This document shows positions 1-57,039 of a stretch of DNA of 57,039 nt, piece after piece (position 1 is the stretch's first letter; each line of letters begins with the position of its first letter). The notes under the pieces are model-generated. The model worked only from the letters and a program-made list of their open reading frames with translations, had not been told where the DNA came from and ran no database searches. The stretch is from positions 1 through 57,039 of IMG/VR virus record IMGVR_UViG_3300007960_000027; one strand, written 5' to 3'. Origin of the DNA: a virus (taxonomy: Duplodnaviria; Caudoviricetes). The translations under genes were made by a program, and so were the position numbers.

Positions 1-129
1 CGCGGCGTCACCAGTTTCCACAGCAGCACAGGGCACGAGGTCGGACAGCGCGCAGCGCGTGGCAGATGTTATACGCCACGTATAACACGTTCGGCCGCGG
101 CATCACCAGTTCCCACAGCAGCACAGGGC
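1..129 (+). repeat. 34-bp direct repeat (1-34 and 96-129, 2 mismatches) flanking a palindrome copy
   Basis: cgcggc(g/a)tcaccagtt(t/c)ccacagcagcacagggc read twice. Confidence 0.9.
68..86. promoter_or_regulatory. 19-bp palindromic element copy 1
   Basis: GTTATACGCCACGTATAAC. Confidence 0.85.
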
Positions 130-242
130 GCTCTACAAGCTAGGCGCGAAGCCGGGTGAAAAATCTACAACTTGTGGGGGGTGCAAAGATTACGCTCAGA
201 GCGTTGCGTCCAACACTACGTGTTGTAGCGAAAGCTACGTGT

Positions 243-270
243 AGCGTAACCCGAATTGAAATTTTGTCAA
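243..270 (-). promoter_or_regulatory. putative leftward sigma70 promoter
   Basis: minus strand TTGACA-16 nt-TACGCT. Confidence 0.45.
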
Positions 271-309
271 CCCCCTCCCTCACGAGTTGTAACAATTCTA
301 CCCAGAGAT

Positions 310-739
310 TGTTCCACAAATAATCCACAACGTGGATGCGTTATACGGCCCGTATAACATTGATTTTACGTAATGTTCCAGTCTACAACCATAGATCATT
401 TGTTCCAATTGTTCCAGTAGCCTAAAAAGAGTGGAACAATATAACCCGTTGATATTAAAGGGAAAAACGGGTATTGTTCCAATGTTCCACAAATTCGAGA
501 AATTGGTAAAAGGTTTGCCGGTTTTCGACTGACGGAATGCACCGCACCTTCGCCGACCCCCCAAAAAGCGTTTCCCCCCTAATAAAGAAAATTTAGGGAA
601 CAATTGGAACATTGGAACATTATACCTCTACTACTACTACTAACTATAAATTTATATATATATATCAGACACTTACACTTCCACCCCTGCGGGCTTGTAT
701 TGTTCCTATTCAAGAATTGGAATTGGAACAATTGGAACA
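310..739. repeat. TGTTCCA/TGGAACA iteron-like cluster with AT-rich tract; candidate replication origin or packaging region
   Basis: 11 exact heptamers (310, 374, 401, 410, 432r, 475, 483, 605r, 613r, 724r, 733r) plus variants; AT-rich tract at about 620-670. Confidence 0.6.
340..358. promoter_or_regulatory. 19-bp palindromic element copy 2
   Basis: GTTATACGGCCCGTATAAC. Confidence 0.85.
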
Positions 740-840
740 TTACGTAATATCAATGACTTAGCATTTTCGGTCCCGATCTCCCATGCAGACCGTGCCTCCA
801 GCTGCGCCCACACGTCCCTCACTGCCTACCCATGCCAGTC

Positions 841-859
841 GTTATACGCCCCGTATAAC
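841..859. promoter_or_regulatory. 19-bp palindromic element copy 3
   Basis: GTTATACGCCCCGTATAAC. Confidence 0.85.
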
Positions 860-909
860 AGCTACCAATACTTACCAGAACTTCACATGAGATTCTCAAC
901 TGAGACATA

Positions 910-938
910 TTGACTCAAACCGTGTTATAACGTACTAT
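910..938 (+). promoter_or_regulatory. putative rightward sigma70 early promoter
   Basis: TTGACT-17 nt-TACTAT. Confidence 0.65.
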
Positions 939-1031
939 ACTACGTATAGTTTGTTTGTTCCCGGGTCTTGTTGACCCACGCTCTTTGACATCGTGATTGG
1001 CTGCGCCTGATGCAGCCCGGCCTAGCTAGGT

Positions 1032-1050
1032 GTTATACGCCCCGTATAAC
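1032..1050. promoter_or_regulatory. 19-bp palindromic element copy 4
   Basis: GTTATACGCCCCGTATAAC. Confidence 0.85.
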
Positions 1051-1121
1051 GCCGATGATGCAGAACCAACCGGCCATTGCCTGTGACGCGCGGCTACGAA
1101 AACACCGCAGCGTGGGCCGCT

Positions 1122-1140
1122 GTTATACGCCCTGTATAAC
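1122..1140. promoter_or_regulatory. 19-bp palindromic element copy 5
   Basis: GTTATACGCCCTGTATAAC. Confidence 0.85.
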
Positions 1141-1254
1141 AGCGTGCAGAAATCAAGAACCAGCAAGCCACTGTATTGGCATCAAGGGAGACGGGAGTTC
1201 CACCCTACAAAACTCGAAGCCCCACGCAGCTATCACACGCGACGGTACGTTGGT

Positions 1255-1460
1255 CCGACGGTATATCCGTCGGGCTATGCCACTTCATACCTAGCCCAGC
1301 CTGCACCCGAGAATGGTGCGGAAGCTGCCGCCGGTTGGTTCGACAAAACACATACGTCAGCATCCGCTGACGTGGGCGACAACAGCTAGGACACGCGGGC
1401 ATCCGCGTGTCTCATGGTGCAGTCGCGCCACCGCATGGCCCGAGGGCCATCGCGCCACCG
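1255..1460 (+). ncRNA. candidate structured leader RNA
   Basis: hairpins at 1255-1273, 1354-1373, 1390-1411 and 1435-1450; no convincing ORF. Confidence 0.35.
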
Positions 1461-1482
1461 AAAAAAGGAGATACAGACACAG

Positions 1483-1641
1483 ATGCACCAGCGATACAGA
1501 TCAACCACGGTGGAGGAGTTCAAAAGCCTCCTTCAGGCAGGGGCAATTCGCCCCGCGTCTCTGGAAGATGTCCACGGGACGCACCACAGCCGGGGGCTGT
1601 ACCGGCACCCCAACACGGGGCAATGGTACGTGGAAGTGTAA
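1483..1641 (+). CDS. hypothetical protein (52 aa)
   Basis: AAGGAG RBS then ATG at 1483, in the frame of ORF 1414..1641. Confidence 0.6.
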   Translation: MHQRYRSTTVEEFKSLLQAGAIRPASLEDVHGTHHSRGLYRHPNTGQWYVEV

Positions 1642-1664
1642 CCGAAACCATCGCAACACGCTCC

Positions 1665-1683
1665 GTTATACGGGGCATATAAC
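1665..1683. promoter_or_regulatory. 19-bp palindromic element copy 6, before RBS
   Basis: GTTATACGGGGCATATAAC followed by AAGGAGA. Confidence 0.85.
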
Positions 1684-1696
1684 AAGGAGACTGAAC

Positions 1697-2179
1697 ATGC
1701 TTAGTACAACAACACAGAACCAGATCGACCAAGAATGGAACCGCAAGGCAGAAGCCTTCGTCACGCTGGCTGACCAGCTGCCCAGCTTGCAGTCTATCAA
1801 GGAAGCCTTTGCGTGGGAGGACAAGCACCCTGTCCACCCGACGACCGACGTGCGGAACGACGCGTTCCGCAACGCCATGAATGCAATCGGGCACAAGGCC
1901 CTGCCGTTCATGGATGCCAAGTATACCTACGTCAGCGACTTTGCGTGGGACGCCGCTGCCTGTGCCGACATGGAGAAGGGGGACACGCTGTTCCTCCTTA
2001 TCCACGAGTGCGGCACGCGGTTGTTCACGCCGATAACGCAGGAGCCTGACCACGTTCAGCGCAAGCTGGAGGAGGTCATCGAACACGTCGATGTGTGCAG
2101 CACCCGCAAGGCTGTACTGCGCGTGGTGCGTGAGCACTTTGACACCTTCACGGTGTCGGTCGTTTACAACCGCATCTGA
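1697..2179 (+). CDS. hypothetical protein carrying a 17-codon insert copied from the AAA gene
   Basis: AAGGAGA RBS, ATG 1697 (MLSTTTQ), in the frame of ORF 1313..2179. Confidence 0.8.
   Translation: MLSTTTQNQIDQEWNRKAEAFVTLADQLPSLQSIKEAFAWEDKHPVHPTTDVRNDAFRNAMNAIGHKALPFMDAKYTYVSDFAWDAAACADMEKGDTLFLLIHECGTRLFTPITQEPDHVQRKLEEVIEHVDVCSTRKAVLRVVREHFDTFTVSVVYNRI
1754..1803 (+). repeat. 50-bp copy of 4667-4716 (1 mismatch)
   Basis: gccttcgtca(c/a)gctggctgaccagctgcccagcttgcagtctatcaagga. Confidence 0.95.
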
Positions 2180-2195
2180 TCGAAACCAGCGCCCC

Positions 2196-2214
2196 GTTAT
2201 ACGGGGCGTATAAC
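2196..2214. promoter_or_regulatory. 19-bp palindromic element copy 7, before RBS
   Basis: GTTATACGGGGCGTATAAC. Confidence 0.85.
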
Positions 2215-2233
2215 ATGAGAAAGGAGACCAGCA

Positions 2234-2473
2234 ATGGCTGGAGAACGTATGACGCGTTACTTTTTGTTCGTGTGCACGCACTACTACCCCCGCGGCGGGA
2301 TGGACGACTGCGAAGGCGTGTTCGACACGCTTGAGGCAGCCAAGGCTGCCGCAGTTGCCGCTGACGAACGCTACGTAGACGTCAGCATTGCCGAAATCGG
2401 CGAGAATGTGGTCGAGCACTGGATGCAGGAAGATGGCTGGGTCAGCAAGCCATTCGTGCGGGAGCAGGAGTAA
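2234..2473 (+). CDS. small phage hypothetical protein (YYPxGG motif)
   Basis: AAGGAGA RBS; alternative start at 2249. Confidence 0.75.
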   Translation: MAGERMTRYFLFVCTHYYPRGGMDDCEGVFDTLEAAKAAAVAADERYVDVSIAEIGENVVEHWMQEDGWVSKPFVREQE

Positions 2474-2477
2474 CACC

Positions 2478-2654
2478 ATGGCTGGAGAACTTATGACCTT
2501 CGCAGCACTCCCACAGGGTGCGAAATTTTTCTTCAACGGCAACTGCTGCATCAAGCGCAGCAGCGCCACGGCCGAACTCGTTGACTACAAGCGTACCTTT
2601 TACTTCGGGAAGAAGGACGTGGTCACTGTCGGCTGGCCGGGAGATGACGAATGA
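2478..2654 (+). CDS. hypothetical protein
   Basis: GGAG RBS, ATG 2478 (MAGELMT); ATGA overlap with next gene. Confidence 0.7.
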   Translation: MAGELMTFAALPQGAKFFFNGNCCIKRSSATAELVDYKRTFYFGKKDVVTVGWPGDDE

Positions 2655-2857
2655 CACCACACTGTATAACGTGTGGTGACGAGTACCCTCACGCGCGCCG
2701 CGCGTTGGGGTACCAGACCTGCCTCGCCTGTGGCGAAGCGGCCGCGGCAACTGTCCGCGCTGGGTGGTGCGTTGCACCCGTGGCGCACAAACAGGGTGCC
2801 ACACTCGTGACCAACAAGGCCGATCTCAAAGGCCTCAACAAGTACAGCGCCGACTAA
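2651..2857 (+). CDS. C4 zinc-finger protein, TraR/DksA-like
   Basis: CITCGDEYPHARRALGYQTCLAC spacing matches the DksA/TraR C4 finger. Confidence 0.6.
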   Translation: MTPHCITCGDEYPHARRALGYQTCLACGEAAAATVRAGWCVAPVAHKQGATLVTNKADLKGLNKYSAD

Positions 2858-2878
2858 CGGCGCTGCAACCAACGCCCC

Positions 2879-2897
2879 GTTATACGGGGCATATAAC
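2879..2897. promoter_or_regulatory. 19-bp palindromic element copy 8, before RBS
   Basis: GTTATACGGGGCATATAAC. Confidence 0.85.
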
Positions 2898-2914
2898 ATC
2901 TCAGGAGAGCTATC

Positions 2915-3814
2915 ATGACTTTTACTTTCGATAACGCACCGGCACCGCAGGGTGCCACTCTTCAGTCCTCGACCATGCTGGTCGAACTGAGTATCTCGGT
3001 CTGGACTGCGCGCAAGCTGGACAAGCGCGCGTCCCGTGAATGTACGGACCGGGCGAATGCCGACAAGGGTATGGCCAACGTCCACAAGAAGCTGCTTGCC
3101 TGTGACGAGCTGACCGCCATCCAGAAGTTCGCGGCAAACGCGCGCACCTCGACGCACTATGCCATGACGCTGCCGTGGTCCGACAGCGGGCTGCGTATGC
3201 TGCCGACGTCGAATTATTTCGACTATCACAAGGCCATGACTGGCCTCCAGACCGAGTTCGATCGGCTGGTGCAGAAGTTCCTCGCCCGGTACGAGTGGCT
3301 CATCAACGAGACGCAGATCAAGCTGGGCGACATGTATAACCCGGCCGAGTACCCGTCGCTTGACAGGATGCAGGCCAAGTTCGGCTTTCGCCTCAACTAC
3401 ATCCCACTGCCGGAGGCAGGGGACTTCCGCGTGGATATTGGTAACCAGCAGGCCGAGGAGTTGCGGGATCAGTACGCCTCGTTTTACGAAGCGCAGCTGA
3501 CCCGGGCGATGGGCAACCTGTGGTCCCGTACATACAAGACGCTGACCCACATGTCCGAGCGGCTGGACTACGCTGACCACGAACAGAAGAAGGTGTTCCA
3601 TGACACGTTGGTGTCCAACGTGCTGGACCTGATCGACATGATGGAGACCATGAACATCACCAACGATCCGAACATGCAGCTGCAAAGCCGCCGCCTCAAG
3701 ATGGCGATGCAGGGTATCTCACCGAACGCGTTGCGTGAGGACGAGGGCCTGCGCCGTGACACCAAGCGTGCGGTGGACGAGGCCCTCAAGGCCCTGCCGT
3801 CGCTCGACTTCTAA
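2915..3814 (+). CDS. DUF3150-like protein
   Basis: 299 aa helical protein with LSISVWTARKLD, TLPW and EYPS motifs, next to an AAA/vWA pair. Confidence 0.6.
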   Translation: MTFTFDNAPAPQGATLQSSTMLVELSISVWTARKLDKRASRECTDRANADKGMANVHKKLLACDELTAIQKFAANARTSTHYAMTLPWSDSGLRMLPTSNYFDYHKAMTGLQTEFDRLVQKFLARYEWLINETQIKLGDMYNPAEYPSLDRMQAKFGFRLNYIPLPEAGDFRVDIGNQQAEELRDQYASFYEAQLTRAMGNLWSRTYKTLTHMSERLDYADHEQKKVFHDTLVSNVLDLIDMMETMNITNDPNMQLQSRRLKMAMQGISPNALREDEGLRRDTKRAVDEALKALPSLDF

Positions 3815-3837
3815 TACAATACGTCAACCAGCGGGGC

Positions 3838-3856
3838 GTTATACGCCCCGTATAAC
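3838..3856. promoter_or_regulatory. 19-bp palindromic element copy 9, before RBS
   Basis: GTTATACGCCCCGTATAAC. Confidence 0.85.
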
Positions 3857-3886
3857 AAACCAAATCAAACCAAACGGAGAACTACC

Positions 3887-4975
3887 ATGACTAATTCTAT
3901 GTATTACCTCGGCCTCGACCAGACCGCAAATCTCATCAAGGCCATTGGCCACAAGCGCACCGTGCTGGCGCAGGGTCACATGGGTACCGGCAAGTCCTCG
4001 CTGCTCAAGATGCTGGCCGAGATGCTGCCGACGCACACCCCCGTGTACTTCGACTGTACGACCAAGGACTTGGGTGACCTCATGTTGCCACGCATCGCCG
4101 AGGTGGATGCAGAGACACCGTATGTGTCGTATGCTCCGAACGAGGAGTTGGGTATCCACCACAACACCCCCGTGATCGTCATGCTTGACGAGTACGGCAA
4201 GGCTAACCCCGCTGTGAAGCAGGGCCTGACCGCCTTCATGTTGGAACGTCGGCTGGGTAACAACGCGTTGCACCCTGACAGCATCGTGTTCTGTACCACG
4301 AACCTCGGGGCCGAGGGTGTTGGTGACCTGCTTGTTGCACACCAGCGCAACCGCATCATCCCTGTCACGGTGCGGAAACCCAGCAACGTGGACTGGATCG
4401 AATGGGGCATCAACAACGGGATCGACCACAGCCTGTTGGGCTGGTGCCGTGATAACCCGCAGCTGTTCGCTGACTTCACCGAGATCAAAGACCCTGACGA
4501 GAACCCCTACGTCTTCCACCCACGTGCGCAGCGTGCTGCCTTCGTCACTCCTCGTTCGCTCGAATGCGCGTCTGACATCCTCAAGACGCGTGAGTTTCTT
4601 GACGACCAGACGGTGGTGGCCGGCCTGATCGGTGCCATCGGTGATCGTGCGGCGATGGACCTGATGGCCTTCGTCAAGCTGGCTGACCAGCTGCCCAGCT
4701 TGCAGTCTATCAAGGACGACCCGAAGAACGCTACCGTGCCGACCAGCGCCGCAGCTGTGTGTATGGTGGTGTATCGTACCATGGCGGCCCTCGAACGTGA
4801 CTGGCTCGACGCGTGGATGGACTACATGGTGCGGCTGCCCAAGGAGGCGCAGGGTATGTTCGCCAACGGCGTCCGCACCCCGAAGTATTCCAAGCAGTCC
4901 ATGGTGATGACCAACACCAAGTTCACCAACTGGGCGATGCAGAACAGCTATCTCTACGCAGCTGACATCAAGTGA
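3887..4975 (+). CDS. AAA+ ATPase (MoxR/dynein-related)
   Basis: Walker A GHMGTGKS, Walker B VMLDE, sensor TTN, TPRS motif. Confidence 0.85.
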   Translation: MTNSMYYLGLDQTANLIKAIGHKRTVLAQGHMGTGKSSLLKMLAEMLPTHTPVYFDCTTKDLGDLMLPRIAEVDAETPYVSYAPNEELGIHHNTPVIVMLDEYGKANPAVKQGLTAFMLERRLGNNALHPDSIVFCTTNLGAEGVGDLLVAHQRNRIIPVTVRKPSNVDWIEWGINNGIDHSLLGWCRDNPQLFADFTEIKDPDENPYVFHPRAQRAAFVTPRSLECASDILKTREFLDDQTVVAGLIGAIGDRAAMDLMAFVKLADQLPSLQSIKDDPKNATVPTSAAAVCMVVYRTMAALERDWLDAWMDYMVRLPKEAQGMFANGVRTPKYSKQSMVMTNTKFTNWAMQNSYLYAADIK

Positions 4976-4981
4976 GGACAC

Positions 4982-5137
4982 ATGTCGAACGATGATCTGA
5001 AAACGACCCAGCTGATACTGGACCTCAAGGAGATGCTCCGCGTCTACGTAGACGGGAAGTCTCACAACGAAACTCGTGGCCAAGCTTTGGCCACGATACG
5101 CGAAGCAAATGAATGGCTATATGGAGAGAAGAAATGA
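4982..5137 (+). CDS. hypothetical protein (51 aa, not in ORF track)
   Basis: GAGGA RBS, MSNDDLKTTQ...YGEKK, ATGA overlap with next gene. Confidence 0.6.
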   Translation: MSNDDLKTTQLILDLKEMLRVYVDGKSHNETRGQALATIREANEWLYGEKK

Positions 5138-5415
5138 CGAAGTACAAGCGCAAAGAGGGCAAGCGAAACACGCGGTGGACCGACGAGGACCTCGACCTGT
5201 TGCGCACACTGGCTGCGCAGGGTGTGTCTAACTGGGACATCAGCAAGCGTCTCGACCGCTCGCCCGGTTCAGTCAGTGCGCAGCTGTACCTGATGCGTAA
5301 GCAGGACGAGGCTGACCGGTTCGTCGATGCCGTGATGGAGGACTATCACGAGGTGGAGGTCACGCCGAAACCGTCGCTGTGGCGGCGCATCATGAACATT
5401 ATACGACGCGTATAA
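5134..5415 (+). CDS. HTH DNA-binding protein (Myb/GcrA N-terminal-like)
   Basis: RWTDEDLDLLRTLAAQGVSNWDISKRLDRSPGSV. Confidence 0.7.
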   Translation: MTKYKRKEGKRNTRWTDEDLDLLRTLAAQGVSNWDISKRLDRSPGSVSAQLYLMRKQDEADRFVDAVMEDYHEVEVTPKPSLWRRIMNIIRRV

Positions 5416-5416
5416 C
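5398..5416. promoter_or_regulatory. 19-bp palindromic element copy 10 (variant), overlapping a stop codon
   Basis: ATTATACGACGCGTATAAC followed by AGGAGA. Confidence 0.75.
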
Positions 5417-5431
5417 AGACAGGAGAACAAC

Positions 5432-6646
5432 ATGTTTATGGGAAAACTGACACCCGAGCAACGGGTGCAAAAAGCCGTGATCGACATCATGGCCAAGGAT
5501 CGCTACGCCGCACTGGCTGGCATCCTGATGATCGGCGAGAAGCGGGTGGAGACTGACCCCGCCAAGTGTCCGACAGCATACACCGACGGTAAGAACGTGG
5601 TGTTCGGTGCCGAGTTCATGGATGGCATGACCGACGCAGAGTTGCGGTTCCTCGCTATCCACGAGGAGAAGCACAAGATGTATCGCCACCTGACAACGTG
5701 GGAGTGGATGTGGAAGGAGGACCAGCAGCTTGCCAACCAAGCGTGCGACCACGTCATCAACATTGAGACAGTGGACGAGAACCCCGACGGCTTCGCCACC
5801 ATGACAGGCAAGCTGGCCGGGGGGTGCTGCGACTTCAAGTACCGTGGGTGGGATGCCGCGCAAGTATTCCACGACCTCAAGCGCAAGCGTGACGAGCAGG
5901 GCGGTGGCAGTGGCAGTGGCGACGGTGACTACGACGGCAGCTTCGACCAGCATGGCTGGGAAGAAGCGCAGGACATGACCGCCGAGGAGAAGCGCGAATT
6001 GTCCCGTGCCGTGGACGAGGCCATACGTCAGGGTGTCTTGCTTGCTGGCAAGGCCGGGTCCGGTGGCGACCGCAGCTTCGAGGAACTGTTGACCCCGCAG
6101 GTCAACTGGCGTGACGCGCTGCGTGAGTTTGTACAGAACACATGCGCTGGGGCTGACTACTCAACGTGGCGCAAGCCCAACCGTCGGTACATCGGGATGA
6201 ACATCTACATGCCCTCCGGTGTCAGCGAGACAGTGGGCGAGATGGCCGTGCTGATCGACACGTCAGGTTCTACCTACGCACCGGGTGTGCTGCCCGCCTT
6301 CATGTCCGAGGCCAAGGCCATAGCCGAGACTGTCCGACCGGAGCGGGTGCACATCATTTACTGGGACACGGAGGTGTGTCAGGCTGAGGTGTACGAGCAG
6401 GACGAGTTGGACAAGATGATCTCCAGCACGCAGCCCAAGGGCGGTGGTGGCACCGACATCACCTGCGCCATCGACTACATGGCCGAACATAACATCAAGC
6501 CGCAAGCGTCCATCGTACTGACCGATGGGTATCTGTTCGGCGGCTGGGGGTCGTGGTCCCACCCTGTGCTGTGGTGCGTGATCGACAACAAGAACGCCAA
6601 GCCCGACACGGGCAAGGTCGTGCACATTCGTGCGAGTGACATGTGA
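5432..6646 (+). CDS. DUF2201-type putative metallopeptidase with C-terminal vWA domain
   Basis: TAYTDG, HEEKH (HExxH), N..CDHVIN, MIDAS DTSGS, GGGGTD, LTDG. Confidence 0.85.
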   Translation: MFMGKLTPEQRVQKAVIDIMAKDRYAALAGILMIGEKRVETDPAKCPTAYTDGKNVVFGAEFMDGMTDAELRFLAIHEEKHKMYRHLTTWEWMWKEDQQLANQACDHVINIETVDENPDGFATMTGKLAGGCCDFKYRGWDAAQVFHDLKRKRDEQGGGSGSGDGDYDGSFDQHGWEEAQDMTAEEKRELSRAVDEAIRQGVLLAGKAGSGGDRSFEELLTPQVNWRDALREFVQNTCAGADYSTWRKPNRRYIGMNIYMPSGVSETVGEMAVLIDTSGSTYAPGVLPAFMSEAKAIAETVRPERVHIIYWDTEVCQAEVYEQDELDKMISSTQPKGGGGTDITCAIDYMAEHNIKPQASIVLTDGYLFGGWGSWSHPVLWCVIDNKNAKPDTGKVVHIRASDM

Positions 6647-6661
6647 TACCAACCACGCCCC

Positions 6662-6680
6662 GTTATACGGGGCGTATAAC
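6662..6680. promoter_or_regulatory. 19-bp palindromic element copy 11, before RBS
   Basis: GTTATACGGGGCGTATAAC. Confidence 0.85.
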
Positions 6681-6695
6681 ACAAGGAGATGAGCA

Positions 6696-7727
6696 ATGGC
6701 TCGTTACTACACTTCGATCAACAGCTTCGCCGAGGCCGAAGCGTTCTATAACAAAATCGTCCCTTTGCGTGGCGCGAAGAACAAGGACAAAGACATCCGC
6801 CCGCTTGGCGATCGACGTCGCAAGTGGGAACGCATCGTCAAGGTAAGCAACAACTGCTACGCCCTGACTAGCGGCTGGCATCCGGGCGACCCGGATTACT
6901 GGATGCGTGATAGCAAGGTTGATGGTGAGCCTCCTATCAGCTGGATGGCCAAGTATTCGCCCATCGTGTGGCGTAGGCATAAGGATGGAACCGAGACCGT
7001 CACCCTGCGTAACGGTACAGGACCCGGGTACCATACCAGCGTGTATGAGTTCCTGCGGCGTCACCTACCGCGATACATGAACTTTCTGCAAACCCGTGCC
7101 GGACACCAGCGCATCCACGTGTATGGCACTAGCTACTACTTGGCGAAGGGTCGCACCATACCGAAGCAATACGTTGCTCGCGCGTTGAAGTACGACTCGG
7201 GGCGTGAGTGGTACCAGACCACTGACGACAAGGCGTCTCTTACCTTCAAGGTGTTGGACGGACGCTATGAACTTGTTGGCGAGGCGCTGACGGTACCGAA
7301 GCCGCCCAAGAAGCGCGTAGATAAGGCCCGCAAGGCAGCCCTCAAGCCGCACATCGACGCGTTCCGTGACTGGGCTATAGCTATCCTGCCCATGATGCCC
7401 ACTGACTGGCAGTCCGAGTTCGAGGTGCTGAACCAAGCCCGCACCGTACCTATCGGAGACTTCCGTCTTGGGTACTCTGTTGGCTGGGCCTTCAATGCCA
7501 ACAACTCAGAACTAGCAGAGCAGATCATCCAGCACGACCAGCACGCGCTTCGCGTTTTGTTGGCGCTTCACATGCGTGCGACGGTTCGCTCTGCGCTTGA
7601 GGATAAGCACGGGAGAGACACGAACACCACGCACCTGCACCTGAATGACGGTTTCCAGACCGCCTATAACCGCTGGGCCAACAAGACCCTCGGACTTATC
7701 AATACAGTAAAAGGAGATGCGGAATGA
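6696..7727 (+). CDS. hypothetical protein
   Basis: 343 aa ORF, AAGGAGA RBS. Confidence 0.8.
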   Translation: MARYYTSINSFAEAEAFYNKIVPLRGAKNKDKDIRPLGDRRRKWERIVKVSNNCYALTSGWHPGDPDYWMRDSKVDGEPPISWMAKYSPIVWRRHKDGTETVTLRNGTGPGYHTSVYEFLRRHLPRYMNFLQTRAGHQRIHVYGTSYYLAKGRTIPKQYVARALKYDSGREWYQTTDDKASLTFKVLDGRYELVGEALTVPKPPKKRVDKARKAALKPHIDAFRDWAIAILPMMPTDWQSEFEVLNQARTVPIGDFRLGYSVGWAFNANNSELAEQIIQHDQHALRVLLALHMRATVRSALEDKHGRDTNTTHLHLNDGFQTAYNRWANKTLGLINTVKGDAE

Positions 7728-8587
7728 CCGCAGAATGGATGGAAGTAGACGACCTCAAGCCCGTGCATGAGGACACGCACCCAAACCTGTGGGCCTTTAT
7801 GCGTGACGTTCAGGCCAAGATACCCGGCGTACAGTTCGGACGTCGCGGCGGTTCGTCGGCGAGCCGTGCCGTGTTTGCGTACCTGCCCGGAGACCACGTG
7901 ACTATAGGCCGTATTGGCTACGGCGATTTTAAACGGGGGGGTAGGGGTATCAACGAATACATCGTGGAGTCCGACTGTATTAAGAATTGCAAGTACAGCA
8001 GCTCCAGTACGCAGCACCACATGGCGATGACTATCCACCGTGACAAAGCGGTGAAGAATGCACAGAAATTTCTGCGTCCAATGTCTACCGCTGTAACTGC
8101 GATGCGTTTATTTGCTGGGGCAAACGCGCTTGCGCAGGATAGAGTATCCAAACTCCGGGACGCAGTTGCAAAGGTCGAGTCGAAGGTGTTTACGACGTCC
8201 TTGTCTAGATACGGTTCAGGTGCCGTACGCATACGACTGCTGGCTGAAATGCAACGTCTTGTAGACGAAGACCACACGTTCATTGATCCATCGTTTCGTG
8301 ATGACCTTGTCGCTATGCTTACTGCACGTGCCGAGTATGAAATGTCTAGCGAAGGCGTGGAGTTTACGTTCGTGGGCGTCAAAGACACACCGCTCGGTCG
8401 ACAGATAGAAGTAGTGGACTTGGATAGATACGGCGCGTGCAACGACGACGTACGTATCTTCACCGAAGCTGATGTGCCTACTGACCTTGCAGGTAAAGTG
8501 GCCGTACTGTCCATGCTTCAGCCTCGCGAATACGTCGATGGTGTAGGTTGTCGTCGTACCAATCGGGCATTCTATGTCATACGGTGA
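7724..8587 (+). CDS. hypothetical protein
   Basis: 287 aa ORF, RBS, ATGA overlap. Confidence 0.8.
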   Translation: MTAEWMEVDDLKPVHEDTHPNLWAFMRDVQAKIPGVQFGRRGGSSASRAVFAYLPGDHVTIGRIGYGDFKRGGRGINEYIVESDCIKNCKYSSSSTQHHMAMTIHRDKAVKNAQKFLRPMSTAVTAMRLFAGANALAQDRVSKLRDAVAKVESKVFTTSLSRYGSGAVRIRLLAEMQRLVDEDHTFIDPSFRDDLVAMLTARAEYEMSSEGVEFTFVGVKDTPLGRQIEVVDLDRYGACNDDVRIFTEADVPTDLAGKVAVLSMLQPREYVDGVGCRRTNRAFYVIR

Positions 8588-8819
8588 GCTGTCGTACCGT
8601 GTGGAGTATCTGCCTGACAATGAACACGTCAATGTGCTATGTTTTACACCTAAACATCTTGCATTGATACCGGATGGCAAGTATCGTATAGATGATCTTC
8701 CGGACGTGTTGCGAAGCAAGCTGGCGGTTCTGGCCATAATGGAGGCCCCACCTCCGCCTGTTGATGTGGCGGGCGTGGGCCAGCGCGTAGGCGAGCGTGC
8801 GTTCTGGGTGTACATCTAA
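8574..8819 (+). CDS. hypothetical protein, paralogous to the C-terminus of the upstream gene
   Basis: shared pattern D.P..L..K.AVL...V.GVG.R...RAF(Y/W)V. Confidence 0.75.
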   Translation: MSYGELSYRVEYLPDNEHVNVLCFTPKHLALIPDGKYRIDDLPDVLRSKLAVLAIMEAPPPPVDVAGVGQRVGERAFWVYI

Positions 8820-8834
8820 GTCTGTACGGGGCGT

Positions 8835-8853
8835 GTTATACGCCCCGTATAAC
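8835..8853. promoter_or_regulatory. 19-bp palindromic element copy 12, before RBS
   Basis: GTTATACGCCCCGTATAAC. Confidence 0.85.
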
Positions 8854-8878
8854 ATCACCAGTTACATGGAGACGGCGA

Positions 8879-9208
8879 ATGGGAATGACGCCCGAAGCAA
8901 AGGTTAAGAAGGTTGTCGTACAGCAACTCAAGGACATGGGCGCGTACTATTTTTACCCGGTGACGGGTGGCTATGGCGGCAGCGGGGTGCCTGACATCGT
9001 TGGGTGCTACAACGGTCTGTTCTTTGGCATCGAATGCAAAGCCGGGAACAATAAGCCAACCGCACTGCAACAGAAAAACATCGACTCCATTGTAACCGCA
9101 GGTGGCCTGTCATGGGTCGCCAATGAGAAAAACATGCGCATGACCGAAGAAATCCTGCGCGCAGCAGAAAGGATCGCATCTGAAAATAACGGAACCATGG
9201 GGGACTAA
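8879..9208 (+). CDS. VRR-NUC family nuclease
   Basis: TPEAKVK, GVPD, GIECKA, PTALQ motifs. Confidence 0.85.
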   Translation: MGMTPEAKVKKVVVQQLKDMGAYYFYPVTGGYGGSGVPDIVGCYNGLFFGIECKAGNNKPTALQQKNIDSIVTAGGLSWVANEKNMRMTEEILRAAERIASENNGTMGD

Positions 9209-9301
9209 CCTACGGGAGTTCCTACTCATCATGTTCCAACACGACATCGTGTGGAAACCAAACAAGCCCGGCGATACGCCACCTTTTTAAAGGATCAAAT
9301 C

Positions 9302-9982
9302 ATGACCGATACCGCATACGAAGCAATAACAATCACCAACGAGATACACACAGGCGCAGCCTTTGGTATCCTGCACGGCACCGGCCGCAACTGTTACATC
9401 CCTTCTTCGGTTATGCATGCCAGCCGTTGTCGTCCCGGAGACGTGGTGGACGCCGTGCTGGTGGAGAACCCGAGCCCCGACCCGGATATTCGAAACCGTA
9501 CACCCTACATGGTGCGCTTCATCAAGCCGCCTGTGGGTGAGACACCCCCGGCCGCCCCGCAGAGACCAGTGCAGCTTGAACTTCCTCTGGAGCCCGAAAC
9601 GCCATCGCAGCTGGCACGGGAAATCATAGCCAAACTGGGTGGCGAAGCCCCAGCCCCAGCCCCAGCCCCAGCCCCAGCCCCGGTACCTAGCTTGAAAGAG
9701 CGTGCCGCCAAGCATGTCGAAGCGACCATGGCTGCCGGTGGGGTCTGGCGGTTTGCGACTATGTTTGCTGATTTCATGCGGGCAGAAGGCAAGCCCGGCG
9801 CAGATCGTGCGCGTCACATGGACGAATACTGGGCCGTGGCGCATGCTATGCGCCATGTGTTCGACACCGATCGCTGTGCAAAGTGGACTCTCTACAGCAA
9901 GGCGTCGAACCAAAAGGCTTCGAAAGAGTGGTATAGCTGCCACCCTCAGACCATCGACGTAGCGGAGTTTGAAGATGAGTAA
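9302..9982 (+). CDS. hypothetical protein with Pro-Ala linker
   Basis: AAGGA RBS, ATG 9302; ccagcc tandem repeat. Confidence 0.75.
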   Translation: MTDTAYEAITITNEIHTGAAFGILHGTGRNCYIPSSVMHASRCRPGDVVDAVLVENPSPDPDIRNRTPYMVRFIKPPVGETPPAAPQRPVQLELPLEPETPSQLAREIIAKLGGEAPAPAPAPAPAPVPSLKERAAKHVEATMAAGGVWRFATMFADFMRAEGKPGADRARHMDEYWAVAHAMRHVFDTDRCAKWTLYSKASNQKASKEWYSCHPQTIDVAEFEDE

Positions 9983-10466
9983 GTTACCAACCGACGAAGA
10001 ACAGCGTGTGTGGGCGTACCTCCTACAGCATCGGGACGCCCGTGCGTTTGAAGTGGCTGAGGCCGTGGGCGTGAGTGAAGCCCTCGTTGCATCCATGATG
10101 GACCGCATCTCCTCGGACAACTGGCGGGAGGAGGTAACCCCTCCCGCTACCAGTGGCGTCAAGTTCGACACTGACAAGCTGCCGATGCACCTCCTGCCGC
10201 CGGAACTGTTGGCGGGCACCGCAGCGGTGCTGGACTTTGGGGCCCGCAAGTACACTCCGCGCAACTGGGAACTCGGCATGGAGTGGCACCGCCCGTACTC
10301 CGCCTTGATGCGGCACATGTGGGCGTGGTGGGGCGGCGAGGACTTCGACCCCGAGACCGGCCTGCTGCACACGTGGCACGCGGCCTGCTGCATCGCGTTC
10401 CTGATGGCCTACGAGCAACGCAAGATCGGAACCGACGACCGACCGAAAGGAGCTATCAATGACTGA
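9975..10466 (+). CDS. dATP/dGTP diphosphohydrolase domain protein (DUF5664) with N-terminal HTH
   Basis: GVKFDTDK, GARKY..RNW, ALMRH, DPETGLLH..HA motifs. Confidence 0.85.
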   Translation: MSKLPTDEEQRVWAYLLQHRDARAFEVAEAVGVSEALVASMMDRISSDNWREEVTPPATSGVKFDTDKLPMHLLPPELLAGTAAVLDFGARKYTPRNWELGMEWHRPYSALMRHMWAWWGGEDFDPETGLLHTWHAACCIAFLMAYEQRKIGTDDRPKGAIND

Positions 10467-10872
10467 CCGTCGCAGCTCGGGCCACCGAATAAACTATCCG
10501 GAACATGGCATCCCGCTGGACTACGCCAAGACAGACCTTCAGCGTGAGCGGATCGCCATGCTTAATGACTGCAAGGGCGACGTGGGGCTGGCCGCAGCGC
10601 GGCTCGGCATCGACCCGCAGGGGCTTTACGATGTGCTGTCTCGCCTGCGTGACCGTGGCGTTCTGCCCGCAGTCCCGAATGGATGCCCCGCGAACCGCGC
10701 GCTGCAACACCGGAGGTTTTCGTTGGGCAGCTTGCACGCCACCCTTCCCAAGCAGCCCCTCAAAGTGCGCAAGTGGGTTGCCCAAAACGTACCGGAGGGT
10801 GGCACTGTAGTTGACCTGCTGTGGTCTGTCCTGCTGGACGTTGTCGAGGAAGAGGAGGACGCCAGTGGCTGA
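10459..10872 (+). CDS. hypothetical HTH protein
   Basis: AAARLGIDPQGLY helix-turn-helix; AGGAG RBS. Confidence 0.65.
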   Translation: MTDRRSSGHRINYPEHGIPLDYAKTDLQRERIAMLNDCKGDVGLAAARLGIDPQGLYDVLSRLRDRGVLPAVPNGCPANRALQHRRFSLGSLHATLPKQPLKVRKWVAQNVPEGGTVVDLLWSVLLDVVEEEEDASG

Positions 10873-11044
10873 TACTTTGGAGCGCCGCCAACTTGATGTG
10901 GCGATGAAAGCGCTGCGCCGGGTGGCGCGGTGCGACGACGCAGAGGCGCGCGAGATTGCGTGGTTTGCGATCTCTATCATTGGAGACATGGAGGACGAAC
11001 ATGCCAAAGGCAAAATGGTCAATCGCCGAGATGCGCGAGACTGA
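10865..11044 (+). CDS. hypothetical protein
   Basis: GAGGAGG RBS, GTG start, overlaps neighbours. Confidence 0.5.
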   Translation: MADTLERRQLDVAMKALRRVARCDDAEAREIAWFAISIIGDMEDEHAKGKMVNRRDARD

Positions 11045-11159
11045 GGTCGCGCATCTGCGCGGAAAATTGAAGATCGCCATGCAGGCGCTGGAGGCGCTGG
11101 CAGAGGCTGGCGACGAGACCGCGCAGCGGGCGCTGGAGAGGATTGAGGGCGATGAGTGA
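11001..11159 (+). CDS. hypothetical protein
   Basis: GGAGG RBS, ATG 11001. Confidence 0.6.
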   Translation: MPKAKWSIAEMRETEVAHLRGKLKIAMQALEALAEAGDETAQRALERIEGDE

Positions 11160-11427
11160 CGATCTGGTGAAGCGGCTGCGTGCAACGTGTAGCTGCAACA
11201 TTGATAACACCCCCTGCTTGGCAGAAGAGGAGTGTCGTGTTGCCCAAGAAGCAGCCGACCGCATCGAAGAACTGGAGGCCCAACTGGCGAAGACAGTTGA
11301 TCTTATCGCAGAGCTTGCTGCGGGACCGAGTTGGGGAGAGAGCGTCATGGGCTGGGTAAATTCCATGGTAATAAAGGCCCGCACCACCCTCGCAGAACTG
11401 AAAGGAAAGACCAATGACCAAAGGTGA
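11152..11427 (+). CDS. hypothetical protein (MSDDLVKRLR...EAADRIEELE type)
   Basis: common phage coiled-coil pattern; overlaps neighbours. Confidence 0.7.
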   Translation: MSDDLVKRLRATCSCNIDNTPCLAEEECRVAQEAADRIEELEAQLAKTVDLIAELAAGPSWGESVMGWVNSMVIKARTTLAELKGKTNDQR

Positions 11428-11671
11428 ATACCGTGTGGGGATCACGTTTAACCCCGGCAACAACGACATGGTGGGACAGATCAAGCGTAAGGCTGCTGAT
11501 CTGATCGACCTGATCGAAAGTGTCTCTGTGCCTGATGTCGATACCCTAGAAAGCGCACGGCACAGCAGCGAGGTGACACGCCTCAAGGCACTCGCGCAGA
11601 CCGCCATCGAAGACGGTGCGATGTGGGCGGTGAAAGCTGCCACGAAGCCCGTACCAACAAACAATGACTAA
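11414..11671 (+). CDS. Acb2/Tad1-like helical hairpin protein, possible cyclic-nucleotide sponge
   Basis: two-helix protein ending RLKALAQTAIEDGAMWAVKAA. Confidence 0.5.
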   Translation: MTKGEYRVGITFNPGNNDMVGQIKRKAADLIDLIESVSVPDVDTLESARHSSEVTRLKALAQTAIEDGAMWAVKAATKPVPTNND

Positions 11672-11689
11672 CCAAGAAGGAGAACGACC

Positions 11690-12070
11690 ATGAACATCAA
11701 CGACCTTACGCTGGGCCAGATCAAGGCCCTTACCGAAATGTTTGGCGGCGCATCGCAGCAGCCTTCCAGCCCGCACGTCGGCAAGAAGTGCATCATCCGC
11801 ACATATGCGTCGGGCGTGCATTACGGTACGCTGGACGCGCAGCACGGTCGGCAGGTGGAACTTTCGCAGGCGCGGCGGCTCTGGCGGTTTGACGCCGCCC
11901 CGCACGGCATCTCGCTGTCAGAGGTTGCCATGCACGGCGGCACGGGCGGTCGGCACCGGTACTGCGAGACGGTGCCTTCGATCACGATCCTCGACGCGCT
12001 GGAGATCATCCCGTGTTCTGACACTGCGATTGCCGCGATTGAGGCAGCGCCTGTATCGCAGCCCTCGTGA
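11690..12070 (+). CDS. DUF6948-like protein
   Basis: IIRTYASGVHYGTL, ARRLW, LSEVA, EIIPC; followed by Gly-repeat genes. Confidence 0.7.
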   Translation: MNINDLTLGQIKALTEMFGGASQQPSSPHVGKKCIIRTYASGVHYGTLDAQHGRQVELSQARRLWRFDAAPHGISLSEVAMHGGTGGRHRYCETVPSITILDALEIIPCSDTAIAAIEAAPVSQPS

Positions 12071-12345
12071 TGGCCTACTTTGCAGACCATGAGCGCCCCT
12101 GCCGGATTTCCGGCAGGGACACGGACCTCGGCGACGGCTTCGGCAACGGCTTAGGCTACGGCTGTGGCTCCGGCAACGGCTGTGGCATCGGCCACGGCTA
12201 TGGCTCCGGCAGCGGCTACGGCAGAGGCGACGGCTATGGCTCCGGCAGCGGCTACGGCAACGGCTACGGCGAAGGCGACGGCTACGGCAACGGCTACGGC
12301 GACGGCGACGGCTCCGGCAATGGCAACGGCAAAGGACAGGAGTAG
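12070..12345 (+). CDS. Gly-x repeat protein 1
   Basis: MAYFADHE followed by (Gx)n. Confidence 0.7.
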   Translation: MAYFADHERPCRISGRDTDLGDGFGNGLGYGCGSGNGCGIGHGYGSGSGYGRGDGYGSGSGYGNGYGEGDGYGNGYGDGDGSGNGNGKGQE

Positions 12346-12350
12346 ACCAG

Positions 12351-12620
12351 ATGACCTACTTTGCAGACCACGAAGAACCCGGCTCCGGCAACGGATCAGG
12401 CTCCGGCAACGGATCAGGCTCCGGCAAAGGCGAGGGCTACGGCAACGGCTCGGGCAACGGCTCGGGTTCGGGCCACGGCTCCGGCACCGGCTCCGGCATC
12501 GGCAGCAACTCCGGCCACGGGTTTGGCTCTGGCTACGGCGGGAGCAACGGTGACGGCTCCGGCCCCGGCGACGGTTTCGGCATCGGCACCGGCTCCGGCT
12601 ACGGCAACGGCAAAGGATAG
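12351..12620 (+). CDS. Gly-x repeat protein 2 (tandem paralogue)
   Basis: MTYFADHE followed by (Gx)n; AGGAG RBS. Confidence 0.7.
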   Translation: MTYFADHEEPGSGNGSGSGNGSGSGKGEGYGNGSGNGSGSGHGSGTGSGIGSNSGHGFGSGYGGSNGDGSGPGDGFGIGTGSGYGNGKG

Positions 12621-12631
12621 GAGTGGACCAG

Positions 12632-12835
12632 ATGACTAAACTCACAGCAGAACAGGCGGAAATCGTGGCGAAACTCGCTCAGAGCGTCCGCATGCACATG
12701 CACCGGGGCCTGACGATGCGTCAGGTCGAGGAGACCCTGATCATCGCGGAAGGCTGGCCGCTGGCCGCTGTGCGTGCTGCGGTGGAGCAGGTCAGGCGGG
12801 CTGACCCCAGCTATAACAGGTCCAGCGAACGATGA
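12632..12835 (+). CDS. hypothetical protein
   Basis: AGGAG RBS, ATG 12632. Confidence 0.6.
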   Translation: MTKLTAEQAEIVAKLAQSVRMHMHRGLTMRQVEETLIIAEGWPLAAVRAAVEQVRRADPSYNRSSER

Positions 12836-12974
12836 ATGTCTCAGGCGGCAGCACCAGCGTCTGAGTGTACGCCTGCGTTGCCGCCATGCACTGGTCTCGC
12901 GTCGAAAAAATAGGGGCCGGGGCAGTGTGGCACTGCCCGGACAGGGTGCAGATGAGGATCAGCGGACTGAACAT
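12792..12974 (-). CDS. small secreted or membrane Cys-containing protein, antisense to the operon
   Basis: hydrophobic N-terminus, 4 Cys, fills the gap before the polymerase gene. Confidence 0.55.
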   Translation of the reverse strand: MFSPLILICTLSGQCHTAPAPIFSTRDQCMAATQAYTQTLVLPPETFIVRWTCYSWGQPA

Positions 12975-13020
12975 GCGCTGATGCTATCACAAAATATAAT
13001 ACCAACAAAGGAGAACGACG

Positions 13021-14850
13021 ATGAACCTGATTACTATCGACTTTGAGACGTACTACGACAGACAGTACAGTCTGTCGAAGATCACGACAGAGGAGTACAT
13101 CCGCGACCCGCAGTTCCAAGTGATCGGGGTGAGTACCAAGCTGAACGACGAAGAGCCTATCTGGGTTACAGGGACGGCCGGCGAGGTGCTGGCACACCTA
13201 CACACGTTGCCGTGGGATACGTCGATAACGCTTGCACAGAACACCATGTTTGACGGTGCCATCCTCACGTGGCGCTGCGGGATCAGGCCGAAAGTGTTGG
13301 CCGACACGATGCTTATGTCGCGTGCCATCTACGGCGTAGAGGTATCGCACAGCCTCAAGGCTATCTCCGAACGGCTGGGCATCGGGGTCAAAGGCGACGA
13401 GGTAATCAACGCACTGGGCAAACGCCGAAAGGACTTCACACCAGAACAGATGGACCGGTACGGAGAATACTGCCGTACCGATGTCACACTGACGTACATG
13501 GCGTTCAAGAAGTTTGTCGAAGCTGGGTTCCCAAAGAAAGAACTCAAACTGATAGACATCACGCTGCGCATGTTTACTGATCCGGCGTTGGAACTGGACC
13601 GGGCACATCTGGAGCGGCACCTTGCCGAAGTCACGGCACGCAAGGCAACCCTGCTGACCGATGCTGGCATCACCGACAAGAAAGACCTGATGTCAAACCC
13701 GAAGTTCGCAGAGATGCTGCGTTCGCACGGCGTGGAACCCCCGATGAAGATTAGCCCAACCACGGGCAAAGAGACTTACGCCTTCGCCAAGGGTGACGAA
13801 GAGTTTGTCGCCCTGCTGGACCACGACGATGGGGACGTGCAGACCCTCATGGCTGCACGTCTGGGTAACAAATCCACCATCGAAGAAACCCGCACGCAGC
13901 GGTTCATCGACATCGCCAAGCGCGGCCCCCTGCCCGTACCCATCCGGTACTACGCAGCGCACACCGGTCGCTGGGGCGGCTCCGACAAGATCAACCTGCA
14001 GAACCTTCCGAGCCGAGGACCGAACGCGAAGCAGATCAAGAACTCCATTGTGGCCCCGGCAGGGCACATGCTGATAGATGCGGATTCCGCACAGATCGAA
14101 GCTCGGGTGCTGGCATGGCTGGCTGAACAAGAAGACGTGGTGCAGACCTTCGCTGAGAACGGTGACGTGTACAAACGCATGGCCGCCAAGATTTTCAACA
14201 AAGACGAAGCCGACATCGACAAGCAAGAACGGCAGATCGGAAAAGTTGTGATCCTTGGTGCCGGATACGGGGTAGGCCACAACAAGCTACAGACGTTCCT
14301 CAAGCTGCAGGCCGGGGTCGAGGTAGACCTCAAAGAAGCCAAGCGGATCATCGACGTGTACCGCAGTTCCAACCACAAGATCAGCAGTCTGTGGCGCGCA
14401 GCTGATGACATGCTCCGCGAGATGTCCAAGGGCAACAGCAAGCAGTTCGGTCGGCCCGGGGTGTTGACTGTGCATGGAGACCGCAACGCCATACAGCTGC
14501 CGAGTGGGTTGGACATCAAGTACACGGACCTCAAAGCGGAACCGGGTGAAATCGGATATGACTACACATACAAGACTCGCAGAGGGCCGAACAATATATA
14601 CGGCGGGAAGGTCATAGAGAACGTGACGCAGGCGCTGGCACGCTGTATTGTGGGTGAGCAGATGCTAAAGATTGCCAACCGCTACCGTGTCGTGCTAACT
14701 GTTCATGACTCCGTTGTGGCATGTGTACGCAACGAAGAAGTAGATGAGGCGCAGGCATACATCGAACAGTGCATGCGCTGGACACCCGATTGGGCAGAGG
14801 GCTTGCCGGTAAACTGTGAGTCCGACGTCAGTCGCAGATACGGAGAATAA
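13021..14850 (+). CDS. polA: family A DNA polymerase with 3'-5' exonuclease
   Basis: exonuclease DFETYY; HTGRW, NLQN, motif A DSAQIEARV, motif B RQIGKVVILGAGYG, motif C VHDS. Confidence 0.95.
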   Translation: MNLITIDFETYYDRQYSLSKITTEEYIRDPQFQVIGVSTKLNDEEPIWVTGTAGEVLAHLHTLPWDTSITLAQNTMFDGAILTWRCGIRPKVLADTMLMSRAIYGVEVSHSLKAISERLGIGVKGDEVINALGKRRKDFTPEQMDRYGEYCRTDVTLTYMAFKKFVEAGFPKKELKLIDITLRMFTDPALELDRAHLERHLAEVTARKATLLTDAGITDKKDLMSNPKFAEMLRSHGVEPPMKISPTTGKETYAFAKGDEEFVALLDHDDGDVQTLMAARLGNKSTIEETRTQRFIDIAKRGPLPVPIRYYAAHTGRWGGSDKINLQNLPSRGPNAKQIKNSIVAPAGHMLIDADSAQIEARVLAWLAEQEDVVQTFAENGDVYKRMAAKIFNKDEADIDKQERQIGKVVILGAGYGVGHNKLQTFLKLQAGVEVDLKEAKRIIDVYRSSNHKISSLWRAADDMLREMSKGNSKQFGRPGVLTVHGDRNAIQLPSGLDIKYTDLKAEPGEIGYDYTYKTRRGPNNIYGGKVIENVTQALARCIVGEQMLKIANRYRVVLTVHDSVVACVRNEEVDEAQAYIEQCMRWTPDWAEGLPVNCESDVSRRYGE

Positions 14851-14851
14851 C

Positions 14852-15286
14852 ATGAGATACGAAGACCAAACCCTAGTTGGTGACATTCCGGTACGCATAT
14901 CAGGTGATGTGGGTCCGCAAAAACTCGTGTGCCCTTCATGTGGCGGGCCTAACCTGCATTTCGACGAGGCACACGAGGCTACCGATGGCGCAGTGTGTAT
15001 TCAGTTTAGTTGCGAAGGCTGCGCTATGGGTGAGGGGTATATAGCCGATACCGTAGGGTACCTTAATATATATCACCACAAAGGGACTACGTATATGTCG
15101 TGGTCCGTAAACCGCGTCCTCCTAGACGATGAGGCATGTAGCAGTTTCTATCAACTGCAAGCCCAGCGGCAAGACACCGAAGAAAAGATACGGGCGATAC
15201 GTAACAAGTACGTTGTTTCGTCGCCCCAGTCCGCTACGGCGGCGGGAGGGTCCGTAGCGGCACATACTTCGGAGGTTGGTGTCTGA
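14852..15286 (+). CDS. hypothetical Zn-ribbon protein
   Basis: CPSC and CEGC motifs; GGAGA RBS. Confidence 0.6.
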   Translation: MRYEDQTLVGDIPVRISGDVGPQKLVCPSCGGPNLHFDEAHEATDGAVCIQFSCEGCAMGEGYIADTVGYLNIYHHKGTTYMSWSVNRVLLDDEACSSFYQLQAQRQDTEEKIRAIRNKYVVSSPQSATAAGGSVAAHTSEVGV

Positions 15287-15957
15287 TGCCAAACGCAGGT
15301 GCATGGTCATTCAGTCGCATGAAGGGGTTCGAGACGTGCCCGAAGCAGTATTACCACGTCAACGTGCTGAAGGAGTTCCCCTTCAAGGAGACGGATGCCA
15401 CGCGCTATGGCACTGAGTTCCACAAGGCGGCAGAGGACTACATCCGGGACGGTACCCCTGTGCCGGAGCGGTTCTCGTTTGCTCGGTCGACGCTGGAGGC
15501 CCTCAAGGCCAAGCCGGGCGAAAAGCACTGCGAACTCAAGATGGGCCTGACCGAGGACCTGCAGCCCTGCGGGTTTTTCGACAAGGATGTGTGGTTCCGC
15601 GGTATCGTGGACCTCGCCATCATCAACGGCGACAAAGCGTTCATTGTGGACTACAAGACGGGCAAGTCTGCAAAGTACGCAGACACCGGGCAGCTGCAAC
15701 TGATGGCTCTGTCTCTGTTTGCACACTTCCCCGAAGTGAAACGGGCCAAGGGCGGGCTCCTGTTTGTCATCGCGGACAAGTTCGTGGGTGCGGATTTCAA
15801 TGCGGCAGACCACAACGTGCTGTGGTCTCCGTGGATCAAGAAGTATGCCCAACTACAGAAAGCCCACGAGACAAACGTGTGGAACCCTGTACCGAGCGGG
15901 CTATGCCGAAACCACTGCCCCGTGGTAGAGTGCCCGCACAACGGACATCACAGGTGA
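15286..15957 (+). CDS. PD-(D/E)XK (Cas4/RecB-like) exonuclease
   Basis: WSFS..F.TCP, GTEFH, RGIVD, VDYKTGK, QL, C-terminal Cys cluster. Confidence 0.9.
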   Translation: MPNAGAWSFSRMKGFETCPKQYYHVNVLKEFPFKETDATRYGTEFHKAAEDYIRDGTPVPERFSFARSTLEALKAKPGEKHCELKMGLTEDLQPCGFFDKDVWFRGIVDLAIINGDKAFIVDYKTGKSAKYADTGQLQLMALSLFAHFPEVKRAKGGLLFVIADKFVGADFNAADHNVLWSPWIKKYAQLQKAHETNVWNPVPSGLCRNHCPVVECPHNGHHR

Positions 15958-15960
15958 CGC

Positions 15961-16230
15961 ATGCCGTACGTCAACAAACCACGCCCCTACAAGAAAGAGT
16001 GGCAGCAAGAGAAGGCCCGTAACGAGAAGGCCGCCCGCGCCGAACGGGCCAAGGCACGGCGCGCTTTCGACAAGAAGCATGGTAAGAAAGCCCGAGAAGG
16101 GCTGGACCTCAGCCACCGCAAGGACTTGTCCCGTGGTGGCGATAACTCGGACGGCGTGCGTCTGGAACGCCCAAGCGCAAACCGCGCGCGTGGGGGTGCC
16201 TTGAGCAAGCCACCTAAAAAGAGGGGTTGA
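15961..16230 (+). CDS. small HNH-like protein
   Basis: DLSHRKDLSRGGDN...SANR. Confidence 0.65.
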   Translation: MPYVNKPRPYKKEWQQEKARNEKAARAERAKARRAFDKKHGKKAREGLDLSHRKDLSRGGDNSDGVRLERPSANRARGGALSKPPKKRG

Positions 16231-16232
16231 GC

Positions 16233-16571
16233 ATGGACTACTCGATATTCGAGATGCTCGGCTTCTCTCCCTTCAACAAAGAGAAGGACCGTCCGGTGCA
16301 GCTGCCGGGGGGTCAACAAGCTACCGAGTATACCGCAACCGACCAGCTCGAAGATGGTTCTTGGATTGTGTATCCGCAGATATGGTTCGACCAAGAAGGA
16401 CAACCCCGTTGGCTGGGGGCAAACGCGCTAGAGATGGCGCTCATGCACGAAGCCAACACAGGGAAGCGCCTGCCACGGTTCGCTACCAGAGAAGAAGCGG
16501 ATGCGTTCTCCCAAGGTCGCTCGGCGGCAGGCGGCGGCAAGCGCGGCGGCATAGCAGATATAAGAAAATAA
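16233..16571 (+). CDS. hypothetical protein
   Basis: ORF filling the operon gap, GAGG RBS. Confidence 0.65.
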   Translation: MDYSIFEMLGFSPFNKEKDRPVQLPGGQQATEYTATDQLEDGSWIVYPQIWFDQEGQPRWLGANALEMALMHEANTGKRLPRFATREEADAFSQGRSAAGGGKRGGIADIRK

Positions 16572-16586
16572 TCGCCGGAGAACCAC

Positions 16587-18122
16587 ATGAAGATCGTTGA
16601 CAACCGCGCACTGCAGTTGCAGCTGCGCAACCCTACAAGAGTCACTACTGTCATCCCGAAAAGCAAACAGATCGGACCGCACGAGGTGCTGGTGCACTGG
16701 GGCGTTGAAGAAACGCAGGCCCTTCGTGAATTGAACATCAAAGTCCCGTCGCCAATCTTATCGCGCTACGACTGGCCCGGCCAGTACCCGCCGATGTCCC
16801 ACCAGAAAGCTACCGCGGACTTCCTCACCATGCACCGCAAGGCGTTCTGCTTCAACGAACAGGGTACGGGCAAGACGGCCAGCGCGATCTGGGCCGCGGA
16901 CTTTCTCATGAAACAGAAGAAGGTACGACGTGCGCTGGTCGTGTGCCCGATCTCTATCATGGACTCAGCGTGGCGTGCGGACCTGTTCAAGTTCGCCATG
17001 CACCGGACAGTGGACATTGCGCATGGCAGCTCGGACAAACGCAAGAAGATCGTAAACAGCGGCGCGGAGTTCATCATTATCAACTACGATGGCATCGGTA
17101 TCGTTGAAGAGGAAATACGCAACGGCGGGTTCGACCTCATCATCGTGGATGAGGCCTCACACTACAAGAACGCGCAGAGCAAGCGGTGGAAGATCATGAA
17201 GCGGCTCGTGCGCCCCGACACGTGGCTCTGGCTCATGACGGGCACCCCTGCAGCGCAGTCGCCGACCGATGCTTTCGGTCTCGCCAAGCTGGTTAGTCCG
17301 AACAACGTGCCAAAGTTCTACGGTGCGTTCCGTGACATGGTGCAACACAAAGTCACGCAGTTCCGCTGGGAGAACAAACCCACTGCGGTAGAGACGGTGC
17401 ACCGGGTGCTGCAGCCGGCCATCCGGTTCTCCAAGGACGAGTGTCTTGATCTGCCGGACATGCTGTACACAAGTCGCCACGTCCCCATGACGGCGCAGCA
17501 GGAGGTGTACTACAAGAAGCTGAAGAAAGACCTCATAATGGAGGCCGCAGGGGCCGAGGTCACCGCTGTCAACGCGGCTGTGAAGATGAACAAGCTGCTG
17601 CAGATCAGTGCAGGCGCGGTCTACACCGACGACGGCGACACGCTAGAATTCGACATCTCAGAGCGATACAAAGTGCTGCGTGAGGTCATCGACGAGACGA
17701 CCAAGAAGGCACTGGTGTTCGTGCCGTTCAAAAGCACGATCCGCATGTTGTCGGACACCCTGCAGGCCGATGGTATCACCACCGAAACTATCTCGGGTGA
17801 CGTGAGCGCCGGGGCGCGGACCGACATCTTCAAGCGATTTCAGACCGCGCCGGACCCACGGGTGCTGGTCATCCAGCCACAGGCCGCAGCGCACGGCGTC
17901 ACACTGACTGCGGCGAATACCGTTGTGTGGTGGGCACCCACGGCTTCGCTGGAGACGTACGCACAGGCTAACGCCCGCATCCACCGCTCCGGCCAGACCT
18001 CCAAGTGCACGGTAGTACATCTGGAGAGCGCCCCCGTGGAGCGCCGCCTGTACAGCATGCTGGAGCAGCGCATAGACGTCCATGCGCAGATACTCGATTT
18101 GTACAAAGATATGCTTGACTAA
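16587..18122 (+). CDS. SNF2-family helicase
   Basis: EQGTGKT, DEASH, TGTP, HGVTLT, QANARIHRSGQ. Confidence 0.95.
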   Translation: MKIVDNRALQLQLRNPTRVTTVIPKSKQIGPHEVLVHWGVEETQALRELNIKVPSPILSRYDWPGQYPPMSHQKATADFLTMHRKAFCFNEQGTGKTASAIWAADFLMKQKKVRRALVVCPISIMDSAWRADLFKFAMHRTVDIAHGSSDKRKKIVNSGAEFIIINYDGIGIVEEEIRNGGFDLIIVDEASHYKNAQSKRWKIMKRLVRPDTWLWLMTGTPAAQSPTDAFGLAKLVSPNNVPKFYGAFRDMVQHKVTQFRWENKPTAVETVHRVLQPAIRFSKDECLDLPDMLYTSRHVPMTAQQEVYYKKLKKDLIMEAAGAEVTAVNAAVKMNKLLQISAGAVYTDDGDTLEFDISERYKVLREVIDETTKKALVFVPFKSTIRMLSDTLQADGITTETISGDVSAGARTDIFKRFQTAPDPRVLVIQPQAAAHGVTLTAANTVVWWAPTASLETYAQANARIHRSGQTSKCTVVHLESAPVERRLYSMLEQRIDVHAQILDLYKDMLD

Positions 18123-18170
18123 GGTATCGTTTGGTACTAATTGTCACGTATAGATAACACGGAGCCCACC

Positions 18171-18575
18171 ATGACTGTTGATACTACCAAACCGTCGGTA
18201 GACGAGCTGACCCGCACGTTTGTCAGAATCCGCGATCGCCTTAAAGAGCGTGCCGCCGAGTTCAAAGCAGAAGAAGCAGACCTCAAATCCCAGCTTGACG
18301 TGATCAAGCGTGCTCTGCTTGATTACTGTTCTGAAAACGGCGTCGAAAGCGCTCGTACGGCGCACGGTACCTTCTACCGGACCACGAAAACCCGTTACTG
18401 GACTGGCGATTGGGGGGCCATGCACAAGTTTGTGCTGGCGCATGGAGTGCCTGACTTCTTGGAGAAGCGCCTCAACCAATCGGTGGTCAAGCAGTTTCTG
18501 GAGGATAACCCTGAACAGGTGCCTCCCGGGTTGAACACCGACGTGGAATACGTCGTAACTGTAAGGAAGACCTGA
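18171..18575 (+). CDS. conserved phage replication-module protein
   Basis: coiled coil, RTAHGT, DW...F, LEKRL; GGAG RBS. Confidence 0.75.
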   Translation: MTVDTTKPSVDELTRTFVRIRDRLKERAAEFKAEEADLKSQLDVIKRALLDYCSENGVESARTAHGTFYRTTKTRYWTGDWGAMHKFVLAHGVPDFLEKRLNQSVVKQFLEDNPEQVPPGLNTDVEYVVTVRKT

Positions 18576-18772
18576 TGGCCCCCACGTACGCCACAATCAA
18601 AGAAATCGCGGACTACTTCAAAGTGTCCGTGTCCACCATTCGGAACTGGGTTCGCAGCGGGACCATTCCGGAAGACACCTACATCAAGGCCGGAGAGACC
18701 TACCGCTTCAACCTTGATCGGGTAGAGAAAGCGCTACTGCGCAGCAACGAGTCGAAGGAGAACGACAAATGA
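18575..18772 (+). CDS. excisionase-like (HTH_17) DNA-binding protein
   Basis: TIKEIADYFKVSVSTIRNWVRSG..P...YRF. Confidence 0.85.
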   Translation: MAPTYATIKEIADYFKVSVSTIRNWVRSGTIPEDTYIKAGETYRFNLDRVEKALLRSNESKENDK

Positions 18773-19686
18773 CAATGGACCTTTCTGCGTTCGAGGGGAA
18801 CGCTCTGGTATCGTCCGACGCATTCAAGCGGATGATGGAGGTGAACAAAAGCCTGTCTGGTGGTGAGGGGGGCACCGGACGCCGCATCAGCATCAAGGGC
18901 GGTCGCTTCCGTGAGATCGTCAACGGCGAGCAGGTGAACGTCAACAGCTCCGGATCGCTGAACTTGGTCGTGCTGGGCACGTCCAAAATCGGACGTACCT
19001 ATTTCGAGGGTACATACGATCCCGAGAACCCGACAGGGCCAACGTGCTGGTCTGCGGACAGTGAAACTCCCGCCGCGGAGGTACCGGCCGATAAGCGTAA
19101 GGCCTCCAAGTGCCGTGACTGTCCGATGAACATCAAAGGTTCCGGACAGGGTAATAGCCGGGCGTGTCGGTTCAACCAGCGGCTGGCCGTGGCCCTCGAA
19201 GGTCAGTATGAGAAAGTGTATCAGCTGCAGCTGCCCGCCACGTCGCTGTTCGGCGAGGCCAAGGACAACAAGTACGGCATGCAGGCCTATGCACGGTTCA
19301 TGAGCGCCCGTGGGTTCCCGGTCAGTGCTGTGGTTACCACCGCCTACTTCGATGAAAACAGCGAAACGCCGAAGCTGTTCTTCAAGCCGGCCCGCCCCCT
19401 GAGCGATGAGGAGTTGACGCAAGTCGACACCCTGATGCGTGATCCGGACGTGGAAAAGGCAACCACACTGACCGTGTATCAGCGCGACGAAGGTGAAGAC
19501 AGTGCTGGCTCCAAGCCGTATAACCCGAAGTCGCAAGGGTTTGAGGTTGACGACACGCCTGCACCGAAGGCCGAACAATCGGTCGAAAAGCCGGTCGAAG
19601 AGCCGACCAAGCGCGAGGCCAAGCCCGCCGCGGCAGCAGAACCGCAACAGCTTAGTTCCCTCGTGTCTGCATGGGATGACGAATAA
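18769..19686 (+). CDS. putative single-stranded DNA-binding protein
   Basis: Cys-containing core, acidic tail ending WDDE, located before the primase. Confidence 0.55.
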   Translation: MTMDLSAFEGNALVSSDAFKRMMEVNKSLSGGEGGTGRRISIKGGRFREIVNGEQVNVNSSGSLNLVVLGTSKIGRTYFEGTYDPENPTGPTCWSADSETPAAEVPADKRKASKCRDCPMNIKGSGQGNSRACRFNQRLAVALEGQYEKVYQLQLPATSLFGEAKDNKYGMQAYARFMSARGFPVSAVVTTAYFDENSETPKLFFKPARPLSDEELTQVDTLMRDPDVEKATTLTVYQRDEGEDSAGSKPYNPKSQGFEVDDTPAPKAEQSVEKPVEEPTKREAKPAAAAEPQQLSSLVSAWDDE

Positions 19687-19692
19687 TTTAGA

Positions 19693-19714
19693 GGCGGGGC
19701 GTTCGCGCCCCGCC
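19693..19714. other. 9-bp GC hairpin with TTCG loop
   Basis: ggcggggcg-ttcg-cgccccgcc; no U-tract. Confidence 0.6.
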
Positions 19715-19737
19715 CGCACACAAGCGGGGGCAAGCAC

Positions 19738-22557
19738 ATGGACACACGTACGTTTCTGTCCAGCACGTTGGCGACTGATGGGTACTACTGTCTGTGGGTA
19801 TTCAACCGGACCAATGGGCGGAAGATACAGAACTTCTACGCCACAATAGAGCAGCTGGAAGCTGCCGCACTGGACTATGACCTCAAGGGATGGGATGCGT
19901 ATTTCGCCCTTGCTACGTTCAAGACCGACCAGAACCGCACCTCGGACAACGCGCACAAGCTGCGGTGCTTCTTTCTGGACTTGGACTGCGGACCCGAGAA
20001 AGAGTATCCGGACCAAGTGACAGCAGTGCAATCATTGCAGAATTTCTGCATGCGTATGGCACTGCCGAAGCCACTGCTGGTCAACAGCGGGCGCGGCATC
20101 CACGTCTACTGGATCATGGACCGCGACCTGACACGCGATGAGTGGCAGCCCGTGGCGGATCAACTCAAGGCCGCGTGCGTTCAGCACCGATTTCCGATGG
20201 ACGCAGCAGTACCTGCGGACGCGGCACGCATCTTGCGCGTACCGGGAACTCATAACCACAAAGACAGCCCGCCATCACCAGTTACTGCGTTATCCCAAGC
20301 AGGGGCAAAGCGGGTGGCGTTCGAGACGTTTGCGTCCAAGTTTGACGGGGTCGTGGTTGAGAAACCTCGGCGTACGCCGAGGGCTATGGACCCCGTTACG
20401 CAGCAGTTGATGGGCAACAAGACCAACAATTTCAAGAAGCTCATCACCCGGTCTGACCCCTGCGCGCAGATCATGCACGCCGCGCTTAACCAGCGCGCTG
20501 TGGGGGAACCCCTGTGGCGGGCCACACTGTCTATCGCTGTACATTGCGAAGACGCCGACAAGGCCATACACGCCGTGTCCAGAGAGCACCCGGACTACGA
20601 CCCGCGCGCTACCGAGGAGAAGGCCAGCCGAATCAAGGGCCCGTACCTGTGCAGTCGGTTCGAAGAGTATAACCCCGGCGGCTGCGACGGGTGCCCGCAC
20701 AAGGGCAAGATCAAGTCTCCCATTGTTCTCGGCAGCGAACTACGCGCCGCAGAGACGGAAGAGGAGCGCACGGTAGAGGTGCCCGCAGACATTCAGTTCG
20801 ACAGCACCCTGCGCACTACGAAAGTAGTCGTGCCGAAACCACCTGCGCCGTACATACGGGGGGTCAACGGAGGCGTGTACAAACAGACCAAGGACGATGA
20901 CGGTGATCCCGTTGACGTTCTGGTCTACCACCACGATCTGTATGTCACTCGTCGCGTCTACGACAAGAAGTTTGGGGACGGGGTGCTGGTCAGACTGCAC
21001 CTCCCCCAAGACGGCCTCAGAGAGTTCTTAGTATTGCAGAGTGCTGTGAACTCCCCGGAGAAGCTAAAAGAGGCCCTGAGTTCACGAGGCGTGACCGCCA
21101 AGACCAAAAAGCAATGGGACAACATAGGGTATTACATCATGGACTACGTCGATCACCTGCAAGCCAAAGAACCCGCGGACAAAGCACATCGCCAGATGGG
21201 GTGGACCGATAACATGGAGTCGTTTGTGCTCGGAGAGAAGGAATACTTCCCCGGCAGCGTGCGGCATAGCCCGCCGACCGAACCGACCGAAGTTGTCGTC
21301 TCCTACATGAAACCCAAAGGCACGCTGGAGAAGTGGAAAGAACTGATGCAGTTCTACAACCACGCCGGTATGGAGTTGCACCAGCTGATTATCTGCAGCG
21401 CGTTCGGTGCCCCGCTTATGGAATTCACCGCGATCCCCGCAATGTTGCTGCACCTCGACGGGCCGACCGGGTTCGGTAAGTCCACAACGCAGGCCGCGGC
21501 TGCGAGTGTATACGGCAAGCCCGACGGCATCATGATTAAGGCCGACGACACGAACGCCTCGACCTTCAACCGGTTCGAAATGATGAAGAACCTGCCGATC
21601 TATCTGGACGAGTTGACGAACTGCGCGCCCGCCGAGGCCAGCACTATTGCGTACAGCCTGTCCGCAGGGCAGCAGCGCATGCGTATGTCCTCCGGGTCTA
21701 ACCGGGAACGTGAGCGGGGGGAGCCTTGGCACCTGACCGCCGTCAGTTCCGGTAACGCCTCTCTGGTGGCCATCCTTGAGGCTGGCAAAGCCAACCCGGA
21801 TGCGGAACGCGAACGTGTGTTTGAGGTCAACATCAAGGAGTATATCTACCCGTACCCGAAGCCGGTCGCCGACGCGTTCCAGCGAGCCATCAACGGGCAG
21901 TCTTACGGTGTCGCCGGTCCGGTGTATATCGAGTGGCTGGTCAACAACAAAACGACCGCAGAGGATTTTCTGTTGAAGACACAGGAGCGTCTTGACGCTG
22001 CGTGCGGCATGTCGTCCACCAACCGGTTCATTTCGGCGTCGTTCGCGGCGTATCTGGCAGGCGGGATGCTGGCCAAGCAGCTGGGCCTCATCGACTTCGA
22101 CATGCGGAAGGTGTTCGACCTCGTCGTTCGACTGGTGCGGGAGCGGCTGGAGTACAACAAGGAGAGCAAGCGGTCCAGCTTGGAGTTCTTGACACAATAC
22201 ATCACAGAGAACTGGAACAACGTACTGCGCATCGAAAGCACCATGGACCGGCGCGCTAAGGACGCCACCGGGGTGGCAGATGAGTTCGTTGTTCCGGACG
22301 CCACGCCGAAAGCATCCCTGATCGCACGGTGGGAGCCCGACACGAAGCGCCTCTACCTGCTGCCAAAGCCCTTCCAGAAATGGTGCGTGGACCAGCAGCT
22401 GCACATGAAAGGTGTGATGGAGGACATCAAGCGGACAAATCCGGTGGAGTATAAGAAGGTGCGGATCGACAAGGGGACGAAGATGAACATGGCCGCCATC
22501 CACGCGTACGTGATTGAACTGCCAGCTGAGGCGCTGGATGCGGGCACCGGGGATTGA
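19738..22557 (+). CDS. primase (RepB/AEP-like) fused to DUF927 helicase
   Basis: FLDLD, SGRGIHVYW, RILRVPGT, Cys cluster, MGW, GPTGFGKST, LDE. Confidence 0.9.
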   Translation: MDTRTFLSSTLATDGYYCLWVFNRTNGRKIQNFYATIEQLEAAALDYDLKGWDAYFALATFKTDQNRTSDNAHKLRCFFLDLDCGPEKEYPDQVTAVQSLQNFCMRMALPKPLLVNSGRGIHVYWIMDRDLTRDEWQPVADQLKAACVQHRFPMDAAVPADAARILRVPGTHNHKDSPPSPVTALSQAGAKRVAFETFASKFDGVVVEKPRRTPRAMDPVTQQLMGNKTNNFKKLITRSDPCAQIMHAALNQRAVGEPLWRATLSIAVHCEDADKAIHAVSREHPDYDPRATEEKASRIKGPYLCSRFEEYNPGGCDGCPHKGKIKSPIVLGSELRAAETEEERTVEVPADIQFDSTLRTTKVVVPKPPAPYIRGVNGGVYKQTKDDDGDPVDVLVYHHDLYVTRRVYDKKFGDGVLVRLHLPQDGLREFLVLQSAVNSPEKLKEALSSRGVTAKTKKQWDNIGYYIMDYVDHLQAKEPADKAHRQMGWTDNMESFVLGEKEYFPGSVRHSPPTEPTEVVVSYMKPKGTLEKWKELMQFYNHAGMELHQLIICSAFGAPLMEFTAIPAMLLHLDGPTGFGKSTTQAAAASVYGKPDGIMIKADDTNASTFNRFEMMKNLPIYLDELTNCAPAEASTIAYSLSAGQQRMRMSSGSNRERERGEPWHLTAVSSGNASLVAILEAGKANPDAERERVFEVNIKEYIYPYPKPVADAFQRAINGQSYGVAGPVYIEWLVNNKTTAEDFLLKTQERLDAACGMSSTNRFISASFAAYLAGGMLAKQLGLIDFDMRKVFDLVVRLVRERLEYNKESKRSSLEFLTQYITENWNNVLRIESTMDRRAKDATGVADEFVVPDATPKASLIARWEPDTKRLYLLPKPFQKWCVDQQLHMKGVMEDIKRTNPVEYKKVRIDKGTKMNMAAIHAYVIELPAEALDAGTGD

Positions 22558-22759
22558 CGACCTATTTCCTGACGGACTGCCCATCACCGTTGCGTGGGAT
22601 ACGTGGCGCGTTGGGCAGTCCGTATTCGTGCCGTGCATCAACACAAAAAAGGCTGTGGTACAGGCTCGGGCTGTGGCCCGTCGGAAACAGTATACACTGG
22701 AATCGCAGGTTCGGATAGAGAACGGCTATTTAGGGGTTCGCATATGGAGAACCACATGA
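22538..22759 (+). CDS. small phage protein (GVRIWR type)
   Basis: VGQSVFVPC...GVRIWR. Confidence 0.7.
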   Translation: MRAPGIDDLFPDGLPITVAWDTWRVGQSVFVPCINTKKAVVQARAVARRKQYTLESQVRIENGYLGVRIWRTT

Positions 22760-22809
22760 TATAGATGGTCGGGTAACAACAGTCCTGTTGTTCTCCGCTT
22801 ATCTACTGC

Positions 22810-22843
22810 CCCGCAGGTGCCCCCCGCACCTGCGGGTTTTTTT
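22810..22843 (+). terminator. rho-independent terminator ending the rightward arm
   Basis: cccgcaggtgc-ccccc-gcacctgcggg followed by T7. Confidence 0.9.
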
Positions 22844-25800
22844 AATTGAGGCCGAACTGCTCCCAGAACGTGGTCGGGCTGTCGTACTCCGCAGCCATCT
22901 GCCGGATCATGGGCAGGTTCCGGTTGTTGAAGATCATACCGTTGACCGCCCGCTGCGTTGTCTGTTCGAAGGTGCGCGCCGACCGCTTCAACGTGTCCCG
23001 AGTGATCGCCTGCTGCGGATGCCGCTTGTTGTACTCGCGGATTTCGGCCAAGACCTCCCGTATCCCAACTGCATCGTTGTTCCGCCGGGCAAGGTTCAGC
23101 TTCCGCATCAGCTTGGACTTCTTCTCCACAATGGCGGTGTCGATGTTTTTCAGCTGCGTGTTGGCTTCCAGCTGCCGGATGTAGTCCGCGGAGGAGAAAC
23201 CCAAAGCCTGCGCCATAATACTGTATGGTCCGAAGTCATCATAGATCACGTCACCGCGCAGGGTCTCTGCCCCGTTTTGTGCGAACCGGAAGGCACGCAC
23301 CACACTGCCGAGAGATACGGGAAGAGCAGCCTCTATGGCCCGGCGATATTCCCCTTCGGACAGCAACGCCGGAATACGCTCGCTGTACCTGATAAGCAGA
23401 CTCGCAATCGGTCCACCAGCGCCTTCGATGAGGTTCATGACCGCGCCTTGGCTGTCCGCACGAAGCGGTTCACGGTAGAAGGTGTTGGACAGACCGATAC
23501 GGCTCGACACCTCGACGCCGAAGAAATAGTTACCGATGCCCTTGAAGCCCAGTTCGCCAAGCGATGTGCGGACGATGGTGTCAAAGTCCTCTTCGTCGTC
23601 CTCAGTGAACAGCGTGTCGAACAACGATGCAAACGCCCCGTACATTGGCAGGCCGGATGCACCGGCCCAGAGACCAACGCTGCCGACGATACCACCGAAC
23701 TGGAAGCGTGCGACCTTCCGCATCATCAGGGCTTCATTGTACTCGGGCGTACCCTCGCCATACATCTCGGCCAGTTTGGCTTTGCTTGGGAACGACTTGT
23801 TCGCCACTGACAGCAGCAGATTGTACATGGCCAGCGGATACCGCCGGAACAGATAGAACGGCGCACCGATGTTGCCCTGCGCCAGCTTCGGCGCAGCGGC
23901 GGCAGAGATGCTGCCGTTGGTCATCTCGGTCATGTACGCGGCCTTGTTGGCTGCGGCCTGCTTCTCTTCTACGGTCAGATCGGTCGGCCGTCCGCGCTTG
24001 GCTTTCTCGGACTGCAGGCGCTGTACCTCAAGGTCGTAGGCAGCGATCAGCGTGGACTCCCGCACGCTGCGTTCGAGATGGTGGAACAGGAAGCCGGACG
24101 TGCGGTTCATCTTTTCCCACACACCCGTGCCGATGCTGCCTTCGATGTCCAGCGTGTCGTAGTTGATGGAGTTGTGGAGAAGCCCCCGAGCCCGTGCCTC
24201 TTCGCGCAGGTAGTAGTACCGGCTGTTCTCGTCCATGTCGTAGTTGTCGAGCGAATAGTCCACGAGGTTTGTCGTGACCTTCCGGGTTTCCGTCTCGCCG
24301 CGTTCGTTGATGAACTCGACCACGCGTTCCCGTCCGCTGCCGCCGTAGACACGCATGGCGTTGCCCAGTGCCTTAACGGTCTGACGCATCCCGTACTCCC
24401 CGCTGAGGTACGGTGCGATGATGGTCGGAATAGCGAAAAAGTTGAGAGTCGCCGAGGATATGTTGGCACCCAGTGTCAGGCCGAAACCCAGCGACGTGGC
24501 GAGTTTGGATATTCTAGACCGATCACGGTAGATAGCCCCGGCATAGTCCTGCATGGCTTCCAGATAGACCTGTGCCTTGACCTGCTCGTCAAGACCGAGG
24601 CGACCACTGTTGACCCCGTCTTCAAACTCCTGCGTCATCCGATTGACCGCGGCCCGTGCCTTGGAGCCATACTCCATGTCAGCAAGCTGACGCGACAGGC
24701 TGGCACTTTTCTGCAGCAGCAGGTTCGTCGTATCGGTGCGGCTGAGTTTCTGCGAGATAGGCGTCTTGTCACCAAGATAGCCTTTGATGTTCTCACGCCT
24801 GCGATATGAGTTGAGGATAGACCGCTCCGGCGTCATCTCCAAAGCCAGCTTCACGACCTCTGCGTGGGTGGCACTTGCGCGGGCCATCTCTGCGTCGAGT
24901 ACCGCCTTTGCAGCTGCCCGCGACTGATCCATGGTGCCGCCTTGGGACAATACGCGGGCCTGCTCGGCGTTGCTCGCCGCACGTGCTTGCCGCTCCATCA
25001 TGCGACCGATGTCCATGACGAACTTGCTTGGAGGGGTCTGATTGCCACCGAATAGGTCGTTAATCTTTACGTACGCCCGCACATCGGTGATCCCGAGGCC
25101 CGGCTCCTCCTGCTGGAGTCGCTGCAGCTCTTTATATGCAGCGGCCCGGTCGCCCTCGGTGAGGAACGACTGCTTCGCCAGTGTGGGCTGCTTGGTCTCC
25201 GGGTCATTGTAGAAGTACGCCAGCCAGAACCGACCCTGACGCTGCAGCGGCTGGTACGGCACAACGACTTGATCTGCGAGGATTTTCTCGTAGATGTCTT
25301 TGTACAACGTCTCGCTGAGTTTTTTCTGGAACGGCAGCATCTCGTCCAGTCGGGCTTTCAGCACGCGACCGGTCTCTTTGTGCATGTTCTCGAACAGGGC
25401 GACGACCTTGTTGTACGCCTTCTGCCCGTCCGGCCCAAGGGCTACCCACTGCTTACGCAGCTTGCGGTAGGCATCCAGCGTCTCCTGATCGAAATCCCGG
25501 TGCGCTCGGGCCTGCGTACGGCTGGCCGTTTTGCCTGCATCAGTATCCTGCTTGAGCCGCGCGTTGAGGTCCACAAGCGCCGAATCCCGTTCAGCCTTGG
25601 TGGGATAGGACATCAACTCGACCCCATCCATCTCACCCTTGGCGTTCAGCTTCTTGTAGACCAGCGTATAGCCCGTGTAGAAGTTTTCCTTGCGGCGGGG
25701 GTCGATCTGCAATTCGCTGGCGATGAGACGGACATCGTTGAACAGGTCGGTCTTGTCCTTGGGCACCAGCTTCATGATGTCGTCAACGGTCTGCCGCGCA

Positions 25801-28800
25801 CGCTGATTGAGACGGTGGATGGCCCCCGAGTGGCCCGTCAGGGCCTTGTAGAGATCATCGACGTTGCTGCGCCCCAGATACCTACCTGCAGGCTCCAGCA
25901 TGTTGACCAGTCCGACGAAGGCGTCCAACGCGAACCGCTTGAGGCCAGACCGAGACGTGCCACCTGCCGCCAAGAAGTTGTCGATCTTCTGTTGATCCAG
26001 CTTGGTGAAGTCCTTGACGCGGCCGGCAGGGCCGTTGAGGCGTGCCGCGGCCCGCAGCGGGATCAGGGAGTCTTCATACAGGTTGTTGTCGGCACGCACC
26101 TCGGGGGCTGCGTCGAAAATAGTCCGGACAAGGAAGTCCACCTCGTCGAACACGCTGTCTTTGCCTGCGCCTGCCTCCGGACCGACACTCATAGCGGTAT
26201 AGTCGCGTGCCGGTCGCCGTAGAATCCGTGTTCGCACGAAGTTTGCGACGTTGCGCCAGAACTGCGTGAACGCGGAAGCCTTCCGGTCGTTGGGGTACAA
26301 CTGTGCGAGCTTGGCTTGGAACTCTTGGTTCGACATCGCCTCCGCTGCGAACTCCAGCGTGTTCTCCAGCCCATAGTCCTGATCCAGCAACGGCTCGACC
26401 TGCTTGCGAAGGCTTTCGAGGCGTGCCCGCACCGGGTTGGTAGGGTCCATCAGTGCCTTGATTGTCGCTGCGTGGATCATCTCATGCAGCAGCGTGTGCG
26501 CGTTCATACCGGTTGCGGAGTTCAGGAATATGGCATCCTGAGTGTCTTCGGCATACCCGGGGCTGGCGGCAGCCACCTCGGCTTGCTGTGCTTCTGTACG
26601 CAGCAGATAGCCACCCGGATCAATTTCACCGGTCTTTTTGTTGCGGAGAAGGTTACGTACGGTGTCCCCGCTGGCTGTGGTATATACCTTGGTCTTGCCC
26701 ACGTAGGGGATCAGACCTGCGGCCAGCTGTGAGATATACGAGTCCGTGCTTGTATCTGCCAGCAGCTGAAGCGCACCGCGCAGGTCGCCTTTGTTCAAGG
26801 CACGCACGATGTCGGGATGGAACGGAGCCTGCAGGCCATAGACGATGCTGCGGCGCGGTGCACGCAAGAGTGCATCTTTAAACCCTTCGCCGATGGCGTC
26901 GAGTTCTTCGACCGTCAGTGTGTCTGGTGTGGTCCCTTCAAACGCTTCGGTCCCGCGCAAGGCGGCTTCGGCGTCGTAGTAGGATTTCAAGAATGCGGCT
27001 TCGTTCTTATCGCGCTCCCGGCGCGTCATCTGTTCTTGGTCGAGGGCGTTACCCAGTGCGTCTGCACGGGCTTCAGTGAACTCCGCGATCTGCTCGTCCA
27101 TGTAGGCGATGCTGTCGAAAGACAGGTTCTGCTCTACCCACTCACTGGCGGCGGTCGCAGCGTTACGTCCGGTGCCTTGCTCTATTGCGCTGAGAGGCGT
27201 GGTCTTGCTGCCACGACGTATCTTCGGCACATCGGGGTCAGTGATGTCGAATGCAATAGCGGCCAGCGCGTCACCGGGATCGGGATACTTGCTGAAGTAG
27301 GCGTATGCACCTCGGGCGGTCTTGTTCTTCGTCCCCTCAAGCCGCGATTTCGGCGTGTTCAGCAGGTCAAGCAGCGTGCGTTTGTCGCCCGCTGTTGACG
27401 GATCGACCGCCGCCTCTTGCGCCAGCAGACGTGTTTCGCGGTCAGTAAGCCGGTCCTGTTCCCGCTGAAGCGCCCGGGCTTCCGCTTCGGTTTCGGCGTC
27501 CTCTACCGGCTTCAGTCGCGCACGTTCGCGTGCAATAGTGGCGGATGCGCTGTCGGCGTCAGCCTCGCGAACCAGTTCCTCGGATGCGTTGGACCGGAAC
27601 CAACTACGGAGCTGCTGGCGCAGAGACATGTTGTCTGCGCTCTCCATCATATTGATCGCGTCTTGTGTGCCTTCAGCTTCGGCCTGCTGACGCCCTGCCT
27701 CACTGCGAAGATACGACGTCACGTTGTACAACTGCGCGCTGGTCCGGTTCAGCTGCCGCTGCAGCCGATCCTTCACGACGCTAGGCTTGACGCCTTCTTC
27801 CTTGGCACGTGCACTCACCGCACGGCGGGCCAGTGCGGCTTGCAGGTCTTTGATCTCCTGCTCCAGACGCGTCTTGGTGGTCATCTGCCGCGCGATGGGT
27901 TCGCGCTGTACCGCCGCTTGTCCAGCAAGCTGTCTTCCCTGCACCCCGGAGACCCCCGCAGGGATCAGCTGCCCCGTAGGTGTAATGGTCGCACCTTCCG
28001 GACGACGCAATGTCGGCTCCGGAACCACCGGACGCCGCAAGTTGGGTGCCATTTGTTCAGCTTCGAGCGTGGGAGCAGCGGGCGTGGGAGCAGCGGGCGT
28101 GGGAGCAGCGGGCGCGCGGGCTACAGGAGCCGCAGGCGTGGGAGCAGCGGGCGTGGGAGCAGCGGGCGTGGGAGCCGCAGGCGTGGGAGCCGCAGGCGTG
28201 GGAGCCGCAGGCGTGGGAGCCGCAGGCGTGGGAGCCGCAGGTGACGCCCCCTTATAGCCTACAGGTTCGAGTTCATACGCCATAAGGTCTTCGTCGGACT
28301 TTGATTTCGCAAAGTCCGCGGGGTACTCTTGTGTAGTCTTGTCAGTAAACACCACGGCGCTGCCGTCAGGAAGCCGAGTAATCTGCACCGGGATGTCGCC
28401 TTCGTCTTCGGTGGACACGACGTATTTTGTGCTAGTGCGGACAGGCGCGGCTTCGGGCGTGGGAGCAGCGGGCGTGGGAGCAGCGGGCGTGGGAGCAGCG
28501 GGCGTGGGAGCAGCGGGCGTGGGAGCAGCGGGCGTGGGAGCCGCAGGCGCTACTGCTCCGGGCTGTTGTCCTGTTCCTCCTGCAGATTCGCGAGGGTCTG
28601 GGCTAGGAACTCCCAGTGGTGTTCCTGCAGGTGTTGCAGCTCCGGGGGTATCTTCAGGGACACTTGGTCCCCGTCCGCGTTTACCCACGCGTCGTGTAGG
28701 ACTTGGAACGCCTTCTCGACGTCCTCCATCGTCAGGCTGACCATAGACTGCTCCTTCTGACGACGCTTGACTAGGCGTAGTGCTAGATTCCGGTGCAGGG

Positions 28801-30203
28801 GCGACCTCCTTCGGCTGCGACAAGTAGTCCGTGATGGCGGTTTTGGTCTCTTTTTTGACCCCGGGCAGGCGTGCGTATCGCTGCAGTTCCTCCAAGAACC
28901 GATTGTCGGTCTCGACGACATTCTTCAGCCTAGCACGGATCGGTGCACGGGGTGCGACCTTCAACTCGTCTAGAACCACGCTGGCTGGACGCGCCGGACG
29001 CGCCAACGGTGTAGCCGGAACGGACGGGAACCCGGTTTTCTGGCGCGCTGTCGCAAGGTCGGCGGAAGAGGTCAGGTAGTCACTGATCTTGGTGCGGATT
29101 GCCGAAGGAAGAGCCGTATTCGAACGCAGCTTGGCCAGCGCCGCACGGCCTTCGGTGTCGTAGAACGGGCGGCTACCGTAGGTCTTTCGAAGCGGAACGG
29201 TTTTCGGCAGCCCCAAGTCGTCAGCCACGTCGTTAATCGTCTGCGGAAGCCCACGCGGAATACCTGCCAGCCCCGGGGCGGCTTCAGGCGCAGCTTCAGG
29301 CGCAGTTTCAGGCGCAGCTTCAAACGCATTTTGTCGGTCGAGTGCCGCCTCAAGCCCAGATGATCCTCGACTCTTACCGGGTATGGCCAAGTCCAGAAGT
29401 CCTTGCACAAGACCGCCAACGCCAGCGCCGTAACCGAGCGACTCGCCACTATTTGTAAACGTGCCCTGCTCGGGGTCGTATATACCCTGTGCGATCAGAT
29501 TTTGTGCGATTTCCGCGGCGGCCTCCTGCGCCCCTTCCACCCCTGCAGACGCCAAAGCTCGTTGCAGACGCTGTGTAATCGACAGCGTGTTTGTGTCACC
29601 TAGAACCTTGATGAACTTGATCGGTAAGACTTCACTCAAGCCTACAAGCGAACCTAAACGCGTAGCTTGATTGCGTTCGTCCAGTGTTGCACCCGCGGCC
29701 CGCGCCCGCTCAGAAGCCTCGCCCGCACCCATACCTGCTGCCATGGCCGGAGCAAGGAATTGCCCCCCCGGTACCATAGACGCTCCTATCAAAGGTACAA
29801 ACGATCCGAGAGCGGAACCAAATTTGCCTGATACCGTATCCTCAAGTCCAATGTCCGCTTGAGGTTTTAGCGCATACGCGCCGCGCCGAACGACCTCTCG
29901 TGTTGGGTCTTCCATGGACTCTGGCAGCATAGACGCCGCCCCAAGAAGGGCGGTCTCTACCGCACCGACTGCGCCACTGGCGACCCCCTTGGGAAACTCG
30001 CCGAGATAGTTAAGCAGCCCTGTGCCCTCGCCAGTGTCCAGCGGTTCTCCGATGACCTGTTCGTACTCTTTAAGGAAGCTCTGTTCGTTCGCGCGCAGGT
30101 GTGCGTCGATTCGCAGCTGCTCGTCCATAGTCGGAGAATCGCCCGAAATCAGAAACCGGTAACCTTTTCCACTAAGCGGCCCGGGTACGGTAATTTCAGC
30201 CAT
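22842..30203 (-). CDS. very large internal virion/ejection protein with zincin-like motif
   Basis: 2453 aa, last gene of the late arm; HEMIH...EFAAE; PAAPT repeats. Confidence 0.75.
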   Translation of the reverse strand: MAEITVPGPLSGKGYRFLISGDSPTMDEQLRIDAHLRANEQSFLKEYEQVIGEPLDTGEGTGLLNYLGEFPKGVASGAVGAVETALLGAASMLPESMEDPTREVVRRGAYALKPQADIGLEDTVSGKFGSALGSFVPLIGASMVPGGQFLAPAMAAGMGAGEASERARAAGATLDERNQATRLGSLVGLSEVLPIKFIKVLGDTNTLSITQRLQRALASAGVEGAQEAAAEIAQNLIAQGIYDPEQGTFTNSGESLGYGAGVGGLVQGLLDLAIPGKSRGSSGLEAALDRQNAFEAAPETAPEAAPEAAPGLAGIPRGLPQTINDVADDLGLPKTVPLRKTYGSRPFYDTEGRAALAKLRSNTALPSAIRTKISDYLTSSADLATARQKTGFPSVPATPLARPARPASVVLDELKVAPRAPIRARLKNVVETDNRFLEELQRYARLPGVKKETKTAITDYLSQPKEVAPAPESSTTPSQASSEGAVYGQPDDGGRREGVPSPTRRVGKRGRGPSVPEDTPGAATPAGTPLGVPSPDPRESAGGTGQQPGAVAPAAPTPAAPTPAAPTPAAPTPAAPTPAAPTPEAAPVRTSTKYVVSTEDEGDIPVQITRLPDGSAVVFTDKTTQEYPADFAKSKSDEDLMAYELEPVGYKGASPAAPTPAAPTPAAPTPAAPTPAAPTPAAPTPAAPTPAAPVARAPAAPTPAAPTPAAPTLEAEQMAPNLRRPVVPEPTLRRPEGATITPTGQLIPAGVSGVQGRQLAGQAAVQREPIARQMTTKTRLEQEIKDLQAALARRAVSARAKEEGVKPSVVKDRLQRQLNRTSAQLYNVTSYLRSEAGRQQAEAEGTQDAINMMESADNMSLRQQLRSWFRSNASEELVREADADSASATIARERARLKPVEDAETEAEARALQREQDRLTDRETRLLAQEAAVDPSTAGDKRTLLDLLNTPKSRLEGTKNKTARGAYAYFSKYPDPGDALAAIAFDITDPDVPKIRRGSKTTPLSAIEQGTGRNAATAASEWVEQNLSFDSIAYMDEQIAEFTEARADALGNALDQEQMTRRERDKNEAAFLKSYYDAEAALRGTEAFEGTTPDTLTVEELDAIGEGFKDALLRAPRRSIVYGLQAPFHPDIVRALNKGDLRGALQLLADTSTDSYISQLAAGLIPYVGKTKVYTTASGDTVRNLLRNKKTGEIDPGGYLLRTEAQQAEVAAASPGYAEDTQDAIFLNSATGMNAHTLLHEMIHAATIKALMDPTNPVRARLESLRKQVEPLLDQDYGLENTLEFAAEAMSNQEFQAKLAQLYPNDRKASAFTQFWRNVANFVRTRILRRPARDYTAMSVGPEAGAGKDSVFDEVDFLVRTIFDAAPEVRADNNLYEDSLIPLRAAARLNGPAGRVKDFTKLDQQKIDNFLAAGGTSRSGLKRFALDAFVGLVNMLEPAGRYLGRSNVDDLYKALTGHSGAIHRLNQRARQTVDDIMKLVPKDKTDLFNDVRLIASELQIDPRRKENFYTGYTLVYKKLNAKGEMDGVELMSYPTKAERDSALVDLNARLKQDTDAGKTASRTQARAHRDFDQETLDAYRKLRKQWVALGPDGQKAYNKVVALFENMHKETGRVLKARLDEMLPFQKKLSETLYKDIYEKILADQVVVPYQPLQRQGRFWLAYFYNDPETKQPTLAKQSFLTEGDRAAAYKELQRLQQEEPGLGITDVRAYVKINDLFGGNQTPPSKFVMDIGRMMERQARAASNAEQARVLSQGGTMDQSRAAAKAVLDAEMARASATHAEVVKLALEMTPERSILNSYRRRENIKGYLGDKTPISQKLSRTDTTNLLLQKSASLSRQLADMEYGSKARAAVNRMTQEFEDGVNSGRLGLDEQVKAQVYLEAMQDYAGAIYRDRSRISKLATSLGFGLTLGANISSATLNFFAIPTIIAPYLSGEYGMRQTVKALGNAMRVYGGSGRERVVEFINERGETETRKVTTNLVDYSLDNYDMDENSRYYYLREEARARGLLHNSINYDTLDIEGSIGTGVWEKMNRTSGFLFHHLERSVRESTLIAAYDLEVQRLQSEKAKRGRPTDLTVEEKQAAANKAAYMTEMTNGSISAAAAPKLAQGNIGAPFYLFRRYPLAMYNLLLSVANKSFPSKAKLAEMYGEGTPEYNEALMMRKVARFQFGGIVGSVGLWAGASGLPMYGAFASLFDTLFTEDDEEDFDTIVRTSLGELGFKGIGNYFFGVEVSSRIGLSNTFYREPLRADSQGAVMNLIEGAGGPIASLLIRYSERIPALLSEGEYRRAIEAALPVSLGSVVRAFRFAQNGAETLRGDVIYDDFGPYSIMAQALGFSSADYIRQLEANTQLKNIDTAIVEKKSKLMRKLNLARRNNDAVGIREVLAEIREYNKRHPQQAITRDTLKRSARTFEQTTQRAVNGMIFNNRNLPMIRQMAAEYDSPTTFWEQFGLN
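28067..28547 (-). repeat. two arrays of a 15-bp repeat encoding PAAPT
   Basis: gcgtgggagc(a/c)gc(g/a)g units at about 28067-28241 and 28457-28547. Confidence 0.9.
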
Positions 30204-30213
30204 GCCTACTCCC

Positions 30214-32576
<2,363 letters not shown>

Positions 32577-32580
<4 letters not shown>

Positions 32581-35156
32581 GCTGTAAGACCCCTATAGAG
32601 ACCGACTGCTCCGAGACCAGCACCAAGCAGCTGTTGCATCGGGTTATACGGTACGGACGTAGTCTGAGTCGTGTTCGGTGTTACCGGAATCCCGCGCATA
32701 ATCGAGTTCATGTAGTTCAGCTGCTCACGCGGATAGTCGCGCTGGGCGAGGAAGTCTTGATACGCGAGGTCCAGCGCCTGCTGCTGGCGACCCTCTATCT
32801 GTTGGCCGATAGTCTCAAGCAGCTGCGCCGACTGAATGTCGCCGGCCCGGGCCATCTCGCCAAGGTTGGCAAGCTGCTGGGCTTGTTCGCTGCTGAAGCC
32901 GAGGGCCGCAAGTTGCTGATCGCGGATGCGGGCGTTCTCATCCGCCTGTGCCGCCTCTACACGGGCGCGTTCGGCGGCGTTGCCTGCTTGAACCCGGGCA
33001 GCCTCGTCGATACTGATACCTTGCACGCGGGCCAGTTCGGCGGCCTGCGCCTGCTGGACCCGGGCGGCTTCTTCGATGCTGATGCCCTGCACGCGGGCCA
33101 GTTCGGCGGCCTGCTGCTGTTGGATGCGTGCAAACTCTTCGGCGTTGGCCGACTGCACCCGGAACCGGTCATCTGCGATCTGTTGCTGCACGCGGGCGGC
33201 TTCTTCGACGCCAATGCCTTGGGCGCGGGCAAACTCCTGCGCCCGTGCTCCTTGAACACGGCTTTGCTCTGCTGCCTGCGCGGCTTGGACTCGGGCAGCC
33301 TCTTCGATGCTAATCCCTTGCGTGCGGGCGAGTTCAGCTGCCCGCTGTTGCTGTACTCGCGCAGCCTCTTCAACACTGATACCTTGAACACGCGCTAGTT
33401 CCGCAGCTTGCTGTTGCTGAATGCGTGCAAACTCTTCGGCGTTGGCCGACTGCACCCGGAACCGGTCGTCTGCGATTTGTTGCTGCACGCGGGCGGCTTC
33501 TTCGACGCTGAGGTTGTTGGCGCGGGCGAACTCTTGCGCCCGTGCTCCTTGAACACGGCTCTGCTCGGCCGCCTGCGCGGCTTGAATCCGGGCGGCCTCT
33601 TCGATGCTGATCCCTTGTGTGCGGGCGAGTTCAGCCGCCTGCTGCTGCTGCACGCGAGCGGCTTCTTCGACACTGATACCTTGAACACGCGCTAGTTCCG
33701 CCGCCTGCTGCTGCTGGATGCGTGCAAACTCGTCCGCTGTTGCCCCCTGAATCCGCGCGTTGTCTTGGGCGATAGCGGCCTGCACCCGACCCGCCTCTTG
33801 GACGCTGAGGTTGTTGGCGCGGGCGAACTCTTGCGAGCGCTGCTGCTGGACCCGGGCGGCTTCGTCGATGCTGATCCCCTGAGTCCGGGCCAGCTCTTGT
33901 GCTTGCGCCTGCTGGAACCGGGCAGCTTCGGCGGCCTGCGCTTCTTGGACTCGGGCGGCTTCGCCCACACTGATTCCTTGCGTACGTGCCAGCTCTTGGA
34001 CCTGCGCCTGTTGCTGCTGGAATTGAGCTGCGCGATCTGCCTCGAAGCGCTGCGCGGCATCGCTGTACCCACGTTCCAGACCTTCGGCTTGGATGCGTGC
34101 CATGCGGTCCAGCATGTCTTCTTCGGCCAACCCCTCTTGGACAGCCGCCCGTGACCCACCGAAGGCTCCAGCCTCCACAGCCCGCGCATCGCGTCCTGCC
34201 CGTGCGGTTTCGTAGTCCTCCCGGGCCTTCTCTTTCTGGAGGTCCACAACATTCTGGATGTAGGGACTCATGTAGTCCTGCACCTCTGCGCCGGAGAACT
34301 GCCGGGCAGGACCGTAGTCGAATGCTGATACACCCTCGTCGCCGCGCTCGAAGCCACCGTACTGTTCAAACCCGGCGTAGGGGTCAGCTGACCCTTCGCG
34401 GAACCCCCGGAACTGCTGCACGTCGCCTTCGGCGAAGTCGGCCGCAGGGCCAAACGTTGACTGTTCGAAGTCGGAATAGGGTGTGACCGAAGTCTCTCGG
34501 AACCCGGCGTACGGGTCCGCCGCCCCGGCTTGAAAACCGCCATATTGCGAAAACTGATCTGCAAAGTCCGTTGGCTCCGCCGCTTGGAACCCGCCAAACG
34601 TGTCGAACTGGGTGCCTTCGAAGTCGGAATAAGGCGTGACCGAGGTCTCTCGGAACCCTGCATAGGGGTCCGCCGCCCCAGCTTGGAACCCGCCATACAG
34701 CGAAAACTGATCTGCAAAGTCCGTTGGCTGTGCCGCTTGGAATCCACCAAACGTGTCGAACTGGGTGCCTTGGAACCCCATGTAGGGCGAGGCTTGGCCT
34801 GCTTGGAAGCCTGCGTACGGACTAGCGCCCGATGCTTGGAACTGCGAAGCTCCGAACTGATACGGTTGGGCCCCTGCAGCGAGCTGCTGCCCCGCCAGCA
34901 TGTTCTGCCCGGTCACACCCATTGCCGTATCTAGGCCGGGGATACCCGCGGACGCCGTCTGCCGCGTCAGGTCATACGCGGCCAGCTGGTCTGGGGTGAT
35001 GTCTGCAATGCGCTGACCGCCATAGGGTTCATAGGGCGTGAGGGACAAACCCTCCGCCCGATCCATCATCCGTTCAAAGTACGGACGCGCGTACTCAGGA
35101 AGGTTGGATGTGGTCGTTCTGCTTTCGACCTGCTGCGTGCCGCCGCCCTTACCCAT
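32577..35156 (-). CDS. internal virion (DNA transfer/pilot-like) protein with helical repeats
   Basis: MGKGGG start, YMSPYIQNVV, AGAFGGSR, repeated ELARVQGISIEEAARVQ. Confidence 0.7.
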
Positions 35157-35592
35157 CGGTTAGCTCCATCTTATACGCAATGTAGTGCGGCTCCCAGCCA
35201 TACCGGGCGAGCCACCGCCCCCACGCTTTGCGTCCATATCCTTCAAGGTGAGTGCAGCCGCAATCCTTTGCGAACTGTTGTATTGCCGGCTGTACTATAG
35301 GCAGCCACTCTTTCATGCGGCGGCCACCGATCCAATCAAGGGCGAGCCCTCGGCATTGCGGGTAGTGTATCACTCTCGTAGTGATCGCGGCAACAGGAGT
35401 TGTGCCGTCCGCTACGACCCAAAGTATCAGCACCGCCGCATCCAGATCGCGTTTAAGGTCGGCGGTTGTGAATCGTCCCGCTGCAGTACGCACCGCACCC
35501 GCCAAAAGAGGTTCGACGTCCGGCCATACGATGTCCAGAAAGTCCAGCGGGATGAACCCGAACGTCAGTGGGGTGCTTTGCGTATCTTTCAT
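35149..35592 (-). CDS. putative GNAT-fold virion assembly protein
   Basis: WIGG..M.EW, GCTHLEGYGRKAW; precedes internal proteins. Confidence 0.55.
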   Translation of the reverse strand: MKDTQSTPLTFGFIPLDFLDIVWPDVEPLLAGAVRTAAGRFTTADLKRDLDAAVLILWVVADGTTPVAAITTRVIHYPQCRGLALDWIGGRRMKEWLPIVQPAIQQFAKDCGCTHLEGYGRKAWGRWLARYGWEPHYIAYKMELTDG

Positions 35593-37133
35593 GCGGGCAA
35601 CAGTCCTCCAGCCGCCACTTGCTTCGGCTGCTGAGTCATACCGGTCCGCTCTTTTCGTACTCGGGACATCATGTCTTCAAGCTCTGCAGCGCCTGCGTCA
35701 GTAGAGCCGTTTCCGAGGCCGCTGACAACATCTGCGGGGACGATGAACTCGCCGTCGCTCAACAGCACGTCTGTACCTCCATCGTCCATCTGGGCAGGGA
35801 CGAGGTCATCCATACCGTCACCGGGACCTCTGATCTGGCCCTCCATGTCGCCGCCTTGCACTCGACCCTCGGATACGTCTGTAACGAGCTTGCGAAGGGC
35901 GTCTTCGCCGTAGGTCTGCACGAACTGGGCCAGCACGATCGCAGATTGCTCCTCTGGCAGCTCCTCGCGAACCGCCTTGATAGTCAGGGACACGAGTTCG
36001 CGTTCGTTCATGCGCGGAGCCTCCGGCGCTTCCGGCACGCGGGGAAACGCTGCATCGCCTTGGGGCATGTCCGCGATGCCGCCTTCTTGCATTTGAATGA
36101 CTCCACCGCCAGCCTTTCGGTTGACCGTGCGGTTCAGCCTACGGTCGGACTTTTTAGGTTCCGTGGCCCGGGCCTGCAGCAGGGTGGCCAAACCTGCGTC
36201 GGTACCGTCCGCAGGGGGCGTCGGGTTCAGGAACTCCGCATATTCTGCGGGGCTGGGTACGTCACCGAACATTGACCCCGGGAGCTTGCCTTCGGACGCC
36301 ATGCGCCCCAGTGCACGGAAAGTCGCTGACTCCATACCCGTGGTATTGTCCAGCCCGTAGGCAGCGCGGCGGTACCCTGCATCGAAGAAGCCTTCGGGCA
36401 TGCCCGGCATAAGCGTACCCGGCGCAATAGGCGCTCGGGGAGGCTCGTCGACCAGCCCACCTTCAGCGTAGCTAGACCCAATTGGATATGGGTCAAAGTA
36501 CAAGAACTCCTCGTCCGCACCCGGCTGGTAGTCCGCACCGGGACTATACCGTTCGCGCTCATGGGGCGCGGCCTGCGGACGGCGGTACTTCTTTGGCTTC
36601 TCCGGTTCGGGCATAAGAAGGTTGGGGGCTACAAGCCCCGGAGTCAACGCTGCGCCTAGTCCTGCTCGGGTCATAGCCCCCTGCTGCACCCCCTGTTTGA
36701 GCACATCCAGCGGCGGCGATCCTGCGGGCAGTGCCGTGCCCGGGTTCATACCGGAGGGCATATTCTTGAACATGTTGAGCATACCCCCGCCAGCGGAAGG
36801 CGGAGGCGGAGGCGGCGGGGTCAGCATAGTACCGGCGGTCGCACCAGTGGCCACGCCAGTGGCCGCTCCAGTGGCTCCAGCAGCGGCGGGTGCCCCTTGG
36901 GCAGCCTGCATAGCCGTTGTCGACCCCCCACCCATAAGACTGCCAAGAGCTGCGCCCCCAAGGCCGCCTAGAAGGCCTGCCTGCAGGCCCTTGCCCAAGT
37001 CTCCGGTTTCAATTGCGGTTCCAAGCCCGGTGCCAATGGCCCCGGCAACAAGAGGGCTGGCCAAAAGACCAGTGCCAAGCAACCCGGCCCCTGCCGCGCC
37101 CGACCCGAGAAAGCTAAGGATGAGAGGTAGCAT
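35589..37133 (-). CDS. virion protein (Gly-rich N-terminus, LSDGEFIVPADVV domain)
   Basis: 514 aa; GPGDGMDD..PA and LSDGEF motifs. Confidence 0.65.
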   Translation of the reverse strand: MLPLILSFLGSGAAGAGLLGTGLLASPLVAGAIGTGLGTAIETGDLGKGLQAGLLGGLGGAALGSLMGGGSTTAMQAAQGAPAAAGATGAATGVATGATAGTMLTPPPPPPPSAGGGMLNMFKNMPSGMNPGTALPAGSPPLDVLKQGVQQGAMTRAGLGAALTPGLVAPNLLMPEPEKPKKYRRPQAAPHERERYSPGADYQPGADEEFLYFDPYPIGSSYAEGGLVDEPPRAPIAPGTLMPGMPEGFFDAGYRRAAYGLDNTTGMESATFRALGRMASEGKLPGSMFGDVPSPAEYAEFLNPTPPADGTDAGLATLLQARATEPKKSDRRLNRTVNRKAGGGVIQMQEGGIADMPQGDAAFPRVPEAPEAPRMNERELVSLTIKAVREELPEEQSAIVLAQFVQTYGEDALRKLVTDVSEGRVQGGDMEGQIRGPGDGMDDLVPAQMDDGGTDVLLSDGEFIVPADVVSGLGNGSTDAGAAELEDMMSRVRKERTGMTQQPKQVAAGGLLPA

Positions 37134-37191
37134 GACGCCTCCAAATGTATGTCAGGGCCCACTTTAACACGTAGTGCGCCGTTTGTAACTA

Positions 37192-37398
37192 CTACCCGCA
37201 CAGCCGGGCATTGGTCTCGTTGTGCGTGACCACGTCGACCAGCAGCGCCCGGTCATTGGCCAACAGCCAGTTCACGGTGCGCTGGCTGTCAAACACTATC
37301 GGCGCGGCTATGTCGCAGTAGCTGTCAGCGGCCGTCATTCCGCAGCCACCGAGAAGCGCGGTCAGCAAGACCGCTGTCGTCCAAGATTTCCACATCAT
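37192..37398 (-). CDS. o-spanin (Rz1-like lipoprotein)
   Basis: signal peptide with lipobox LGGC, overlaps the i-spanin gene. Confidence 0.75.
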   Translation of the reverse strand: MMWKSWTTAVLLTALLGGCGMTAADSYCDIAAPIVFDSQRTVNWLLANDRALLVDVVTHNETNARLCG

Positions 37399-37558
37399 CC
37401 TTGACCTCCTTGGCCTTGCCGATCTTGTCCAGCCGGGAGCGGTCAATCTTGCTGCGCTGCCGATCAATCCCGCGCTGCACCCCGGCCATGTAGATGCCAA
37501 CGAGGCCAGCCACGAATGCCAGCGCAAGCAGCCCGTACAGTTGCAGCCGCCCCATCAT
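37325..37558 (-). CDS. i-spanin (Rz-like)
   Basis: N-terminal TM then coiled coil, directly after the endolysin. Confidence 0.7.
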   Translation of the reverse strand: MMGRLQLYGLLALAFVAGLVGIYMAGVQRGIDRQRSKIDRSRLDKIGKAKEVKDDVEILDDSGLADRASRWLRNDGR

Positions 37559-38202
37559 CTGCGGCCCGCCGCCCACGCCCGCAGGCGTTCTTTCATGATC
37601 CACAGGGCCAGCAGAACGATCAGCACACAGCCGCCAATGGCGATCAACTGCGCGTGGCCCTCAAGTGTAGCAACCGCCCCGATCCCGCCACCGATCCCGC
37701 TGGCGATCTGCGCCACCGATGCCTGCACAGTCGTGCTCTGAGCGGCGCTGGTGCGCTCTGGCGCGGCAGGCTTGCGGGCCAGCCAGCGCGGCACGTCAAA
37801 GCCCGGGCAGGCCTTGGGGGCATAATGGTTGTGGCCGCTGATTTTCTTGACGCCGTAGGTGTCAGACAGGTCCGCCAGCAGTTCGCGCAGCGCCCTGTTT
37901 TGCTCGACCGTGTAGTGATCGCTGAATTTATCGCGTTCGCTTGAGCCGTGACCACCGAACAACGCCACGCCGATAGTCCCGGTGTTGTGGCCCTTGCAGT
38001 GCGCGCCGACTTGCTCAACCGGACGGCCCTTAGCAACGGTGCCGTCTCTATCTATGAGGTAGTGATAGCCAATATTTTTCCAGCCTCGGTCGCGGGTGTG
38101 CCACAATTTCACCTCGGCGACCTTTTCAGCGGTGGTCTTGCCCTGCCACCAATCGGGGCGGGTGGCTGTGCAGTGTACGATGATCTCGTCAACAGGTCTC
38201 AT
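37555..38202 (-). CDS. N-acetylmuramoyl-L-alanine amidase endolysin with C-terminal TM segments
   Basis: IIVHCTAT, IGYHYLI, GAHCKGHN, GHN..APKACPGF (T7 lysozyme-like). Confidence 0.92.
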   Translation of the reverse strand: MRPVDEIIVHCTATRPDWWQGKTTAEKVAEVKLWHTRDRGWKNIGYHYLIDRDGTVAKGRPVEQVGAHCKGHNTGTIGVALFGGHGSSERDKFSDHYTVEQNRALRELLADLSDTYGVKKISGHNHYAPKACPGFDVPRWLARKPAAPERTSAAQSTTVQASVAQIASGIGGGIGAVATLEGHAQLIAIGGCVLIVLLALWIMKERLRAWAAGRR

Positions 38203-38495
38203 TTGTTCATCAACGCCATCTCTAGGTGCTTAATGGTTGTCTGGGCAGAGGCCAGCTGTGCCTTTAACTCTGCCATTTCAAGCAACAGTTTCTTGTTCTC
38301 AGCAGTGACTGCGTCCAGCTTCTCGGCAAGGCGGTCTACCTGCTCCCGGAGGGTGTCGTTAAACTCGCCGCGCTCTTGCTTATCGGCAAGACGTGCTTCA
38401 TGCGCCTGCTTGGCCTTCAGTGCGAAAAGCTGCCACATGCCGCCAGCGCCAACGAGGGCAATAATAACCGGCATCAGCATATCAAAGTCGGGCAT
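38199..38495 (-). CDS. putative holin-like membrane protein
   Basis: N-terminal TM plus coiled coil upstream of the endolysin. Confidence 0.5.
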   Translation of the reverse strand: MPDFDMLMPVIIALVGAGGMWQLFALKAKQAHEARLADKQERGEFNDTLREQVDRLAEKLDAVTAENKKLLLEMAELKAQLASAQTTIKHLEMALMNK

Positions 38496-38943
38496 CGAAT
38501 CGCATCCTTTCGAGCATTTGGCGATGTACCAAGTTGGCCAAGTACAGGCTCCATAACGCCATCATAACACAAGCAGAAACATGTGACACCTCATCCCACA
38601 TGGTCATAGGCGTATGGCTCGGCATGTGCATCTTCATCTGCTCGGCGGTTCTGCTGTAGTAGACAAAGCCCTTCGGCACAGGTTCGTGCATGACGTAGAA
38701 TGACAGCACGCAGCACGACAGAAAGAAGTCAACAAGCAACGCCCGCTTGAGCCACCAGCGTGTCAACCACACGGTCGCAATCAAAACTGCAGCGGAGCTA
38801 CCCATCCATGCCCACAAGATTGAATCTGGCACCATGCCAGAAAACATGCCTGCGTAGGTGAATCCAACCATGGAAATGGCAATGTGTTGGGCTGGACCGT
38901 TCGCGCTTCGTATTGCGCGGTATGTGTCGTTAATTCCCGGCAT
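38482..38943 (-). CDS. multi-pass membrane protein
   Basis: about 4 hydrophobic segments; GGAGAGG RBS. Confidence 0.65.
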   Translation of the reverse strand: MPGINDTYRAIRSANGPAQHIAISMVGFTYAGMFSGMVPDSILWAWMGSSAAVLIATVWLTRWWLKRALLVDFFLSCCVLSFYVMHEPVPKGFVYYSRTAEQMKMHMPSHTPMTMWDEVSHVSACVMMALWSLYLANLVHRQMLERMRFDARL

Positions 38944-38951
38944 GACCTCTC

Positions 38952-39023
38952 CTACGGTACGATCTTCAACGTGCCCGCGTCATTCCAGACGGAACCAGAT
39001 TCAAGGCCAGTGGGTTCATACTG
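38952..39023 (-). pseudogene. orphan gene 3' end (QYEPTGLESGSVWNDAGTLKIVP*)
   Basis: startless frame homologous to the tail-fibre C-terminus GEVWNDGGTLKIVT. Confidence 0.6.
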
Positions 39024-39309
39024 TTACACTCACCGATCCGACCTGACCAGTCCCGGAAACGCCACGCACATGAGGCTTGTTGGGTAATGCGACCTTCAGG
39101 AACCCGTCCTGCTGAAAAACGGCCCCCGGTTCAAGGTTGTAGTCATCCGTCTGCAGGGCCGTGAACACCGTAAAGGTGTTTCGTCCCTCGCCGGGGTTTT
39201 GCATCTGTTCCAGATACCCGGAAAACGAACGCACAACTTCGGCGAGGTAAGCCTGCTGGTAGTGTGCTGGCGGGACTGGAAAGAACGGGCGGACAAGGTT
39301 GCGGGCCAT
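39016..39309 (-). CDS. small tail-associated virion protein
   Basis: 97 aa ORF coupled to the tail tube gene. Confidence 0.7.
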   Translation of the reverse strand: MARNLVRPFFPVPPAHYQQAYLAEVVRSFSGYLEQMQNPGEGRNTFTVFTALQTDDYNLEPGAVFQQDGFLKVALPNKPHVRGVSGTGQVGSVSVTV

Positions 39310-41399
39310 CAGCGCCTCCCGTCCGGCTTCATGTCGTACCGCAAGCTACCCAAGCGCCATGTCATACCTGTGTCCGCCGATTCCACGTAGACACTGAACT
39401 GCCGCCCACGCAGGCGCAGATTGACCTGCTCCGTGTCGGGGGTGACTGCATTGGTGACCGTTCGCAAGAAGCTTCCACCAGAGTAGTTTCGCACCCGGGT
39501 GGTCACATCAATCTCGGGCGTAGCCGCCGTCGAGTTTCGGAAGCTGACGTCAGGAATCATTCTGCTGACAAACGTGAATTGCTCCCCGTCACCCAAGTCC
39601 ATGGGGCTCGACCGTATGTAAGCCGTAATGGCCGCGGCCGGGGAACTGCTGCCGTCATCGAAACCGATCTCGTGGTTATACAAATAGCCGTCCGTGCCTG
39701 CAGCGATGGGGTACGCTTCGATTCCGCGGTCAACCCAGCATGTCCGTGCCATGGTGCCGTAGTACCACGTCTGCTCCGTGTAGTTGTACACCACATACCG
39801 ATCATTTTCAGAGCTGTCGGCCGATGGGTAGAACCACCAGACTTCGCTGTTCTCCGTGTTGAGGGCGGCGGTGATCTTCTCCATCTGGTTGGTGTTCATG
39901 TTATCGAACACGTAGTCTCGAACTGAACACGACACACGCTGGACTGCACCGTTATAGACGTAGAACTCCGTCTGCCCCATCCAATACACCTGATCACCCA
40001 CCGGCACCGCGCAGAGAGGACCAGCGATGGTCGTGTTCTCCGAGATCATCTGGATGCCAAAGGTAAAGGGCGGTCCAAGGTACTGCATCGCGTAAAGTGA
40101 GACATCAGTAAACACGGCGATCTGCTGGCGCGTTTCAATCGCCGTCACAATCTCGGACCCGGAGCCAAGACGCAAGTCCCCGGCGGTGTTGGTCACCGCA
40201 GTTTCCCAATCGGTCAACGACTCTTGATCCGAGAACCGGATGAGCAGCGGGTCTTGCACCCCGGGGTTGGTCTGGCTGTCACACCCGAAGACGATGATGT
40301 GGCGGTCCCTGTCCGAAACCAAGACCTGCTTTGCAACGGTCGGAGTATAGTTGGCCCCCGGCAGAGAACTCAGCGCTACCCCCCGGGTTCCGGTGCCAGT
40401 GGTCTTGTCCCAGTAATAGATACCTTCGTCCCGCACGTTGAACAACAGGTCTTCACCGAAGTTGTCGTGGCTCCAGATGCGCAGTGTCTGGCCCGCCGTG
40501 GCCAGCGAGTAGGAACTGCCCCACGCGCCTCGGGACCACGGGCCCGCGCCCCAGCCCGTGCCGGTGATGGTCGAGTCAAGGCCTGTGTTCAACTGGTACG
40601 CGCCAACAACACTGGCCCCGCCGTTCCCGCTGTCACTCGTCGTTGCAAATACGGGGGTCGGATCAAGTTCCCCACCGATAGTGATTGACGGAATGCTGGC
40701 AACCTCGCGGGCCAGCACATAGTAGGTGTCCACGTCTCGAACATGCGTGACCTGATATTCTTGGTTCAGCACGTCGGCGGTGATCTGGTCGCCCAAGCCT
40801 GTCGCACCCGAAAAGGTTACGAAGTCGTTGTCCAGCGCACCATGGGCGGTGTCGCTGACAGTGATCGTGGCACAGGTTACGCTTGCGGAAGCCGAATGTG
40901 TCGCGGCTACTGTGCCGTAGGTCCCACGAACACAGCCCAGCAGATTGTTCCCAGACACGCTGGCATACGTGATGATCTCGTTGTCGATCTTGATGACCCC
41001 CGTTTCCGGAAAACCGGTCGAACTGGTCAGCGAAATCGTTGTCTGCGAAGCGGTGATGTCCGCAGACAGCGTGTTTGCAGCGGCGGAAAAAGTCACGTCT
41101 CCGGCAACTGTCGTAGCGCGGACGGGGGTGATGTCATAGTATCCACCGCCCTCGTTGATGTAGTATTTCAGGTGCGTGCCGACGCCCAAATAGCGTTCGC
41201 CCGCCAAGGCCACCCAAGGATGCAGCGCGCGGCAGGTGCCCAGAAAGGTGGTGGAGGACAGCTTCAGCCATCCTCCGATCTTTTCCGGAAACCCAAACCG
41301 AAAGCGCACCTTGTCGCAATCATACCACCCGCCCTCGTTGGAGTAGGACGTGACCTCCCGGTTTATCCCGGGGCGAAACTGCAATTTGGTCAGTGGCAT
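39309..41399 (-). CDS. tail tubular/nozzle (P22 gp10 or TTPB-like) protein
   Basis: 696 aa beta-rich protein, IRFSDQE, EVWWFYPS, RLRGRQ; position. Confidence 0.7.
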   Translation of the reverse strand: MPLTKLQFRPGINREVTSYSNEGGWYDCDKVRFRFGFPEKIGGWLKLSSTTFLGTCRALHPWVALAGERYLGVGTHLKYYINEGGGYYDITPVRATTVAGDVTFSAAANTLSADITASQTTISLTSSTGFPETGVIKIDNEIITYASVSGNNLLGCVRGTYGTVAATHSASASVTCATITVSDTAHGALDNDFVTFSGATGLGDQITADVLNQEYQVTHVRDVDTYYVLAREVASIPSITIGGELDPTPVFATTSDSGNGGASVVGAYQLNTGLDSTITGTGWGAGPWSRGAWGSSYSLATAGQTLRIWSHDNFGEDLLFNVRDEGIYYWDKTTGTGTRGVALSSLPGANYTPTVAKQVLVSDRDRHIIVFGCDSQTNPGVQDPLLIRFSDQESLTDWETAVTNTAGDLRLGSGSEIVTAIETRQQIAVFTDVSLYAMQYLGPPFTFGIQMISENTTIAGPLCAVPVGDQVYWMGQTEFYVYNGAVQRVSCSVRDYVFDNMNTNQMEKITAALNTENSEVWWFYPSADSSENDRYVVYNYTEQTWYYGTMARTCWVDRGIEAYPIAAGTDGYLYNHEIGFDDGSSSPAAAITAYIRSSPMDLGDGEQFTFVSRMIPDVSFRNSTAATPEIDVTTRVRNYSGGSFLRTVTNAVTPDTEQVNLRLRGRQFSVYVESADTGMTWRLGSLRYDMKPDGRR

Positions 41400-41438
41400 C
41401 TGGATGACCTCGAAGTGGGGTTTACGTTGGCACCTTGC

Positions 41439-41741
41439 TTACCACGGCGTCCCGGTGGCGCTGACAGGGTTCTTCAGCGCGTCGATCTGTTCAGCCAGCC
41501 GTGCTTCTGTCTGCATTTTATCAACCTGACCCCAGACCCAGACGATTACCTCGTTCTCGGTTACCTGATCGTAAGGTGTGAAATCTGGTGCAGATGCGTC
41601 AGGGGCAAAACCGCAGGAGCCATAGGACCGCGCAGTGTAGTCACCATCAACAGCGATGCACTCCCAGTGCGCCACGGTGATGCCGCCAGTTGCCACTTCA
41701 TGTTCGCAAGTGACGATGTTCCAGTTGTATGTGATAGCCAT
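41439..41741 (-). CDS. tail fibre-associated protein
   Basis: FTPYDQVTE..V..WV and terminal PW; downstream of fibre. Confidence 0.65.
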   Translation of the reverse strand: MAITYNWNIVTCEHEVATGGITVAHWECIAVDGDYTARSYGSCGFAPDASAPDFTPYDQVTENEVIVWVWGQVDKMQTEARLAEQIDALKNPVSATGTPW

Positions 41742-41863
41742 TATTCAGTGTCCTTTTGGGCTGCGGCCTCAAGTTCAGCGATCTTCGCCTTGGCCTGTTG
41801 CAGTTCGATCATCAGTTGCAGTCGTTCTGCTGCATAATGTGCGATAATGTCATTCGGGTTCAT
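41741..41863 (-). CDS. small coiled-coil protein (40 aa, not in ORF track)
   Basis: AAGGA RBS, MNPNDIIAHY...KDTE, TAATG overlap. Confidence 0.6.
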   Translation of the reverse strand: MNPNDIIAHYAAERLQLMIELQQAKAKIAELEAAAQKDTE

Positions 41864-41873
41864 GTTATTTTCC

Positions 41874-43553
41874 TTATGTTACGATTTTCAGGGTGCCGCC
41901 GTCGTTCCAAACTTCACCTGTGATCAGACCTGCGGAGGATGTAGGCAAGCCAGTTATTCTGAGGGATATAGACCCACCATCAACGGCACGAACGATGAAG
42001 TCATCCGCTTCGAACACTGAAGTGTTGGGAAGCGTTGAGTGGGTCTCCCCGTAAAGCACCAGGTTCGCGCCGGTGGTGGTATTTGTCCCGCCAGTTAAAA
42101 CGATGCCGCCAGAGGTGTTGTTCTTCTTGACCGAAGGAGTGCTGCCCTCAAGGATTTGATTACCAACGACATGCAATACTTCAGTGGGGTTTGTAGTGCC
42201 GATGCCTACGTTGCCATTTGATTTGATTCTCATCCGCTCATTGGCCAAACCTGCGGTCGAGAAACGGAGGCTTTCATCCGAGGTGTCGAAGACAATAGCA
42301 CCGCGAGAAGAACCGACACCCTTCTCACCAAAGTAGATGTTTGCTGTTCCGTTAATGCCCGCACCAAGGGTCATGCCCACGTTGCCGTTGTTTTCTAGGA
42401 ACAACTCATCTGCATCTGCATTTGGGCCAAAGGCTACGTCTCCGCTGGAGACATGAAGCAAGGCATCCACGCTTGTAGTGCCGATACCGACGTTCCCGCC
42501 GGAGACAACAGTCATGGCATTGGCTGTGGCAGCAGTAGACCATGTGTGTGCGTCCGATGAGAACTTGTAAATCTCAGTGGTGTCGCGGTTAAACTTCCAC
42601 ACCCCCTGATCGTTCAAGAGTACGTAGTCAGCGCCAGAGTCTCGGATAAAAGACAGCTTTGGGGTTTGAGTTCCCCCGTCGGACTCAAGCCGGATTCGTT
42701 CACCTGTGGCCGTCTGCACTTCAAGAGGTGCCGCAGGGGTTATGGTCCCGATGCCTACCCGGTTGTTCGCGCTGTCCACATGCAGAGTGTTGGTGTCTAC
42801 GGTCAGATCGCCTGTAATGGTCCCCGAAGACGCGTTCAACGTTGTGAATGTCCCGGCCCCCGCAGAAGCCCCTCCAATGGTAACCCCGTCGATGGTGCCA
42901 CCGTTGATGTCAGTGGTCGTCAGCACGGAAGAACCCAGTGTTACAACACCTGTGGAGTTCGCGATACTGCCTGCAGCCACCCCGTCCTTGGCCTTGAGGT
43001 TCGTGACCTCGACGCTGGTGGTGTCCACGGTCGTAGCGTTGACCGTGCCCGTGTTCAGCGTAGTGTTGCTGATCGTGGTGATGGTCGCGGCATCCAGCGC
43101 CAAGTCCTCCAAGACCGCAGACACCACAGCACCCGTGCCGCCGCCGTCAAACTTGACGATGGCGTCCTTGCCTGCAGCAAGTACGAAATCGTTTGCGGCG
43201 TTGTACGTGCCCTGAAACAGGATCAGGTTGCGCGAACCAGACAGGCTGTTACGCACGTAGATGATCTTCTCCGCGTCGTCGGGCGTCAGCTGTACATACG
43301 CATCCGCACCGAGGTCCGCGCCGTCCGCGAAGATCACCAGCCGGTTCCGGCCATTCGAAGCGGCTCCGTCGCTGATTGGGAGCGTGTTCGGAGAGCCCGA
43401 GGTGCCAGCAGAGGCCAGCGTTACCGTGATCTGACCGTCAAGCGCCGCGTCGATAAGCGAAAGGTTGGTGTTCGTGGTGTCGCCCCACGTGCTGGACTGT
43501 TCACCAGTCCCGATGAGTTCGATACCGTTGTTCGTCGTGTATGTGCTAGGCAT
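41874..43553 (-). CDS. tail fibre protein
   Basis: GEQSSTWGDTTNTN N-terminus; repeated GNVGIGTT. Confidence 0.85.
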   Translation of the reverse strand: MPSTYTTNNGIELIGTGEQSSTWGDTTNTNLSLIDAALDGQITVTLASAGTSGSPNTLPISDGAASNGRNRLVIFADGADLGADAYVQLTPDDAEKIIYVRNSLSGSRNLILFQGTYNAANDFVLAAGKDAIVKFDGGGTGAVVSAVLEDLALDAATITTISNTTLNTGTVNATTVDTTSVEVTNLKAKDGVAAGSIANSTGVVTLGSSVLTTTDINGGTIDGVTIGGASAGAGTFTTLNASSGTITGDLTVDTNTLHVDSANNRVGIGTITPAAPLEVQTATGERIRLESDGGTQTPKLSFIRDSGADYVLLNDQGVWKFNRDTTEIYKFSSDAHTWSTAATANAMTVVSGGNVGIGTTSVDALLHVSSGDVAFGPNADADELFLENNGNVGMTLGAGINGTANIYFGEKGVGSSRGAIVFDTSDESLRFSTAGLANERMRIKSNGNVGIGTTNPTEVLHVVGNQILEGSTPSVKKNNTSGGIVLTGGTNTTTGANLVLYGETHSTLPNTSVFEADDFIVRAVDGGSISLRITGLPTSSAGLITGEVWNDGGTLKIVT

Positions 43554-43564
43554 GGGTTAAATCC

Positions 43565-44332
43565 TTATGCAGCGTTCGGGAGCCAGCCGGGGGCCTGCGT
43601 CGGCGCGGTCTCGCCCCAGCCAGCTGCTTGTTCAGGTTCAGTGAGAGTATACCCCGGAGACTGCGTTGCGGCAATCGCTGCCCACCCCGGGGTTTGTGCA
43701 GGGACAGTTTCGCCGTAGCCCGGTGTCTGATCGGGGACGATGTTGCCCCAGACAAGCGCAAATCCAACCTCGCCGGTAGCCTCCACGCCTGTGACGGAGA
43801 CAACGGCGGGTGCATCAACGAGTACAGCGCCGACGGATGCGGCGGCAGACAACCCAGAAACCGGAGTAACCGCCTGTGCCGAAGCGACCGCAGTGCCTAC
43901 AGCGCCTGTGCCTGCCACGCCAGTGACGGAGACGTCGATGTCTTGAGTGGCAAGTGCAACGCCAACCTCGCCGGTAGCCTCTACACCCGTGACTGGGACG
44001 TTGGCGGCAGCATCGACAGCTACACTGCCGACAACACCGTTTGATGCCACGCCAGTGACACCAACGACAGCTTTCGCGTCAACGGATACAGAACCGGAAG
44101 CGCCTGCACCTGCTACACCCGTGACTGGGACGTTGGCAGCAGCATCGACAGCTACACTGCCAACCTGCCCAACGGTGACAACTCCAGTAACGCCGACAAC
44201 GGCTTTCGCGTCAACGGATACAGAACCTACGGCCCCCGCAGCGCCTGCGTTGGTGACGGAACCGGTGTTCCAGCCGAGTTGACCCCACGTCCCTCGGCCC
44301 CAGCCGGTGAAAGGGACGACGGCGTCGGTCAC
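43565..44332 (-). CDS. virion protein with VTGV repeats
   Basis: GWGRGTWG start, about 22-aa Val/Gly/Ala repeats. Confidence 0.7.
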   Translation of the reverse strand: MTDAVVPFTGWGRGTWGQLGWNTGSVTNAGAAGAVGSVSVDAKAVVGVTGVVTVGQVGSVAVDAAANVPVTGVAGAGASGSVSVDAKAVVGVTGVASNGVVGSVAVDAAANVPVTGVEATGEVGVALATQDIDVSVTGVAGTGAVGTAVASAQAVTPVSGLSAAASVGAVLVDAPAVVSVTGVEATGEVGFALVWGNIVPDQTPGYGETVPAQTPGWAAIAATQSPGYTLTEPEQAAGWGETAPTQAPGWLPNAA

Positions 44333-44333
44333 G

Positions 44334-44780
44334 TCATGCGACCCTTACGATAGCGTTCGAAGCGTCAGCGGTCGGGAAAACGATGGTGAAGTCGCCTGCC
44401 GTGGACGTTTTGTCCGCGCCGAAGTCCAGTACGGCCACGGTCTCCGTGGTGCCGCTGCCACCACCGGTCGTGGTGTTGTAGATCAACGCGCCCCGCGCCG
44501 TGATCGTCGCGGTCGAGAACACAAGGTCCGCGAAGTCCGCGAAGGCCGTGGTGCCGCTGGTTGTCGGCGTGACATTGGTCAGCGTGCCGCCGCCAGCAGA
44601 GTACCCTGTGCCAGAAATCTCGTTCGTGGCCGTGTAGTCCGTGGTCGCAGCCGTGAACGACGCGTTGTTGTCGTACAGTGCGAGTTTGAACGTGTGGCCC
44701 GTGCTGGCCGTAAAGTCGTGCTTCGCCTGCAGAATCTCCTGCTTGAAGGAGGTGCAGAGAAAATTTCCGGTAAACGCCAT
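44334..44780 (-). CDS. conserved virion structural protein
   Basis: CTSFKQEIL, FKLALY, GYSAGG, VLDFG. Confidence 0.75.
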   Translation of the reverse strand: MAFTGNFLCTSFKQEILQAKHDFTASTGHTFKLALYDNNASFTAATTDYTATNEISGTGYSAGGGTLTNVTPTTSGTTAFADFADLVFSTATITARGALIYNTTTGGGSGTTETVAVLDFGADKTSTAGDFTIVFPTADASNAIVRVA

Positions 44781-44781
44781 T

Positions 44782-45045
44782 TTATAGCCTCCGTATCAAG
44801 TCAGCGAGGGCCGGATGGCCTGCGTCTGTCAGGGCATTGTATACCGTAGTTCGGTCACTCTGAACAGCCTCGCGCAAGTAGTGTATTAGCGCCGCTTCGA
44901 TCTGGCCCTGAAAAGCCTTGGCCTGATCCCGAATGACCGGTGGTGCCGTCTCGGAGATACCGACGATCCTGCGGGCCGCGCGGGCCGCGATCTCTTCCGG
45001 CGTATTTCCCCGGCCGTTCGTGGTATGGACCTCGACCTGAATCAT
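44782..45045 (-). CDS. hypothetical protein
   Basis: 87 aa, translationally coupled. Confidence 0.7.
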   Translation of the reverse strand: MIQVEVHTTNGRGNTPEEIAARAARRIVGISETAPPVIRDQAKAFQGQIEAALIHYLREAVQSDRTTVYNALTDAGHPALADLIRRL

Positions 45046-45689
45046 GTGCGCGGTGTCCTAAGTTGGCCGCCACGGAAGTCGGTGGTCGACTCAAGCCCCT
45101 CGCCGAAATTCTTCATCCGCGTCAGCGCCTCCACGAACCGGTCGTTATACAGGGCAAGCAGATCAGGCTCGCCTTTCATAAACGTGTACGCCTCGACCAG
45201 CGATCCGTAGAGCAGCGCCATTTCGGCATTCTGACTCAACCACGTCGTCCCACTGTCCGCACCGGAAGTCAGGCTGGCAGGACGATACAAGTAGTGCAGG
45301 TCCACCGTGTAAGACGCGTCCGGCACCGGAGCCACAAGGAAGTTATCGACATCGAACTGCGCAAAATACTTGGGTTGAGCCGTATCCGCAGTGTCAGGGT
45401 ATGCCTCCTGCAAAAAGTCCAGCTGCTTGAAATCCAGAAAGACCTTGTCCCCAGAGACGGTCAAACTCAAAGACAGCGGGCTGAGAAAGTCTGCAGGAGC
45501 CGCGAGGTACTGATTGCCACTGGTCAAGGTGCCGCTGACGTTCTTTTGAAACAGGTTCAGCCGGATGTTCTTGAGGAGCCGTTCTTCCGCCAGTCGAATG
45601 AACACAGGCAGGCTGCTGACGAAGGTAGCCTCGTCATACTGGCAGTAGTCCTGAATGGCCTGTTTCAGTTCGCCGTAGGTGAAGCTCAT
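45042..45689 (-). CDS. head-tail adaptor / tail tubular A-like protein
   Basis: TY.EL..AI, APVPD..Y, TTWLS, LLYGSLVEA. Confidence 0.7.
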   Translation of the reverse strand: MSFTYGELKQAIQDYCQYDEATFVSSLPVFIRLAEERLLKNIRLNLFQKNVSGTLTSGNQYLAAPADFLSPLSLSLTVSGDKVFLDFKQLDFLQEAYPDTADTAQPKYFAQFDVDNFLVAPVPDASYTVDLHYLYRPASLTSGADSGTTWLSQNAEMALLYGSLVEAYTFMKGEPDLLALYNDRFVEALTRMKNFGEGLESTTDFRGGQLRTPRT

Positions 45690-45692
45690 GGG

Positions 45693-45959
45693 TTACGCCT
45701 TGCTGTACTTGCCGCCCCGGGTGGCCGCACCCATCCCGCGGCACATGCCGCCGGACTTCTTCTTGACGACGCCGCCGGACTTCTTCTTTTTGGCGAAGTC
45801 CTCGTAGTCCTGACCTTCCATCTGCGCCGCGCGGTTACCGCGCGCAACCGCTCCGGCCTCGTCAAAACGCTGCTTCAGATCGGCCGGTCGCGCCTTGGGA
45901 CGCTTGGACTTCATAACACCGGGGCGGGCCTTGGGGCGCTTGGACTTCATCGGGGCCAT
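45693..45959 (-). CDS. small basic protein
   Basis: GGAGAG RBS; MKSKRPKARP twice, KKKSGG twice. Confidence 0.65.
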   Translation of the reverse strand: MAPMKSKRPKARPGVMKSKRPKARPADLKQRFDEAGAVARGNRAAQMEGQDYEDFAKKKKSGGVVKKKSGGMCRGMGAATRGGKYSKA

Positions 45960-45960
45960 T

Positions 45961-46284
45961 TTACTCTCCATCCGTGGTGGTGACTGTGACGGTTCCAACA
46001 GAACCTACCATATACTGGGCGGGGTTGCCTACTGGCTTCCACCCCCACAGCGCCCGGCTCTCCTGCAGAGAGGTATCGGGGCGGGGGTCCACAAGAGACT
46101 GTGGGTCGAACACCTTAACGCGACCAAGAAAATTCTGGGGGTGATCGGGATCGACGACATCCTTGCCGACGCGCATACCTGTCTTAACGCCGTCCTTGTA
46201 CTCCCACACAAGTTCAGCAAGCGGGTACCGAAACCCCGTCTTATCGCAATATCCGTAAGCGTACTTTCCAGCGGCTCGGGCCAT
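45961..46284 (-). CDS. conserved phage protein
   Basis: CDKTGFRYPL, DPDHPQ, DPRPD. Confidence 0.75.
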   Translation of the reverse strand: MARAAGKYAYGYCDKTGFRYPLAELVWEYKDGVKTGMRVGKDVVDPDHPQNFLGRVKVFDPQSLVDPRPDTSLQESRALWGWKPVGNPAQYMVGSVGTVTVTTTDGE

Positions 46285-46955
46285 TAGAACGTCCCCATGT
46301 AAGGAACAAACCGAACCGAAGACCGGTCTTCGTCCTCCCCCGCAGCCAGCTCAAACTGTTGTTCGTATTCGGCTTTCAGCGCAGCGGCCCGGGATATAGC
46401 CTCCGGCTTCTTCATGGCGACGTGATACGCCAGTCCGGAAACCAGAGCTGGAATAAACCGAGGAGGCACCGCGGCCGAGGTCCCCACGCCCGAGGCCAAG
46501 CCGTCGATGCCTTTGAGGCGATAGTACAGCAGGGTGTACGCTGTGGTGGTGTCCGGGACCGGCCACAGCGTAATAGTGACATCACTGGCGTTGCGAGCGA
46601 CGTAAATTTGTGTCGGACGCCCCGCGGTGTTCTTGTTGGTCTGCTGGGCGTAAGTAGAAACGCTGACACGCTCCAGTGATGTATCGACCTGATTGACCCC
46701 GCTACCGGTTCGCAGCTGATGTTCAATCAAATCAATGGTATCGGCCGGCATCGTGTACGACGCCGTACCCGCCGTTAGCACCTGTGTTCCGGAGTCGATA
46801 GTGAACAGGTTCAACCCGCGATTCTGCCACTCCAGCGTCAGAAGGTTGAGGCTCCTCCGGGCGGTCTTCACATCATACCCAGAGCGCATGGATAGACCTG
46901 CCCGTTCGTAGGCCTCTTCAAACAGCTCCGCGATGTCAGGCACAATCACAGCCAT
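46284..46955 (-). CDS. head-tail adaptor (P22 gp4-like)
   Basis: EEAYERAG, ARRSLN, WQNRG, GRPTQ, WPVPD, GLAY. Confidence 0.7.
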   Translation of the reverse strand: MAVIVPDIAELFEEAYERAGLSMRSGYDVKTARRSLNLLTLEWQNRGLNLFTIDSGTQVLTAGTASYTMPADTIDLIEHQLRTGSGVNQVDTSLERVSVSTYAQQTNKNTAGRPTQIYVARNASDVTITLWPVPDTTTAYTLLYYRLKGIDGLASGVGTSAAVPPRFIPALVSGLAYHVAMKKPEAISRAAALKAEYEQQFELAAGEDEDRSSVRFVPYMGTF

Positions 46956-47209
46956 CAGGTCTTCTTCCTATGTCGGGCAGTCTTCTTCGCAACGGTCTTA
47001 GGTTGCTTGGAGAACTGCTTTCCCTTCTTTGTGTCCTCGCGTTTCTTGCGAGATGTTGCTGCGTATTCAGACGCAGACAAAGATTTGATCGCCTTTTCGG
47101 GCAGGTACCGTTCGCCTGTAGCCTTGGGGCCTTGCGTGGAGGGCTTACCAGACTTGGTGCGCCACTTCTGATTTGTCCACGCTTTCAGAGACTTCTGTGG
47201 GGCCTTCAC
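46955..47209 (-). CDS. small basic protein (DUF5872-like C-terminal half)
   Basis: GTG start; QKSLKAWTNQKW, RYLPEKA, GKQF. Confidence 0.65.
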   Translation of the reverse strand: MKAPQKSLKAWTNQKWRTKSGKPSTQGPKATGERYLPEKAIKSLSASEYAATSRKKREDTKKGKQFSKQPKTVAKKTARHRKKT

Positions 47210-47523
47210 GATTTGTACCCCCCGCCCTTGGCCTTGTACTGCTTGGCGAGCATTTGGGCCTTGCGCGCAGACCACTGCCCGGGCTTGCCCCCTTTGCCGC
47301 CTGCCTTGATGCTTTCAAACAAACTCTTGCGCATCCCGGGCTTCGTGTAGTTACCAGACTCGTTGACCCGACTTTCGGTTTTACCTCCAGTCTTCATAGA
47401 CTTCGCGACCTTGTACCCAGACGCGTAAGCGGCACGGCCCTGCCGTTCAGCGGCGGCTTTGGTCTTGTAGACCTTGCCCTTGCTACCCCACTTGTAGCCT
47501 CCGGGTACTTTCGTAACCGGCAT
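47206..47523 (-). CDS. small basic protein (DUF5872-like N-terminal half)
   Basis: YTKP, GGKPGQWSARKAQ, YKAKGGGY. Confidence 0.7.
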   Translation of the reverse strand: MPVTKVPGGYKWGSKGKVYKTKAAAERQGRAAYASGYKVAKSMKTGGKTESRVNESGNYTKPGMRKSLFESIKAGGKGGKPGQWSARKAQMLAKQYKAKGGGYKS

Positions 47524-47828
47524 TACCGCATGGTCCCCTTGGTCTTTCCACGCTGACAGCAGCCGTCCCCACGGACGCGCCCTCCAGCTTTCATCGGTCG
47601 AGCTTTCCGCATAAGCGGGGCAGCGTCTTTGCGAGGGGTCCGGGCCTTAGCCGCGGCGGCGGCCTGCGCGACCGCCTGCTCCATAGCCTGCCTGCCAGCC
47701 TGTGGTACGGCAGCGTAATTACCCTCGGCGTCAGGCATCATGCCGCCAGCCTGCATCTTTTTGGTGCCCTTGCAGTTCATGCGATTTCCTTTCATCTGGC
47801 TGCCCATCTGGGCGCGCGAAATAGCCAT
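47523..47828 (-). CDS. small basic protein
   Basis: MAISRAQ start, MQAGG, MKAGG, RGDGCCQRGKTKG. Confidence 0.7.
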   Translation of the reverse strand: MAISRAQMGSQMKGNRMNCKGTKKMQAGGMMPDAEGNYAAVPQAGRQAMEQAVAQAAAAAKARTPRKDAAPLMRKARPMKAGGRVRGDGCCQRGKTKGTMR

Positions 47829-48124
47829 CAGCACTTCCAGCGCTTGCGCGCCTGCCTCAGTCGGCTGTTTGGGTCCTTGGCGGCCTTGGGGAACTGCTTC
47901 GTCTGCCCAGCGGAGCGTGCGCAGAACGACTTACGCCGCTTGGCCCGCTTGCCCGTTGGGTTGTCTTCGGTCACCGCGGTTTGCAGCTTGGACCCCGGGT
48001 TTTTCTTGCGGTACGCGGCAACGCCTTTTTTGGTCATGCCTGCGCCCTCGGAGGTCTTCCGGTAGTTTGCGCCTTTGCCCTTTGTGGTACGGGCGATAGG
48101 CTTGTCACGTTTCTTTTCAGCCAT
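47828..48124 (-). CDS. DUF6321-like basic protein
   Basis: NPGSKL, RRKSFCAR, DPNSRL, RWKC. Confidence 0.7.
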   Translation of the reverse strand: MAEKKRDKPIARTTKGKGANYRKTSEGAGMTKKGVAAYRKKNPGSKLQTAVTEDNPTGKRAKRRKSFCARSAGQTKQFPKAAKDPNSRLRQARKRWKC

Positions 48125-48851
48125 TGCTAATAAGAACCCCCTCGAATGTAGCGGATACCGCATTGATCTGGTTCTTGTTACAGCGGGCACGAACCTCAAG
48201 GTCGCTTTTCTCCGGAAGCCAAAGCGGGTAGGTGAACGGGAAAAGAAGCTCCCCACCAGTCACATCGACTTTAACAGAGGTCCTAAACACGCCACCGGGT
48301 TGACGAGTCATGAATCGTATCGTCATGTACGCCCCAGCAGTATCGGTTCCGTGAGTGGCCGTACCGCTGGAAAGGTAAAGAGTTTTACCAGCGGGAACAG
48401 TGTATACCGCCATCAGTGTCTGGTTTTCCCCGGCCGTTATCTGAGCATAGGTCGTGCCACCATTGGCGATGGTGATATTACCTGCGGGTGCCGTTGCACC
48501 CGAAACAAAGGCCCGAAAAACCCGCAGGAACGTCTGTGTGGTTGTCGCCGTTCCACTTGCGTTCAGGGTGACTTCTTCGTTCACCTCGACATAATCGGTA
48601 TCAAGCCCGTAGACCCAAACCCTCACACCAGAATCGGTTGCGCCACTTGCCGAGGTAACAGTCATGGCGACAGCGGAACTCGGATAAGCATAAATGCCCC
48701 CACCATCCCATATGGTCTCTTCGACATTGATGATGTTGGGATTGTAACCGTACTTGAACAACGTGTTGTGCAGATAAATCTGCCCACGCGAGACTTGAAG
48801 CTCGAACGGCTCAGATGTGCCAATCCGTGTGATAGAGCTTATCTGGGCCAT
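48117..48851 (-). CDS. virion-associated beta-rich protein
   Basis: KYGYNP, EETIW, YTVPAGKT. Confidence 0.7.
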   Translation of the reverse strand: MAQISSITRIGTSEPFELQVSRGQIYLHNTLFKYGYNPNIINVEETIWDGGGIYAYPSSAVAMTVTSASGATDSGVRVWVYGLDTDYVEVNEEVTLNASGTATTTQTFLRVFRAFVSGATAPAGNITIANGGTTYAQITAGENQTLMAVYTVPAGKTLYLSSGTATHGTDTAGAYMTIRFMTRQPGGVFRTSVKVDVTGGELLFPFTYPLWLPEKSDLEVRARCNKNQINAVSATFEGVLISNG

Positions 48852-48862
48852 CCGAACCTCGT

Positions 48863-49135
48863 TTAGTTGTAAAACACCGTCATCGCAGTGATGTTTGTGA
48901 ACGCAGAGACGTAGATGTCGCTAACGCGCAGTCCATCCGCCGGTATGTTAACCGAATGCGAATCCGACGCCAGAAAATCCAAGTCCAGAACCGTAGCCCC
49001 GCCGTTGCCATCAGTAATGGTCAACCGAGGAGTGCCTGTTGTGGTCAAGACCTGAATCTGCCGAATACGAGCGGGGCCAACGGCTACAGAACCGGTGCCC
49101 GTTACCCGCTTCGACTGTACGTCAGAGCTTGCCAT
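48863..49135 (-). CDS. small structural protein
   Basis: 90 aa, GPARI, IPADG. Confidence 0.7.
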   Translation of the reverse strand: MASSDVQSKRVTGTGSVAVGPARIRQIQVLTTTGTPRLTITDGNGGATVLDLDFLASDSHSVNIPADGLRVSDIYVSAFTNITAMTVFYN

Positions 49136-49138
49136 AAG

Positions 49139-49234
49139 TCAGTCGCCCTTCTTCGCCGCGGTTTTCTTGGTGCTCTTAGGAGCCGCAGACTTCGCCGCCC
49201 CCTTGTTAAGAACTTTGCTATTTAAAGTGCCCAT
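49139..49234 (-). CDS. 31-aa Lys/Ala-rich peptide (not in ORF track)
   Basis: AAGGTGA RBS, MGTLNSKVLNK...KKGD, fills the gap exactly. Confidence 0.45.
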   Translation of the reverse strand: MGTLNSKVLNKGAAKSAAPKSTKKTAAKKGD

Positions 49235-49242
49235 GCTTCACC

Positions 49243-49728
49243 TTACGATACGGTAGCAGAGAACGGGGTGGCTTCGGTGCCGGTGGCGGCACCAACAACA
49301 CGAACCGACCACAGGTTCGCGGCCACGTCCTGAAGCTCGACGGTGGCACCCTTGATGCCGCCAGTTGTCGAACCGTTGAAAGTGATCGTGTCGCTGTCGG
49401 CGGCAGTCTCGAAAATTGAAGCCGAGGCGTCACTGTCGTTCGCCACGATGGCGGCACCGGCCATGATGTCGGTCGCGTCGGCCACCTTGATGGTCGTGCT
49501 GTTCGACGTGATGGTGGTGGCGACAAAGAACTTGTAGCTGTTGCCGGTGCCGGTAGCCGCCGGAAGGGTCACGGCGATGCCTGCAGCGCGGTCCAGAACG
49601 ACGGTGCGGCCTGCGTGCGCGGCCGAGGTTGCCGTCAGCGTGGCGGCAGTTGCGGAAACCAGCGAGTCTGCACCAGAGATAAAACCAGCGGTCGATACAA
49701 CCGGGCCGGAGAAAGTCGAAGTACCCAT
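49243..49728 (-). CDS. capsid decoration/spike-like protein
   Basis: TFSGPV start, VTLPAATGTG, ATPFS end; follows capsid gene. Confidence 0.65.
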   Translation of the reverse strand: MGTSTFSGPVVSTAGFISGADSLVSATAATLTATSAAHAGRTVVLDRAAGIAVTLPAATGTGNSYKFFVATTITSNSTTIKVADATDIMAGAAIVANDSDASASIFETAADSDTITFNGSTTGGIKGATVELQDVAANLWSVRVVGAATGTEATPFSATVS

Positions 49729-49806
49729 GTGAATCTCCTGTCGTGGGTCAAGTCAGCCGTACCTCACGGCTGTCAGGGATACAGATAACCTACAGGAGTT
49801 TCGTGC

Positions 49807-49835
49807 AAAAAGAAAGGGGCCGCCGAAGCGGCCCC
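49807..49835 (-). terminator. rho-independent terminator after the major capsid gene
   Basis: ggggccgc-ttcg-gcggcccc followed by tttcttttt. Confidence 0.9.
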
Positions 49836-49894
49836 AGTTTGGACGATAGTCCTGTCAAACAGGGAGGAGTTTAACAAGCCTAACCTACCAAACT
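49836..49894 (-). ncRNA. candidate 3'UTR-derived sRNA with anti-SD loop
   Basis: CUUGUUAAAC-UCCUCCCU-GUUUGACAGG inside an AGUUUGG/CCAAACU stem. Confidence 0.45.
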
Positions 49895-49913
49895 TTCATG
49901 CTCACGTCACGCC

Positions 49914-50822
49914 TTATGCAGCGCCCGGCGAACCATAGATGCCCAGCGGGTCCGAGACGCCGAAGCTATAACGCTCACGGGCCTTGTAGCGGACGTTGCC
50001 GGTGTCGAAGTCGCCGTCCATCGACGTTGCCATCGGCGTACGCACGAAGTGCTTCATACCGTTGGGGATGTCGGTGGTCAGGAACCAAGCATCGTTGTCG
50101 GTCAGGTAGTGGTTCACACGGTACCCTTCCGGAATCGACCCGTTCGACTTCAGAGCGTTCAGATCGTTGTCGGCGGTGCCAACACGAAGCTCGGTCTGCA
50201 GCAAACGAGTTGCAACGAACATCAGCGCCGGAGGAACAATCAGCTTACGCGGACGTGCCGCGATCAGCAGGCCACGCTCGTCAGTGTACGCAGCGATGTC
50301 GATCACTGCCTGTTCGAGCGAGGTTTCGTTCAGGTCCGAAGCTACCGTCGGGCGGTTCGAGTTGTTCGAACCGGTGACCGTCGGGTGGGAGGTCGAGAAC
50401 AGGGTAACGCCGTCGCCCGAGTTGAACGAGGTGAAACCGGTGTTCAGCAGCGAAGCTGCCTTGACCTGCTTGGTGTACGCCATGGCACGTGCAAGCGCCT
50501 TGGTGTAGCGGGCCGAGAGCGAATCGTACAGGTTGTCTTCCATCGCCTCTTCGGTGATGGAGAAACCCATAGCGACGGTCTCGTGGGTGTAACGAGCAGT
50601 GAACGCTTCCTGCGCGTTGTCGTAGGAGATCGCCTCACCTTCAGCCTTGGTCGGTGCAGCACCGAAGCCCGAAAGTTTGACTTCTTCTTCGAACGAACGC
50701 TCGGAGTTTTCAGTCTCGTAAATCTCAGCGTGCTCGCCTTCATAGGAGTCATACTCCATGCCGAAGAGCGCGTTGAGGCCGGGAAGCAGCTCTTTAAGGA
50801 GCTGGGCGCGTGAAATAGCCAT
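49914..50822 (-). CDS. major capsid protein
   Basis: MAISRAQLLKELLPGLNALFG, ITEEAMEDNLY, PRKLIVP, YKARERYSFG; strong codon bias; followed by terminator. Confidence 0.9.
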   Translation of the reverse strand: MAISRAQLLKELLPGLNALFGMEYDSYEGEHAEIYETENSERSFEEEVKLSGFGAAPTKAEGEAISYDNAQEAFTARYTHETVAMGFSITEEAMEDNLYDSLSARYTKALARAMAYTKQVKAASLLNTGFTSFNSGDGVTLFSTSHPTVTGSNNSNRPTVASDLNETSLEQAVIDIAAYTDERGLLIAARPRKLIVPPALMFVATRLLQTELRVGTADNDLNALKSNGSIPEGYRVNHYLTDNDAWFLTTDIPNGMKHFVRTPMATSMDGDFDTGNVRYKARERYSFGVSDPLGIYGSPGAA

Positions 50823-50834
50823 CAGTCAGACTCC

Positions 50835-51431
50835 TTATGCTACGCCAAGACCGGCAGTATACGCATGCGACGACGGGTTGAACTTGACCAGTACGTCGGT
50901 GTACGCGTCACCGGCAGTCGATGTGGTGCTTTCCACAAAATCCACGACCTTGAAGGCAATGGTTGCAGTGGTTGCACCGGTTGCAACGTCAAGCGAAATG
51001 CCCGACACGCCGGTCGCCGTGGAACCTGCGGTCTGGTTGACCCCATAGTTCGAGTGGAGGCCAGCCTGCGCGATCGACGCATCCGCTTGGATCATGAACA
51101 ACGTGTCCGGATCGTCCACGACATACGCGACAGCGTCAGAAGCGACAGCGCCCGACGGCCAGTAGTTTTGGGTACGGAGACCCGAGACGGCGTCGGTGTA
51201 GGCGCAGCCCACAAAAACGCCCACTGTACCAGCGGGGAAGGCGTCGGCATTGGTGCCGACATTGGTCACCTTCGTGATGGTGCCGTCGGTGTGCACTTGC
51301 ACAACGTCACCGTTGAAGATGTTGGCTGCATAACCCGATGCAATCTTGATCTGCCGTGTCGAACCAGCGAAGGGGCGACCACCGATAAGATTGACCGGAC
51401 GCAGGCCGTAGGGAGCGGCAGTAGTAGCCAT
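50835..51431 (-). CDS. capsid stabilising/decoration protein
   Basis: APYGLRPV, IFNGD, GVFVGC.Y, VVDDP; precedes capsid gene. Confidence 0.65.
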   Translation of the reverse strand: MATTAAPYGLRPVNLIGGRPFAGSTRQIKIASGYAANIFNGDVVQVHTDGTITKVTNVGTNADAFPAGTVGVFVGCAYTDAVSGLRTQNYWPSGAVASDAVAYVVDDPDTLFMIQADASIAQAGLHSNYGVNQTAGSTATGVSGISLDVATGATTATIAFKVVDFVESTTSTAGDAYTDVLVKFNPSSHAYTAGLGVA

Positions 51432-51460
51432 CTTACTCTCCTTGTTGCGTCAAATGGCAA

Positions 51461-51904
51461 TTACTTGCCAAAACTAGTCCGCGATGATCGCTCCGGTTTA
51501 AGAACGGGCATGCGCGGATCAGACTCGCGAAGGTAGTTACGATCCACAGAATCCATCTGCTGCTTGGCTTTTTGAGCCATTTGATCGTTTCTGTCCTCCA
51601 CGATTTCGGTCGGGATAGAACACAGAAGCAGACCGCCGACTTCGATGTTGCCTTTGAAACGTGAATCCACGTCCGACATCACCATGAGTTCCGGATGGTC
51701 CTCGGCTTTGACTGGCGTGTAGCCCTCACGGAAGCGCATGGACACATTTCGGTTATCTGCCTCACCAAGCGTCGAGGTGCGAATCCAACGGAAGCTCATA
51801 CCGTCCTTGGGTTCGGGGGTGGGCAGGGCCGAGGGTTGTTGCCATGTCCGCTTACGTTCACCCGCGTCACGGGTTTCAGCTGTGCGTGGGGTCCGGTCAG
51901 CCAT
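51461..51904 (-). CDS. conserved head-module protein
   Basis: FRWIR, REGY, VGGLLL. Confidence 0.75.
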   Translation of the reverse strand: MADRTPRTAETRDAGERKRTWQQPSALPTPEPKDGMSFRWIRTSTLGEADNRNVSMRFREGYTPVKAEDHPELMVMSDVDSRFKGNIEVGGLLLCSIPTEIVEDRNDQMAQKAKQQMDSVDRNYLRESDPRMPVLKPERSSRTSFGK

Positions 51905-52823
51905 TTCTCTGGTCCTTCAGTAGTTGCGCCGCATACTGTTCAGGTTTCAACCCAAGGCGCTTGGCGAGAGCAACCTGAGTGGAGGTCAGTTTGACTTTGC
52001 GTGGGTTTTTTGCGCTGCGAACAGCAGGGGCCACCACGTTGGCCGTTTTCCGAGGAGCAACGTCAACCTCTTCCGTTGCACCGCCGAAGCGTTCGGGGAA
52101 GCGCTTGCGCATTCCCTCGTTAATCTTAGCATAATACGTATCGGTGTTTGGATCAACACCGCTGCGTACCAACCGTTCGTGAAGCCCGTAGGCTGCGCCG
52201 GTCATCTCTTCATCCTTGCCAAACCAGTCGTTGTCCAGCAGCCATGCACGCTGCCGGTCATCTAGCTGTGGGGCCTGCGGATGCGCCTGCTGGTACTGCT
52301 GATACGCCCGCTGCAGCTGCTCAGGGCTGTACTGGGGCTGGACAGGTTGGGGTCGCCAGCTTTGCGCTCGGGAGAGACTGTTCTGGGCCTCGACGAGGCG
52401 CTGCTGGGCCTCAACAAGGCCGTCGGCATCCCCCGCCTCGTACGCCAGTTTGTAGTCACGCTTTGCCCGGTCTATTTCGGACTGGTAGCGGGCCTTCGCA
52501 CTCTCAACAACACTGGACTGCCCCTTGGAAAGCCGCTCACTGAGCTGCTGGTTCTCTGCGGCAGCGCGCTGTGCGTACTGGATGGCCTCTTCACGCAGGC
52601 GAATGGCTTCTTGCTTCTGGCGTTCGGCCTCGTGGTACTCGAACTTCAGCTGCTTGATGCGCTTCTGCACAGACTCGCTGTACTTCTCGACTTCATCGTC
52701 GTCAGGGAGGTCTGCTTTGTGGTCCTCCGAGAGACGTGGTTTCTCGTCGGCCGGGACGTCATCCACGACTTCCAGTTCGAAGTCGTCGTCCTCGCGGTCA
52801 ATCTGGTCGGTTTGTTCGTTCAT
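51897..52823 (-). CDS. scaffolding protein
   Basis: acidic N-terminus, coiled coil, NDWFG, C-terminal AKRLGL...YA. Confidence 0.75.
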   Translation of the reverse strand: MNEQTDQIDREDDDFELEVVDDVPADEKPRLSEDHKADLPDDDEVEKYSESVQKRIKQLKFEYHEAERQKQEAIRLREEAIQYAQRAAAENQQLSERLSKGQSSVVESAKARYQSEIDRAKRDYKLAYEAGDADGLVEAQQRLVEAQNSLSRAQSWRPQPVQPQYSPEQLQRAYQQYQQAHPQAPQLDDRQRAWLLDNDWFGKDEEMTGAAYGLHERLVRSGVDPNTDTYYAKINEGMRKRFPERFGGATEEVDVAPRKTANVVAPAVRSAKNPRKVKLTSTQVALAKRLGLKPEQYAAQLLKDQRNG

Positions 52824-52826
52824 GGT

Positions 52827-53192
52827 TTATGCCCTCGTGTAGCCGCGAGGGTCGTCAACGACGGCCTCCACGGTGTCGTCGTTGATAAGGCGGAACTCTT
52901 TTCCACCTACCTTGAATCGGGTTCCGGAGTAGGAGCGGAAGATCACGAAATCTCCCTCCTTACACCACGGCCCGTTCGGAAAGCGATCGTGGTCTGCGTA
53001 CGCCTCACTACCGGCTTTCACAACGAAGCCAATGATCGACGCGGTAGACTCCGCAGCTTTCAACTTGTCGGGCATATAAACGCCGCCTTCGGTCTTCTCG
53101 TCGACCTCCAGTATGGCGATCAGAAGCCGATACCCTTTGGGTTCCGGCAGTTTGTGAACGAGTTTCTCGTCCACCGCAGTGGGTGTATACAT
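52827..53192 (-). CDS. groES: co-chaperonin GroES
   Basis: P.GYRLLI, EKTEGGVYMP, GDFVIF..YSGT, RLINDD. Confidence 0.9.
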   Translation of the reverse strand: MYTPTAVDEKLVHKLPEPKGYRLLIAILEVDEKTEGGVYMPDKLKAAESTASIIGFVVKAGSEAYADHDRFPNGPWCKEGDFVIFRSYSGTRFKVGGKEFRLINDDTVEAVVDDPRGYTRA

Positions 53193-53259
53193 GCTTCCCT
53201 CTGTTCGCAGTGATTAAGGCTCACCGTTGCCTGCCCCGGCCCATCCGGGGTCGCCTCCG

Positions 53260-53442
53260 TTAGGAGGATACGTGCCGCTCAACCAACTCGCGGAGATCGT
53301 CCTCAACCACGTTGAACGCTTCTAAGCGCCCGACGATCCGCTGGTATCCGTCGTAGTCTTTAACGGACCCAGCGGCGAGGTATTCTTTAAGTTGCTCGCG
53401 GTATTCAGCTACCTTCTTTAGAAGGAGTTGTAGTTCGTCCAA
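53260..53442 (-). CDS. small conserved protein after portal
   Basis: GGAG RBS; LAAG.V.DY..Y...VG pattern. Confidence 0.7.
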   Translation of the reverse strand: MDELQLLLKKVAEYREQLKEYLAAGSVKDYDGYQRIVGRLEAFNVVEDDLRELVERHVSS

Positions 53443-55936
53443 GGTCTGCTCCCTTCGCCATTTCAGACGCGATCTTCACGCCCAATTTCGCGCCTTCTGT
53501 CTTCTCCTTGCGGGCACTGGCGTCTAGCTGCGTGGCCATTCGCGCACTGATGTTTGCCGCATCCCGCTGCATATCGGCGTCGAGTCGTTCTTGCTGCAGG
53601 GCCAGATTTCCGGTCCTGGAGGCCGCGTCCAACTTGAAGCGTTCGACTTCAAGCAGGGCTTCGTGCCGCGCCCGGTCTTCCTTCAACTGGACCTCGCGTG
53701 CTTTCAGCTCCAGCTCCGCCTTCTGAATCTGGGTAAGCGGATCGTTCGCCTGCTGCTGCGCCTGCTGCTGCGCCTGCTGCGCTTGGTTGCCCTTCAGGAG
53801 CTTGTCCGCGGCCTGCGCGGCCATGCGTGACACTTCCCGTTCCACGTCCTCGGGCAGCGGAGCCTCCGGGTCAGGCAGCTCCACACCAAGTCGCAGCTGG
53901 ATGTCCACACGATACTGCATGGCGATATGTTCGGTCATGTGCGCCGACAGGGCGTTCATAATTGCGGACGCGAACGGCGACTGCCCGACCATCTGTTGAA
54001 TCTTCGGGTCTTGCGCCATCGCCATGTGCACTTGGATGTGTGCTTCGTGGTCCTGATAGGCGAACGCTTTGACCGGCTCCTGCTTGAGCATCGCCATGTT
54101 TTCAGTGACCGGATCAGCGGGCTTGATGTCGTCCGGCAGCTTGATGATGTCGTCGGCGTCCTGAATGCCCAGTACCTCCAGCATCTGTCGGTGCAGCTTG
54201 CCCATGTCGTAGAGCTGCGGAGCCTGTTGTGCCAGCTGCAGTGCAGACTGATACTGTACAACCCGCTGGGCCATTGTTGCTGCGTTCGGGTCAGACACCG
54301 GGATCACGTCTACGCGACCGTCAAAGTCCTCGGTGCGGCTGAACGATTCCCCGTCTTCGTCGTCCATGTAGGCGTACTGGTCGGGCATGTAGTCATGGAT
54401 CACCCGCGCCAGCAGCCGAAGTTCGTTCTTCATGGATGCGTGCAGACGCGCCTGCACCCCGGACATGACCTTCAGAGACCGTTCAAGCAGGGCCAGCGTG
54501 GTGCCGACCGGAGCTTCCGGGTTCATGTTCCCGACCTGAATGTCCGCCACGGAACCGATCCGGCGGCCTTCTTCGACCACATTACCCAGTAGTTGGTACA
54601 AGACCCCCGACGGTTCCTTGTACGGAAGGAACGTAATGGAGTCGCGGATGGCCCCACCCGGAATGTCCACATCCCTGAACTCGCCCGGCATGATCGGCGT
54701 GTCGTCGCCACGAATGCGCATACCGCGGGCTTTGAGCCCCCCGGGCAGGTTGGACAGAGTGCCGGCGTCAATCAGCTGACGCATGATAGACGTCGCTGAC
54801 TTGGCCAGCCCGCCGATCAAGTGAATCAACCCCGTGCCGTAGAACCCAAGCCCCGGCAGATACTTGTAGTGCACGAAGTGCATGAGTTTCTTTTTCTTCG
54901 GGTCGCCCTCGTCATAGTTACGACGAATTGACAACACCGTCCGCGACGATTTGTCGATAGTGATAACGTATGGCCGCGCGATGCCGTCAGGATCGTCGAA
55001 CTCCTCCGGCATGTTCATATCCACATGCATTTCGAGCAGCGTGTAACGGTCATCATCATCCAGCGTGGCGGACTCGCCGTCGAGGTCGTTGTACTTCTCT
55101 TGGATGTCCGAAAGGTCCGCGGCGGGGGCGGGCAGCTCTACGTCGCGGTAAAACCCACTGACTTGCAGGCGCAGAATCTCGTTGGCATCCTTTTTCATGA
55201 CGTGCGTGTAGCGCGGGCAGGTTTGTAGGTCCGACGCTCCGTACGACACCACGAAGTCCTCTACGGGTACGAACATGGACACGGGGCGCTCGCGAATCGG
55301 ATCGTAGTAGACCTTCTTGAACGCAGACCCGGCCAGCGGGAGGCGGAACAACATCTGCTCCATCTCGTCCCGGTACTCAGTCATCTCTTCGGTCAGCTGG
55401 TAGTTCAACTCGTTCTGCACGCGCTCGGCCTGCTTGAACTTTTCAGGCGTGAGCCTCCCGAGAATCTTGGACTTCGCAGGCCCAGACGCCGGAAAAATCT
55501 CGCCCATGGCCTGTGCTTGAAACCGCACGACCGCCTCGGTGAGCAGTGGGTGGAACACCCCTGACGCGCCCTGCCACGGCTGACTGCGGTCTTCGACCTT
55601 GAAGCCCAGCAGGTCCAGACCCTGCATGTATGCAGCTGCCCAGTCCTTTCGCGACCGGCGGTCCGCTTCGAACTCCTGCACCAGCTCACTGGCCATGGAG
55701 TCCAGTACATCCTCGTCGATGAAGTCCGCGAGGTTGGCGTTGTGGTCCGGCCCAACGAGGTCGTCTGTAATGCCTCCGGTAAAGTCCAGAATCATACCGC
55801 CGTCGTCAGTCTCAATAGAGATCGCGTCCGGATTGATGATCTCCAGTTCGAGATCATCGTCTTCCAGCTCCATATCCTCGCCGTCAATGACGTCCTGCGG
55901 GATATTGAACGGGGTCTGTGCTTTTTCGATGGCCAT
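53405..55936 (-). CDS. portal protein
   Basis: 843 aa; HPLLTEA, GSAFKKVYYD, GFYGTG, RQLIDAGTLSN, PVGTT, Q-rich barrel tail. Confidence 0.9.
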   Translation of the reverse strand: MAIEKAQTPFNIPQDVIDGEDMELEDDDLELEIINPDAISIETDDGGMILDFTGGITDDLVGPDHNANLADFIDEDVLDSMASELVQEFEADRRSRKDWAAAYMQGLDLLGFKVEDRSQPWQGASGVFHPLLTEAVVRFQAQAMGEIFPASGPAKSKILGRLTPEKFKQAERVQNELNYQLTEEMTEYRDEMEQMLFRLPLAGSAFKKVYYDPIRERPVSMFVPVEDFVVSYGASDLQTCPRYTHVMKKDANEILRLQVSGFYRDVELPAPAADLSDIQEKYNDLDGESATLDDDDRYTLLEMHVDMNMPEEFDDPDGIARPYVITIDKSSRTVLSIRRNYDEGDPKKKKLMHFVHYKYLPGLGFYGTGLIHLIGGLAKSATSIMRQLIDAGTLSNLPGGLKARGMRIRGDDTPIMPGEFRDVDIPGGAIRDSITFLPYKEPSGVLYQLLGNVVEEGRRIGSVADIQVGNMNPEAPVGTTLALLERSLKVMSGVQARLHASMKNELRLLARVIHDYMPDQYAYMDDEDGESFSRTEDFDGRVDVIPVSDPNAATMAQRVVQYQSALQLAQQAPQLYDMGKLHRQMLEVLGIQDADDIIKLPDDIKPADPVTENMAMLKQEPVKAFAYQDHEAHIQVHMAMAQDPKIQQMVGQSPFASAIMNALSAHMTEHIAMQYRVDIQLRLGVELPDPEAPLPEDVEREVSRMAAQAADKLLKGNQAQQAQQQAQQQANDPLTQIQKAELELKAREVQLKEDRARHEALLEVERFKLDAASRTGNLALQQERLDADMQRDAANISARMATQLDASARKEKTEGAKLGVKIASEMAKGADLGRTTTPSKEGS

Positions 55937-55945
55937 GATGGCTCC

Positions 55946-56713
55946 TTAATACATCCTGCCTTTGCCACCCATGCCGCCCATCTGCTGGGGCATGGGGCGT
56001 GGCCCAGCGCCGCCTTTGCCACCCCGACCGGTCATCTGCGGGCCGGTATACATGCTTATCTGCGGAGACGGCGTGCCGTAGTTTGAGTACGCCACCGTGG
56101 GTGGGGTGGCTGGGTTCATGTACCCATAGCTTTCGTTGCCCATCTGCTGGGGCATGGGGCGTGGGCCAGCGCCACCTTTGCCGCCGTAGCCACCCATGCC
56201 GCCGTAGCCACCCATGCCGCCCATCTGCTGGGGCATGGGGCGTGGGCCAGCACCACCTTTGCCGCCGTAGCCACCCATGCCGCCGTAGCCGCCCATGCCG
56301 CCCATCTGCTGGGGCATGGGGCGTGGGCCAGCGCCACCTTTGCCACCCATGCCGCCCATCGGCGGGGTCATCTGCTGGGGCATAGGGCGTGGGCCAGCAC
56401 CACCTTTGCCACCCATGCCGCCCATCTGCTGCGCAGGTGATGCCTGCAGCAGCGACTGCAACTGAGCCTGCCTCTGTGGACTCATCGGGTTCTGCAGAGC
56501 GTTACTCAGGCGTTCTTGCTGTGCCTGAAACGGGTCCTGCGGGGACGTAGGGCGTGGGGCCTGCTGGGACGTAGGACGTGGGGCCTGCAGCTGCGTGAAT
56601 AGTGGAGCCTGCTGCGCAGGGCGACTCCCGGCCGGGGTGATATTAAACTTCTCGTTATACCAGCGTGTTGCGGCCGCTTGTTGTTCTGGCGAAGCGTCGG
56701 GGTTAAGCCTCAT
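55946..56713 (-). CDS. low-complexity Gly/Met/Gln repeat protein
   Basis: five GGKGGAGPRPMPQQM units; AAAGGA RBS. Confidence 0.65.
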   Translation of the reverse strand: MRLNPDASPEQQAAATRWYNEKFNITPAGSRPAQQAPLFTQLQAPRPTSQQAPRPTSPQDPFQAQQERLSNALQNPMSPQRQAQLQSLLQASPAQQMGGMGGKGGAGPRPMPQQMTPPMGGMGGKGGAGPRPMPQQMGGMGGYGGMGGYGGKGGAGPRPMPQQMGGMGGYGGMGGYGGKGGAGPRPMPQQMGNESYGYMNPATPPTVAYSNYGTPSPQISMYTGPQMTGRGGKGGAGPRPMPQQMGGMGGKGRMY

Positions 56714-57039
56714 CGTGGCATTCCTTTCGTAGAGCGGTAACTGGACCCGAACGGACTGCTAGGTCCTGTTGGTGTGGATATGGGGCGCGGTCCAGCGCCG
56801 CCTTTGCCACCGTAGGAAGACTTGCTGCTCGCGATAGGTGCCGGACGCGGTCCGGCCGTCCCGTAGCGGACTTCACCTCCACCTTTGCCACTGTTCGTAG
56901 CGGGCGCGGGCGGGGGCGCGGGTCGCGGTCCGGCCGTCCCGTAGCGGACTTCACCTCCACCTTTGCCGCCGTAGGGGGAGCCGCCGTAGGGGGAGCCGCC
57001 GTAGGGGGAGCCGCCGTAGGGGGAGCCGCCGTAGGGGGA
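56710..57039 (-). CDS. 5'-truncated low-complexity protein (SPYGG x5, GKGG..AGPRP)
   Basis: open frame from window edge to TGA at 56710, ATGA overlap with next gene; 15-bp repeat tccccctacggcggc. Confidence 0.65.
   Translation of the reverse strand, partial: SPYGGSPYGGSPYGGSPYGGSPYGGKGGGEVRYGTAGPRPAPPPAPATNSGKGGGEVRYGTAGPRPAPIASSKSSYGGKGGAGPRPISTPTGPSSPFGSSYRSTKGMPR

Follow-up and report, generated by a model that had tools for sequence, protein, structure and literature searches.

A palindrome and an overlapping, covarying GC-rich hairpin upstream of early genes in an uncultured phage lineage

Most early genes of the phage analyzed here, which belongs to an uncultured lineage, are preceded by a conserved palindrome whose left half doubles as the tip of a GC-rich hairpin formed with the upstream flank. 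Flank and palindrome spacer covary, the hairpin lies on the upstream side only, and it is energetically dominant over the hairpin of the palindrome itself. The covariation is strong enough to show that a structure of fewer than 30 nt is under selection in this lineage. Our preferred reading, held tentatively and at somewhat less than an even chance, is an intergenic composite cassette in which a recognition palindrome in duplex DNA is fused to an intercistronic stem-loop in the sense RNA.

Results

In the window (the whole stretch of DNA analyzed, 57,039 nucleotides) the palindrome GTTATACG-N3-CGTATAAC is present in 12 copies, all between 68 and 8853 and so within the first 9 kb of this 57-kb phage genome. 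The element spans 19 bp: a stem of 8 bp, a loop of 3 nt and, at the centre, CGSSSCG. When GTTATAC-N5-GTATAAC was searched for with at most two mismatches, 12 copies were found against 0.04 expected, and none of 100 shuffles reached 12. Seven of the 12 copies lie just 5' of a gene and are termed gene-proximal; the others form a control region (Table 1). Spacing between palindrome and Shine-Dalgarno sequence is variable, from 0 to 19 nt. The arms are 96.6% paired and nearly invariant inside one genome, but are exchanged whole between phage lineages, relatives having GTTAGTCCTAGGACTAAC, GTTAGT-N5-ACTAAC or GTTAGC-N5-GCTAAC at equivalent places. The palindrome most likely represents a sequence-specific site for a symmetric factor, read as duplex DNA. 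A search for a regulator that reads it yielded no candidate, with weak helix-turn-helix hints only in ORF 5113-5415 and ORF 10459-10872.

At six of the seven gene-proximal copies the upstream flank is complementary to the spacer, which, with all genes on the + strand, reads GGG at 1665, 2196, 2879 and 6662 and CCC at 3838 and 8835. The flank letters are those listed in an earlier note on this DNA: CGCCCC at 2190-2195, 2873-2878 and 6656-6661, CGCTCC at 1659-1664, CGGGGC at 3832-3837 and TACGGGGCGT at 8825-8834. The second hairpin postulated there is real, ViennaRNA returning the flank/spacer hairpin as both minimum-energy and centroid structure at six of the seven sites, with z-scores of -1.8 to -3.4 relative to dinucleotide shuffles; the exception is copy 5398 (z +0.8), which the note had also described as largely lacking it. 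The GC stem drawn around a (GT)TAT loop was found, although it is longer than claimed (7-9 bp, and 13 bp at 8835) and the loop is only UAU (UUA at 8835), because left-arm pairs G1-C7 and T2-A6 extend the helix. Control-region copies largely lack the hairpin, as proposed, with two exceptions. A flank/spacer helix of -10 kcal/mol or better occurs in the control region of the window only at copy 68 (CGTGGC...GCCACG around an 11-nt loop, -10.6 kcal/mol), and a 4-bp version was seen by eye at copy 1122, where the -7.9 kcal/mol fold of the flank is a separate flank-internal hairpin and not this version. At the six window sites the GC hairpin starts 3-18 nt past a stop codon, this distance being 3-9 nt at 8835, 6662 and 2196 and 16-18 nt at 1665, 2879 and 3838.

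Table 1. Positions in the window of the palindrome copies, of the hairpins formed with the upstream flank (GC hairpin 2) and of two comparison structures
Feature	Position	Strand	Sequence or structure	Context
Control-region palindrome copies	68-86, 340-358, 841-859, 1032-1050, 1122-1140 (within 68..1140)	.		No gene directly 3'
GC hairpin 2	1660..1676	+	GCTCCGT / TAT / ACGGGGC, one G-U pair	Overlaps palindrome 1665-1683; 5' of ORF 1697-2179
GC hairpin 2	2189..2209	+	GCGCCCCGT / TAT / ACGGGGCGT	Overlaps palindrome 2196-2214; stop codon 2177-2179 upstream; ORF 2234-2473 downstream
GC hairpin 2	2874..2890	+	GCCCCGT / TAT / ACGGGGC	Overlaps palindrome 2879-2897; 5' of DUF3150 gene 2915-3814
GC hairpin 2, flipped stem	3831..3851	+	GCGGGGCGT / TAT / ACGCCCCGT	Overlaps palindrome 3838-3856; 5' of AAA ATPase gene 3887-4975
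Palindrome copy without GC hairpin 2	5398..5416	+		Right arm contains stop codon of ORF 5113-5415; 5' of VWA/DUF2201 gene 5432-6646
GC hairpin 2	6655..6675	+	ACGCCCCGT / TAT / ACGGGGCGT	Overlaps palindrome 6662-6680; 5' of ORF 6696-7727
GC hairpin 2, 13 bp	8823..8851	+	TGTACGGGGCGTG / TTA / TACGCCCCGTATA	Covers most of palindrome 8835-8853; 5' of ORF 8879-9208
Comparison: palindrome-free intergenic GC hairpin	19693..19714	+	9-bp stem, UUCG loop, no U-tract	6 nt past stop of ORF 18769-19686
Comparison: canonical intrinsic terminator	22810..22846	+	11-bp stem then seven T	Where + and - gene blocks converge

The folding energy of the GC hairpin in the window (flank-plus-core segment) is -10.5 to -17.3 kcal/mol compared with -6.0 for the palindrome hairpin, the latter falling to only -0.9 kcal/mol where an arm has a mismatch; across the five genomes described below the GC hairpin ranges from -9.2 to -20.5 kcal/mol. 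The gap in its favour is thus 4.5-12.6 kcal/mol in the window and 4-13 in the five genomes. DNA parameters also favour the GC hairpin in the window (-5.2 to -12.1 vs -4.7). In the order of synthesis the GC helix is complete before the palindrome right arm is made, and the start codon and the Shine-Dalgarno sequence pair at most weakly in all seven folds. The element is a one-sided structure and not a balanced two-state switch.

The comparison across five related genomes covered 26 non-identical gene-proximal and 13 control-region sites. The flank hairpin was present at -10 kcal/mol or better at 19/26 gene-proximal but only 3/13 control-region sites (Mann-Whitney p 5e-4), whereas a mirror hairpin with the downstream flank reached this threshold at 0/26 sites, its observed mean equalling the permuted mean. 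Mean energy was -11.98 kcal/mol as observed and -6.29 with flanks swapped between sites, no permutation out of 5000 matching the observed value. This result stands without the close relative G001 (0/5000) and in G003 alone (4/5000), and within the window alone the observed mean was matched by 24 of 5040 flank permutations. Pair counts from an ungapped 26-row alignment gave a covariation score of 0.244 vs 0.127 for shuffled data (0/500), with slid controls at or below 0.155, and 20 double-change cells vs 11.3 (0/500). The earlier note had proposed selection on intrastrand structure, to be checked by covariation among elements of related phages; these data bear out the proposal, with covariation of flank and spacer both within and between the five genomes, restricted to gene-proximal copies and to the upstream side.

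C-G to G-C exchanges were found at three pairs, and orthologous sites also show G-C to A-U changes. Window site 8835 (TACGGGGC/GCCCCGTA) corresponds to TACGAGGC/GCCTCGTA in G001, and window site 6662 (CGCCCC/GGGGCG) to CGCCTC, with a G-U pair, in G001 and to CACGGC/GCCGCG in G004. At the DUF3150 gene of G001 a separate hairpin, CCCCGC-TGAT-GCGGGG, adjoins the palindrome and replaces the overlapping one. G003 carries five different stems at different genes. Register and flank-to-palindrome insert vary (0, 2, 3 and 6 nt), and two of the hairpins stand fully or almost fully apart. The hairpin behaves like a module. A covariance model built on it returned only ungapped 38-nt matches, on both strands, sites with inserts not being aligned. 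Seven of the 26 gene-proximal sites have no hairpin. Inspection by eye showed that relatives with other palindromes mostly do without it, as at the majority of sites in G004 and in the GTTAGTC lineage. In the AT-rich relative L056 the arms are again GTTATAC, and the flank remains an A-run for either orientation of the spacer. The hairpin can therefore be dispensed with.

The G-U pairs at 20 sites divide into 12 for the + strand and 8 for the - strand; the difference in mean energy between the strands (-0.48 kcal/mol, p 0.23) is not significant. The single G-U wobble in the window identifies neither RNA nor one strand, and the result leaves room for a structure in DNA. The suggestion that every palindrome mismatch is a wobble pair of the - strand fails when pair 8-12 is included (7 vs 3, hand count).

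Searching Rfam 15 with bases 1-10000 gave only two chance-level matches (E 0.72 and 0.77), neither at the elements, and the phage collection, searched for close named relatives, gave no DNA match. In the literature, the motif letters led only to papers whose titles showed them to be unrelated, and inverted repeats conserved between genes ahead of phage early genes led to none on this phage group, supplements, a possible place for promoter tables of N4-like phages, being outside the scope. A 2-aminoadenine genome was also considered and rejected, a PurZ homologue being absent in 4/4 genomes.

Discussion

According to the composite cassette that we tentatively prefer, early genes would each be preceded by a compact two-part unit of palindrome and GC-rich stem-loop, the latter built from 5-8 flank bases lying none to six bases from the palindrome, the left arm forming its tip and the freely variable spacer supplying its 3' strand. 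When the stretch becomes single-stranded the GC hairpin would form and not the palindrome hairpin, presumably in the sense transcript as the site of action. There, a stable intercistronic stem-loop could close off the upstream cistron by blocking exonuclease, possibly with pausing or weak attenuation, and could stop the palindrome from folding beside the ribosome site, so that the A/U-rich right arm and Shine-Dalgarno sequence would stay single-stranded. In the account cited here, stable CUUCGG-type hairpins are common in phage intergenic regions and a 5' hairpin of T4 stabilizes a transcript (PMC8948821). The same phage has a GC hairpin with neither palindrome nor U-tract at 19693-19714, which accords with the cassette reading. 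Several observations go against this reading. Seven gene-proximal sites, and relatives with other palindromes at most of their sites, do without the hairpin. In G003, with intergenic gaps of 36-54 nt, the hairpin still lies on or against the palindrome and not near the stop codon; a plain stabilizer of 3' ends would have no need of such coupling to the palindrome. The strand comparison does not single out the sense strand.

Motifs repeated before phage early genes are usually read as promoter, operator or terminator, with one function each. Here two signals occupy the same bases, a sequence-conserved palindrome and a structure-conserved hairpin, the stem of the latter being free to change because it uses the palindrome spacer. 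The cassette thereby offers a small, clean test object for cistron insulation or for gating of a regulator's site in phages.

The chief alternative, which we regard as unlikely, acts at the DNA level. In DNA that is supercoiled or for a time single-stranded, the overlapping inverted repeats would compete, and the left half-site of the palindrome would be destroyed when the GC repeat, with its AT-rich centre TTATA, is extruded; or else the palindrome would be an N4-type hairpin promoter whose availability is controlled by the flank. The short stem, 3-nt loop, GC-rich centre between inverted repeats and location at the early genome end fit the architecture given in an N4 review (PMC4496689). Among named phages, those closest in their AAA ATPase are N4-like (about 25% identity), and both the DNA folding parameters and the lack of significant strand asymmetry are in keeping with a DNA structure. 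A giant virion protein is encoded where, from the N4 gene order, we presume gp50 would be. It has 0 Cys in 2453 residues, and a Cys-free virion polymerase is reported for LUZ7 and LIT1/PEV2 (PMC3715699). However, no virion or other phage RNA polymerase was found: PF00940 detected nothing in the window, its controls being silent too, the giant ORF had no match to N4 polymerase chains in PDB, and ORFs 6696-7727 and 7724-8587 had no family match or, by eye, polymerase motifs. The middle of the giant ORF resembles LPD39 polyvalent proteins and its C-terminus is of the PLxRFG/DarB-like type, as in podophages of ~60 kb, a group in which we know of no virion polymerase. With identical gene direction, four sites have a GGG loop and two a CCC loop, and hence no fixed purine is seen at the loop centre on the template strand. 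Furthermore, at G001 19545 the Shine-Dalgarno sequence begins with the base right after the palindrome, so that transcripts initiated 11 nt from the loop centre would lack it, and in the window this helicase gene and Shine-Dalgarno sequence are found again with no palindrome.

A related proposal, improbable in our estimate, is that the cassette is a DNA-topology device and not an RNA element, its overlapping inverted repeats sharing the left arm of an operator-like palindrome and supercoil-driven extrusion of the GC repeat removing one half-site. Each early gene would then have its own structural on/off gate for the palindrome-reading factor. In a bolder variant a host protein could be this factor, since in Hyphomicrobiales an operon for an AbrB-type antitoxin and a Doc toxin has a single-copy, operator-like site made up of the same 16 specified bases (29/69 genome matches). 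Among the phage genomes no AbrB-type antitoxin gene was found, and the GTTAGTC-lineage palindrome occurs in 1/401 alphaproteobacterial genomes vs 3 matches for a reversed control; the host-antitoxin idea was rejected.

It is also quite unlikely that the cassette is a leaky terminator plus promoter, the GC hairpin partly stopping upstream transcription and the palindrome restarting it, in the manner of the PeSLs of T4-type phages, described as small composite terminator/promoter sequences implicated in indels (PMC4122927), which also serve as points of recombination. At each gene junction a conserved motif does come after a stem-loop, the hairpin lies upstream in every case, the tail TATAACA is A/T-rich, and gene content differs between window and G001 at or next to a palindrome at 1436-1640 and 16225-16575 (palindrome in G001, extra ORF in the window). 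These are two of about seven breakpoints between window and G001, and others are not at palindromes. The tail has 2 U in 7, compared with the seven T of the phage's own terminator at 22810-22846, and the terminator scan listed 0/6 sites; given the lack of a U-tract in a phage with a textbook terminator elsewhere, the hairpin is not a canonical terminator. Neither a sigma-70 fit nor a -35 hexamer at 17 bp was found, no -35/-10 match of a host-type early promoter being listed at the sites by the scan, and the relatives' right arm GACTAAC is not a -10 hexamer.

A neutral by-product, arising by palindrome inversion that flips the spacer, template switching within the quasi-palindrome that copies it into the flank and cassette duplication that spreads it, is likewise improbable. 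Inversion converts GGGGC to GCCCC in one step, as seen in the sequence, and an AACCA motif on the upstream side is common to 5/7 window sites and G002 6311, suggesting that certain cassettes were copied from one another. Template switching, which the earlier note had offered as an alternative origin, is acceptable as a mutational route but accounts neither for the lack of the hairpin in control-region copies whose spacers are of the same kind nor for its complete absence from the downstream side. The five stems of G003, the variable register and insert, and the separate hairpins also argue against a neutral origin.

The two-state mRNA switch at each ribosome-binding site that had been suggested, in which palindrome and GC hairpins would alternate and set downstream translation, perhaps with a ribosome halted at the upstream stop codon covering the flank, is very improbable: the helices are mutually exclusive and at 8835, 6662 and 2196 a terminating ribosome could cover the 5' strand of the helix, but at 1665, 2879 and 3838 the helix begins 16-18 nt past the stop codon, the GC hairpin is minimum-energy and centroid structure at 6/6 sites having it and is finished before the right arm, spacing to the Shine-Dalgarno sequence is variable, and the large energy gap, together with a Shine-Dalgarno sequence and start codon touched by neither helix, led to rejection, no state in the seven folds hiding the ribosome site or, with no U-tract, forming a terminator. 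An exclusive helix pair is not automatically a switch, and here energies and ribosome-site position argue against one.

Comparison with known systems

Like this element, N4 promoters consist of a GC-rich heptamer between inverted repeats, with a loop of 3 nt, and are confined to the early end of the genome, and N4-like phages have distant early genes in common with this phage. The stem here is of 8 bp compared with 4-7 in N4, copies number 12 compared with 3, the loop letters differ between sites with one gene direction, the search for a virion RNA polymerase was negative, and the overlapping GC hairpin has no counterpart in the N4 accounts cited (PMC4496689, PMC3715699). Intrinsic (Rho-independent) terminators share the GC-rich stem of 7-13 bp, short loop and location shortly after a stop codon, but the tail here is UAUAACA, with no U-tract, in a genome that has a canonical terminator. 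The PeSLs of T4-type phages are similarly short, repeated composite intergenic motifs before early genes in which a stem-loop is joined to regulatory sequence, here at 19/26 gene-proximal sites in five genomes, and some differences in gene content between close relatives fall at the motif (PMC4122927, PMC2839356). By contrast, this phage is unrelated, its 19-bp palindrome has no sigma-70 fit, and the stem-loop shares bases with the palindrome, not merely adjoining it, and is followed by no U-tract.

Like the GC hairpin, the known intergenic RNA hairpins in phages, of the CUUCGG type or in the T4 gene 32 leader, are small, very stable and kept by pairing rather than by stem sequence (PMC8948821, citing Tuerk et al. 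1988), and the roles given for them are in transcript stability and processing (PMC8948821). The loop here is instead UAU, set by the left arm of the palindrome, and a second conserved motif is coupled to the hairpin. RATs of the BglG/SacY type and trp-type attenuators also place two mutually exclusive, overlapping helices in a leader, the weaker, protein-stabilized helix first and the terminator second. In the phage element the strong helix comes first, there is no U-tract, and nothing downstream depends on the helix. Stoperators and start-associated sequences of mycobacteriophages resemble the element in being many copies of one short motif in small gaps before genes, but we know of no report of an overlapping covarying hairpin in them, and they are asymmetric whereas the motif here is a palindrome with a covarying hairpin.

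Most gene-proximal palindrome copies carry an overlapping GC hairpin

The palindrome GTTATAC-N5-GTATAAC is present in 12 copies in the window at up to two mismatches, all lying between 68 and 8853, against an expectation of 0.04. Protein and pattern searches identified four further genomes sharing it: G001, whose VWA protein is 97% identical to that of the window, with 16 copies; the fragment G002, with four; G003, complete with terminal repeats, with nine copies at up to one mismatch and 11 at up to two; and G004 (VWA 66%), with one. A metagenome scan with a protein query added only two further close relatives. An earlier note had described at gene-proximal copies a second hairpin, in which the upstream flank pairs with the spacer and the left arm forms the tip, and the flank sequences it cited are present in the window. 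On folding, six of the seven copies near genes had this GC hairpin as both minimum-energy and centroid structure (z -1.8 to -3.4); as the note had held, copy 5398 lacks it, and there the palindrome contains the upstream ORF's stop codon. The helix extends beyond that description through left-arm pairs G1-C7 and T2-A6, giving a stem of 7-9 bp with a UAU triloop, or of 13 bp with a UUA loop at 8835. Control copies, which had been said largely to lack the hairpin, mostly do so; the exceptions are copy 68, with a flank/spacer helix of 6-7 bp and an 11-nt loop (-10.6 kcal/mol), and copy 1122, where a 4-bp helix was discerned by eye and the -7.9 kcal/mol fold represents a separate hairpin internal to the flank.

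Features of the window and of related genomes
Feature	Location	Strand	Description
Control-region palindrome copies (n=5)	68, 340, 841, 1032, 1122		Non-coding
Gene-proximal palindrome copies (n=7)	1665, 2196, 2879, 3838, 5398, 6662, 8835		0-19 nt before Shine-Dalgarno sequence
Plus-strand gene block	~1.4-22.5 kb	+	DUF3150 protein, AAA ATPase, DUF2201/VWA protein; further members DNA polymerase, exonuclease, helicase, primase
Minus-strand gene block	57 to 22.8 kb	-	Portal, structural proteins, 2453-residue ORF
Giant ORF, 2453 residues	22842-30203	-	First in late block
Textbook intrinsic terminator	22810-22846		End of + strand block, where + and - gene blocks converge; 11-bp GC stem, seven T
Intergenic GC hairpin	19693-19714		GGCGGGGCG-TTCG-CGCCCCGCC; between two + strand genes, 6 nt past stop codon, upstream of primase gene; no palindrome, no U-tract
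Marine lineage palindrome			GTTAGTCCTAGGACTAAC
G004 palindromes	G004		GTTAGT-N5-ACTAAC and GTTAGC-N5-GCTAAC
L174 palindrome	L174		GTTAGGGATTCCCTAAC
G003 stems	G003		GTGCC/GGCGC; GAGGC/GCCTC; GGGGC/GCCCC (twice, differing inserts); GGGTC/GACCC

Flank and spacer covary across five genomes

From 44 palindrome sites in the five genomes, one two-mismatch chance hit having been excluded beforehand, removing duplicates reduced the set to 26 gene-proximal sites and 13 controls, with classes adjusted by inspection for two G003 sites (2316 to control, 3137 to proximal). When the 16-nt flank and palindrome positions 1-14 were folded, 19 of the 26 proximal sites reached -10 kcal/mol or lower, compared with 3 of 13 in the control set (Mann-Whitney p 5e-4). 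Among proximal sites the mean of -11.98 kcal/mol weakened to -6.29 when flanks were exchanged among sites with different spacers, and none of 5000 permutations reached the observed value, whereas 3867 of 5000 did so for the control sites. The corresponding figures were 24 of 5040 for the window alone, 0 of 5000 without G001 (21 sites) and 4 of 5000 for G003 alone (9 sites). The mirror hairpin, formed from spacer, right arm and downstream flank, reached -10 at none of the 26 sites, and its observed mean equalled the permuted mean.

The covariation read by the earlier note from one genome was recovered in an ungapped alignment of the 26 gene-proximal sites of the five genomes, in which insert-bearing sites were scored as unpaired (score 0.244 against 0.127 when shuffled, 0 of 500; slid controls at most 0.155). 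Changes on both sides occupied 20 cells compared with 11.3 in shuffles (0 of 500), and C-G and G-C alternated at three pairs in four to six rows each. The clearest cases are orthologous sites. At site 8835 flank and spacer are TACGGGGC/GCCCCGTA in the window and TACGAGGC/GCCTCGTA in G001; upstream of a 343-residue gene the pair is CGCCCC/GGGGCG in the window, the G001 flank is CGCCTC and gives a G-U pair, the G004 pair is CACGGC/GCCGCG (one mismatch besides two flips), and the flank/spacer helix is missing from G002. Five different stems are found at different genes of G003. Among sites, both the register and the length of the insert that separates flank from palindrome vary (0, 2, 3 and 6 nt). 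In two cases, G003 3137 and the G001 orthologue of window 2879 before the DUF3150 gene, the GC hairpin is a separate one that lies directly against the palindrome without overlapping it. By eye the hairpin is mostly missing from relatives with other palindromes, and the AT-rich relative L056 has the same arms as the window palindrome without the GC hairpin.

Palindrome arms are constant within genomes and differ between lineages

Within one genome the arms are near-invariant (96.6% paired, four of eight pairs without any variation), the sole double change, GTTATGC...GCATAAC, being seen at two sites of G003. More distant relatives have different palindromes at comparable positions, with the outer GTTA...TAAC kept. 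Constant arms in each genome and a new word in each lineage fit sequence recognition by a co-evolving factor, and do not fit selection for hairpin formation in itself. In G001 and G003 a palindrome lies immediately upstream of the helicase gene (L193:19541-19562); in the window an extra 114-residue ORF (16225-16575) precedes that gene, with no palindrome and an unchanged Shine-Dalgarno sequence, and palindromes are therefore gained or lost along with gene content.

The same word, as GTTATACG-N3-CGTATAAC, was observed in Hyphomicrobiales genomes upstream of an operon for an AbrB/MazE-type antitoxin and a Doc-family toxin. This placement applies to 29 of the 69 hits in genomes (loci L196-L261, among them L247:4000-4018 and L208:6967-6985), with one copy per genome in all three checked. 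No AbrB/MazE-type antitoxin is encoded in the phage genomes. The match may be coincidence, or may hint at the host or a host factor.

Genomic context

The window, an IMG/VR virus record 57,039 bases long, has a completeness estimate of 92%, and no DNA-level match to any named phage was found for it. DNA of this phage occurs at freshwater and estuarine sites. Its AAA ATPase is nearest to those of N4-like phages, at approximately 25% identity. At its C-terminal end the giant ORF belongs to the PLxRFG/DarB-like type present in ~60-kb podophages such as PEp14, Skulduggery, PBC5 and Atu_ph08; the ORF has no cysteine, an HExxH motif, proline/alanine repeats and a weak LPD39 match. Its place is that of the N4 virion polymerase gene, but polymerase similarity was looked for in it and none found.

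A small ORF at 11414-11671 contains an Acb2/Tad1 hairpin domain (E 7e-13) and is a candidate anti-defence sponge. The ORF at 9969-10466 has a dATP/dGTP diphosphohydrolase N-terminal domain (E 2.5e-34), which does not indicate a 2-aminoadenine genome because a search of four related genomes yielded no PurZ homologue. At 290-760, GGAACAAT/TTGTTCC repeats cluster in both orientations and, together with an AT-rich run lying between palindrome copies, look like a replication origin or other protein-binding array. A 50-nt stretch of repeat family D6 is 98% identical between 1754-1803 (ORF 1697-2179) and 4667-4716 (AAA ATPase gene). Two adjacent small genes start with almost identical ~20 bases (2234-2256 and 2478-2500); the segment between these repeats is missing in G001, consistent with deletion between them.

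Interpretation of the element

We tentatively favour, at somewhat less than even confidence, a composite cassette combining a palindrome recognised as sequence with a structure-selected stem-loop whose hairpin acts in the sense transcript. The palindrome would be recognised most simply as duplex DNA, and the stem-loop would borrow its left arm and unconstrained spacer. As an intercistronic stem-loop in the transcript, the hairpin might close off the upstream cistron and stop the palindrome folding beside the ribosome site. Among proximal sites, the palindrome lies at most 5 nt after the longest open frame upstream in four of seven without the hairpin, and at least 15 nt after it in 14 of 19 with the hairpin, which, with genes called by longest open frame alone, is weak evidence linking hairpin presence to room upstream.

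Alternatively, the hairpin may act in DNA, competing cruciforms gating the palindrome site. Consistent with this, it stays on or against the palindrome even in G003 gaps of 36-54 nt, and a strand signal is absent: G-U pairs number 12 and 8 on the two strands, and neither strand is significantly favoured in pairs or energies (p 0.23). With DNA parameters the GC hairpin in the window has -5.2 to -12.1 kcal/mol against -4.7 for the palindrome hairpin. Template switching, offered in the earlier note as an origin, may well, with inversion, be the route of joint flank and spacer change; mutation alone leaves unexplained both the missing mirror hairpin and the difference between proximal and control sites. 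The two-state switch at each RBS that the note had proposed is not borne out, because the GC hairpin dominates energetically and on folding the ribosome site lies in neither helix; with RNA parameters the GC hairpin has -10.5 to -17.3 kcal/mol in the window (-9.2 to -20.5 over five genomes) compared with -6.0 for the palindrome hairpin, or -0.9 with an arm mismatch, and its helix is already complete by the time transcription would reach the right arm. A canonical terminator is ruled out, as no U-tract follows the hairpin (tail UAUAACA).

Comparison with known systems

The palindrome resembles N4 early promoters as described in PMC4496689. This likeness is formal only, no phage RNA polymerase having been found in the window in searches with PF00940, for which the controls were silent too, or on comparison of the giant ORF with N4 polymerase chains in the PDB. 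For the composite cassette, the closest described systems are the PeSL cassettes of T4-type phages, which are terminator/promoter composites (PMC4122927), and the stable hairpins known from intergenic regions of phages (PMC8948821).
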